From: an uncultured Eubacteriales bacterium
GTDB lineage: Bacteria; Bacillota; Clostridia; Acetivibrionales; STF1-152
DNA: 33,237 nucleotides
NCBI GenBank assembly: GCA_964471145.1
Contig: CAYYGK010000003.1
Coordinates: 1 to 33,237, forward strand
Direction of reading: 5' to 3'
The position numbers and the translations under genes were made by a program. Shown here piece after piece: positions 1 through 33,237 of this stretch. The first letter of the stretch is position 1. Each line of letters begins with the position of its first letter. The notes below the pieces were generated by a model, which was given only the letters and a program-made list of their open reading frames with translations, did no database searches and was not told where the DNA came from.

Positions 1-235
1 TGCCCTGAATATTTTACACAGACAAGGACTATTGCCTGCAACCTTATATATTCACCTGTCAATGTACTATAGTATTATTTTACCATAAGTGAACATGAGA
101 TTGCAAGATTGTTATAGCAATAGCAATTGATCTCTCCATTTACAGTAGATGGGAGACTTCTTGCATTGTTAAGTTAAATTTACTACACCCCGAATTTATG
201 GTAAAATAGACTCATTAAATAAAGAGGTTTTTAAT

Positions 236-1318
236 ATGAGTGATGAGAGGAAACAACAGGAGAAAATAAAACTTGACCAGATTATGAAGCTGCTTTTCAG
301 GATGTCAAAGAAAGTAACGCTGGATTTGATAAATGGGCTTTTTGAAGAGGAGTTTTCAAGTGATGAGGTCAGCGTTGAGTATGGAAACAGTGAGTTCGTG
401 AAAGATGACCTTGACCGGATAACAGGTGATGTTTTCATAAACATACATAAGGGAACATACCTGTACCACTACCATATTGAGTTTCAGACAACCAATGACA
501 ACAGTATGGTAATAAGGATGTTCCAGTATGGATTTGAAAAAGCAAGGGAGTTAAGCAATGCAGCAGGGCAGGAGGAAATCAGGCTTGATTTTCCAAAACA
601 GCTGGTTATCTTCATTGAAGAGAATGAAAACATTGCCGATGAGCTTTCCCTTGTGATGGTGCTGCCTGATGGCAAGGAAGTTAAGTACAGGATTCCTACA
701 ATGAAATACTGGCAGTATTCGGCTGAGGACTTGAAGAATAAAAGGCTGTATGCACTGCTTCCACTTCAGGTGTTTAAACTCAGGAAAAGAATAGCTGCAA
801 TATATAACAGCAATAAAAAACACGAAGTAAAGGCGCAGCTTATTAATAAAGAATTCAACATATTATTGGATGTAATAAGGAATACTGTTGATACAATAAG
901 GGATATAAATATCAGAGAAGAACTATTAGCCAGCGATTTGGAAAAAATATTAAGGGTAATTACAAATATATCGGAATACTTGTATAACAAGTATGGTGAG
1001 TATGCTAAAACGGGTGAGGAGGTGTACCGTATGGTAAAAACATTGTATGATCCGGCTGTTGAAGAAAGAGGCATCAAGAAAGGAATTATTAAAGGTAAGA
1101 TTAAAGGTAAGATTGAAGGTAAGATTGAAGGTAAGATTGAAGGTAAGATTGAAGGTAAGATTGAGGCCGTAATAGAGCTTCTTGAAGATTTGGGAAGTGT
1201 ATCGGCTGAATTGGAAGAAAAGATAAAACAGCAACAGGATCCTGCTCTCTTATCCAAGTGGCACAAACTGGCGGCAAGAGTAAACAGTATTGAAGAGTTC
1301 AAAGAAAAAATACTATAG
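236..1318 (+). CDS. Rpn-family / PD-(D/E)XK nuclease-type putative transposase (YhgA-like) with an internal (GKIE)n repeat
   Basis: 360-aa ORF with an AAAGAGG RBS just upstream of the ATG. The N-terminal core GDVFINI...YHYHIEFQTTNDNSMVIRMFQYG fits the D...E-x-Q nuclease core of this family. The C-terminal tail (ELLEDLG...LSKWHKLA...IEEF) is typical of these proteins. Confidence 0.7.
   Translation: MSDERKQQEKIKLDQIMKLLFRMSKKVTLDLINGLFEEEFSSDEVSVEYGNSEFVKDDLDRITGDVFINIHKGTYLYHYHIEFQTTNDNSMVIRMFQYGFEKARELSNAAGQEEIRLDFPKQLVIFIEENENIADELSLVMVLPDGKEVKYRIPTMKYWQYSAEDLKNKRLYALLPLQVFKLRKRIAAIYNSNKKHEVKAQLINKEFNILLDVIRNTVDTIRDINIREELLASDLEKILRVITNISEYLYNKYGEYAKTGEEVYRMVKTLYDPAVEERGIKKGIIKGKIKGKIEGKIEGKIEGKIEGKIEAVIELLEDLGSVSAELEEKIKQQQDPALLSKWHKLAARVNSIEEFKEKIL
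1094..1165 (+). repeat. In-frame 12-bp tandem repeat (GGTAAGATTGAA, about 6 units) encoding GKIK/GKIE repeats
   Basis: Direct reading gives ggtaagattaaa, then four copies of ggtaagattgaa, then ggtaagattgag. The unit length is a multiple of 3, so copy-number change keeps the frame. Confidence 0.95.
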
Positions 1319-1375
1319 ATCTGCACATTTTAAACTCTCGGTTCCCCGGGGGTTTTTTGTTGTCAGAACGGTTGT

Positions 1376-1457
1376 GGAGGTGTACCGTATGGTAAAAACA
1401 TTGTATGATCCGGCTGTTGAAGAGAGAGGCATTAAGAAAGGAATTATTAAAGGTAAG
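1376..1457 (+). pseudogene. 82-bp duplicated fragment of the Rpn gene 3' region (remnant of a paralog or a partial duplication)
   Basis: 1376..1457 matches 1018..1099 at 80 of 82 positions by manual alignment. It encodes EVYRMVKTLYDPAVEERGIKKGIIKGK. The similarity stops exactly where the tandem repeat starts in the intact gene. The fragment lies in the spurious ORF 1290..1547. Confidence 0.8.
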
Positions 1458-1475
1458 CATGATGTCATTGAATTA

Positions 1476-1703
1476 TTACCTTATCGGTATTCCCCTCTTT
1501 CTCACATGTTGGAACAGGTCCTTGTTTGCGTACATGCCGCAGTATAGCCATACGGGAATTACCGCAATGCCTGCTGTAAATATGCAAAGCAGAAGCATGA
1601 GCGATGCAGGGGATTTTAAGCCCCTTTTCATGTACCAGAAGGGGCCTTCAAAGAATGCATTCCTGTTAAAACCTGATGTGCGGCATACCTCGAATTTAAG
1701 CAT
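1476..1703 (-). CDS. Small membrane protein, DUF2628-like (paralog 1)
   Basis: 75-aa ORF with an AAGGAG RBS 7 nt upstream of the ATG on the minus strand. It has the motif GFN..AF..GPFWY followed by a hydrophobic helix (IPVWLYCG). About 43% identical by eye to the ORF at 6222..6449. Confidence 0.7.
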   Translation of the reverse strand: MLKFEVCRTSGFNRNAFFEGPFWYMKRGLKSPASLMLLLCIFTAGIAVIPVWLYCGMYANKDLFQHVRKRGIPIR

Positions 1704-1754
1704 GTGATACTCCTTATTTTGCGTTTGAGCACTGATGAAGCAGTGTGTATATAT

Positions 1755-1783
1755 ATGATACTACCCTGAGAGTGTTTTTTCAA
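1755..1783 (-). promoter_or_regulatory. Candidate sigma-A promoter for the small membrane protein gene (TTGAAA-N17-TATCAT on the minus strand)
   Basis: The reverse complement reads TTGAAA aaacactctcagggtag TATCAT, about 50 nt upstream of the start at 1703. The same GTAGTATCAT -10 block is found upstream of the paralog at 6449. Confidence 0.5.
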
Positions 1784-1894
1784 AGATGGTGGTATGGAAA
1801 GGCTGTAATGCAGCAGATTCAGGTGCTTGAGCTGTGGAAATAGCGGGAAATGAAACCTCTTTTTTCACTTGTTTGTTAAATTAAGCTTTTGGTC

Positions 1895-1923
1895 TTGACA
1901 CCCTGTCCTTATAGGGAGACAAT
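1895..1923 (+). promoter_or_regulatory. Candidate promoter for ugd (TTGACA-N17-GACAAT)
   Basis: Perfect -35 TTGACA at 1895..1900, followed by ACCCTGTC, which also follows the -35 box at 3939. The -10 GACAAT at 1918..1923 is weak. Confidence 0.35.
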
Positions 1924-1960
1924 AGTACCTGAAAGTTTTTTGGACAGGGGGATAAAAGAT

Positions 1961-3277
1961 TTGAAAATAGGGGTTTTTGGCACCGGGTATGTGGGGCTGG
2001 TTTCAGGGGTGTGCATTGCCGATTTCGGGCTTAATGTGACATGTGTGGATATTGACGAGAAGAAGATCAGGATGCTAAAGAAGGGAAAGGTGCCCATATA
2101 TGAGCCGGGGCTTGATGTTTACCTTGCAAGGAACATACGCGAGGAGAGGATCAGTTTTACAACGGGTCAGAAGGAGGCGGTTGAAAACAGCGATGTGCTG
2201 TTCATAGCTGTGGGTACGCCCTCCGGGGAAGACGGTACTGCGGATCTTTCGTGTGTATACAGTGTTGCGTCGGCTGTGGGGAAGCATATGAACGGCTACA
2301 AGGTAATAGTCAACAAGAGCACCGTTCCGGTGGGTACGGGAAGGAAGGTCAGGGAGATAATTGAGAATGAGCTTGAGGCAAGAGGAGTAAAGCATGAGTT
2401 CGACGTTGTATCAAACCCCGAATTTCTGCGTGAGGGCAAGGCCATACAGGACTTTACCCACCCCGACAGGATAGTGACAGGTACGGAGAGCGAGAAGGCG
2501 GCGGAGATAATGAGGAAGGTTTACAGGCCGCTTTACCTTAATGAGATCCCGTTCATACACACAAACTTAGAGACAGCCGAGATGATAAAGTATGCCTGCA
2601 ATGCATTCCTTGCAACAAAAATCAGCTTTATAAACGAGATAGCAAACCTGTGTGAAAAGGCCGGTGCAAATGTACAGCAGGTCGCAAGGGCAATGGGACG
2701 GGACGGCAGGATAAGCCCCAAATTCCTGCATGCCGGTCCGGGATTCGGCGGCAGCTGTTTTCCCAAGGATACAAGGGCGCTTGCCGGGATTGGAAGGGAA
2801 AAAGGAAGCATCATGCATGTAGTGGAAGCCGTCATAGAGACAAACGAGAAGCAAAAGCTTGCGGTTTCGCAAAGACTGGCAGGGGAGCTTAAAGGACTTG
2901 AGGGCAGGAAGGTGTGCCTGCTTGGCCTTACATTCAAGCCCGAGACAGATGACATAAGGGAGGCGCCTTCCCTGGCTGTGATTGAAAGCCTTGCAAAGGG
3001 CGGCGCACAGGTAAGGGCATACGACCCTGAGGGTATGGAAACAGCACGGGAGGCCCTTTCCCGTGTTGAGGGCATTGTGTTCTGCAAGCATGCATACGAC
3101 GCAGCCGAGGGTGCTGATGCACTTGTTATACTTACCGAGTGGCATGAATTCAGGAACATGGACCTTATGCTTCTGAGGAAGATAATGAAAACCCCCGTAT
3201 TCTACGACACAAGAAACATATATGTGCGTGAGGATGTCGAAACGGCAGGGTTTAGATACATGGGGACGGGCACATGA
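1961..3277 (+). CDS. ugd: UDP-glucose 6-dehydrogenase
   Basis: NAD-binding motif KIGVFGTGYVGLV at the N-terminus and catalytic-Cys motif GFGGSCFPKD. Length and C-terminal UDP-binding domain are typical. I place the start at TTG 1961 (GGGGGA RBS 8 nt upstream) rather than the ORF-track TTG at 1889, which would contain the candidate promoter. Confidence 0.9.
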   Translation: MKIGVFGTGYVGLVSGVCIADFGLNVTCVDIDEKKIRMLKKGKVPIYEPGLDVYLARNIREERISFTTGQKEAVENSDVLFIAVGTPSGEDGTADLSCVYSVASAVGKHMNGYKVIVNKSTVPVGTGRKVREIIENELEARGVKHEFDVVSNPEFLREGKAIQDFTHPDRIVTGTESEKAAEIMRKVYRPLYLNEIPFIHTNLETAEMIKYACNAFLATKISFINEIANLCEKAGANVQQVARAMGRDGRISPKFLHAGPGFGGSCFPKDTRALAGIGREKGSIMHVVEAVIETNEKQKLAVSQRLAGELKGLEGRKVCLLGLTFKPETDDIREAPSLAVIESLAKGGAQVRAYDPEGMETAREALSRVEGIVFCKHAYDAAEGADALVILTEWHEFRNMDLMLLRKIMKTPVFYDTRNIYVREDVETAGFRYMGTGT

Positions 3278-3867
3278 CGGGAAGGCGCAAATGGCTTAAG
3301 GCTGCAATTATAGCCGCAGGAATTGCGGCGGCGGGCTGTATCTGCTTTGTGATATTTGCAGGAAGGTTTCTTGCGGTTAGTGACAATATTGGAGACGCAG
3401 ACGCAATAGTGGTGCTCTCCGGGGAGAGCAGCGGCAGCAGGGAGGAGACCGGCGTAAGGCTCTACAGGGAAGGCTGTGCCAACCTTATAATAATGTCTGG
3501 CGGTCTTGTCGGGTGGAGAACCACCCATGCCTCCATAATGAAGGAGCATGCAGTTTACATGGGGGTACCTGAAGAGAATGTGGTGGTGGAGGGCCGCTCG
3601 GAGACAACATATCAGAACGCTGTCCATACAAGGGAGATCGTGAAGGAAAGAGGGATTCATTCAATCCTTATTGTTACAAGTTCATACCATATGAAAAGGT
3701 CTCTGTACATATTCAGGAAGGTTTTCCGGGGTACAGGGGTGGAGCTCTACTGGTGCTCGTCAGGCGTGCCGTACTTTACACCTTCCGGATGGTGGCGGAG
3801 TGACAAGGGCATAAAGGTTGTGGGCATGGAGTATCTCAAATTCATATGGTATCTGCTCAGATACTGA
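3274..3867 (+). CDS. YdcF/SanA-type DUF218 domain protein with an N-terminal membrane anchor
   Basis: ATGA overlap with the ugd stop. N-terminal TM segment (AAIIAAGIAAAGCICFVIFAG). DUF218-like blocks DAIVVLSGE, LIIMSGG, VEGRSETTYQNA and ILIVTSSYHMKRS. Confidence 0.75.
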   Translation: MTGRRKWLKAAIIAAGIAAAGCICFVIFAGRFLAVSDNIGDADAIVVLSGESSGSREETGVRLYREGCANLIIMSGGLVGWRTTHASIMKEHAVYMGVPEENVVVEGRSETTYQNAVHTREIVKERGIHSILIVTSSYHMKRSLYIFRKVFRGTGVELYWCSSGVPYFTPSGWWRSDKGIKVVGMEYLKFIWYLLRY

Positions 3868-3938
3868 AGGCTCCTGCTTTTTTTGCTCAGGCACAGGGAA
3901 GCATGTTTTAAGAAATTGTTAAAAATAGATATTTGATG

Positions 3939-3968
3939 TTGACGCACCCTGTCAGTTTTTAATATAAT
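3939..3968 (+). promoter_or_regulatory. Candidate sigma-A promoter for the wzz-kinase-phosphatase unit (TTGACG-N18-TATAAT)
   Basis: TTGACG at 3939..3944 and consensus TATAAT at 3963..3968, in the 142-nt gap before the ATG at 4010. Confidence 0.55.
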
Positions 3969-4009
3969 TAGAAGGCATAGATAAATATATAGAATGCAAG
4001 GGGTCATAA

Positions 4010-4693
4010 ATGGATAACAATTTTGAGGAAATAAACCTGTCTGAGATACTGGCAGTTCTTGCCAGCAGGTGGTGGATAGTTTTTTTTGCCATGCTGCTAT
4101 GCCTTATAATTGCAGGGGGTTACACATTTTACCTTACCGAACCTGTCTACCAGTCGGACACAAGCCTTTATGTAGGGAAAAAGGTTGATACGCAGGGGGC
4201 AATAGCATACAATGACCTGATACTTGCCGACAGGCTTGTAAACGACTACAGGGAGCTTGTAAAAAGCAGGCTGGTCACCGGCATGGTCATAAAGGAACTG
4301 GACCTTGAGATGACAAGCGGGACACTTGCCCGGATGATCAATGTCAACTCCAAGAAGGACACCCGGCTTATAGAGATTACAGCAGAGAATACAGACCCTG
4401 AGATGGCTATGAAGACAGCAAACAAGATAGCTGAGGTCTTCAAGGAGAAGGTTGTTGAAATAATGGATGTGGAAAACGTCAAGGTTATAGACCAGGCCAT
4501 ACTTCCCACCAGCCCTGTCCGGCCCAATGTCAGGCTCAACCTGGCGATTTCGCTGGTGCTGGGATTTATGCTGGGCGTCTTTATAGTGTTTGTTGCGGAG
4601 TATTTCGACCGTTCGGTAAAGACCCCCGAAGACGTAAAAAAAGCAGTCGGACTGCCGGTAATCGGCATGATACCCGAATTCTCGGAGGAGTGA
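4010..4693 (+). CDS. Wzz/CpsC-type polysaccharide chain-length determinant (transmembrane modulator of the BY-kinase)
   Basis: 227 aa with N- and C-terminal TM helices flanking a periplasm-like domain. Opening sequence EINLSEILAVLASRWW is typical, as is the Pro-rich motif AILPTSPVRPN before TM2. It lies directly upstream of the kinase. Confidence 0.85.
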   Translation: MDNNFEEINLSEILAVLASRWWIVFFAMLLCLIIAGGYTFYLTEPVYQSDTSLYVGKKVDTQGAIAYNDLILADRLVNDYRELVKSRLVTGMVIKELDLEMTSGTLARMINVNSKKDTRLIEITAENTDPEMAMKTANKIAEVFKEKVVEIMDVENVKVIDQAILPTSPVRPNVRLNLAISLVLGFMLGVFIVFVAEYFDRSVKTPEDVKKAVGLPVIGMIPEFSEE

Positions 4694-4697
4694 AAAA

Positions 4698-5429
4698 ATG
4701 TTTGAGGAAAACGCCAACCTGCTTATATCTTTAAGCGATCCAAAATCACCTGTTTCCGAGGCATACAGGGTTTTAAGGACCAATGTTCAGTTCTCCGCCA
4801 TAGACAAGCCGCTAAAGAGCCTTGTAATAACCAGTGCAGGGCCGGGGGAGGGCAAGTCAATCACGGTATGCAACACCGCCATAACCTTTGCACAGGCGGG
4901 CAGCAGGGTATTGGTTATCGACGGTGACCTGAGGAAGCCCAAGATACACAAGATATTCGGGCTCAAGAACAGGAAGGGGCTTACAAATATCCTTGCGCTG
5001 CATGAGGACTATCATGACTATGTTGAAAGCGGGCCGGTAAGCAACCTGGATATCCTTACAAGCGGGGCAATACCCCCAAACCCTTCAGAACTCCTGTCAT
5101 CCAGGTCTATGAAGGAGCTGCTCGGCAGGATCTCCGAAGAGTATGATTATGTTCTGGTTGACTCACCCCCTGTGGGTGTTGTCACCGATGCATCGATTAT
5201 TTCAACAATTGTTGATGGAACTGTTCTTGTAGTGGCGTCAAGGCAGGTGGAAGCAGAAGCGCTCCGCCATTCCAGGGAGCTTTTGGATAAAGTGAATGCC
5301 AACATCATAGGAGTTGTACTAAACAAGATTTCCCGCAGCGAAAAAGGCGGCTACTACTATTACTACTATTACTACGGCAGCGACAGCAAAAGTACCAGGA
5401 AGAAGAAAAGGGGAAGGAAAGAGGCTTAA
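4698..5429 (+). CDS. CpsD/CapB-type bacterial tyrosine kinase (BY-kinase) with a C-terminal Tyr cluster
   Basis: Walker A SAGPGEGKS, Walker A' VIDGDLRKP, Walker B VLVDSPP. The C-terminal run is GGYYYYYYYYGSD. Confidence 0.9.
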   Translation: MFEENANLLISLSDPKSPVSEAYRVLRTNVQFSAIDKPLKSLVITSAGPGEGKSITVCNTAITFAQAGSRVLVIDGDLRKPKIHKIFGLKNRKGLTNILALHEDYHDYVESGPVSNLDILTSGAIPPNPSELLSSRSMKELLGRISEEYDYVLVDSPPVGVVTDASIISTIVDGTVLVVASRQVEAEALRHSRELLDKVNANIIGVVLNKISRSEKGGYYYYYYYYGSDSKSTRKKKRGRKEA

Positions 5430-5430
5430 G

Positions 5431-6225
5431 ATGTACGCCGATATCCATGCGCACATGCTTCCCGGACTGGATGACGGTGCCGCTGATATGGAAACTGCGG
5501 TCAGGATGGCCCTGATAGCATACCGGGAAGGCATAAGGCATATGATTATAACACCGCACTATATTTCCGGGCGGATGGAAAACGGCTGCGATGTCGTTGA
5601 CAGAGGAATCGAAAGTCTTAATGCAGAGCTTTTCAAACGGGAAATAGACTTAAGAATATATCCGGGAAATGAAATGTTCCTTGACATGGAAACCGCAAAG
5701 CGTGTCGAAGACTGCAGGGCGTATTCCCTGAACTCATCCCGCTATGTGCTTGTTGAGCTCCCGCTCTCCGAAGTGCCCGGATACACTGCTGAAGCGCTTT
5801 TTGGCCTTTCGGTGAAGGGATATGTTCCAGTTGTTGCACATCCCGAGCGGAACATAGAAATTGCAGGCAGTCCTGATATTCTGGGTGCTTTCATCAAAAA
5901 CGGAGTGCTTTCGCAGGTTAATGCTTCAAGCTTAAGAGGTGTTTACGGAAACCCGGTCAGGAAAACAGCATTTAAACTCCTTAAAAGCGGCATGGTGCAT
6001 TTTGTCGCAAGTGATGCACACACGCTGTCCGGCAGGAGGCCGGCCATGAACAGTGTTTTTGAGCTTGTTGGGGAGAGATTCGGTGAAGAATTCGCAAGGG
6101 CACTCTTTTTGGATAACGGGATGGCGGTCATTGAGGACAGACAGATAAAAGCAGGGGTATTCAAGCCCCCGCAAAGGCCCGGTAAGGGCTTAATCGGTTC
6201 GGTTCTTGACAGGATAAGGCCCTAG
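5431..6225 (+). CDS. CpsB/YwqE-type PHP-family protein-tyrosine phosphatase
   Basis: N-terminus MYADIHAHMLPGLDDGA, then ITPH, VAHPER and ASDAH metal-binding blocks. It starts 2 nt after the kinase stop. Confidence 0.9.
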   Translation: MYADIHAHMLPGLDDGAADMETAVRMALIAYREGIRHMIITPHYISGRMENGCDVVDRGIESLNAELFKREIDLRIYPGNEMFLDMETAKRVEDCRAYSLNSSRYVLVELPLSEVPGYTAEALFGLSVKGYVPVVAHPERNIEIAGSPDILGAFIKNGVLSQVNASSLRGVYGNPVRKTAFKLLKSGMVHFVASDAHTLSGRRPAMNSVFELVGERFGEEFARALFLDNGMAVIEDRQIKAGVFKPPQRPGKGLIGSVLDRIRP

Positions 6226-6449
6226 TTTCTTATGTAGGTGTTGGTTTTCTTAAGATGCCGGTAGAAATCACTGTTGCCCTTCAAACCGCAGTATATCCAG
6301 ACAGGAATGATACCTGTACCCACAGAAGCGATACATATAAATATAAGCAGGATACCCTTTCCTATCATGCCCTTGCATAAATACCAGAACGGTCCTGCAG
6401 CGAGGGCCCGCTTATTGAACCCGCTCTTTTGCACCGATATTCTTTTCAT
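6222..6449 (-). CDS. Small membrane protein, DUF2628-like (paralog 2)
   Basis: 75-aa ORF with a GGAGGATGAG RBS on the minus strand. Motif GFNKRALAAGPFWY and helix IIPVWIYCG. Its stop codon overlaps the convergent phosphatase stop within the palindrome CTAG (6222..6225). Confidence 0.7.
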   Translation of the reverse strand: MKRISVQKSGFNKRALAAGPFWYLCKGMIGKGILLIFICIASVGTGIIPVWIYCGLKGNSDFYRHLKKTNTYIRN

Positions 6450-6539
6450 AGCATCTCATCCTCCGGCAGCAGGGCTGCCGCAAATCTCTATCTGTTCTGC
6501 TTTTTGTCTGCATTCAGGCTGGAAGTTTTACGCACTTAC

Positions 6540-6568
6540 ATGATACTACATAATGTAACATAATTCAA
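6540..6568 (-). promoter_or_regulatory. Candidate promoter for paralog 2 (TTGAAT-N17-TATCAT on the minus strand)
   Basis: The reverse complement reads TTGAAT tatgttacattatgtag TATCAT. This is the same architecture and the same GTAGTATCAT block as at 1755..1783. Confidence 0.5.
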
Positions 6569-6613
6569 TGTTTAAAAGTAAAAAAACTGTTAAGAAAAGG
6601 AGATGAAAACTTA

Positions 6614-7600
6614 ATGAAACACGGTAAGATTGATATTGAAAAAGGATCCACATTCCTGGTTACCGGGGGTGCCGGCTTTATCGGGTCAAATATTGTGGAG
6701 GCTTTGCTTGAGGAAGGATTCAAAACAAGGGTGCTGGACAATTTTTCAACCGGCAAGAGGGAGAACATACAGGACTTCCTGGGGGACAGCCTTTTTGAGA
6801 TAATCGAGGGGGATATCAGGGACGAGGGTGTGTGCAGGCAGGCGTGTGAAGGAATGGACTACATTTTGCACCAGGGAGCGCTGGGTTCCGTGCCCAGGTC
6901 GGTGAGTGACCCGGTTACCACAAATGACGTGAACATCGGCGGCACACTCAACATGCTGGTGGCCGCAAGGGACTGCGGCGTCAAGGTGTTTGTGTATGCC
7001 TCCTCGTCATCCGTGTATGGGGACGAACAGCAGCTGCCCAAGGTAGAGCACAGAGTGGGAAGGCCGCTTTCGCCATATGCCACAACAAAAAGGGTAAATG
7101 AGTTCTATGCGCAAAATTTCCATGACCTTTACGGCCTTAAAACCATAGGATTAAGGTACTTTAACGTATTCGGCAGGAGGCAGGACGCCCGTTCTGTGTA
7201 TGCCGCAGTGATACCGATATTCGTAATAAACCTGCTAAAGGGCACCCGGCCTGTCATAAACGGGGACGGGGAGCAGTCCAGGGACTTTACGCATATTGAC
7301 AATGTGATACAGGCAAACATTAAGGCGTGTACCGCAGGAAGCAGGGCGTGGGGTGAGGCGTTCAACATAGCATGCGGTTCAAGGGCCACCATAAACCAGC
7401 TCTATGACAAGCTGCGCACTTTGACGGGCAAGGACCTGGAGCCTGAGTACGGCCCGGAAAGGCCAGGGGACGTAAAACACTCAAATGCTGATATCAGCAA
7501 GGCAGAGGATATACTTGGATACCGCCCGGAGGTGGATATGGATGCAGGACTTGAGAAGGCTATAGGGTGGTATGTGCAAAACCTGACAACGGGATGTTAA
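6614..7600 (+). CDS. NAD-dependent SDR epimerase, TviC/WbpP-like (UDP-GlcNAc / UDP-GlcNAcA C4-epimerase family)
   Basis: VTGGAGFIGSN Rossmann motif, SSSSVYG, and the catalytic YxxxK in SPYATTKRVNE. Blocks LDNFSTG, GDGEQSRDFTHIDNV and PGDVKHSNADISKA resemble the TviC/WbpP subgroup. Confidence 0.8.
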   Translation: MKHGKIDIEKGSTFLVTGGAGFIGSNIVEALLEEGFKTRVLDNFSTGKRENIQDFLGDSLFEIIEGDIRDEGVCRQACEGMDYILHQGALGSVPRSVSDPVTTNDVNIGGTLNMLVAARDCGVKVFVYASSSSVYGDEQQLPKVEHRVGRPLSPYATTKRVNEFYAQNFHDLYGLKTIGLRYFNVFGRRQDARSVYAAVIPIFVINLLKGTRPVINGDGEQSRDFTHIDNVIQANIKACTAGSRAWGEAFNIACGSRATINQLYDKLRTLTGKDLEPEYGPERPGDVKHSNADISKAEDILGYRPEVDMDAGLEKAIGWYVQNLTTGC

Positions 7601-7710
7601 TATGTAGCATAAAATGTCATAAAAGCATAGACTTTAGCGGGCAATAATATGCGTTTTCGACAACAACTCCAATTCTTTTTAGACCCTTCAAATCCACAAA
7701 AATCAACATA

Positions 7711-7739
7711 TTGATTTTAAAAGTGCCGTGTGATAACAT
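7711..7739 (+). promoter_or_regulatory. Candidate promoter for the main biosynthetic operon (TTGATT-N17-TAACAT with an extended -10 TG)
   Basis: TTGATT at 7711..7716, TG at 7731..7732 and TAACAT at 7734..7739. The -35 box is the right arm of the palindrome AATCAA-CATA-TTGATT (7701..7716). Confidence 0.4.
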
Positions 7740-7746
7740 ACTGCCG

Positions 7747-7785
7747 CAGGGAATAAATGCCACATAAAATGGTACATATTCCCTG
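7747..7785 (+). promoter_or_regulatory. 5'-leader stem-loop (9-bp perfect inverted repeat CAGGGAATA / TATTCCCTG, 21-nt loop)
   Basis: Read directly from the sequence. It lies immediately downstream of the candidate -10 box and 27 nt upstream of the ATG at 7812. Confidence 0.4.
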
Positions 7786-7811
7786 TTAAATCTGAGGCAG
7801 GAGATAAATAG

Positions 7812-9209
7812 ATGCACAGATCAAACAGGCAGGCTTTTACCAGTATAGTCAGCATGATACTGGATTTAGTTTTCTCAATACTGGCATACGGGGTCGCTCA
7901 CAATGCTGTCAGGCTGATTTACGGTATACAGGCATGCGATGCCTTCATCTGGGCCCTGATTACATACTTTCCTGTATACTTCCTTTCGATGTTTATTATG
8001 GAGATGTATGAGATGACGACATTCATATACCATGACAGGGTGATGAGGAATGTGATCCTCTCATGCCTTGCAGCCTCCCTGTTCTGTGTCGTGATGCTCC
8101 CGTTTATAAAGGAAAACCGTCATAACAGCAGCTTTTTGGGAATATTTATACTGACGGCAGTCTTTTTTATAGGAATGCAGAGGTATGTGATGCTGTTAAC
8201 TGTTGGAAGATACAGGAAACAGGGGCGAACCAGGGGCATACTTGTTGGCAGCTGCACCCTGGTGGAAAAGTATTTCTATTACCTTAAGAAGACCAGCATG
8301 AGCATAAGCATTACAGGGTACATACCGCTTGATGAAAAGGGGGGTACCGGTCCGGGCAGAAAGCTGGGGAGGCTTGACGAACTGGAGGACATCCTCAACA
8401 GCAATGTAGTGGACGAGGTGGTGTTTGCCCTGCCCAGAGACTACATGGGTGAGGTGGAAAGGCATGTTCTGCTGTGTGAGAGCAGGGGGCTGACCGTAAG
8501 GATAATACTGAACCTGTATGACTTAAGGATTTCAAGAAGCTTTGTGCACAGCGTTGGACCCATGCCGGTGCTTACCTATCATACCATAAGCCTGAACAGG
8601 TACCAGCTGGCGCTCAAAAGATGTGTGGACATAGCCGGAAGCCTTGTGGGAATCGCAATAACAGCCGTGATGTCTTTAGCTATTGCTCCTGCGGTGATAA
8701 TAGACTCAGGCAGGCCTGTTCTGTTCAGGCAGAAGAGGGTGGGGCAGAACGGAAGGGTATTTATGATGTACAAGTTCAGGTCAATGTGTGCCCGGGCTGA
8801 GGAAGAGAAAAAGAAGCTTGTGGCCAGGAATGAGATGAGCGGGGGGCTTATGTTCAAGATAAGGAACGACCCCAGGATCACAACGGTGGGGAGATTCCTT
8901 CGCAGGACCAGCCTTGACGAGCTGCCGCAGTTTGTAAATGTGCTAAGAGGGGAAATGAGCCTTGTGGGCACAAGGCCCCCGACAATTGATGAGGTAAAAA
9001 AGTATGACAGTGCGCATCACAGGAGGATAAGCATAAAGCCGGGTATTACAGGTTTGTGGCAGACCAGCGGCAGGAGCGGGATTAAGGATTTTGACGAGAT
9101 TGTCAGGCTGGATACGCAGTATATAGACAGCTGGTCGATTTGGAAGGACTTCCTTATAATATCCAGGACGCTAAAGACAATGTTTGCTCATAACAGGGGA
9201 GCATGTTGA
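7812..9209 (+). CDS. Polyprenyl-phosphate sugar-1-phosphate transferase (WbaP/EpsL-type priming glycosyltransferase)
   Basis: 465 aa with several N-terminal TM helices and a central Rossmann-like linker. The C-terminal sugar-transferase domain has [27 protein letters not shown] and KPGITGLWQ. An AGGAG RBS precedes the ATG. Confidence 0.9.
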
Positions 9210-9239
9210 ACACGTACTGTGGAGGGGGGTATCTGCGAG

Positions 9240-9356
9240 GTGAAGAGGAACAACCTTATTGCAATAGCAATCTGCATAACTGCGATCATATACATATCTG
9301 TGACGCTGCTGGGCACGGAGAGGATATTCGAGGCGGTATCGATGATAGGAAGGTGA
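9240..9356 (+). CDS. Candidate 38-aa single-TM micropeptide (VKRNNLIAIAICITAIIYISVTLLGTERIFEAVSMIGR)
   Basis: GTG start 10 nt after GGAGGGGGG. It fills an otherwise empty 157-nt gap in a tightly packed operon and has a hydrophobic core. It is below the ORF-track size cut-off, and no homology evidence is available. Confidence 0.25.
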   Translation: MKRNNLIAIAICITAIIYISVTLLGTERIFEAVSMIGR

Positions 9357-9366
9357 AAGGGCATAT

Positions 9367-10269
9367 ATGATGAGAACAGCACCATTGTTTGTACTGGGCA
9401 AGCACAGGTCGGGTACTACATTCCTGGCCAATACCCTTGCAGCTCATCCCGGGATAGCAGGCGTATGCCATGAAATGCATGACGGCATCCACGAGAGCGG
9501 TTTCTTTTCGCATGCCGCTCCGCTGTTTGAGAGGATGAAGGGCATACCGGGGTACATTTGGTTTACCGAGGCGTTCTGCCGATCCGACTACTTCAGGCTG
9601 ACAGGGCTTGACGGCAGCGTGTTCTATGAAAAGATAACCGACAGCCCATATGAGTATTTCAGGGTGATGATGGACCGCTTTGCAGTGGGCAAAAAATACT
9701 GGATTGAGAAGACGCCCAACCACACCCTTCATGCGGACAACCTGGCCCGCAACTACCCCGACGCAAGGTTTATAGCCATCAGGAGGGGGTTTAAGGATGT
9801 ACTGCTCTCCGGAATTGTAATGACCATGAGGCATGACCGGAAAAGCGGAGAGAGGGAGAAGAGCAAGGCTTATTACATATTAAGGCTGTGCTTTGCATGC
9901 GCAGTGTATGACAGGGCACTTTCCAGGCACGTGGGGGACAGGCGTTTTCTGCATATAAGGTATGAGGACCTTGTAAGGGACACGGCGAATGTTTTAAGGC
10001 GTGTGTGCCGCTTTTTGGGCATCAGATACTCAGAAAGGCTGCTAAAAGCCAGGTACAGGAAAAACACAAGCTTTGACGGTATGGACAGGAACAAGCTGCT
10101 GGGGGGGGTTGAAATGCGGTGTGCGGTACTGCTGTACCACATGCTGCGTGCAGTACCTTTTGCGATTTCAGGCAGGGTGTACAGGGTTTTTGAGAGAAGG
10201 AGGCTTCCGTGGTGGTTCTACGGCTTCATAAGAAAGGAATACAACCTCAGGGGGGAGGATGCAGTTTGA
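9367..10269 (+). CDS. Sulfotransferase family protein (PAPS-dependent type), copy 1
   Basis: 5'-PSB-like loop GKHRSGTTFLANTL, 3'-PB-like element IRRGFKDVLLS, and a RYEDLV...LRRVCRFLGI block. Confidence 0.8.
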   Translation: MMRTAPLFVLGKHRSGTTFLANTLAAHPGIAGVCHEMHDGIHESGFFSHAAPLFERMKGIPGYIWFTEAFCRSDYFRLTGLDGSVFYEKITDSPYEYFRVMMDRFAVGKKYWIEKTPNHTLHADNLARNYPDARFIAIRRGFKDVLLSGIVMTMRHDRKSGEREKSKAYYILRLCFACAVYDRALSRHVGDRRFLHIRYEDLVRDTANVLRRVCRFLGIRYSERLLKARYRKNTSFDGMDRNKLLGGVEMRCAVLLYHMLRAVPFAISGRVYRVFERRRLPWWFYGFIRKEYNLRGEDAV

Positions 10270-11495
10270 AGGTGCTGTTTGTAAACAAGTTCCTCTACCC
10301 GCGGGCTGGTGCGGAGAGGTATATGTTCAGCCTGGCCGATGAGCTCAAGTCCCAGGGGCACCGAATTGCCTACTTTGGCATGGAGCATCAAAGAAACACG
10401 GTGAATACGGGCAGGAAGGACATAAACGTAAGCAGCAGGGACTTCAGGAATGCAGGGACACCCGGGATGCTTTTAAAGGCCCCCGCCACGGTGTATTCAA
10501 CCGAGGCCAGGAGAAAGATTGCAAGGGTGCTTAAGCTGGAGAAGCCGGACATTGTGCATTTAAACAATATAAACTACCAGCTTACGCCGTCCATAATATA
10601 TGAGATCCGAAAGGAAGGCGTGCCAATGGTGATGACACTGCATGATGCAAACATAGTGTGTCCCAACCACAGCCTTTACAACTACCAGAGAAATGAAATA
10701 TGTACAAGGTGCAGCGGGGGCAGTTAGATGGAGTGCATAAGGACAAGGTGCATACACGGATCGCTTCCAAAAAGCATAGCCGGTGCGGTTGAGGCTACTG
10801 TTTACAGGGGGCTGGGTGTCTACAGTAAGATAGATGTGCTTGTAAGCCCCAGCAGGTTCATGGCCGGGATTTTAAAAAAATTCGGGCTTTTACACCCTGA
10901 TGTAAGAGTTATGCACAACTTCCCGCCTGCGGTCAGGCAGCGTACAGCGGCGGCGGGGGAATATGTGCTGTACTTTGGCAGGCTGTGTATCTCAAAGGGC
11001 ATGGATGTGCTGAGGAAGGCAGCGCAGATGCTGCCGGACATACAGTTTGTTGTGGCGGGGGAGGGTGACTGGGGGCATATGCTTGACGGCTGCCCAAACA
11101 TAAGGAAGACGGGATACCTGTCGGGAGGGGATCTTATCGCCTGCCTGCTGGGGGCGCGCATGGTGGTTGTGCCGTCCAACTGGCACGAGAACTGTTCAAT
11201 GTCCATCCTTGAGGCAAAATCCTTCGGCCTGCCGGTGATAGCCTCCGACACAGGAGGCACACCGGAGATTGTAAGGCATGGCAGGGACGGATTTTTGTTC
11301 GAGAGGGGCAATGCCATACAGCTGGCCGGATACATTCAAAAGCTGTACCGTAACGTGGGTATGGCTGCAGGGTTCTCAATGGCTGCAAGGGCGTTTTGCC
11401 GGAGGAACCCGCTCAAGGCATACGCGGCAAAGATGGTGAATGTATACAGGAGGGCAGGTTCAAAGATACGGGAGGCGGAGTATGGGAGTATATGA
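10266..11495 (+). pseudogene. GT4-family glycosyltransferase interrupted by an in-frame TAG (halves 10266..10727 and 10728..11495)
   Basis: The N-half starts LKVLFVNKFLYPRAGAERYMF (TTG 10266, GGGGGAGG RBS, overlapping the upstream TGA) and has HLNNINYQLTPS and LHDANIVCPNH. TAG at 10725..10727 sits inside a Cys-rich motif (CTRCSGGS*MECIRTRC). The C-half starts at the next codon (ATG) and carries the donor-binding domain (ENCSMSILEAKSFGLPVIASDTGGTPEIVRHGRDGFLF). Together they make a normal GT-B protein of about 410 codons. Confidence 0.8.
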
Positions 11496-12792
11496 AGACA
11501 TTGTAGGGGGAAGCGGCAAGATAGCCGTCGTAGGACTTGGCTATGTGGGAATGCCGCTTGCATACGAGTTCGCAAAGAAGGTTCCTGTCATCGGGTTCGA
11601 TATAGACAGCAGAAAGATAGAATTGTATAGAAACGGAATTGACGTGACAGGGGAGATAGGGGGGGACATGCTGAGAAACAGCAGGATAGAGTTTACTTCC
11701 GACGAGGAGAGGCTCTCTGAAGCACTGTTTATTGTGGTGGCCGTTCCAACCCCCATAAACCGGGACAAGACGCCCGACCTTGAGCCCCTGCGGTCTGCTT
11801 CCGCTGTTGTGGGAAGGAACATGCCTGAAGAAGCAGTGGTGGTATTTGAATCCACTGTGTACCCGGGGGTGACCCGGGAGGTGTGCATGCCCATACTTGA
11901 GAGGGAATCGGGAATGAAGGCAGGAAAGGGATTCAAGGTGGGCTATTCCCCTGAGAGGATAAACCCGGGAGACAGGGAGCATACCTTGTCTTCCATAAAA
12001 AAGATAGTCTCGGGCATGGATGAACAAACTCTTGATGATGTGGCATCGGTGTACCGTCTGATTGTGGATGCGGGTGTTTACAGGGCACAGTCCATAAAGG
12101 TGGCGGAAGCCGCCAAGGTTATAGAGAACGCACAGAGGGACATAAACATAGCATTTATGAATGAGCTGTCCATCATATTCAACAGACTGGAGTTAGATAC
12201 ATCCCAGGTGCTTGAGGCAGCTGCCACCAAGTGGAACTTTTTAAATTTTTATCCTGGACTGGTGGGGGGCCACTGCATAGGGGTGGACCCGTACTACCTT
12301 TCCTACCGTGCTGAGATGACGGGGTACCACCCGCAGATAATACTCTCGGGCAGGAGGATAAACGACAGCATGGGCAAGTATGTGGCAGAGAACACCGTAA
12401 AGCAGCTTATAAGGTCGGGGCGTTCGGTGCTGGGCTCGAAAGTTCTTGTAATGGGGCTTACGTTCAAGGAAAACGTTCCGGATATCCGAAACACAAGGGT
12501 TACGGATGTTATAAAAGAGCTTGCCGAATACGGGGTTGAGGTGTATGTCAACGACCCGGTTGCTGACCGGGAGCAGGCCCGGAAGGAATACGGAACAGGA
12601 CTTGTTGAGCTAAAAGACGTGAGCAGAATTGACGCAATCGTGGTTGCGGTGGCACACAGGCAGTATTCACTGCTGTCGCTTGAAGACCTCAAGGGGATGT
12701 ACAATGACGGCAGGCTCATACTGGTTGACATAAAAGGGGTATTTGACAGGAAGCAGGCTGAGGAAAAGGGGTTTATATACTGGAGCCTGTAG
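11482..12792 (+). CDS. Nucleotide-sugar 6-dehydrogenase, TviB/WbpO/Cap5O-like (UDP-GlcNAc or UDP-ManNAc dehydrogenase)
   Basis: KIAVVGLGYVGMPLA NAD motif and catalytic-Cys block GLVGGHCIGVDPYYL. Start taken as ATG 11482 (GGAGGCGGAG RBS, 14-nt overlap with the upstream gene) rather than 11440. Confidence 0.85.
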   Translation: MGVYEDIVGGSGKIAVVGLGYVGMPLAYEFAKKVPVIGFDIDSRKIELYRNGIDVTGEIGGDMLRNSRIEFTSDEERLSEALFIVVAVPTPINRDKTPDLEPLRSASAVVGRNMPEEAVVVFESTVYPGVTREVCMPILERESGMKAGKGFKVGYSPERINPGDREHTLSSIKKIVSGMDEQTLDDVASVYRLIVDAGVYRAQSIKVAEAAKVIENAQRDINIAFMNELSIIFNRLELDTSQVLEAAATKWNFLNFYPGLVGGHCIGVDPYYLSYRAEMTGYHPQIILSGRRINDSMGKYVAENTVKQLIRSGRSVLGSKVLVMGLTFKENVPDIRNTRVTDVIKELAEYGVEVYVNDPVADREQARKEYGTGLVELKDVSRIDAIVVAVAHRQYSLLSLEDLKGMYNDGRLILVDIKGVFDRKQAEEKGFIYWSL

Positions 12793-12812
12793 GGAAAGGG
12801 GTTACGGATTAA

Positions 12813-13682
12813 ATGAAATGCAGCAATGTACTGTTTGTGACAGGCACAGGAAGGTGCGGCTCGTCGGTGTTCTTCGAGATACTCAGCGGGCATGAAGGCA
12901 TCATGTGGCTTGCCTCAAGCATGAACAGGAAATACAGTACCGCCGTTAACAGGAGGGGAGTGGTTTTAAGGGGGCTTGCAGGGGACGGTCTGCCGGGAAG
13001 GGCAGTGGGCAGCAGGTTCAGGCCTTCGGAGGCATACGGCTTCTGGAACCGGCACTTCCGGGGTTTTGCAGCTACTGCAAGGGATCTTGAGGAACATGAT
13101 GTCATGGAAGTGCAGAGGAAATCACTCCCGGATGCGTTCGGGGAAATGGTCACATCCAGAAGGGCAGTGATGGCCGCAAAGATAACCGGATGGCCCAGGA
13201 TAGGGTTTTTAAAGGAGATATTTCCGGAAGCAAGGTTTTTGCACATTGTAAGGGACGGCAGGGCGGTAGTTAATTCCATGCTCAACGTGGAGTTCTGGCA
13301 GGGCTGGAGGGGCCCGTGGAACTGGAGGATGGGCCTGCTTAAGCCGGAGGACGAGAAGGTGTGGATTGAGAACGGAAGGTCATATGCCATACTGGCTGCA
13401 CTGCAGTGGAATATGCTGATGGACAGGATGAGGGTGTGGAAACAAAGGTACCCCGGGCACATAATGGACATAAGGTATGAGGATATGTGTGCCCGCCCGG
13501 TCCAAACCTTTAAAAAGGCCCTGGAATTTGGCGGGGTGAAGTGGAGCCGAAGGTTTGAAGGCAGGTTAAAGTCATACCGGCTGAAAAATACCAATGACAA
13601 GTGGAAGGAAAACCTGCGGGGCCAGGAGGAGGTACTTGCAAAAGTAATGAGCAGGGGACTCAGGGAATATGGATATATGTGA
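12813..13682 (+). CDS. Sulfotransferase family protein (PAPS-dependent type), copy 2
   Basis: 5'-PSB-like GTGRCGSSVFFEIL, 3'-PB-like HIVRDGRAVVNSM, and a IRYEDMCARPVQTFKKALEFGGV block. It is only distantly related to copy 1. Confidence 0.75.
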   Translation: MKCSNVLFVTGTGRCGSSVFFEILSGHEGIMWLASSMNRKYSTAVNRRGVVLRGLAGDGLPGRAVGSRFRPSEAYGFWNRHFRGFAATARDLEEHDVMEVQRKSLPDAFGEMVTSRRAVMAAKITGWPRIGFLKEIFPEARFLHIVRDGRAVVNSMLNVEFWQGWRGPWNWRMGLLKPEDEKVWIENGRSYAILAALQWNMLMDRMRVWKQRYPGHIMDIRYEDMCARPVQTFKKALEFGGVKWSRRFEGRLKSYRLKNTNDKWKENLRGQEEVLAKVMSRGLREYGYM

Positions 13683-13697
13683 CAGGAGGGAAACCAA

Positions 13698-15179
13698 TTG
13701 AGTGTGAAGATGATATGCGCAGCAGCCGTAGTGCTGTTTGTAATACTGGCCAGCGCATGCCAGGGAGCATGTACCGTTGAGACAAGTGAATCAGAGATGG
13801 CTTTGGAGACAGGCAGATACATCCTCATAGATCACAGGTGCACCGATATTGACAGCATACCGGAGTACTGGGCCGACAGGGCCGCGGGCAGCCTGCATGT
13901 GGCATACGGGCACACCTCCCACGGCAGCCAGATAACGACAGGCATGGAGGGGCTGACCGAATTCAGGGGGGAGCCGTTCATCTACAGGAAATCCGGGGGC
14001 AGGGGTTCCATAGACCTAAGGGATAATCCGTTTAAGGGGGCCAAAGACCTGGGAAGCCCCGACAACCGCAGCTGGGCAGAAGCAACCGACAAGTACCTTA
14101 CCGGCAACAGCGACATAAACGTTGTAATGTGGTCATGGTGCGGGCAACTGTCCGGGGCGGATGATGAATACGTAGACACCTACCTGGAGTTGATGCAGTG
14201 GCTGGAGGAAAGGTATCCCGATGTGCTGTTCGTCTACATGACAGGGCACCTGGACGGTACGGGAGAGGACGGAAGGCTGAGGAAAAACAATGACAGGATA
14301 AGGAATTTCTGCATGGAAAACGGGAAGGTGCTGTATGACTTTGCAGATATTGAAAGCTACAACCCGGACGGGGAATACTTTGTGGACAGAAACGCAAACG
14401 ACAAGTGTTACTATGACAGCAACGGTGACGGAAAGCTCAATGCAAACTGGGGAAGGCAGTGGCAGAGGGAGCATACCGAAGGCATTGACTGGTACCAGTG
14501 TGAAGCGGCACATACCCAGCCGGTAAATGCCAACATGAAGGCATATGCCGCATGGTGGATGTTTTCCAGGGTTGCGGGCTGGGACGGAGAAGCGGCATCA
14601 TCTAAAGAGGAGAGCTGTGTATATTATGCAGACAGTCTGTGGCAGGCAGGGCTGCTGCGTGGAACAGCAACAGGTTTGAACCTTGACTGGGAACCTACCA
14701 GGTTAGAGGGTGCGGCCATGATAACCAGATTGCTGGGCGGGGAGAAGGAAGCCCTGGATGAGTCCTACAGTCATCCGTTTGCCGATGCGGCAGACGGCTG
14801 GGGAAGCCCTTATGTGGGATATCTTTACAGGTACGGCCTCACAAAGGGGGTATCGGCTGTCAGTTTCGGTGCGGCTCTTAACCTGAGGGCGGTGTCATAT
14901 GCAACGTATATGCTGAGAATACTGGGATACTCCGATGACCCTGCGGTGGGGGATTTCAGCTGGAGCACCGCACTTTCAAAGGCACAGGAAATAGGTGCCA
15001 TAGGGCCGGACTACAGGATAACGCTTGAGAGCGGGTTTAACAGGGGGCATATGGCCAGGATTACCTACAGGTTTTTGTTCCAGAAGCTTAAAGGAACAAA
15101 TCAGACACTATTGGACAAGCTGGTATCCGAGAATGTTGTGGACAGCAAAACAGCACAGAAACTGGTGAATAAGAGATGA
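13698..15179 (+). CDS. Secreted or lipid-anchored protein: uncharacterised N-terminal domain plus C-terminal SLH-like repeats
   Basis: TTG start 7 nt after AGGAGGG. Signal peptide with a lipobox-like ILASAC. The N-domain has conserved-looking blocks VAYGHTSHGSQ, VVMWSWCGQ and VYMTGHLDG. The C-terminal third contains SLH-like segments (HPFADAADGWGSPYVGYLYRYGLTKGVS...YATYMLRILGY). Confidence 0.6.
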   Translation: MSVKMICAAAVVLFVILASACQGACTVETSESEMALETGRYILIDHRCTDIDSIPEYWADRAAGSLHVAYGHTSHGSQITTGMEGLTEFRGEPFIYRKSGGRGSIDLRDNPFKGAKDLGSPDNRSWAEATDKYLTGNSDINVVMWSWCGQLSGADDEYVDTYLELMQWLEERYPDVLFVYMTGHLDGTGEDGRLRKNNDRIRNFCMENGKVLYDFADIESYNPDGEYFVDRNANDKCYYDSNGDGKLNANWGRQWQREHTEGIDWYQCEAAHTQPVNANMKAYAAWWMFSRVAGWDGEAASSKEESCVYYADSLWQAGLLRGTATGLNLDWEPTRLEGAAMITRLLGGEKEALDESYSHPFADAADGWGSPYVGYLYRYGLTKGVSAVSFGAALNLRAVSYATYMLRILGYSDDPAVGDFSWSTALSKAQEIGAIGPDYRITLESGFNRGHMARITYRFLFQKLKGTNQTLLDKLVSENVVDSKTAQKLVNKR

Positions 15180-15895
15180 ATGAGGCCATGATGGACAGGC
15201 GTATGAAAAAGAATCTGAAGAAATATGCGGTTATGATACTGGGCAGGATTTGGCTGCCCGTAATGCTGGCCGTACTGGCTGCCGGCTCTGTATATTTCAT
15301 AAAGAACAGAACTTACGAGGAGAAGTACAGGGCCAGGGTAAAGCTGATACTGGTAGCAGATGATGCGGGGCAGAGAGTAAACATATACGACCTGTTGAGG
15401 TCGTCGCAGATGGCCATGGGGGACATATGCGAAATAATCGACTCGGAAACGGTGCTGTCAGAGGTGCAGAAGGATTGCAGCGTGAGCCTTTCATACATAA
15501 GGCAGGTGCTTTCAATAGAGGCAATACCAAACACCAGGATATTAAACCTTACGGTACAGACAGGGACACCCGATAAGGCACTGATGCTGATAAGGTCACT
15601 GGAGAAAAACTTAAGGGAAAAACTTGTGGACATTGACGGAAATGTGACATACAGACTGCTCAGCGAGCCGCATGTAGACTCTCACCCCGTAAACGGCAAC
15701 CACACAATGCTGTATTCGGCGGCTGCCGCTGCCGGGGGGTTTCTTATCGGGTGCATTATAAACCTGCTTCTTGCCGAGTTTAAGATAGGGATTAAGAGCC
15801 TGAATGAAGTAAGCCTGCTGTTTGAAGGGAAGAAGATACTGCCGGTACCAGGGTACAGGCCTGTAAAAGCAGGACAGGAGGGTGACGGGCTGTGA
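15176..15895 (+). CDS. Second, divergent Wzz/PCP-like membrane protein
   Basis: ATGA overlap with the upstream gene. It has the two-TM topology of PCP proteins (N-terminal YAVMILGRIWLPVMLAVLAAGSVYFI, C-terminal AAAAAGGFLIGCIINLLLAEF) with a soluble domain of about 150 aa between them. A Pro-containing segment lies before TM2. Confidence 0.55.
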   Translation: MNEAMMDRRMKKNLKKYAVMILGRIWLPVMLAVLAAGSVYFIKNRTYEEKYRARVKLILVADDAGQRVNIYDLLRSSQMAMGDICEIIDSETVLSEVQKDCSVSLSYIRQVLSIEAIPNTRILNLTVQTGTPDKALMLIRSLEKNLREKLVDIDGNVTYRLLSEPHVDSHPVNGNHTMLYSAAAAAGGFLIGCIINLLLAEFKIGIKSLNEVSLLFEGKKILPVPGYRPVKAGQEGDGL

Positions 15896-16566
15896 TACAG
15901 AAAGAAAACAGGCACTTGAGGAACTTAAAGCCCGGCAGCAGGGAACGGGACGGCTGTTTCATGGTATCAATAGCCGGAATAGCCGGTGATATAGTGTTCA
16001 ATGAGCTAAAGGGCAGAGAAATCAGGACTGTAGTGCTTGTAAGCACTTTTGACGGTGACGGAAAGAGCGAGATAGCCGACCACCTGGCGTGTGAGTTTGC
16101 CTTTTCCGGAACGCATACGCTGCTTTTGAACATGGACAGGCCAAACCCCGGGGGATATGTGCTCAGAATGCGCAGTTTCAAGGAGGAAGGCCAGATGCCG
16201 GAGATTACCGGAACAAATGTATCAAACCTTGATTACAGTACTCTGTACAGCCGGCTGGAGAGCAGGATACCCGACTATGACAGGGAGTCTTTAAAGGAGC
16301 TGTTCGACTTGTACAGTGAGAAATACAGGAGGATTATAGTTGACACCTCGTCCCTTTCAGCAGATGTGTCAGGCTTCATAGCGGCAGGCCTGGCAGATGC
16401 GGTGTATTTCATTTGCAGCAGGAAGAACATGCGGGCATGGGAAATAACCGACTGCTACAACAGGCTCAGGGACATAGGAGCAAACATGCCTGGTATCATA
16501 TACAACCGATGTTCAAGGCGTACGGTAAGGAAAATATACAAACAGGACGGCAGGGAAAAATGGTGA
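15892..16566 (+). CDS. Degenerate BY-kinase-like P-loop protein lacking the Tyr cluster
   Basis: GTGA overlap, with AGGAGG 10 nt upstream. It aligns with the kinase at 4698 but the motifs are altered: Walker A STFDGDGKS, A' LLLNMDRPNP, B IIVDTSS. There is no C-terminal Tyr run (it ends ...IYKQDGREKW). Confidence 0.55.
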   Translation: MIQKENRHLRNLKPGSRERDGCFMVSIAGIAGDIVFNELKGREIRTVVLVSTFDGDGKSEIADHLACEFAFSGTHTLLLNMDRPNPGGYVLRMRSFKEEGQMPEITGTNVSNLDYSTLYSRLESRIPDYDRESLKELFDLYSEKYRRIIVDTSSLSADVSGFIAAGLADAVYFICSRKNMRAWEITDCYNRLRDIGANMPGIIYNRCSRRTVRKIYKQDGREKW

Positions 16567-18143
16567 AGCTGAAATTAAAATCAGAGAGTACCGGAAAATC
16601 GGTGGTGTTTTCCACGGTTTTCAGCCTTGTGGCCAAATCGCTGACATTTGTACAGGCAATGATAGTGTCATACTATTTCGGGGCTACCGGGGACACGGAT
16701 ATGTTTTTTTTCTGCGTATCGCTTATAATGCTGCTGCCCGGCCTGTTCAACAACATAAACCAGGCAGTTATCGTACCCAATGCGATAAAAATCCGCGAAA
16801 CAAGGTCAAGGGAGGAAAGCCACAGGTTTGTGCTGTATGTATACCTGTTCTATGTGATTGCAGGTTTAATCGGCAGCGTTGCGGCAAGCCTTGCACCGCA
16901 GGAATTCATGATGCTTGTCTCAAGGTTCGGCATGGAGCAGGTCCAGCAGAACATAATCATTGTAAAGCTTATGATACCCACATTTTTCTTTGTGCTGGTG
17001 AATACATATGTACTAAATGTTTTTACCTCGTACAAGTATTTTACGTTTCCGATGGTTTCGGACATGATAAAGAGCCTGCTGATTATTGCATTTATAGCTG
17101 TTTTCGGTACGAGGTACGGCGTTGCAAGCATGGCGGCGGGGGTGCTGGCCGCCCATGTAATTCAGTTCTTTCTGCTGAACTACATGCTGGTAAAGCTGCT
17201 GGGCTTTAAATTTAAGCCACACAGGTACAGGTTTGATACCAAACAGAAGAGAAATGTCGTGTTTGTGGTGGTATCTCAGACAGCAAGCATACTTAACCAG
17301 TACATAGCCATATACCTGATATCCGGGTTAAGTGACGGGGTGTATTCGGCATTAAGCTACAGTAACAAGATTTTTAACCTGCTGGTGCTTGTGTTTGTGG
17401 GGCAGGTGTCTACGGTTGTGGGAATAAATATGATTGAGCTTTATGCAAAGAAGGTTTTTGACATATTGAACAGGGAGTTTTTAAAGTATGTAAAAGTAAC
17501 GATGACAGTGCTGCTGCCGGTTAGTTTCATTCTTTCTTTTCAATCCGTACGCATCATATCGGTGCTGCTGGAGAGGGGCAGGTTTGATGCTGAGTCCGTG
17601 CAGCTTACCAGTATGTTTTTCAGGTTTATAATACTTATGATACCGGTAATGATGCTAGACAGGCTTGTGGTACGTCTCATAATAGCCAGGCAGATTATGC
17701 ACGTGTCTTTTATATGGAATGTCATAGGCAAGGTATTGTCCATGTCGGCAGTTTTTGTAATCATTAACTATGCAGACTACAGGTATTATACACTTGGCCT
17801 TGTTCTGGTGGAGGCGGTGTATGTCGCTATGATGTATCTGTTCCTTGTAAGGAAGCATTTCAGATTCATAGATGTGCCGGGGGTGTTTAAATACATGGCC
17901 GCAAGCATATGTACGATAGCGGCTGTAAGCTACGGATTTTCGGGGATATTCTCGGTGTTTGAAACGGTAAACGTGTTGCAGAAGGCCGCAGTTACTGCAC
18001 TGTACGGCGGGGCTGTACTGGCAGGGTATTATATGGTGGGGTATGTTATGGGGTACAACAGGGAGACCCTCATTTTTCTTATGGGGTATGTAAAAAGGAT
18101 TAAAGCCAGGCTGCCATGGCTTTCGGGAAACTTAAAGGCATAA
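16560..18143 (+). CDS. MOP-superfamily polysaccharide flippase (MurJ/MviN-like Wzx)
   Basis: About 527 aa with roughly 12-14 hydrophobic helices. N-terminal block AKSLTFVQAMIVSYYFGATGDTDMFFF resembles MurJ/Wzx. Start taken as ATG 16560 (ATGGTGA overlap with the upstream stop) rather than 16413. Confidence 0.8.
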   Translation: MVKLKLKSESTGKSVVFSTVFSLVAKSLTFVQAMIVSYYFGATGDTDMFFFCVSLIMLLPGLFNNINQAVIVPNAIKIRETRSREESHRFVLYVYLFYVIAGLIGSVAASLAPQEFMMLVSRFGMEQVQQNIIIVKLMIPTFFFVLVNTYVLNVFTSYKYFTFPMVSDMIKSLLIIAFIAVFGTRYGVASMAAGVLAAHVIQFFLLNYMLVKLLGFKFKPHRYRFDTKQKRNVVFVVVSQTASILNQYIAIYLISGLSDGVYSALSYSNKIFNLLVLVFVGQVSTVVGINMIELYAKKVFDILNREFLKYVKVTMTVLLPVSFILSFQSVRIISVLLERGRFDAESVQLTSMFFRFIILMIPVMMLDRLVVRLIIARQIMHVSFIWNVIGKVLSMSAVFVIINYADYRYYTLGLVLVEAVYVAMMYLFLVRKHFRFIDVPGVFKYMAASICTIAAVSYGFSGIFSVFETVNVLQKAAVTALYGGAVLAGYYMVGYVMGYNRETLIFLMGYVKRIKARLPWLSGNLKA

Positions 18144-18162
18144 AAGACGGGGGAAGGAATAT

Positions 18163-19329
18163 ATGAAAAGAATTGCAGCAATAATGTCAAACCTTGGGTA
18201 TGGAGGGGCTGAGATTCAGTCCATTGAACTGTTTAATGGTCTGTATGAGCAGGGATTCTCCATAATGATAGTAGTACTGGAAGACAGGAGAAAGGACCTT
18301 GAGGACAGGTTTCACAACGGCATTAAGATCGTTTATGTTGACAGGAAGGGATATGCCGATACAGCCGCTGTTTCAAGGGTTGCACATCTTTTAAAAGATT
18401 ACGGTACTGACTGCATGGTGCTGGTGGACAGCTATCCGGTGCTGTACGGGTTCCTGCTAAAAGCGTTTTTCAGGCTGGACATACCGTCAATTGTGATACT
18501 TCATAATACCGTTCCCACAAGCTTCAAAAGGGCCGTTCAGAACAGGATGGTCTATGCATGGGCGGTAAACAGGATGGACCGCATAGTATTCGTATGCGAA
18601 AAGCAGTGGGAGTACTGGAGAAAACGTTATGGTATAAGCAGGAGAAAGTCGCTTGTGATACGCAACGGCATAGACATACGGCATTTTGAGAAATACAGTT
18701 TGTGCCATGGAAGGGCCGCATGCAGGAAAATGCTCAACCTGCCCGATACGGCTCACATTTTCATGATGAATACCTGCCTCCTTCCGCAGAAGAGGCATGA
18801 GCATATGATCCAGGCACTGGCAAGACTTAAGAGTGAAGGCAGGAACATCTTTGTTGTCATAACAGGGGACGGGCCGAGAAGGGAGTACATTGAGGAACTC
18901 TCAAAGAAACTGGGTGTAAATGAAAGCCTCAGGATAACCGGTTTCGTAAGGGATGTAAGGCCCTGGATTATGGCCTCTGACGTGCTGGTGCTGACATCAA
19001 CTTCCGAAACCCTTTCTATGGCGGCAATAGAAAGCATGGCAATGAGCAAGCCGGTTATACTGTCAGACACAGGGGGGGCATCTGAGATTGTCAGGCATGG
19101 CGTAAACGGGTACCTTTACCCCCCAGGAAACATACCCCGTTTGACAGAGTGCCTGAGAGATGCTGTTGATTCGGGGTGCCTGAGGCAGATGGGCCACAAG
19201 TCAGCCGGGAGGGCAAAGAAGTTGTTTGACCGTGGCAGGATGGTTGCAGAATATGCATCACTGATACGAGCTGCCATAAGCGGAGAACCGGAAGGCCTTA
19301 AAGTGAGGAAAGAGGAGGGCGTCGTATGA
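18163..19329 (+). CDS. GT4-family glycosyltransferase
   Basis: The GGAEIQ N-terminal motif is typical of GT4. The C-terminal block is SETLSMAAIESMAMSKPVILSDTGGASEIVRHGVNGYLY. A GGGGGAAGG RBS precedes the start. Confidence 0.85.
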   Translation: MKRIAAIMSNLGYGGAEIQSIELFNGLYEQGFSIMIVVLEDRRKDLEDRFHNGIKIVYVDRKGYADTAAVSRVAHLLKDYGTDCMVLVDSYPVLYGFLLKAFFRLDIPSIVILHNTVPTSFKRAVQNRMVYAWAVNRMDRIVFVCEKQWEYWRKRYGISRRKSLVIRNGIDIRHFEKYSLCHGRAACRKMLNLPDTAHIFMMNTCLLPQKRHEHMIQALARLKSEGRNIFVVITGDGPRREYIEELSKKLGVNESLRITGFVRDVRPWIMASDVLVLTSTSETLSMAAIESMAMSKPVILSDTGGASEIVRHGVNGYLYPPGNIPRLTECLRDAVDSGCLRQMGHKSAGRAKKLFDRGRMVAEYASLIRAAISGEPEGLKVRKEEGVV

Positions 19330-20474
19330 AGATTGCCATGATAGGGCTAAGGGGTATACCCTCGCGTGCCGGGGGAGTAGAGATACATGTGGAGCAGACC
19401 GCCAGGAGGCTTGTTCAGATGGGATGCAGTGTGGAGGTTTACTGCCGAAGAAGGTACTGCACCGGAAAAGGCAGGTACTATGAAGGCATAAGGAGGGTCT
19501 TTGTTCCTGCTCTGAATTCCAGGGCACTGGAAACCATAACTCATTCTCTGCTCTCTACGCTGACAGCAGTGTTCAGGGGCTGTGAGATCATTCACTACCA
19601 TGCACTGGGACCGTCTGCGCTGGCATTTATACCAAGGCTGCTGGGCAGGAAGGTGGTTTGCACGATACACGGGCTTGACTGGAAAAGGAGTAAATGGGGA
19701 GGGCTGTCCTCGGCATTTCTTAAGTTTGGAGAGTATGCGTCCGCATCGTTTGCACACAGCGTGATAAGCGTATCAAGGTCGCTGCCGGCCTACTACAGGG
19801 AAAAGTACGGCAGGGATATTGAGTTCATAGGAAACGGGACGGTTAAGGCCCATATCAGGAGTCCGCAGATAATCAGCAGGAAGTACGGGCTTGAAAAGGA
19901 TTCATACATACTCTTTATGGCAAGGCTCGTACCGGAAAAGGGTGCGCACTACCTTATAGAGGCATACAACAGGCTTTCTCCTGAAAAGAAGCTGGTTATA
20001 GCGGGAAGCTCAAGCCACACCAACGGGTATGAGAAGAGCCTCAGGCGCATGGCAGGGGGCAGCGGTAATATCATATTTACCGGGCATGTTGAGGGGAAAG
20101 AGCAGGATGAGCTCTACAGCAATGCATACATGTATGTGCTTCCCTCCGACATCGAGGGGATGCCAATAAGCCTGCTGGAAGCAATGACTTACGGGAACTG
20201 CTGCCTGGTAAGCGACATTGAGGAGAACGCATCGGTGGTCTCGGATTTTGGATATACGTTTACGAAGGGAAGCATTAACGACCTGGCACTTAAGATGAGC
20301 GTTCTTTTAAGCGATGAGGGTTCGGTACACAGCATTAAAAGGGCTGTGACGGGTTATGCAAAAGACAGGTTCAACTGGGACCGCGCAGCCGAGAGGACCC
20401 TCAAGGTTTATGAGGAAGCAGGGTACATTCACAAGCTGGAGAGGGGTATTAATGAAAACAACCAGGCTACCTAG
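19326..20474 (+). CDS. GT4-family glycosyltransferase with a DUF1972-like N-terminus (WchF-type)
   Basis: ATGA overlap. N-terminus MKIAMIGLRGIPSRAGGVEIHVEQTARRLVQMG...VYCR. C-terminal block DIEGMPISLLEAMTYGNCCLVSD. Confidence 0.8.
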   Translation: MKIAMIGLRGIPSRAGGVEIHVEQTARRLVQMGCSVEVYCRRRYCTGKGRYYEGIRRVFVPALNSRALETITHSLLSTLTAVFRGCEIIHYHALGPSALAFIPRLLGRKVVCTIHGLDWKRSKWGGLSSAFLKFGEYASASFAHSVISVSRSLPAYYREKYGRDIEFIGNGTVKAHIRSPQIISRKYGLEKDSYILFMARLVPEKGAHYLIEAYNRLSPEKKLVIAGSSSHTNGYEKSLRRMAGGSGNIIFTGHVEGKEQDELYSNAYMYVLPSDIEGMPISLLEAMTYGNCCLVSDIEENASVVSDFGYTFTKGSINDLALKMSVLLSDEGSVHSIKRAVTGYAKDRFNWDRAAERTLKVYEEAGYIHKLERGINENNQAT

Positions 20475-22491
20475 ATGGAGGATACTGCTGCTTACAGCAG
20501 CTGTAGTGGCGGGGATTATGGCAGTTCCCGCCGCAGACCGTTTCACGGGTGGGCAAACCCGTCCTGTACATGAAGATGCGGGTCACAAATCGATAGTTGT
20601 TAAAAACGAGTATGTTGAACTTAAGTATTATCCATGGCACAGCGTCTTCCTTTTGACAAACCTTAAGAACGGAAGGCAGTATTACACCGAACCTGTATAT
20701 GATTACAGAACCATTGAAGCATATATGACAGGCCCTGACAGTATGGAGGCGGTTTTAAAGCTGAATGGGGAAAAGGGGGGGGCAGAAGTTCTGTGCAGGA
20801 TCTCGCTGGAAGGTGAAAGGATAAGGGGGGAGCTGTGTGCCGACCCTCATGTATCGCTGCTCAGGCCGTTTTCATTTCCCGGGCCTTTTGCGGGGGAGGA
20901 ATCGGTGCAGTACCTGGTGGTACCCTATGCAGAGGGGCTGCTGCTGCCGGCAGAAGGGCATAATCCATTCGGGGAGTTCCTGATGTGGGGTCACAAGTCA
21001 ACTATGCCCTTTGCAGGAATGACCGACTTAAAGACTGGAATCATGTTGATTTCGGACGCACCGGCCGATACATCGGTGGCGTTTGAAAAACCCCGATATG
21101 GCGAAATGCAATTTTCCCTGATGCAGCTTCGGCATTCCCCGGCAAAGGGGGTGTTCGGTTATGACCGTGTGTTCTATATCGACTTTATTGAACAGGACGG
21201 GTACAACGAAATGGCAAAAATATTCAGAAGCCATCTTGAAAAAAGACAGGAGAATGAAAACGATGACGATATGGACCTGCTGGTAACACTCAGGCAGAAG
21301 GCGGAGCAAAACAGGAACATTCACCTTCTTGTGGGGGCGGTGGATTTCTGGATGGGGCCTGAAGGGATGAAAAGCACCCGGATTGTGGATGAATTAAAAG
21401 AAAACGGAATAGAAAAGGCGGTTGTCAACCTGCAGTATGGATGGAAGGTTTACCCTCATGAAGAAAGACCGCTGCTTGTTGACTATATAGCGGAAAAGGG
21501 TATGTTGCCAGGGAGATATGATAATTTCTTCTGTGTTTTTGCTAAAAGCGTATCAGATATAAGCGACAGGTACAGGACAGAGGGTTTTGATGAAGACGTG
21601 ATAATCAAAAAGGACGGCAGCCTCCAGGAAGGATACAGAACCTGGCATAACGGACAACTTGTGCAGGGGTACCGTTTGAATCCCGGATGCGTGCTGGATG
21701 ATGCGAGGAAATATGTAAGAAGGGACCTTCAAAAAAATGCATACCTTTCAAGGTATATAGATGTAACCACATCTGCAAGGCTTTATGAGGACTACTCTGC
21801 TGCCCATCCTATGACCAGGAGGGAGGACATGCGCCACAGGTATAATCTGCTGAAAATGGCAGGCAGGGATTTCGGGCTGGTAACCGGTACAGAAGAGGCT
21901 GTACACTGGTCGGTAGGGATAACTGCATACAGTGAAGGGACAATGACGATAGTACCCCCGCAGGGTGGAGGCTGGAGCACCCCAGTAAGTGACCCGGGCA
22001 GGCTGTATGAGGATTACACTGTAAATCCCGCAGTACGCATACCTCTTAAGTCGCTTGTATACCATGACTGCCATGTTTCGGGATGGTACACGGGAGACAG
22101 CATTTCCAAGGTGCCGTCTTTCTGGAAAACAAAGGAGCTGCTTACGGTTCTGTACGGGGCTATGATACTTGTGTTTCCGGAGAACGAGGCGCACTGGGAG
22201 AGCAGAAAGAAGGATTTCTTGCAGACAATGAGGGTTGCGTCAATGGTTTTTGAAAAAACAGGGTACGAAAGGATGGAAAGGCACGAATTTCTTGACAGTA
22301 AACGCATGGTACAGAAAACGACATTTTCCGGAGGCATTGAAATAACGGTGAATTTTTCTGACAGGCCCTTCCGGGTGAATGACTGTGGGGGATTTACTAT
22401 TCCCCCCGGAGGGTTTTCACTGAGGGAGGGAACATGCATGTGCATATACGGGCTGTGCGGGCAGCATTCAGGGAATGAGGAAGAGAGGTGA
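20452..22491 (+). CDS. Large exported or membrane-anchored protein of unknown family (paralog A, possible glycoside-hydrolase-like)
   Basis: Start taken at ATG 20452 (GGAGAGGGG RBS). Signal anchor MKTTRLPRWRILLLTAAVVAGIMAVPAAD. It shares long conserved blocks with 29119..30960 (VPYAEGLL, MWGHKSTMPF, QYGW.VY, VQGYRLNP, EGTMTI, NPAVRIPL.SLVYHD). Confidence 0.6.
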   Translation: MKTTRLPRWRILLLTAAVVAGIMAVPAADRFTGGQTRPVHEDAGHKSIVVKNEYVELKYYPWHSVFLLTNLKNGRQYYTEPVYDYRTIEAYMTGPDSMEAVLKLNGEKGGAEVLCRISLEGERIRGELCADPHVSLLRPFSFPGPFAGEESVQYLVVPYAEGLLLPAEGHNPFGEFLMWGHKSTMPFAGMTDLKTGIMLISDAPADTSVAFEKPRYGEMQFSLMQLRHSPAKGVFGYDRVFYIDFIEQDGYNEMAKIFRSHLEKRQENENDDDMDLLVTLRQKAEQNRNIHLLVGAVDFWMGPEGMKSTRIVDELKENGIEKAVVNLQYGWKVYPHEERPLLVDYIAEKGMLPGRYDNFFCVFAKSVSDISDRYRTEGFDEDVIIKKDGSLQEGYRTWHNGQLVQGYRLNPGCVLDDARKYVRRDLQKNAYLSRYIDVTTSARLYEDYSAAHPMTRREDMRHRYNLLKMAGRDFGLVTGTEEAVHWSVGITAYSEGTMTIVPPQGGGWSTPVSDPGRLYEDYTVNPAVRIPLKSLVYHDCHVSGWYTGDSISKVPSFWKTKELLTVLYGAMILVFPENEAHWESRKKDFLQTMRVASMVFEKTGYERMERHEFLDSKRMVQKTTFSGGIEITVNFSDRPFRVNDCGGFTIPPGGFSLREGTCMCIYGLCGQHSGNEEER

Positions 22492-22494
22492 TTC

Positions 22495-23274
22495 ATGCTG
22501 GAAGCATGCTGCATATACAGGATAGATGACGTTACACCCGGCATGGACTGGGATAAGTTTACCAGATTTATAGACCTTTTTGGGCAGTACGGGGTAGTGC
22601 CCCTGCTGGGAGTAGTGCCTGACAACAGGGACTTAAACCTGGTGGTGGGAAAGAAGGAGAAGCGTTTCTGGAGCATAATGAGGATGCTCAGGGATGAAGG
22701 AAGGATTGAAATTTCCCAGCACGGGTATCGCCATGTATACATAACCGACAGGATAAACACCTATTACAGGATATGCGGGTTTAACAGGCAGTCCGAATTC
22801 TGCGGTCTTGACTACTGGAAGCAGTACATGATGATAAAGAGGGGGAGGGACATCTTCAGGAGGCATGGTATAGATGTAGACATCTGGATGGCCCCGGCAC
22901 ACTCATTTGACAGGAATACCGAGAGAGCACTCAAGAAACTTGGGTTCAAAGCAGTGACCGATGGTATAGGGCTTTACCCCGTGAAAAGGAACGGCATTGT
23001 ATTCATACCACAGCAGGCATGGGAGCCCGAAAGTTCACGAATAGGGGTAAAGACAATATGCCTGCACCTGAACAATGCAAACAACAGGCTTTACCAGAAG
23101 GTAAGGAGACATCTCCAGAGCGGCGACAGGATCGTGTCATTCAGTTCTGTTGCAGATGGAGAGATTCCGCCCTGGGGAGAAGCCGTCAATACGGCATACA
23201 GGGTCATGTTTCTGCTGCATACGGCAAAGGGCGGTCTAAGAAGAATGGTTCGGCAGGCTGTAAATAACGGGTGA
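22495..23274 (+). CDS. DUF2334-type polysaccharide deacetylase-like protein
   Basis: Blocks YRIDDVTPGMDWDKF, VPLLGVVPDN, EISQHGYRH, and WMAPAHSF...ALKKLGF fit the DUF2334 / predicted deacetylase pattern. Confidence 0.65.
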   Translation: MLEACCIYRIDDVTPGMDWDKFTRFIDLFGQYGVVPLLGVVPDNRDLNLVVGKKEKRFWSIMRMLRDEGRIEISQHGYRHVYITDRINTYYRICGFNRQSEFCGLDYWKQYMMIKRGRDIFRRHGIDVDIWMAPAHSFDRNTERALKKLGFKAVTDGIGLYPVKRNGIVFIPQQAWEPESSRIGVKTICLHLNNANNRLYQKVRRHLQSGDRIVSFSSVADGEIPPWGEAVNTAYRVMFLLHTAKGGLRRMVRQAVNNG

Positions 23275-23801
23275 GGGTTGATGCTATGATAAGACAGCTG
23301 CTCAGGGCAAGGCACAGGTACGGCCTTAAAAAACTGGCCCGAAAAGGCCTTAAGACAGGTAAAAACACCATACTGTTCAACGAGGTGTGGGACTACGGCT
23401 GCAATCCGCATCTTGTTGAGATTGGCAGCAACTGCATAGTAACGGCAGGAACCAAATTCATCACAAATCCTGCAGTCAACCAGTGGGAAGACGGACATGA
23501 CGACAAACAAAGGCAGCATTGCAGGATTATAGTGCATAACAACTGCTTTATAGGGATGAAGGCTGTAATATTTCCCGGCGTAACCATAGGGCCGTGTTCC
23601 ATCATAGGTGCAGGGGCGGTTGTGACCTGTGATGTGCTGCCCGGTACATGCGTGCTGGGAAATCCGGCCAGGGCTGCATGTACGCTGGACACATACATCC
23701 GAATATGCGAAAAGAACCTTATACCGGAATACTCTGCGGAGGAAAAGAGGCGGATTCTGGTGGAGCATTTCTGGGGCGGAGCGGGGCAATACTTTACATG
23801 A
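23271..23801 (+). CDS. Hexapeptide-repeat (left-handed beta-helix) acyl/acetyltransferase 1
   Basis: IVHNNCFIGMKAVIFPGVTIGPCSIIGAGAVVTCDVLPGTCVLGNPAR. The start is GTG 23271 (GTGA overlap) or ATG 23286. Confidence 0.8.
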   Translation: MRVDAMIRQLLRARHRYGLKKLARKGLKTGKNTILFNEVWDYGCNPHLVEIGSNCIVTAGTKFITNPAVNQWEDGHDDKQRQHCRIIVHNNCFIGMKAVIFPGVTIGPCSIIGAGAVVTCDVLPGTCVLGNPARAACTLDTYIRICEKNLIPEYSAEEKRRILVEHFWGGAGQYFT

Positions 23802-24355
23802 AAAAATTGAGGGTATATTCTAAAACAGCAGAAAATATATTGGAAAGTGTGAAAGGCATGTTTATGGAATTGGTAAGAAGAAGACTCATGCGCCGCAAGG
23901 TCAAAAAGCTTATAAAGGCAGGCCTTAGAATAGGCAGGGACACAATGGTTTTCCCACAGATATCGTTTTTCGGGAGTGAACCGTACCTTGTGCATATCGG
24001 GGAGAAGTGCATAATAGCAGACGGGGTGAGGTTCATAACGCATGACGGTGCAATAAGGGTTATAAACAGGACGGAGGAAAACCGCAGGATTGACAACAAA
24101 TACGGCAGGATAGACATAAAGGATAATGTATATGTAGGGGAAGACTCGATTATAATGCCGAATGTGTCGATAGGCCCCGATGCCTGTGTCCTGCCTGGTT
24201 CTGTCGTCTACAGGGACGTGCCTCCAAACACAATAGCGGGGGGAAACCCTGCAATAGTAAGGCACCGGATGAAGGAGTATGGCGGGTATTACCGCAACCT
24301 GCTGTTTCCATATTACGAAAGGTACTGCAGTATTTTCAACAGGCATATACGTTGA
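23798..24355 (+). CDS. Hexapeptide-repeat (left-handed beta-helix) acyl/acetyltransferase 2
   Basis: ATGA overlap with the upstream stop. IDIKDNVYVGEDSIIMPNVSIGPDACVLPGSVVYRDVPPNTIAGGNPA. The ORF-track start at 23648 is rejected because it lies inside the upstream gene. Confidence 0.8.
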   Translation: MKKLRVYSKTAENILESVKGMFMELVRRRLMRRKVKKLIKAGLRIGRDTMVFPQISFFGSEPYLVHIGEKCIIADGVRFITHDGAIRVINRTEENRRIDNKYGRIDIKDNVYVGEDSIIMPNVSIGPDACVLPGSVVYRDVPPNTIAGGNPAIVRHRMKEYGGYYRNLLFPYYERYCSIFNRHIR

Positions 24356-24394
24356 AACAGGACATGCCTTAAGAATGAACACAGGGGGGATATA

Positions 24395-24670
24395 ATGGAC
24401 AGTTTGCAAATAAGGGAAAAACTGGGTCAATTCTTTGAAAGAAGCATACTTTATGGTGAATCGGCTGATGAACTGGACGGAGAAACTTCGCTTGTGGATG
24501 AAGGCTATATCGATTCAACAGGGATTGTGGAACTGGTCTCATTCATAGAAAGGGAATTTGACATGAGGGTAAGGGACATTGAGGTAGTACCTGAGAACTT
24601 CGACACATTCAATGCCCTGTGCATGTTCATAATGAAAAAGCTGCATGCCGGAAAGGAAGAGAAGGTATGA
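24395..24670 (+). CDS. Acyl/peptidyl carrier protein (DltC-like)
   Basis: 91 aa. The phosphopantetheine-attachment-like motif is LVDEGYIDSTGIVELVSFIEREF. A GGGGGGA RBS precedes the start. Confidence 0.75.
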   Translation: MDSLQIREKLGQFFERSILYGESADELDGETSLVDEGYIDSTGIVELVSFIEREFDMRVRDIEVVPENFDTFNALCMFIMKKLHAGKEEKV

Positions 24671-25701
24671 CACACTGCAGCAGATGCGTATTAAGTGATA
24701 ACATCCCTTCGGTGAGCATAGGAAATTCAGGCGTATGCAACTACTGCAGCACATACAGGCAAACCGGTACACCCTGTGCTGAAGGCGACAGGGAGGTTGA
24801 AAGGATTGTCAGGCGCTGCAGGGACAGGAAATACCAGGCGGTGATGGCATACAGCGGCGGAAAAGACAGCTCCTATACACTAAAGCTTTTAAAGGAGCGC
24901 TTTAATATGTCAATACTGGCGGTTACATTCAACAATGGCTTCTTAAGCAAATACTGCTTTGGAAACATAGGGACGGTATGCGACTGTGTGGGGGTTGACA
25001 GCCTGATAGTAAGTTACCCGTCAGGCATGATGGCTCAGATGTTCACCTTCATTGAAGGAGCAGATGTTTTTCCGCCGAGGTCTATGGAAAGGGCAAGCGC
25101 CATATGCAGCCTGTGCATAGCGCTTGTTAAGAATCTTCTTTACCGGGAAGCCATTATAAGGGGGATACCCCTTGTATGCTTCGGCTGGACGCCGGGGCAG
25201 GTATCAACGGCAAGGCCGCTGCTTAAAATGGGGGCAGGTATGATAGAGAGGTCTTTCAAAGCTCTCAGGGATGCGGTCACAGGCAGCCTGGGCAGCGAGT
25301 ATGGAAGGTTTTTCTTAAGCAGGGATTTCATTATGGAGAATGAGAACCGGATACCTTATCTTTACTATCCGTTTGTAAACAACAGGTATGATGAATCCAG
25401 GATATACGCCGAAATAACAAAAATGGGATGGACTGCTCCCGAAAAAACCGACGGAAGCAGTTCCAACTGCATGCTGAATTCATATGCAAACAGGAGCCAT
25501 ATGGAAAGGTACGGCTTCCATCCATATGCATTTGAGCTCAGCAGCCTGGTAAGGGAAGGGTATCTATCAAGGGAAGAAGCCCGGGAAAGGCTTGAAAGGC
25601 GGGGCGATGAAAAAACCTGCGAGCGCATAGCACAGGTTTTAAGGTCAAGAGCAGGTCGAAAAGAAGACACGGGAGGTCGTTACAGTGGAGAAGTTGTATA
25701 A
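24667..25701 (+). CDS. PP-loop ATP pyrophosphatase, N-acetyl-sugar amidotransferase-like (WbuX/PseA type)
   Basis: ATGA overlap. N-terminal Cys knuckle (CSRC...GVCNYC) followed by the PP-loop AYSGGKDSSYTLKLL. Confidence 0.65.
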   Translation: MTHCSRCVLSDNIPSVSIGNSGVCNYCSTYRQTGTPCAEGDREVERIVRRCRDRKYQAVMAYSGGKDSSYTLKLLKERFNMSILAVTFNNGFLSKYCFGNIGTVCDCVGVDSLIVSYPSGMMAQMFTFIEGADVFPPRSMERASAICSLCIALVKNLLYREAIIRGIPLVCFGWTPGQVSTARPLLKMGAGMIERSFKALRDAVTGSLGSEYGRFFLSRDFIMENENRIPYLYYPFVNNRYDESRIYAEITKMGWTAPEKTDGSSSNCMLNSYANRSHMERYGFHPYAFELSSLVREGYLSREEARERLERRGDEKTCERIAQVLRSRAGRKEDTGGRYSGEVV

Positions 25702-27184
25702 TCTTTTATCCCAAAACCTAAGGAAGCACCCCGAAAAGGTTTGCATAAAGGAGGGGCAGGACTGCTGGACTTACAGGCAGATAGCCCTGGCAGGCATGGA
25801 GTTTACAAACCGGCTTAAGCATCATGGTGTTGGCAGGGGAGACAGGGTTGTCATATTCTGTGACAATTCAGCAGAGTATGTTGCCGCGCTGTTCGGCGTG
25901 CTGGGGGCAGGTGCGGCAGCGGTACCCGTAAACACCGGAAGGCTTAAGGGCATAGTTTCATACATAGTGTCAAAATGCCGCCCCGGGGCAGTCGCAACAG
26001 CCGGGCGTGCAAAAACCGTTATAGAGAGTATACTGACCTCGGCGGTCCTCCCGGTACTGCAGGTGCCGAGGCCGTCAGACGGTGACATATCCTGCATGCA
26101 GGATGAAGGGGTAGACCCTGATGATGCGGCAATGATTCTTTTTACATCAGGTACTACGGCATACCCCAAGGGGGTGGTGCTGACCCACGCCAGCCTCCTT
26201 GCAAACACAGAAGCAATTATAAATTACCTGGAGCTTAACGACAGGGATTCTGTCCTTATGACACTTCCGTTTACTTACTCGTATGGGAACTCTGTGCTGC
26301 TAACGCACATGTATGCAGGAGGCACAATAGTAATAGAAAACTCATCCGTATACCCGCTGCGTGTGCTGGAATCCATAAAAAGATACCGTGTGACAGGTTT
26401 TTCAACGGTAGGGTCATACATCAACCTGATGCTGGGTGTTCTCAGGGAGAGCAACTTCCCTGCCGGATATCTTGAGAGCCTTAGATACATGACCTTTGCG
26501 GGAGAGTCTACAAACATAAAGGATATCGAATATTTGAAAGAGGAGTTCCCGCATATCAGACCATATGTGATGTATGGGCAAACTGAGGCATCTGCAAGGC
26601 TGAGCTACCTGCCGCCTGAGCACCTGGAGGAAAAACCGGGGTCGGTCGGAAAGGGGCTTTGCAATGTAACCCTCAGGGTTGTTGACGATAAGGGAAATGA
26701 CGTAGTTCCCGGAGAAACCGGTGAGATTATTGCCTCGGGCCCAAGTATAATGAAGGGGTACTTCGAGGACCCTGGCGCAACACGCAAAGTGATAAGGAAC
26801 GGGTGGCTTCATACAGGTGACAGTGCGGTAATGGACGGGGACGGATTTATCTATGTTAAGGGCAGGAAAAATGATGTTATAAAGCATATGGGGCACAGGA
26901 TAGGGCCGGTTGAAATAGAAAATGTACTCAACGGGTGCAGGCATGTCACCGAGTCTGCTGCTGTTGAGGCGACAGATGAAAACGGAAGGAAAATTATCAT
27001 GGCATATGTGGTGCCAGGGGAAGGCTTTAATGTGGATTTGCTCAGGAGGCATGCGCAGGAAAGGCTGCCGGCATATATGAGGCCTTCTGTTTTCGAAGAA
27101 ATAGATGAGCTTCCCAGGACTGATACGGGCAAGATAAAAAGGGGCGTATTAAGGAGCAGACAATGTGTGGAATTGCGGGACTGA
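25685..27184 (+). CDS. ANL-superfamily adenylate-forming enzyme (acyl/aminoacyl-carrier-protein ligase)
   Basis: LFTSGTTAYPKGVVLTH, YGQTEA, GWLHTGDSAVMDGDGFIYVKGRKNDVIKHMGHRIGPVEIE, and LPRTDTGKIKR. GTG start with a 17-nt overlap. Confidence 0.85.
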   Translation: MEKLYNLLSQNLRKHPEKVCIKEGQDCWTYRQIALAGMEFTNRLKHHGVGRGDRVVIFCDNSAEYVAALFGVLGAGAAAVPVNTGRLKGIVSYIVSKCRPGAVATAGRAKTVIESILTSAVLPVLQVPRPSDGDISCMQDEGVDPDDAAMILFTSGTTAYPKGVVLTHASLLANTEAIINYLELNDRDSVLMTLPFTYSYGNSVLLTHMYAGGTIVIENSSVYPLRVLESIKRYRVTGFSTVGSYINLMLGVLRESNFPAGYLESLRYMTFAGESTNIKDIEYLKEEFPHIRPYVMYGQTEASARLSYLPPEHLEEKPGSVGKGLCNVTLRVVDDKGNDVVPGETGEIIASGPSIMKGYFEDPGATRKVIRNGWLHTGDSAVMDGDGFIYVKGRKNDVIKHMGHRIGPVEIENVLNGCRHVTESAAVEATDENGRKIIMAYVVPGEGFNVDLLRRHAQERLPAYMRPSVFEEIDELPRTDTGKIKRGVLRSRQCVELRD

Positions 27185-29067
27185 TACACAGGGAGTGTCA
27201 AATGGCCGTACTGGAAAAGATGGGTATGACCATAGCACACAGGGGTCCTGATGACACCGGTTACTTCTGTAGCAACGGCACGGGAATGGTGCAAAAGAGA
27301 CTCAGCATTGTGGATATCGAGAATGGAACGCAGCCGGTGTTCAACGAAAAAGGCAGTGTGCTTGCTGTGTTTAACGGCGAAATATATAACCATATGACTC
27401 TGCGGAAGCAGCTTGAAAGGCTGGGACATGTAATGTCAAACAACTCGGATACGGCCGTTCTGCCTCACATGTATGAGGAATATGGAAACGGGATGTTTGA
27501 AAGGCTGTCCGGGCAGTTTGCCATTGCGTTGTATGATATAGCTGGAAAAATGCTCCTGCTTGCCAGGGACAGACTGGGAATAAAACCCCTGTACTTCAGC
27601 CCTCAGGATGCCGGTATTGTTTTTGGTTCTGAGATAAAGGCAATACTTGCTTCCGGGATCATGCCTGCGAGGCTGTGCCACAGGGCGCTGTTTGATACGT
27701 TTACGTTCTGGTCGCCTCAAAAGGATCTTACGGTTTTTGAGGGCATATACTGTTTGCTCCCGGGGGAATACCTTGAATACCGGAATTCAGAAACAACCAG
27801 GACAAGGTACTGGAAACCGGTTTTTGGAAAAGCCGGCAGAAGAGCAGACAGCCAGGAAGTTGCCGGAGAAGTAGAGGCCCTGCTTGAAAAAGCCGTCAGT
27901 AAACGCCTGATGGGGGATGTGGCTGTTTCAGCATACCTCAGCGGGGGAATTGACTCAAGCCTGATAACAGCACTGGCCGCACGGGCTTACAGCGGCCCGC
28001 TTGAAGCGTTTTCCATAACCTTTGAGAATGACGTGTATGATGAATACCCTTACCAGAAGAAGATGTGCGAACACCTGGGTATAAGGCACAATACCGTTGC
28101 CTTCAGCAACAGCCAGATACCGGAAATGATAAGGAAATCAATCTACCATATAGAGGCCCCGCTGCTTCGGGCAGCACCATTACCTCTTCTGAAGCTCTCA
28201 GGGCTGGTTAACAGCTGCAGCCGGAAAGTGGTGCTTTCAGGAGAGGGAGCCGACGAATTTTTCGGGGGATATGACATATTCAGGGAGGTTAAGATAAGGA
28301 ACTATATCAGGGCCCATCCCCGTTCGGAGATCAGAAAGAGGCTTTTTGAAAAGATCAACCTTTTTGTACAGGGAACAGGGCAGGCCGCAACGGCAGGCGG
28401 GCTTAACTATTTTTATATGAATGTGCCGGGAGACGGGTTGCTCGACTCCCACTACACCAGATGGAGACAGTTTATGTTCTTTAAGAGGTTCTTTTCGCAT
28501 AGGATGCGTGCCATGGCGGATGATATGGGCTGTCCCGATTATTTAAGCTCCATAGATCTTCCCGACAGGGATGAGATGCAGAGCTGGACCGATATACAAA
28601 AGAGCCAGTACCTTGAGACCGTTACATTCCTCTCCCCCTATCTGCTTGCATCGCAGGGTGACCGCGTGGCCATGGCAAACTCTGTGGAAGCAAGGTTTCC
28701 GTTCCTTGATGACAGCCTTGTAAGTTACAGCATGGACATGGAAGACAGGTTCAAGATACGTGCTCTGAACGAAAAGTATGTCATAAGGAGTATTGCTTCC
28801 AAATACCTTCCGAATGAAATCATATGCAGAAAGAAATTTCCCTACCGCTCTCCGGTGGACATATCCTGCCTTCTTGAAAATGAATACCTTAAAAGCATGC
28901 TCTCTGCCCGGAAACTGGCTGAATACGATATATTCGACCCTGTGAAGACCGCCTTCTTTATAGAAAAAAGCCTTCAAAAAAGCCGGCCCGGCGAAAGGGA
29001 CATGATGCTTATAATGGGGCTTGTCACCACACAGGTTTTATGCGATGTTTTTTCGGTAAGCACTTGA
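27163..29067 (+). CDS. Asparagine synthase B-like glutamine amidotransferase (WbpS-like)
   Basis: N-terminal nucleophile MCGIAG, a class-II GATase domain, and the PP-loop AYLSGGIDSSLI in the synthetase domain. AAGGAG RBS, 22-nt overlap with the upstream gene. Confidence 0.85.
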   Translation: MCGIAGLIHRECQMAVLEKMGMTIAHRGPDDTGYFCSNGTGMVQKRLSIVDIENGTQPVFNEKGSVLAVFNGEIYNHMTLRKQLERLGHVMSNNSDTAVLPHMYEEYGNGMFERLSGQFAIALYDIAGKMLLLARDRLGIKPLYFSPQDAGIVFGSEIKAILASGIMPARLCHRALFDTFTFWSPQKDLTVFEGIYCLLPGEYLEYRNSETTRTRYWKPVFGKAGRRADSQEVAGEVEALLEKAVSKRLMGDVAVSAYLSGGIDSSLITALAARAYSGPLEAFSITFENDVYDEYPYQKKMCEHLGIRHNTVAFSNSQIPEMIRKSIYHIEAPLLRAAPLPLLKLSGLVNSCSRKVVLSGEGADEFFGGYDIFREVKIRNYIRAHPRSEIRKRLFEKINLFVQGTGQAATAGGLNYFYMNVPGDGLLDSHYTRWRQFMFFKRFFSHRMRAMADDMGCPDYLSSIDLPDRDEMQSWTDIQKSQYLETVTFLSPYLLASQGDRVAMANSVEARFPFLDDSLVSYSMDMEDRFKIRALNEKYVIRSIASKYLPNEIICRKKFPYRSPVDISCLLENEYLKSMLSARKLAEYDIFDPVKTAFFIEKSLQKSRPGERDMMLIMGLVTTQVLCDVFSVST

Positions 29068-29118
29068 AACACAAAAACAGGTGTGTCGTTTCTGATTCTT
29101 TTGGCATAAGCTGAAAGT

Positions 29119-30960
29119 ATGAATGGATATTATAAAATCAGAAACAACCGAATAGGGTTTATGTTTGACAGTGACAGGGCCGTGTTTGAGCTTACAAGCT
29201 GGAGGACCGGTCTTGTCTACCGCACCGAAAGACCGGATGAGGTAACAGCAAATGGTGTACGATGCGGCAGCGGCAACACGCTTGAGATTGAACTTGAAGC
29301 TCAGGGGCATCAGTTGCATCTTACAGTATCACTTGAAGGGTGCGCCGCCAGGTTTGATCTCAGCTTTGGAGAAGGGTTTGAAAGCAGTGCTGCTTTTGCA
29401 TTTCCCGGGGAGGTAACTGCTCCGGAACAGGACCAGTATTTTGCGGTTCCGTATGCGGAGGGGCTTCTTACACCTGTAACGCAGCAGCATCCATATGGTG
29501 AATACATCATGTGGGGCCATAAGTCGACAATGCCTTTTACAGGGGTAACCGGCATTCATACCGGCACAGGAATCATGCTGGTTTCTGAAGATTTTGCCGA
29601 CACATCTGTAACCTTCAGGAGGAGAGGAGGCAGCAACTACCGCATGATGATGCGGCATTTTCCTCAGAAGGGTGAATACTTAAGTACAAGGACGTTCTAT
29701 TTTACGGTCATTGAAGAAAACGGTTATGTTGCAATGGCAAAGTGGTACAGGAACCATCTTTTAAAGAGGGGAGAGATTGTAGCGCTCTCAGACAGGGCGC
29801 AGCAGAACCCGAACATCAGAAAGCTTGTAGGGGCGGCGGATGTGTGGCTGGGTGACCATACAAAGAACAGAGAGGTTGTCGATGATATAATCTTTTCGGG
29901 CGTCGGCAAAGCACTGTTCAATTTCCAGTATGGATGGTATGTTTATGACAGCGAGAAGCGTCCTGACCTTATAAGGCATGTAAATGAACAGGGAATGATA
30001 GCAAGCAGGTATGATAACTATACTGATGTATTTGAGCCTTCTGCAGCAGAGCTGTCTCCCAGGTTCAGGATACCGGGGTATGATAATGACTGCATAAGAA
30101 ACAGTGACGGGACCAGGCTCAAGGGATACCATGTGAACTACAAAGGACATTTTGTACAGGGCTACCGGCTTAATCCCTCCACCCAGACAGGGGTTGCATT
30201 GGACAGGATTGGGGAAGACCTCGAAGAGAACAGTTACAACGGCCGGTTTATAGATGTGAATACATCCGACTCCCTCCATGAAGACTACTCGGAGAACCAT
30301 CCTGCAGACAGGTTCGAACACGCAATGCACAGGCGAAGGATTCTGGGAGAGATAAGAAGGACCTTCAATTTTGTTATGGGCAGTGAGGAATCCCGGCACT
30401 GGGCGATGGGTGTTACCGACTACGGGGAGGGAACCATGACAATAGAACCTGCCATGGGAGCAGGATACGGTTGGTACACCCCTGTTGATGACCCCGGGGC
30501 AAAGTATATGGAATACAATGTGAATCCGGCAGTAAGGATACCGCTTGTTTCACTTGTGTATCATGATGCGCATATCTCGACCTGGTACACCGGGGACGGT
30601 GTTTCAAAGGTTCCGGCTGTATGGGCCGTTAAAGACTTGTTTACCGCACTTTATGGAACGATGCAGCTTGTATCCCCTCCCGACTTGACATACTGGAGAA
30701 GCAACAGGGGTAAGTTTCTGCATTCCATATATGCAACAACCCGTGTATTTGATACGGTAGGTTATTCGGAAATGACAAATCACAGATTTCTTACAGACGA
30801 CAGATTGGTACAGCAAACCGAATTTGGCAACGGTTATTCGGTTGTGGCAAATTTCGGACAGAGCGGATATGAGTGCTGTGCAAGAACTGTTCCGCCCATG
30901 GGGTTTACATTCCTTTCGGGAAATAATCACATATTTGTTTACTCCCACCTTTCCGGCTGA
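29119..30960 (+). CDS. Large protein of unknown family (paralog B of 20452..22491), no signal peptide
   Basis: 613 aa, beginning MNGYYKIRNN with no hydrophobic leader. It has the same conserved blocks as paralog A. The RBS is weak (GAAAG). Confidence 0.6.
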   Translation: MNGYYKIRNNRIGFMFDSDRAVFELTSWRTGLVYRTERPDEVTANGVRCGSGNTLEIELEAQGHQLHLTVSLEGCAARFDLSFGEGFESSAAFAFPGEVTAPEQDQYFAVPYAEGLLTPVTQQHPYGEYIMWGHKSTMPFTGVTGIHTGTGIMLVSEDFADTSVTFRRRGGSNYRMMMRHFPQKGEYLSTRTFYFTVIEENGYVAMAKWYRNHLLKRGEIVALSDRAQQNPNIRKLVGAADVWLGDHTKNREVVDDIIFSGVGKALFNFQYGWYVYDSEKRPDLIRHVNEQGMIASRYDNYTDVFEPSAAELSPRFRIPGYDNDCIRNSDGTRLKGYHVNYKGHFVQGYRLNPSTQTGVALDRIGEDLEENSYNGRFIDVNTSDSLHEDYSENHPADRFEHAMHRRRILGEIRRTFNFVMGSEESRHWAMGVTDYGEGTMTIEPAMGAGYGWYTPVDDPGAKYMEYNVNPAVRIPLVSLVYHDAHISTWYTGDGVSKVPAVWAVKDLFTALYGTMQLVSPPDLTYWRSNRGKFLHSIYATTRVFDTVGYSEMTNHRFLTDDRLVQQTEFGNGYSVVANFGQSGYECCARTVPPMGFTFLSGNNHIFVYSHLSG

Positions 30961-31009
30961 TATAATGTAGGTGTTCAGGCAGGATTCCAGTACATTCAGA
31001 TTTTTTAAC

Positions 31010-31057
31010 AAAAACCAGTAGAACATATGATGGCTGGTTTTTTCCTGCCCTTTTTTT
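31010..31057 (+). terminator. Rho-independent terminator closing the long operon
   Basis: AAAAACCAG (31010..31018) pairs with CTGGTTTTT (31034..31042), followed by a T run. An outer 7-bp pairing, GGCAGGA (30978..30984) with TCCTGCC (31043..31049), is followed by T7 (31051..31057). Confidence 0.45.
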
Positions 31058-31081
31058 ACTATATGGAAGCGTGGTGATAGG

Positions 31082-32269
31082 ATGGCGGAGTCGGACAGGC
31101 TCAGCGTATGCTTTGTGATGTTTGGTTGCTATCCCCTTTTCAACAGGGGCGGCAACCATGTTTTTGGGGGTTCTGAGCTTGAGCTTTACAACCTGGGCAT
31201 CTGCATGGCTCGCAGAGGGGTCAGGGTGGATTTTATTGTGGGGGATTACGGACAGGATGATGTGGAATACCGGGAGGGAATAAGGCTTTTAAAGGTGCGG
31301 TACATGAAGCTGGACAAATACAGGTCGCTGCCTTACAGGATATTAAGGTACTGGCAGTTTCTAAAGGTTCTTTACAGGCAGAACGCTGATGTCTTCATAA
31401 CAAAGACTGCCTCGGAAATTATAGGGTGGATGGTACTGGTTCAAAAAATATTAAAAAGGAGTAAGGTTGTATTCCGTCTGGGCAGTGACAGGGATACTGA
31501 TATTGCATCATGGAGAGGTATGGGCATAAAATTCTATCACCTTTACAGGCTGGGTCTTTTAAAAAGCGACCTGGTCTATACGCAGTCACAGGTACAGAAG
31601 GAGAGACTTATGAAGGCAGTATCCGTCTCAAGCCATGTCGTAAAGAACGCATTTATTCTAAATAAGGCTGTTTCACCTTTGAGAGACCAGGGCTACATAC
31701 TCTGGGTTTCAAGATGTGAGGCGCTAAAGAGGCCGATGCTTTATGTAAGACTCGCAGCAAGACTGCCGGAACAAAAGTTTATAATTATCATGCCGCATAC
31801 AAATAAGGGAGACAGGAGGCGGGATAAAAAAACAGCTTCTATAGCGGCATGTGTCAAGAAGGCGGCTGCAGAACTTCCCAACCTTTCATACATCGGGTTT
31901 GTACCTTTTGATGACATACAGGAGTATTATGATGGCGCACGGCTTTTTGTAAACACGTCTGAGTATGAGGGCTTTCCAAACAGCTTTATACAGGCATGCC
32001 TCGGGAGGACCGGCATACTCTCATTCAGGGTAAATCCGGACGGCTTCATTACAGATGAAGGCATAGGAATCTGCTGTAACGACAGCCTTGACAGAGCAGT
32101 TGAATTTATAAGAGGGATGGATGACATAAAGGCTCATGAAATGGGGAGAAATGCTTACCGATATGTGGCAGAAAACCACAATGCGGAAAGGATTGCCGAA
32201 GGGTACATCCGGGATTTTGCGCATGTTGCACAAAAAGAGCACAAGATGCAAGGGCGGTGCTGCATATGA
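31082..32269 (+). CDS. GT4-like glycosyltransferase (tandem paralog 1)
   Basis: 395 aa. N-terminus LSVCFVMFGCYPLF...GGSELELYNL. C-terminal block FVNTSEYEGFPNSFIQACLGRTGILSFRVNPD. Confidence 0.75.
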   Translation: MAESDRLSVCFVMFGCYPLFNRGGNHVFGGSELELYNLGICMARRGVRVDFIVGDYGQDDVEYREGIRLLKVRYMKLDKYRSLPYRILRYWQFLKVLYRQNADVFITKTASEIIGWMVLVQKILKRSKVVFRLGSDRDTDIASWRGMGIKFYHLYRLGLLKSDLVYTQSQVQKERLMKAVSVSSHVVKNAFILNKAVSPLRDQGYILWVSRCEALKRPMLYVRLAARLPEQKFIIIMPHTNKGDRRRDKKTASIAACVKKAAAELPNLSYIGFVPFDDIQEYYDGARLFVNTSEYEGFPNSFIQACLGRTGILSFRVNPDGFITDEGIGICCNDSLDRAVEFIRGMDDIKAHEMGRNAYRYVAENHNAERIAEGYIRDFAHVAQKEHKMQGRCCI

Positions 32270-33237
32270 ACAAACTCACTGTCTGCCTTGTTTCCATGAG
32301 GGCCCTGCCCCTGTTTGACAGCAGGTATGAAGGCGTGTCAGTCACAGGCGGGGCGGAAATAAACATGTACAATCTTGCCGTTTTCCTTGCCGGACTTAAA
32401 GGTATCAAGGTAAAGATGGCTGTTGATGACTTCGGGCAGCCTGCCGGATACATAAGGGACGGGGTGGAGATAGTAAGTATCGGAAAAAAGAAGGCGTCAG
32501 GGATAGCGGACAAGACAGCAGCTGCCGTAAACTCCTGGATAAGGCTTTATGAAGTCCGGGCGGATGCGTTTATCTTTACCACAAGCAGTTCGCTGCTGGG
32601 GGAACTGGTTTTAATACAGAGGTTTTTAAGGAGAAAAAAGGTGATATTCAGGCTGTCCAGCGACCTCAATCTGAACATGCGGGACTTCAGGAAGAAAAAC
32701 GGTATAAGGAGGATGCTGCTTTACCGTTTCGGGCTTAAGAATGCATCTGCTGTGGTATCCCAGACAGAAAAACAACAGAAGGAGCTGGCAGGAAAGCATG
32801 GAATAAGGAGCACGGTGATACCCAACGGCTTTTTTGTGCCCGGCAGCCCTGTAAAAAGAGGGAAGGATATAGTGCTGTGGGTGGGAAGATGTATGAAATC
32901 GAAGAACCCGATGCTTTTTTTAAAGCTTGCAGGAATGTTTCCTGACAGAAAGTTCGTTATGATAATGCCTCTGAATACCAACAAGGAGCCCGGGGTTATG
33001 CGTGAACGAAAAAGACTCTACAAAATGGTGCACGAGGAGGCAGGACATATAAGGAATATTGATGTCATAGATTTTGTGCCGTACAGAAACATACAGGGAT
33101 ACTTTGAAAGGGCCTGCCTATATGTATGCACTTCAGATGTGGAGGGGTTTCCAAACACATTCATACAGGCGTGCCTTGCGGGAACACCAACACTTTCATT
33201 TTATGTAAATCCTGACCGGGTAATTGATAAATATAAC
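32266..33237 (+). CDS. GT4-like glycosyltransferase (tandem paralog 2), 3'-truncated by the window edge
   Basis: ATGA overlap with the upstream stop. I translated the frame by hand and found no stop codon up to position 33237. The product MNKLTVCLVSMRALPLF...GGAEINMYNL...YVCTSDVEGFPNTFIQACLAGTPTLSFYVNPD is collinear with the preceding gene. It is absent from the ORF track, presumably because it has no stop. Confidence 0.75.
   Translation, partial: MNKLTVCLVSMRALPLFDSRYEGVSVTGGAEINMYNLAVFLAGLKGIKVKMAVDDFGQPAGYIRDGVEIVSIGKKKASGIADKTAAAVNSWIRLYEVRADAFIFTTSSSLLGELVLIQRFLRRKKVIFRLSSDLNLNMRDFRKKNGIRRMLLYRFGLKNASAVVSQTEKQQKELAGKHGIRSTVIPNGFFVPGSPVKRGKDIVLWVGRCMKSKNPMLFLKLAGMFPDRKFVMIMPLNTNKEPGVMRERKRLYKMVHEEAGHIRNIDVIDFVPYRNIQGYFERACLYVCTSDVEGFPNTFIQACLAGTPTLSFYVNPDRVIDKYN

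Follow-up and report, generated by a model that had tools for sequence, protein, structure and literature searches.

Introduction

The synechan cluster xss, on plasmid pSYSM of Synechocystis sp. PCC 6803, is a Wzx/Wzy cluster that carries two sulfotransferases of distinct subfamilies; its polymer bears two sulfates per repeat, and sulfation was assigned to the cytoplasmic repeat-unit stage (PMC8205485). For marine Gammaproteobacteria, sulfation of the capsule has been shown chemically in Vibrio sp. KMM 8419 (PMC11641403) and Cobetia marina KMM 1449 (PMC11766843), and for the wps-1 cluster of Actinoplanes missouriensis sulfation was predicted from sequence only (PMC13390465). Here, we analyzed a 33,237-nucleotide stretch of DNA (the window) that comprises most of an extracellular-polysaccharide (EPS) locus of the CpsB/C/D type from a Bacillota, probably Clostridia, host. 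It carries two sulfotransferase genes on the forward strand, ST1 (9367..10269) and ST2 (12813..13682).

The locus resembles xss in being a flippase-dependent heteropolysaccharide cluster, in pairing sulfotransferases from two different subfamilies and in having many glycosyltransferases, GT4 members included. Of the two xss sulfotransferases, one is a distant homologue of ST1 (26% identity, E=6e-16), and the other has no detectable similarity to ST2. The two clusters differ in that xss belongs to a Gram-negative cyanobacterium with PCP/OPX export whereas the window is of the Gram-positive CpsB/C/D type, in the XssQ/R/S regulators, which have no counterpart in the window, and in the Wzy, which was not seen there; moreover, synechan is based on neutral sugars, whereas the window encodes enzymes for UDP-GlcA and UDP-HexNAcA. 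The Vibrio and Cobetia clusters likewise hold sulfotransferase genes inside a capsule cluster but belong to a different phylum, and at least the Vibrio cluster has its own cysNDC PAPS genes and ABC transporter export, in contrast to the flippase and the lack of PAPS genes in the window. Actinoplanes wps-1 shares a Gram-positive host, the Wzx/Wzy type and two sulfotransferases of different families; however, its host is an actinomycete, it is without the CpsB phosphatase module, and its enzymes are of the Gal/GlcNAc-ST-like and HS-ST-like families rather than two Sulfotransfer_3 subfamilies. With a tested precedent in synechan, the described Vibrio and Cobetia capsules and a predicted Actinoplanes case, the novelty of the locus is limited; it is a fresh example of a theme known in other bacteria and not a new kind of system.

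Two sulfotransferases with intact cofactor-binding motifs

The preliminary description had read ST1 and ST2 as distantly related sulfotransferases with PAPS-binding motifs, and their coordinates, motifs and family assignment were all borne out. The translation of ST1 (300 amino acids) contains the PSB loop GKHRSGTT at residues 11-18, K115 within EKTP, the 3′-PB motif RRGFKDVLLS at residues 139-148 (including R140 and S148) and RYEDL, while that of ST2 (289 amino acids, of a second, large subfamily) contains the PSB loop GTGRCGSS at residues 11-18, the 3′-PB motif RDGRAVVNS at residues 147-155 and RYEDM. Both proteins scored well above the Pfam Sulfotransfer_3 cut-off of 27 bits (ST1, E=5.4e-30, 105.7 bits; ST2, E=3.1e-19, 70.5 bits), and both also passed the Sulfotransfer_1 threshold. 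The PAPS-binding Arg, Lys and Ser are invariant in the ST1 family alignment, as are E73, K123, R147 and S155 in that of ST2. The two proteins are 23% identical to each other over 128 aa (E=1e-4), which denotes distant kinship only.

Confident AlphaFold (AF2) models were obtained for both proteins (pLDDT 92.6 for ST1 and 92.7 for ST2), and for each model all 50 of the PDB matches listed by Foldseek were sulfotransferase-fold proteins, most of them solved with bound PAP. The best matches were the CurM and OLS sulfotransferase domains, TPST2, Stf9 and Stf1 for ST1, and TPST1, TPST2, the CurM sulfotransferase domain and Stf9 for ST2. When family profiles were compared with the PDB, that of ST1 found the OLS sulfotransferase domain (E=2.7e-21) and TPST1 (5e-19), and that of ST2 found TPST1 (5e-10), with the PSB loop, the EKTP Lys (matched to the KDP Lys in TPST) and the R...S pair of the 3′-PB motif all aligned. 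Thus, both ST1 and ST2 genuinely belong to the PAPS-sulfotransferase fold, and their cofactor-binding motifs are intact. The TPST1/2, CurM and OLS enzymes, the best solved-structure matches, share an Arg-containing PSB loop (GxxRSGTT), a Lys after beta-strand 3 and an RDGRxxxxS 3′-PB motif, but they are only 14-21% identical, they act on peptide tyrosine or beta-hydroxyacyl-ACP, and the window offers no genomic context to support such acceptors. The acceptor specificity of ST1 and ST2 cannot be read from their sequences.

Since neither a signal peptide nor a transmembrane (TM) segment was predicted in either protein, ST1 and ST2 are expected to be soluble and cytoplasmic. Their closest relatives are uncharacterised and only 40-46% identical, and each gene is a singleton, present on one contig only. 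The N-terminal 66 codons of ST1 could be compared with a 96% identical contig, L011, in which the order cpsD, cpsB, epimerase, priming transferase, ST1 is the same as in the window; the 15 synonymous and 3 non-synonymous differences indicated that ST1 is under purifying selection, as judged from these codons.

Organization of the locus

The genes around ST1 and ST2, all on the forward strand, were as described previously. A TuaD-like UDP-glucose 6-dehydrogenase gene, ugd, at 1889..3277 (Pfam; NCBIfam, 539.9 bits) is followed at 4010..6225 by genes for CpsC (Wzz/GNVR), CpsD (tyrosine-kinase ATPase) and CpsB (PHP phosphatase), identified with Pfam, which form the Gram-positive module of chain-length and export control. 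The TviC-like NAD-dependent epimerase at 6614..7600 (NCBIfam TviC, E=3.1e-96) is possibly a UDP-HexNAcA 4-epimerase. The priming polyprenyl-phosphate sugar-phosphate transferase at 7812..9209 (Bac_transf, Pfam E=1.8e-64; 5 TM segments) has its nearest named relatives in Clostridia and Bacillota (44-50% identity), which, together with the CpsB/C/D layout, agrees with the Gram-positive, Clostridia-type locus proposed earlier. Between this gene and ST1 lies a 38-codon ORF (9240..9356) with a Shine-Dalgarno site that encodes a single-TM peptide and is intact in L011 (6 synonymous and 2 non-synonymous differences).

ST1 is followed by a GT4 glycosyltransferase gene with a TTG start (10266..11495). 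An in-frame TAG at 10725-10727 breaks this gene in two, and the halves were found separately with Pfam. The next gene, at 11440..12792, encodes a TviB-like UDP-N-acetylhexosamine 6-dehydrogenase (NCBIfam TviB, 499.8 bits against a cut-off of 592, E=5.7e-150), and its start-site context makes ATG at 11482 the likely true start. Beyond ST2 are a MOP-family (MurJ/Wzx-like) flippase gene at 16413..18143 (Pfam MurJ, E=2.7e-34; ~13 TM segments), the true start of which is probably later than 16413, two more GT4 genes at 18163..20474 (Pfam), and at 22495..29067 a set of decoration genes (Pfam, NCBIfam) for a DUF2334/deacetylase-like protein, two hexapeptide acyltransferases, a carrier protein, a WbuX-like amidotransferase, an AMP-ligase and an AsnB-like amidotransferase. 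The only multi-TM ORFs in the window are those of the priming transferase and the flippase, and none is Wzy-like. Likewise, Pfam found no ATP-sulfurylase or APS-kinase domain in the annotated ORFs of the window and tblastn with an APS kinase query gave no match there, in line with the earlier statement that PAPS-synthesis genes are missing from it.

The genes of the ST1/ST2 operon lie on one strand at gaps of -4 to 20 nt, no convincing internal terminator was found in the operon, and GC3 is 0.64-0.65 for ST1 and ST2 versus 0.60-0.65 for their neighbours; the two genes are thus an integral part of the operon and match it in composition. The translational coupling proposed for both genes held in part: the stop codon of ST1 and the TTG start codon of the following GT4 gene overlap (TTGA), but ST1 starts 10 nt after the 38-codon ORF and not directly after the priming transferase, and ST2 is separated from its two neighbours by 20 and 15 nt.

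Genomic context of related sulfotransferases

In all four independent loci examined, the ST1 relative belongs to a glycan cluster and has GT4 genes immediately next to it, and some of these loci also had additional sulfotransferases and a Wzy_C gene. More than 1300 ST2 homologues were found, and 435 were confirmed in GTDB genomes; GT4, AsnB-like and tyrosine-kinase genes recur close by, and one locus (L072) has the order Wzx, GT4, ST, Wzy_C, GT2, GT4. In other phyla, ST2 homologues have as neighbours homologues of the GT4 gene at 10266 and of the second gene of the downstream pair (19326-20474). Of 80 loci with an ST2 homologue, 10 have a gene for APS kinase no more than 10 kb away from it. 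These closest subfamilies of ST1 and ST2 consistently occur in glycan loci, beside glycosyltransferases and in many phyla, while more distant Sulfotransfer_3 members have non-glycan contexts.

One of the 10 APS-kinase loci, L044 (Bacillota MAG.313, JAKSCU010000571.1), has CpsD-like, TviC-like (54% identity), DUF218, GT4 and AsnB-like genes and an ST2-family sulfotransferase (37-38% identity) in common with the window. It differs in having an APS kinase gene and a rhodanese-domain gene inside the locus and one visible sulfotransferase, and it is uncharacterised and only distantly related. Because of this genome, the tested precedent and the several described cases (PMC8205485, PMC11641403, PMC11766843, PMC13390465), the rarity of sulfated bacterial glycans emphasized in the preliminary description is a weaker argument than stated, such locus sulfotransferases being common in sequence data; a literature search found no characterised Bacillota locus of this kind.

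Proposed pathway and alternative explanations

The gene cluster probably makes a sulfated sugar polymer. Because both subfamilies recur in glycan loci and APS kinase genes occur near ST2 homologues, we regard PAPS-dependent sulfation of a lipid-linked repeat unit as the best explanation, and hold it with moderate confidence. The repeat unit would be built on undecaprenyl phosphate at the inner membrane face by the priming transferase and several GT4 enzymes from nucleotide sugars including UDP-GlcA and UDP-HexNAcA. We infer that this unit is the acceptor, that ST1 and ST2 each add a sulfate ester to it on the cytoplasmic side, probably at distinct positions or on separate sugars, with PAPS supplied from the genome, and that the sulfated unit would then be exported by the MOP flippase.

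Polymer production by this copy of the locus is uncertain, given the stop codon in the GT4 gene and the lack of a Wzy in the window. The copy might be decaying or without function, its sulfotransferase genes intact and no sulfated polymer made owing to a truncated GT4 or to lack of PAPS; this we consider unlikely. The TAG does fall within a conserved motif, where homologues have a sense codon (L, T or P) in place of the stop, PAPS genes too are missing from the window, and ST1 and ST2 are singletons. However, an ATG directly follows the stop, an isolated TAG might reflect an error in sequencing or assembly or a difference between strains, and all other genes over ~30 kb are intact and tightly packed, with ST1 under apparent purifying selection relative to L011; a Wzy gene may lie past the 3′ end of the window, where the locus runs on, and PAPS genes usually sit elsewhere in the genome.

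Other readings concern the acceptor. Sulfation of a related glycoconjugate (a wall-anchored secondary cell-wall polymer, a glycolipid or a protein-linked glycan) instead of a released or capsular EPS appears improbable: known bacterial carbohydrate sulfotransferases often target glycolipids, as do NodH, Stf0 and KpsS (PMC11625862), and the secreted protein encoded directly downstream of ST2 (13698-15179) contains an SLH-like segment that scored below threshold, but that match is not significant (E=0.16), and the CpsB/C/D module, priming transferase and flippase are standard EPS/CPS machinery. It is more doubtful still that one or both enzymes act on a non-carbohydrate acceptor, such as a peptide or protein tyrosine, a lipid or a small metabolite, and are only physically embedded in the operon. 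Tyrosylprotein sulfotransferases are the best structural and sequence matches of ST2, ErSULT of Eubacterium ramulus, with homologues mainly in Clostridia, sulfonates hydroxy fatty acids (PMC13449962), and the locus also encodes a carrier protein and an AMP-ligase; yet only the PAPS-binding core resembles TPST (15-19% identity), precursor-peptide and peptidase-exporter genes are missing from the window, and in different phyla GT4 genes repeatedly lie on either side of relatives from both subfamilies.

The product may be a uronic-acid-rich, glycosaminoglycan-like polymer, as suggested earlier, although the AsnB-like and WbuX-like amidotransferases could neutralise or alter its acid groups.

Two predicted PAPS-type sulfotransferases

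The two ORFs that the preliminary description assigned to sulfotransferases, ST1 (9367-10269, 300 aa) and ST2 (12813-13682, 289 aa), were both recovered at these coordinates, and their translations contained the motifs quoted for them. In profile-HMM searches, ST1 matched Sulfotransfer_3 (PF13469) with an E value of 5.4e-30 (105.7 bits) and ST2 with one of 3.1e-19 (70.5 bits), the Pfam cut-off for this family being 27 bits, and both proteins also passed the threshold for Sulfotransfer_1 (PF00685). The two enzymes are only distantly related, as had been proposed, sharing 23% identity over 128 aa.

The PSB loop, located after beta-strand 1, reads GKHRSGTT in ST1 and GTGRCGSS in ST2, and both align to GVPRSGTT of TPST; likewise, the 3'-PB motif (R-x7-S), comprising R140/S148 in ST1 and R147/S155 in ST2, aligns in both cases to VRDGRASVHS of TPST. 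In alignments of the relatives of ST1 (A1) and ST2 (A2), the invariant residues include R14 and G16 in either family, along with K115, R140 and S148 in the ST1 family, where R14 and G16 lie in the PSB loop, and with G11, G13, E73, K123, R147 and S155 in the ST2 family. When the family profiles were compared with the PDB, the ST1 profile matched the OLS sulfotransferase domain (E=2.7e-21), TPST1 (5e-19) and the CurM ST (8e-19), and the ST2 profile matched TPST1 (5e-10). The PSB loop and the 3'-PB motif coincided in these alignments for both families, as did the catalytic-site lysine for ST1, whose K115 was aligned with the KDP lysine of TPST. Conserved candidates for the catalytic lysine and the general base are K115, H119 and E43 in ST1 and K123 and E73 in ST2, with any choice of base among them provisional.

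Structure prediction yielded confident AlphaFold2 models, with pLDDT values of 92.6 for ST1 and 92.7 for ST2. The best Foldseek E values were 9e-9 and 1e-8, respectively, with TM-scores of about 0.5-0.6, and all 50 PDB matches listed for each model have the sulfotransferase fold, the majority having been solved with bound PAP. Neither a signal peptide nor a TM segment was predicted in ST1 or ST2, so both enzymes should act in the cytoplasm. Judged by their sequences and predicted structures, ST1 and ST2 are two intact sulfotransferases of the PAPS type, with predicted activity. Members of the ST1 subfamily in alignment A1 also carry a conserved C-terminal aromatic element, LPxWFF, in a predicted terminal helix (residues ~279-290, window positions ~10200-10240), which may be a membrane-interface or acceptor-binding element.

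ST1 and ST2 are members of the operon

Throughout the window, the genes form one long array on the same strand. Translational coupling, which had been claimed for both sulfotransferase genes, held for ST1 and the GT4 gene that follows it (10266-11495), where stop and start overlap by 4 nt, whereas ST2 is separated from its neighbors by 20 and 15 nt. The GC and GC3 values of the two genes (GC3 of 0.64 for ST1 and 0.65 for ST2) are in line with those of the flanking genes, so there is no sign of a recent insertion of either. Internal terminators or promoters that could isolate the sulfotransferase genes were sought; candidates were about as frequent as expected by chance, with no convincing one at about 4.0-15.7 kb. 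The closest relative, a 5-kb Logan contig from SRR28370465 (L011), has the same gene order as the window (cpsD, cpsB, epimerase, priming transferase and the start of ST1) and is 96% identical to it at the nucleotide level over 671 aligned bases, which extend from the 3' part of the priming transferase gene into the beginning of ST1. Within the 66 ST1 codons common to both, there are 15 synonymous and 3 nonsynonymous differences. Operon membership was shown for both ST1 and ST2.

An unannotated 38-codon ORF (9240-9356) lies between the priming transferase gene and ST1. It has a GTG start and a strong Shine-Dalgarno sequence, encodes a single-TM peptide, and is intact in L011 with 6 synonymous and 2 nonsynonymous differences. 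Its product is probably a genuine small membrane protein belonging to the operon.

The surrounding EPS locus

Pfam and NCBIfam searches bore out the neighboring genes of the preliminary description, identifying a priming transferase, several GT4 genes, a TviB-like UDP-HexNAc dehydrogenase, a TuaD-like UDP-glucose dehydrogenase (UGD), DUF218, CpsC, CpsD, CpsB, a TviC-like epimerase and a MOP flippase. The core set of a Gram-positive CpsBCD-type EPS/CPS locus is present (priming transferase, the CpsC/CpsD co-polymerase-kinase pair, the CpsB PHP phosphatase and the MOP flippase), with matches to Bac_transf (E=1.8e-64), CpsB_CapC (E=5.8e-63) and MurJ (E=2.7e-34) as well as to Wzz+GNVR and ParA/AAA_31. 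The named relatives of the priming transferase, at 44-50% identity, come from Acetivibrio, Clostridium, Peptococcaceae, Paenibacillus and Pseudobacteroides; together with the CpsB/C/D architecture, they point to a Bacillota host, probably of the Clostridia.

No Pfam match to Wzy_C or EpsG, indicative of a Wzy-type polymerase, was found within the window, where the priming transferase and the flippase are the only ORFs with at least 3 TM segments. The 493-aa product of the ORF directly after ST2 (13698-15179) was considered as the Wzy that would be expected at this position and rejected, having one N-terminal TM/signal segment, no Pfam family and only a sub-threshold SLH match (E=0.16) in its C-terminal part. 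A partial ORF at 32266-33237 encodes a fifth GT4 and is cut off by the window's 3' boundary. Thus, the locus is incomplete in the window, and since it continues past this end, the Wzy gene may lie outside.

The GT4 genes are followed by a decoration module (22495-29067) encoding a DUF2334/deacetylase-like protein, two hexapeptide acyltransferases, an AMP-ligase, an AsnB-like amidotransferase, a carrier protein (weak PP-binding match) and a WbuX-like N-acetyl-sugar amidotransferase, a content suggesting that the polymer is amidated and substituted with acyl or aminoacyl groups.

Relatives of ST1 and ST2 in other glycan loci

A search for exact matches to ST1 gave no record, and in the databases searched, neither enzyme had a relative above 40-46% identity or a characterized one. 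The ST1 subfamily comprised 107 cluster representatives at E<=1e-30. All four independent loci of ST1 relatives examined are glycan clusters in which the sulfotransferase gene lies directly beside GT4 genes, two of them in the layout GT4-ST-GT4. Among these four, a metagenome cluster contains, besides GT2 and GT4 genes, a pyruvyl transferase and another sulfotransferase, and a Myxococcota MAG shows the same 4-nt ST/GT4 overlap as the window, along with two further sulfotransferases and a Wzy_C gene.

The ST2 subfamily is large, with >1300 matches and with 435 members confirmed in GTDB genomes, mostly of Gemmatimonadales, Rhodanobacteraceae, Chloroflexota and Acidimicrobiales. Near ST2 homologues, genes for GT4, AsnB-like and tyrosine-kinase proteins recur, and in about 9 Acidimicrobiales/Burkholderiales loci, one of which has the order Wzx, GT4, ST, Wzy_C, GT2, GT4 (L072), the sulfotransferase gene is flanked by homologues of the window GT4 genes at 10266 and 19326. 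The association of both subfamilies with glycan loci was shown. Plasmid-borne relatives in Azospirillum and Sinorhizobium were considered as a clue to the acceptor and set aside as uninformative, with <31% identity and unrelated contexts.

As to cofactor supply, APS kinase and ATP sulfurylase were looked for and not found in the window, as had been noted before. In 10 of 80 loci, however, the ST2 homologue has an APS kinase gene at a distance of no more than 10 kb, which ties the ST2 subfamily to PAPS. Among these 10 is a locus of Bacillota MAG.313 (L044; JAKSCU010000571.1, 673-11452), with genes for CpsD-like, TviC-like, DUF218, GT4, APS kinase, GT4, AsnB, rhodanese-domain and sulfotransferase proteins, whose TviC-like product is 54% identical to that of the window. 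This EPS-type locus, in which the APS kinase (PF01583, E=9e-65) and a protein with tandem rhodanese domains are embedded beside the ST2-family sulfotransferase, provides a Bacillota genome with a self-contained "sulfation cassette".

Comparison with known systems and a proposed pathway

Among known systems, the Synechocystis xss (synechan) cluster comes closest in function; it encodes Wzx/Wzy and two sulfotransferases of distinct subfamilies, and its product carries two sulfates per repeat (PMC8205485). The operon in the window likewise has two sulfotransferases of distinct subfamilies; however, ST1 is a distant homologue of one xss sulfotransferase (only 26% identity) and ST2 has no similarity to the other. 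Accordingly, neither is an orthologue of XssA or XssE, and STAND or two-component regulator genes that could correspond to XssQ/R/S are absent from the window, which has none of either kind. Elsewhere, Vibrio sp. KMM 8419 (PMC11641403) and Cobetia marina (PMC11766843) have sulfated capsules and clusters bearing sulfotransferases, that of the Vibrio strain including PAPS-synthesis genes (PMC11641403), and a two-sulfotransferase Wzx/Wzy cluster has been predicted in Actinoplanes, a Gram-positive actinomycete (PMC13390465). A 2026 survey lists 338 Sulfotransfer_3 entries in Firmicutes and characterizes a Eubacterium ramulus sulfotransferase that sulfonates hydroxy fatty acids (PMC13449962). In the literature searched, we found no characterized sulfated-polysaccharide locus in Firmicutes, Clostridia or Bacillus (Bacillota).

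The profile matches to TPST raise peptide sulfation of the TPST/RaxST type as another role for the two enzymes. ST1 and ST2 resemble TPST in the cofactor core only and are predicted to be cytoplasmic, and genes for a precursor peptide or a peptidase-exporter are absent from the window; we consider this role unlikely. For polysaccharide sulfation, we propose that ST1 and ST2 would each sulfate a different position of an undecaprenyl-pyrophosphate-linked repeat unit at the cytoplasmic face, before export by the MOP flippase, as put forward for synechan (PMC8205485). Given the consistent ST-GT4 pairing, the product of the neighboring GT4 may be what each sulfotransferase modifies, or the sulfotransferase may prepare the acceptor for that product.

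Given the UGD, TviB-like and TviC-like enzymes, the polymer likely contains GlcA and GlcNAcA/GalNAcA. The AsnB-like/WbuX-like amidotransferases, the two hexapeptide acyltransferases and the carrier protein with its AMP-ligase suggest further modification, which could lower the net acidity, so that "GAG-like", as proposed earlier for the product, holds only as a loose analogy. Overall, the sulfotransferase finding is real, and its initial interpretation was largely right.

We tentatively raise the possibility, somewhat doubtful, that this is the first recognizable Bacillota/Clostridia locus for a naturally sulfated, GAG-like EPS containing hexuronic and hexosaminuronic acids, with sulfate added at two positions by enzymes of two unrelated Sulfotransfer_3 subfamilies and with decoration via a carrier-protein/AMP-ligase/amidotransferase module, a Gram-positive route distinct from the cyanobacterial and proteobacterial ones. 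If true, sulfation of an acidic heteropolysaccharide by a locus from a Gram-positive anaerobe would extend the range of taxa in which bacterial polysaccharide sulfation is known, and the two subfamilies, widespread and uncharacterized in this survey, would be new carbohydrate sulfotransferases for enzymology and glyco-engineering. Heparin-like, carrageenan-like and fucoidan-like sulfated polysaccharides are valuable, and microbial production routes to them are few. The concept itself is unchanged, since cytoplasmic PAPS-dependent sulfation in polysaccharide clusters is established in cyanobacteria and has been inferred for several further phyla. To the specialist, the finding would be more useful than surprising, as it offers an example from a Gram-positive and two uncharacterized carbohydrate-sulfotransferase subfamilies with clear genomic signatures.

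Other features of the locus

A compositional step separates positions 1-1900 from 1900-33237, the Rpn/YhgA-like gene at 236-1318 having a GC content of 0.376 versus 0.45-0.55 in the EPS locus, which may be a horizontally acquired island, with little flank in the window to judge by. The GT4 gene at 10266-11495 contains an in-frame TAG (10725-10727) inside a Cys-rich motif, CTRCSGGS*MECIRTRC, with an ATG directly after it, and homologues in at least 8 loci read through this position with L, T or P; the TAG could represent a nonsense mutation (real decay), an assembly error, strain variation or a split gene. The region 15176-16566 encodes another CpsC-like/CpsD-like pair, which is divergent (TIGR01006, E=2.5e-13; TIGR01007, E=3e-10) and whose CpsD-like member gave no significant Pfam P-loop match and may be a degenerate kinase. 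Finally, two large GH129/DUF5696-like proteins, one with an N-terminal TM segment, are encoded within the biosynthetic locus (20356-22491 and 29119-30960) and are candidates for trimming, polymer release or another role.

What the first reader, a model, noticed from the sequence alone, without database searches (positions are those of the whole stretch)
24395..29067. Four-gene carrier-protein / PP-loop / adenylating enzyme / AsnB cassette: an uncharacterised polysaccharide amidation or acylation module
Four tightly overlapping genes make up the cassette.
- A DltC-like carrier protein (EGYIDSTGIVELVSFIEREF).
- A WbuX/PseA-like PP-loop enzyme with an N-terminal Cys knuckle (CSRC..CNYC, SGGKDS).
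- An ANL adenylating enzyme (SGTTAYPKG, GKIKR).
- An AsnB-like glutamine amidotransferase (MCGIAG, SGGIDSS).
Characterised systems use subsets of these parts. DltA/DltC carries out D-alanylation of teichoic acid. V. cholerae O1 RfbK/RfbL is an ACP plus ligase pair for the tetronate N-acyl group. P. aeruginosa WbpS is AsnB-like and is proposed to form uronamides. WbuX works with the HisH/HisF-like partners WbuY/WbuZ to make acetamidino sugars.

Here the WbuX-like enzyme has no HisH/HisF-like partner, and all four functions are fused into one translationally coupled block. I know of no characterised pathway with this composition.

Hypothesis: a carrier-tethered carboxylic or amino acid is amidated and/or transferred to the sugar, or uronate carboxyls are converted to amides or aminoacyl-amides.
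Basis: partly seen in the sequence, partly recalled or inferred. Interest (0 to 1): 0.72.

Follow-up and report, generated by a model that had tools for sequence, protein, structure and literature searches.

The report
Carrier-protein acyl-tailoring cassette in EPS locus
Four overlapping genes in a clostridial exopolysaccharide operon form a widely conserved but uncharacterised unit that probably builds an unusual amide-, amidine- or thioamide-bearing acyl group on a small carrier protein and attaches it to the sugar polymer.

Summary
Four co-directional, overlapping ORFs encode a 91-aa carrier protein, a Zn-ribbon/PP-loop enzyme, an ANL adenylating ligase and a glutamine-dependent AsnB.

The interpretation needs correcting on three points.

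- **Conservation.** In 39 well-flanked related loci from many phyla, the PP-loop gene sits with the carrier in 37 and with the ligase in 36, in varying gene order. It also occurs fused to each of them, and embedded inside NRPS adenylation domains. It therefore most likely works on a carrier-tethered substrate.
- **Family of the PP-loop enzyme.** It is not a canonical WbuX/PseA enzyme: it scores 103 bits against a cut-off of 203. It is a sister subfamily, about equidistant from the sugar amidotransferases (NASAT, structure 8WEX) and from CtaC. CtaC is the Fe-S thioamide synthetase of closthioamide, which acts only on carrier-bound amides. The invariant Cys triad of this family aligns with the CtaC cluster ligands.
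- **Role of AsnB.** AsnB is present in 24 of the 39 loci and is never found together with a NadE-like amidating enzyme (6 of 39).

In Bacillota the unit extends upstream to hexapeptide acyltransferase(s), and in some lineages to a DUF2334 deacetylase.

Best model, inferred rather than shown:
1. The ligase loads an acid onto the carrier.
2. AsnB makes a carboxamide.
3. The PP-loop enzyme converts the amide to an amidine or thioamide.
4. The acyltransferase moves the product onto a de-N-acetylated sugar.

No characterised pathway has this composition.

The parts
22495..23274 (+). DUF2334 / polysaccharide-deacetylase-like protein. Candidate de-N-acetylase that frees the acceptor amine.
   Evidence: PF10096 scores 129 bits and Polysacc_deac_1 26 bits. 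It is syntenic upstream of the cassette in L004 and L007-L011. The role is inferred.
23271..23801 (+). Hexapeptide-repeat (LbH) acyltransferase A.
   Evidence: Hexapep/Hexapep_2 hits. NeuD/PglB/VioB scores 55 bits and maltose O-acetyltransferase 49 bits, both below cut-off. It is syntenic in clostridial relatives.
23798..24355 (+). Hexapeptide-repeat (LbH) acyltransferase B. Candidate transferase for the carrier-borne acyl group.
   Evidence: ATG 23798 overlaps the stop of the upstream gene in an ATGA arrangement, and the protein has Hexapep hits. An LbH gene directly precedes ACP-PP-ANL-AsnB in free-standing operons (L003, L013, L019). In L005 the LbH gene is inserted between the PP-loop and ANL genes.
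24395..24670 (+). Stand-alone carrier protein (type II ACP/PCP), 91 aa, with phosphopantetheine attachment at Ser41 in the motif IDSTG.
   Evidence: PP-binding scores 18.8 bits. The AmcB and OlsHI ACP models score 36-38 bits. PDB sequence hits are PltL, PigG and aminoacyl carrier proteins. The motif G..DSTG.LELV is conserved in at least 80% of 63 homologues.
24667..25701 (+). Zn-ribbon / PP-loop ATP pyrophosphatase with a Cys triad. It is a sister to NASAT and CtaC.
   Evidence: Features: C4, C7, C24, C27 (Zn ribbon); SGGKDS at 63-68; C147, C150 and C268 invariant in 60 homologues. TIGR03573 scores 103 bits against a cut-off of 203. The AF2 model has pLDDT 90.2, and its best PDB match is 8wex with TM 0.68. 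BLASTP against CtaC gives E 2e-16 over the full length. hhalign against the CtaC and NASAT alignments gives probability 99.7 for each.
25685..27184 (+). ANL-superfamily adenylating ligase. It is the probable loader of the carrier protein.
   Evidence: AMP-binding scores 255 bits and AMP-binding_C 51 bits. Motifs SGTTAYPKG (A3), TGD and GKIKR (A10 Lys) are present and conserved in 76 homologues. There is no Asp at the A4 position that binds an alpha-amino group. ANL-PP-loop fusions P0252 and P0290 exist.
27163..29067 (+). Glutamine-hydrolysing AsnB-family amidotransferase.
   Evidence: TIGR01536 scores 445 bits, above its cut-off of 267. TIGR03108 scores 365 bits, below its cut-off of 817. Cys2 (MCGI) and SGG.DS are conserved in 43 homologues. 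The best PDB sequence hits are 7ylz (hydroxyamidotransferase) and 1ct9 (AsnB).

Best explanation
The cassette is a stand-alone, type II thiotemplated module. It makes a modified acyl group on a carrier protein and donates it to the exopolysaccharide.

Proposed steps, all inferred and none shown biochemically:
1. The ANL ligase adenylates a carboxylic acid that lacks an alpha-amino group, most simply a dicarboxylate. It then thioesterifies the acid to Ser41-phosphopantetheine of the 91-aa carrier.
2. AsnB converts the free carboxylate to a carboxamide, using glutamine-derived ammonia. In other lineages a NadE-like enzyme does this step.
3. The Zn-ribbon/PP-loop/Cys-triad enzyme adenylates that amide oxygen on the carrier-bound substrate. 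It replaces the oxygen with NH (amidine, NASAT-type chemistry) or with S (thioamide, CtaC-type chemistry). The sequence cannot decide between the two.
4. One of the two hexapeptide acyltransferases encoded immediately upstream moves the finished acyl group from the carrier onto a sugar amine. That amine is exposed by the upstream DUF2334 deacetylase, following the LpxC then LpxD logic.

What is actually shown: the gene anatomy, the intact catalytic motifs, the cross-phylum linkage, the fusions and the family relationships.
For: Anatomy and motifs:
- The genes overlap on one strand with ribosome-binding sites, and no terminator signal above chance lies within 20000-32500.
- Catalytic motifs are intact and conserved in all four proteins.

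Linkage across genomes:
- Of 39 related loci with at least 6 kb of flank on both sides, 37 have the carrier, 36 the ligase and 34 both. Gene order differs between phyla: ACP-PP-ANL-AsnB in Bacillota, and ACP-ANL-PP, AsnB-ACP-ANL-PP or PP-ACP-ANL elsewhere.
- Fusion proteins link the parts physically. P0252 and P0290 are ANL-PP-loop. P0293 is ACP-PP-loop. P0334 and P0389 have the PP-loop domain inserted between the core and C-terminal subdomain of an NRPS adenylation domain, followed by a PCP. P0378 is A-[PP-loop]-PCP-BtrH_N-like.

Closest characterised enzyme:
- CtaC acts only on PCP-tethered amides (PMC6772006). I retrieved CtaC as P0399 and verified it by residue numbering and by its locus.
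- ORF2 aligns with CtaC over the full length at E 2e-16. The Zn Cys residues, D67/S68 and C147/C150/C268 sit opposite CtaC D77/S78 and C154/C157/C284.

Amidation step:
- AsnB occurs in 24 of 39 well-flanked loci and a NadE-like enzyme in 6 of 39, never together (Fisher p = 0.0015). The NadE-like gene lies between the ANL and PP-loop genes and scores above the NAD synthase cut-off.
- The set ACP-PP-ANL...AsnB also occurs where no sugar genes are present. Examples are free-standing operons in Sporobacter and Oscillospiraceae and a type II PKS/FAS-like cluster on a B. thuringiensis plasmid. This favours AsnB acting on the tethered acid rather than on a uronate.

Transfer step:
- An LbH gene heads the free-standing operons, and in L005 it is inserted inside the module.
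- A deacetylase is a frequent neighbour: DUF2334 in some Bacillota loci (L004, L007-L011 and the window), and Polysacc_deac_1+DUF3473 in Desulfobacterota.

Ligase substrate:
- The ligase has no Asp at the alpha-amino-binding position.
Against: - No biochemical data exist for any member of this subfamily. The acid substrate cannot be read from the ligase sequence.
- About 23% of well-flanked loci (9 of 39) have neither AsnB nor a NadE-like gene within 8 kb. The amide-making step is therefore not universal, or it is encoded elsewhere.
- Hexapeptide transferases are found near the trio in only 10 of 39 well-flanked loci. They look like generic WcaF/maltose-type O-acetyltransferases and could simply O-acetylate the polymer with acetyl-CoA.
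- The window encodes two UDP-sugar dehydrogenases. AsnB-like WbpS enzymes are known to amidate uronates (PMC7468200), so AsnB could act on the sugar.
- The Cys triad is also aligned in a WbuX-type enzyme that has HisH/HisF partners (L086). The triad therefore does not prove sulfur chemistry.
- The related loci are not phylogenetically independent, so the co-occurrence statistics overstate significance.
Confidence: 0.5

Rival explanations
1. The PP-loop protein would be a WbuX/PseA-type N-acetyl sugar amidotransferase that converts a sugar acetamido group to acetamidino. AsnB would supply ammonia in place of HisH/HisF. The carrier and ligase would form a separate, Dlt- or RfbK/L-like acylation system.
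For: - The defining NASAT motifs are present: the tetracysteine motif and the PP-loop (PMC10607449).
- The TIGR03573 alignment is full length at 103 bits.
- The best structural match is 8wex, with TM 0.68.
- The gene sits in a polysaccharide locus.
Against: - The score is half the family cut-off. BLASTP similarity to three canonical NASATs covers only the N-terminal 175 residues or so.
- None of the three canonical NASAT loci examined has a carrier protein or a ligase. By contrast, this subfamily has the carrier in 37 and the ligase in 36 of 39 well-flanked loci, and it is fused to them and embedded in NRPS modules.
- The NadE-like alternative to AsnB has no glutaminase domain. The shared role is therefore carboxylate amidation rather than ammonia delivery.
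- The carrier and ligase fail the DltC and DltA models.
Confidence: 0.15
2. AsnB would work independently of the other three genes, as a WbpS/WbtH-like uronamide synthase on a uronic acid residue of the EPS. The carrier, ligase and PP-loop trio would make a separate acyl substituent.
For: - Two UDP-glucose/ManNAc dehydrogenase-family genes are present in the window (1889-3277 and 11440-12792).
- AsnB-like PGN_1234 (WbpS) makes a glucuronamide, and related AsnB genes (TIGR03108) are general components of PEP-CTERM EPS loci (PMC7468200).
- This AsnB scores 365 bits on TIGR03108.
- AsnB is absent from 38% of well-flanked trio loci.
Against: - In Bacillota the order ACP-PP-ANL-AsnB is fixed. It persists in operons with no sugar genes nearby, and AsnB also occurs in a PKS-like cluster in B. 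thuringiensis.
- AsnB and the NadE-like gene are mutually exclusive, and the NadE-like gene is embedded between the ANL and PP-loop genes.
- The TIGR03108 score is far below its cut-off of 817.
Confidence: 0.22
3. The cassette would make a diffusible small molecule or lipid, for example a thioamide- or amide-containing metabolite made in an NRPS-independent thiotemplated way as closthioamide is. On this view it is only a passenger in the EPS operon.
For: - The same gene set occurs free-standing and inside a PKS/FAS-like cluster that has ABC exporters, a PPTase and a radical SAM enzyme.
- Relatives of the PP-loop domain sit in NRPS megasynthases.
- Closthioamide is made by stand-alone enzymes in a related clostridial lineage (PMC6772006; locus L090).
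Against: - In the window the genes overlap with each other and are co-directional with the flanking EPS genes, with no terminator signal above chance in the scanned region.
- The block GH129-like, DUF2334, LbH, LbH, ACP, PP, ANL, AsnB is syntenic within EPS loci of several Bacillota.
- In other phyla the trio lies in exosortase/PEP-CTERM EPS loci, next to priming transferases, deacetylases and chain-length regulators.
- No thioesterase, condensation or release enzyme is present in the window.
Confidence: 0.1

Closest known systems
CtaC with the carrier CtaE and ligase CtaI of closthioamide biosynthesis (Ruminiclostridium cellulolyticum; PMC6772006)
   Same: - CtaC has the same architecture: an N-terminal Zn-binding Cys motif, a PP-loop (SGGKDS) and three Cys at equivalent aligned positions.
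- It is about 350 aa and encoded beside stand-alone carrier proteins and an ANL ligase.
- It acts only on carrier-tethered amides.
- The similarity is full length: BLASTP E 2e-16, hhalign probability 99.7.
   Different: - Identity is only 23%. CtaC was not among the best 150 hits of the subfamily profile.
- The cta cluster has an ATP-grasp enzyme, a papain-like ligase and a transglutaminase. It has no AsnB, no LbH transferase and no sugar genes.
- CtaC thioamidates backbone beta-alanyl amides of a peptide. Here the only amide-forming enzyme is AsnB, so the substrate would be a primary amide.
- Fe-S binding and sulfur use are untested here.
N-acetyl sugar amidotransferases (NASAT: WbuX, WbpG, PseA-type; LpNASAT structure 8WEX; PMC10607449)
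   Same: - Both have the tetracysteine Zn motif and the PP-loop.
- 8WEX is the best structural match (TM 0.68).
- Both occur in polysaccharide loci.
- hhalign probability is 99.7.
   Different: - The score is below the TIGR03573 cut-off. Identity is 17-20%, and the canonical inserts and C-terminal extension are missing.
- The canonical loci examined have no carrier or ligase. They have HisH/HisF or nonulosonate genes instead.
- LpNASAT-like and Alistipes enzymes lack the Cys triad.
WbpS / PGN_1234 AsnB-like uronamide synthases and the XrtA/PEP-CTERM amidotransferase family TIGR03108 (PMC7468200)
   Same: These are glutamine-dependent AsnB-family enzymes encoded in surface-polysaccharide loci. 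In Desulfobacterota and Nitrospirota the trio lies in exosortase loci together with such AsnB genes, FemAB-like genes and deacetylase genes.
   Different: The AsnB here scores 365 bits against a cut-off of 817 on TIGR03108. It keeps a fixed position after the ligase even where no sugar genes are present, and AsnB also accompanies the ACP-PP-ANL set in a B. thuringiensis cluster without sugar genes.
DltA/DltC D-alanylation, and the V. cholerae O1 RfbK/RfbL/RfbO carrier-ligase-acetyltransferase set (the latter from memory, not tested)
   Same: The logic is the same: a stand-alone ligase loads a small carrier protein, and the acyl group is then passed to a cell-surface glycopolymer. RfbO is a hexapeptide transferase, as are the genes upstream here.
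   Different: - The DltC and DltA models score far below their cut-offs.
- The ligase has no alpha-amino-binding Asp.
- No DltB or DltD is present.
- Neither system contains a PP-loop enzyme or an AsnB.
LpxC/LpxD (deacetylase followed by an LbH acyl-ACP N-acyltransferase), BtrI/BtrH of butirosin, and OxyD of oxytetracycline (analogies from established knowledge, not tested here)
   Same: - Deacetylate-then-reacylate logic, using an LbH enzyme and acyl-ACP.
- Transfer of a tailored acyl group from an ACP to an amino sugar. A BtrH_N-like domain is fused after A-[PP-loop]-PCP in P0378.
- An AsnB homologue that makes a thioester-activated carboxamide (malonamyl) unit.
   Different: There is no detectable orthology to LpxC, LpxD, BtrH or OxyD in the window. 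These are resemblances in mechanism only.

Membership tests
NASAT / WbuX (TIGR03573) | PP-loop SGGXDS | tested here: met
   SGGKDS at residues 63-68 is invariant in 60 homologues and aligned with three canonical NASATs.
NASAT / WbuX (TIGR03573) | Tetracysteine motif CXXCXn[GN]XCXXC (Zn site), as defined in PMC10607449 | tested here: met
   C4, C7, G22, C24 and C27 align with the canonical motif.
NASAT / WbuX (TIGR03573) | Score at or above the curated family cut-off | tested here: not met
   The score is 103.2 bits against a cut-off of 203.2. The ORF2-family profile scores canonical NASATs at only 42-58 bits, over the N-terminal third.
NASAT / WbuX (TIGR03573) | Fold like LpNASAT (8WEX) | tested here: met
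   Foldseek gives E 7e-14, TMq 0.68 and 346 aligned columns for a model with pLDDT 90.2.
NASAT / WbuX (TIGR03573) | HisH/HisF-like (WbuY/WbuZ) partner or nonulosonate/nucleotide-sugar partner genes | tested here: not met
   No HisH or HisF is present in the window. Canonical examples have hisH-hisF (L086) or neuB/neuC (L085).
NASAT / WbuX (TIGR03573) | Converts a sugar N-acetyl group to acetamidino | not testable with these tools
   This needs an enzyme assay or the EPS structure.
CtaC-type thiotemplated thioamide synthetase (Fe-S AANH) | ATP-binding motif with the essential Asp-Ser pair (CtaC D77/S78) | tested here: met
   D67/S68 align with D77/S78 in BLASTP and hhalign. CtaC was identified as P0399 by numbering and locus.
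CtaC-type thiotemplated thioamide synthetase (Fe-S AANH) | Three Cys ligands of the [4Fe-4S] cluster (CtaC C154, C157, C284) | tested here: met
   C147, C150 and C268 align with them and are invariant in 60 homologues. Caveat: aligned Cys residues also occur in a WbuX-type enzyme, L086.
CtaC-type thiotemplated thioamide synthetase (Fe-S AANH) | Works with a carrier protein (genomic association) | tested here: met
   The carrier is present in 37 of 39 well-flanked loci. ACP-, ANL- and NRPS-embedded fusions also exist.
CtaC-type thiotemplated thioamide synthetase (Fe-S AANH) | Close sequence membership in the CtaC clade | tested here: inconclusive
   Identity is 23% at E 2e-16 over the full length. 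The hhalign score is 192.5 against CtaC and 190.1 against NASAT. CtaC is not among the top 150 profile hits.
CtaC-type thiotemplated thioamide synthetase (Fe-S AANH) | Binds an Fe-S cluster and inserts sulfide into an amide | not testable with these tools
   This needs anaerobic reconstitution and mass spectrometry.
DltA/DltC D-alanylation system | DltC and DltA equivalog scores, the alpha-amino-binding Asp, and DltB/DltD partners | tested here: not met
   DltC models score 16-21 bits against cut-offs of 52-68. DltA models score 189-193 bits against cut-offs of 476-560. The A4 motif LPFTYSYG has no Asp. No MBOAT or DltD is present in the window.
Asparagine synthase B family (TIGR01536) | N-terminal Cys nucleophile, PP-loop synthetase domain, and a score above the cut-off | tested here: met
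   MCGIAG and SGGIDSS are present. The score is 445 bits against a cut-off of 267.
XrtA/PEP-CTERM system amidotransferase (TIGR03108) | Score above the curated cut-off, and an exosortase context | tested here: not met
   The score is 365 bits against a cut-off of 817. No exosortase is present in the window, although distant relatives of the cassette do lie in exosortase loci.
ANL adenylating enzymes | AMP-binding core, C-terminal subdomain, and the A3 and A10 motifs | tested here: met
   PF00501 scores 255 bits and PF13193 51 bits. SGTTAYPKG and GKIKR are present.

The most novel reading that the evidence does not exclude
The PP-loop enzyme is an oxygen-sensitive [4Fe-4S] thioamide synthetase like CtaC. 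On this reading it converts a carrier-tethered primary carboxamide, freshly made by AsnB, into a thioamide, and the thioacyl group is then attached to the exopolysaccharide. That would be the first thioamide-decorated polysaccharide. It would also be the first thiotemplated thioamidation outside peptide natural products, and it would occur in EPS and PEP-CTERM loci of many, mostly anaerobic, phyla.
Probability: 0.18. Interest if true: 0.88.

Novelty: new variant of a known kind. Interest (0 to 1): 0.64.

Why it matters
- **Scale.** The profile search found 408 clusters (at 50% identity) with E of 1e-30 or better, and 278 relatives among 185,579 species genomes. These come from Bacillota, Desulfobacterota, Nitrospirota, Spirochaetota, Zixibacteria and other phyla. 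They sit mostly in exopolysaccharide or exosortase/PEP-CTERM loci, whose chemistry is largely unknown.
- **Annotation.** Sources currently label these proteins 'TilS/MesJ', 'QueC' or 'hypothetical'. Recognising the subfamily as a carrier-protein-dependent sister of CtaC and of the sugar amidotransferases gives the loci a concrete, testable chemistry: an acyl group carrying an amide, amidine or thioamide.
- **Broader links.** The finding connects polysaccharide decoration with thiotemplated natural-product logic. It also explains the embedded PP-loop domains in NRPS adenylation domains.
- **A tractable relative.** The B. thuringiensis plasmid cluster offers a genetically workable organism in which to determine the chemistry.

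Tried and rejected
- **Protein search with an 8WEX fragment.** A 92-aa fragment returned only truncated proteins. Canonical NASATs were obtained instead from annotated plasmids.
- **Cluster-member look-up.** This was meant to match accession numbers with the CtaC homologue table of PMC6772006. It returned no accessions.
- **Retrieving CtaC.** I first rebuilt CtaC peptides from mutagenesis primers in the paper's supplement. Fuzzy matching found no CtaC among the proteins already held. A query of those peptides joined by X spacers then retrieved the real CtaC.
- **Literature searches.** Searches for the gene combination found nothing. Haft 2006 does not mention these genes in its text. Craig et al. 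2011, on PEP-CTERM-linked N-acyl amino acid synthases, is not held.
- **Ligase substrate.** The best hits are spread over NRPS A domains, fatty-acyl, feruloyl, OSB, oxalate and malonate ligases at similar scores. I could conclude only that the alpha-amino-binding Asp is absent.
- **Sulfur-carrier or desulfurase genes near the trio.** Small neighbouring ORFs turned out to be MazE-like or PqqD-like proteins, or IS elements.
- **Promoter and terminator scan.** Counts were at chance level.
- **Cys triad as proof of sulfur chemistry.** Rejected, because a HisH/HisF-linked WbuX-type enzyme has aligned Cys residues.
- **AsnB as a mere ammonia donor for the PP-loop enzyme.** Rejected, because its NadE-like substitute lacks a glutaminase domain.

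Full report
**1.

The region 24395-29067 carries four + strand ORFs:
- a 91-aa carrier protein (24395-24670);
- a 344-aa PP-loop protein (ATG 24667-25701);
- a 499-aa ANL ligase (GTG 25685-27184);
- a 634-aa AsnB (27163-29067).

Homologues of the PP-loop protein all begin at the position of ATG 24667. The junctions overlap by 4, 17 and 22 nt, and ribosome-binding sites precede the starts.

Family scans agree with the assignments:
- AMP-binding, 255 bits;
- Asn_synthase, 263 bits, and TIGR01536, 445 bits (above cut-off);
- TIGR03573 'WbuX', 103 bits, about half its cut-off of 203;
- PP-binding, 18.8 bits, with type II carrier models at about 37 bits.

The carrier Ser41 (IDSTG) is conserved in at least 80% of 63 homologues. 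The same analysis shows conservation of the ligase A3 and A10 motifs, and of the AsnB Cys2 and SGG.DS motifs.

**2. Context in the window**

The whole window is one + strand Firmicute-type EPS locus. It contains:
- two UDP-sugar dehydrogenases;
- Wzz, a tyrosine kinase and a CpsB phosphatase;
- an epimerase and a priming Bac_transf enzyme;
- two sulfotransferases;
- several GT4 glycosyltransferases and a MurJ-like flippase;
- two GH129/DUF5696-like proteins flanking the cassette.

Directly upstream of the cassette lie a DUF2334 deacetylase-like gene (22495-23274) and two hexapeptide acyltransferases (23271-23801 and 23798-24355). No HisH or HisF homologue is present. No promoter or terminator signal above chance separates the genes.

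**3. The cassette is conserved, and its core is a trio**

The PP-loop protein has about 800 homologues at E below 1e-5. They are mostly unnamed or mislabelled as TilS/MesJ or QueC. A scan of one genome per species found 278 relatives, and I analysed 80 loci.

Among the 39 loci with at least 6 kb of flank on both sides:
- 37 have the carrier, 36 the ligase, and 34 both;
- 24 have AsnB;
- 6 have a NadE-like NAD-synthase-family gene, and none of these has AsnB (Fisher p = 0.0015, with the caveat that the loci are phylogenetically related).

Gene order is ACP-PP-ANL-AsnB in all Bacillota loci. In Desulfobacterota, Nitrospirota, Spirochaetota and others the order is shuffled, to ACP-ANL-PP, AsnB-ACP-ANL-PP or PP-ACP-ANL. 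Shuffled order with retained proximity is good evidence of functional coupling.

The NadE-like gene sits between the ligase and PP-loop genes and passes the NAD synthase subfamily cut-off. AsnB and NadE both amidate carboxylates through acyl-adenylates. Their mutual exclusion therefore points to a carboxylate-to-carboxamide step in the pathway.

**4. Neighbourhoods**

- In several clostridial loci the block GH129-like, DUF2334, LbH, (LbH), ACP, PP, ANL, AsnB is syntenic with the window.
- In Sporobacter and Oscillospiraceae genomes a five-gene operon, LbH-ACP-PP-ANL-AsnB, stands alone with no sugar genes nearby.
- In L005 the LbH gene is inserted between the PP-loop and ligase genes.
- In Desulfobacterota and Nitrospirota the trio lies in exosortase/PEP-CTERM EPS loci. 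These contain Bac_transf, a tyrosine kinase, a Polysacc_deac_1+DUF3473 deacetylase, a FemAB-like protein, a DegT aminotransferase and EpsH.
- On a 359-kb Bacillus thuringiensis plasmid, ACP, PP-loop (42% identical), two ligases and two PCPs are followed by a type II PKS/FAS-like cluster with no glycosyltransferases. Its genes are KS, TE, FabZ, KS-like, FabG, AsnB, a PPTase, a radical SAM enzyme and ABC exporters.

The module is therefore portable between polysaccharide loci and small-molecule loci.

**5. What the PP-loop enzyme is**

It carries the two motifs that define the N-acetyl sugar amidotransferases: the tetracysteine Zn site and SGGXDS (PMC10607449). A confident AF2 model (pLDDT 90.2) matches LpNASAT 8WEX best (TM 0.68, E 7e-14). 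The next matches are the [4Fe-4S] sulfurtransferases TtuA, LarE and YcfA.

It is nevertheless not a canonical NASAT.
- It is only 17-20% identical to three canonical NASATs taken from annotated plasmids. One is LpNASAT-like, one lies next to neuB/neuC, and one is followed by hisH-hisF.
- BLASTP aligns just the N-terminal 175 residues or so.
- The subfamily profile scores these NASATs at only 42-58 bits.

The subfamily has three further invariant cysteines: C147 and C150 in ERASxICxxC, and C268 in NCxLN.

**6. Fusions place the enzyme on a carrier protein**

A profile search of 1.84 billion representatives found 408 hits at E of 1e-30 or better. These include several fusion proteins:
- ANL-PP-loop (P0252, 314 bits; P0290);
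- ACP-PP-loop (P0293);
- NRPS modules in which the PP-loop domain is inserted between the core and C-terminal subdomains of the adenylation domain and is followed by a PCP, for example P0334 (C-A[PP]-PCP) and P0389 (A[PP]-PCP-TE);
- P0378, which is A[PP]-PCP followed by a BtrH_N-like domain.

All embedded domains keep the Zn ribbon, SGGKDS, CxxC and the third Cys. Tailoring domains embedded at this site of A domains act on the tethered substrate; this is established NRPS knowledge rather than something tested here.

**7. Link to CtaC**

The only characterised carrier-dependent PP-loop enzyme I could find is CtaC of closthioamide biosynthesis. It is an Fe-S enzyme with a Zn site, an ATP motif (D77/S78) and cluster ligands C154, C157 and C284. 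It thioamidates only PCP-bound substrates (PMC6772006).

I retrieved CtaC itself (P0399). I verified it by its residue numbering and by its ctaA-K locus in R. cellulolyticum CP001348.

ORF2 aligns with CtaC end to end, at 23% identity and E 2e-16. Every functional residue sits opposite its counterpart.

Profile-profile comparison puts the ORF2 family equally far from the two relatives:
- CtaC family: score 192.5, E 1.2e-26, 321 columns;
- canonical NASATs: score 190.1, E 3.4e-26, 298 columns.

It is therefore a third, sister subfamily. The Cys triad cannot decide the chemistry, because the HisH/HisF-linked NASAT (L086) has aligned Cys residues, whereas the LpNASAT-like and Alistipes enzymes do not.

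**8. The other parts**

- The ligase is mid-way between NRPS A domains and acyl-CoA ligases. Its best PDB hit is the second A domain of LgrA at 220 bits, followed by fatty-acyl, feruloyl and OSB ligases. It has no Asp at the alpha-amino-binding A4 position. A DltA-like amino-acid substrate is therefore unlikely.
- The carrier resembles type II PCPs.
- AsnB keeps its glutaminase Cys. Its nearest solved relatives are a hydroxyamidotransferase (7ylz) and E. coli AsnB.
- The hexapeptide transferases are generic by sequence.

**9. Model**

The steps, all inferred, are:
1. Load an acid on the carrier.
2. Amidate its free carboxylate (AsnB here, a NadE-like enzyme elsewhere).
3. Replace the amide oxygen with NH or S, using the PP-loop enzyme, while the substrate stays tethered.
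4. Transfer the product, by an LbH acyltransferase, to a sugar amine exposed by the DUF2334 deacetylase.

The main uncertainties are:
- the identity of the acid;
- whether AsnB acts on the tethered acid or on a uronate, since WbpS-type chemistry is known (PMC7468200) and two dehydrogenases are present in the window;
- whether the LbH enzymes use the carrier or acetyl-CoA;
- nitrogen versus sulfur chemistry.

**10. Novelty**

No paper in the searchable library describes this gene combination. The parts and the thiotemplated logic are known. The combination, its setting in polysaccharide loci and its breadth are not. I rate it a new variant of a known kind, of above-average interest.

Noticed in passing
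window 9367-10269 and 12813-13682 (+): Two Sulfotransfer_3/Sulfotransfer_1-family genes lie inside a Firmicute-type EPS operon. This suggests a sulfated exopolysaccharide, which is unusual for Bacillota.
   Followed up: no
window 10209-10727 and 10728-11495 (+): A GT4 glycosyltransferase is split into two adjacent ORFs. One carries the Glyco_transf_4 N-terminal half and the other the Glycos_transf_1 C-terminal half. It could be an interrupted gene, a two-piece enzyme or an assembly error.
   Followed up: no
window 15176-15895 and 15892-16566 (+): A second, divergent chain-length-determinant and tyrosine-kinase-like pair is present, scoring 50 bits on TIGR01006 and 40 bits on TIGR01007. This is in addition to the Wzz, kinase and CpsB set at 4010-6225.
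   Followed up: no
window 20356-22491 and 29119-30960 (+): Two paralogous GH129/DUF5696-like proteins bracket the deacetylase, acyltransferase and cassette block. One such gene lies near the cassette (upstream or downstream) in clostridial relatives L004 and L007-L010. Their role in an EPS synthesis operon is unclear.
   Followed up: partly
L087/L089 (B. thuringiensis HD1002 plasmid NZ_CP009349.1, about 310-332 kb): A plasmid-borne type II PKS/FAS-like cluster contains ACP, the PP-loop enzyme (annotated by PGAP as '7-cyano-7-deazaguanine synthase'), two ANL ligases, two PCPs, KS genes, FabZ, FabG, a TE, AsnB, a PPTase, a radical SAM enzyme and ABC exporters. I found no description of its product.
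   Followed up: partly
P0334, P0354, P0357, P0361, P0389, P0378, P0380, P0383, P0386: These are NRPS megasynthases whose adenylation domains are interrupted by a CtaC/NASAT-like PP-loop domain bearing the Zn ribbon and Cys triad. I did not find this domain architecture described in the papers searched.
   Followed up: partly
L086:6959-8164 compared with L084:6848-8131 and L085:6956-8101: Canonical sugar amidotransferases differ in the TtuA/CtaC-type Cys triad. The HisH/HisF-linked enzyme has aligned CxxC and third Cys residues. The LpNASAT-like and Alistipes enzymes lack them. This hints that some NASATs may carry a second metal or Fe-S site.
   Followed up: partly
L012:7470-8591 and L017:7418-8590: A beta-ketoacyl synthase gene sits just upstream of ACP-PP-ANL in two unrelated loci. 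In L017 the ligase is cut short and is followed by transposase genes.
   Followed up: no
L020:17870-18133 and L045:2275-2550: PqqD-like small proteins lie in the EPS loci that carry the cassette. This may be the HPr-kinase-related/PqqD system associated with EPS loci.
   Followed up: no
window 236-1318 (+): This ORF has a weak YhgA-like transposase hit (PF04754, 19 bits, below cut-off). It lies at the low-GC left edge of the contig (GC 0.36-0.41, against about 0.49 elsewhere).
   Followed up: no
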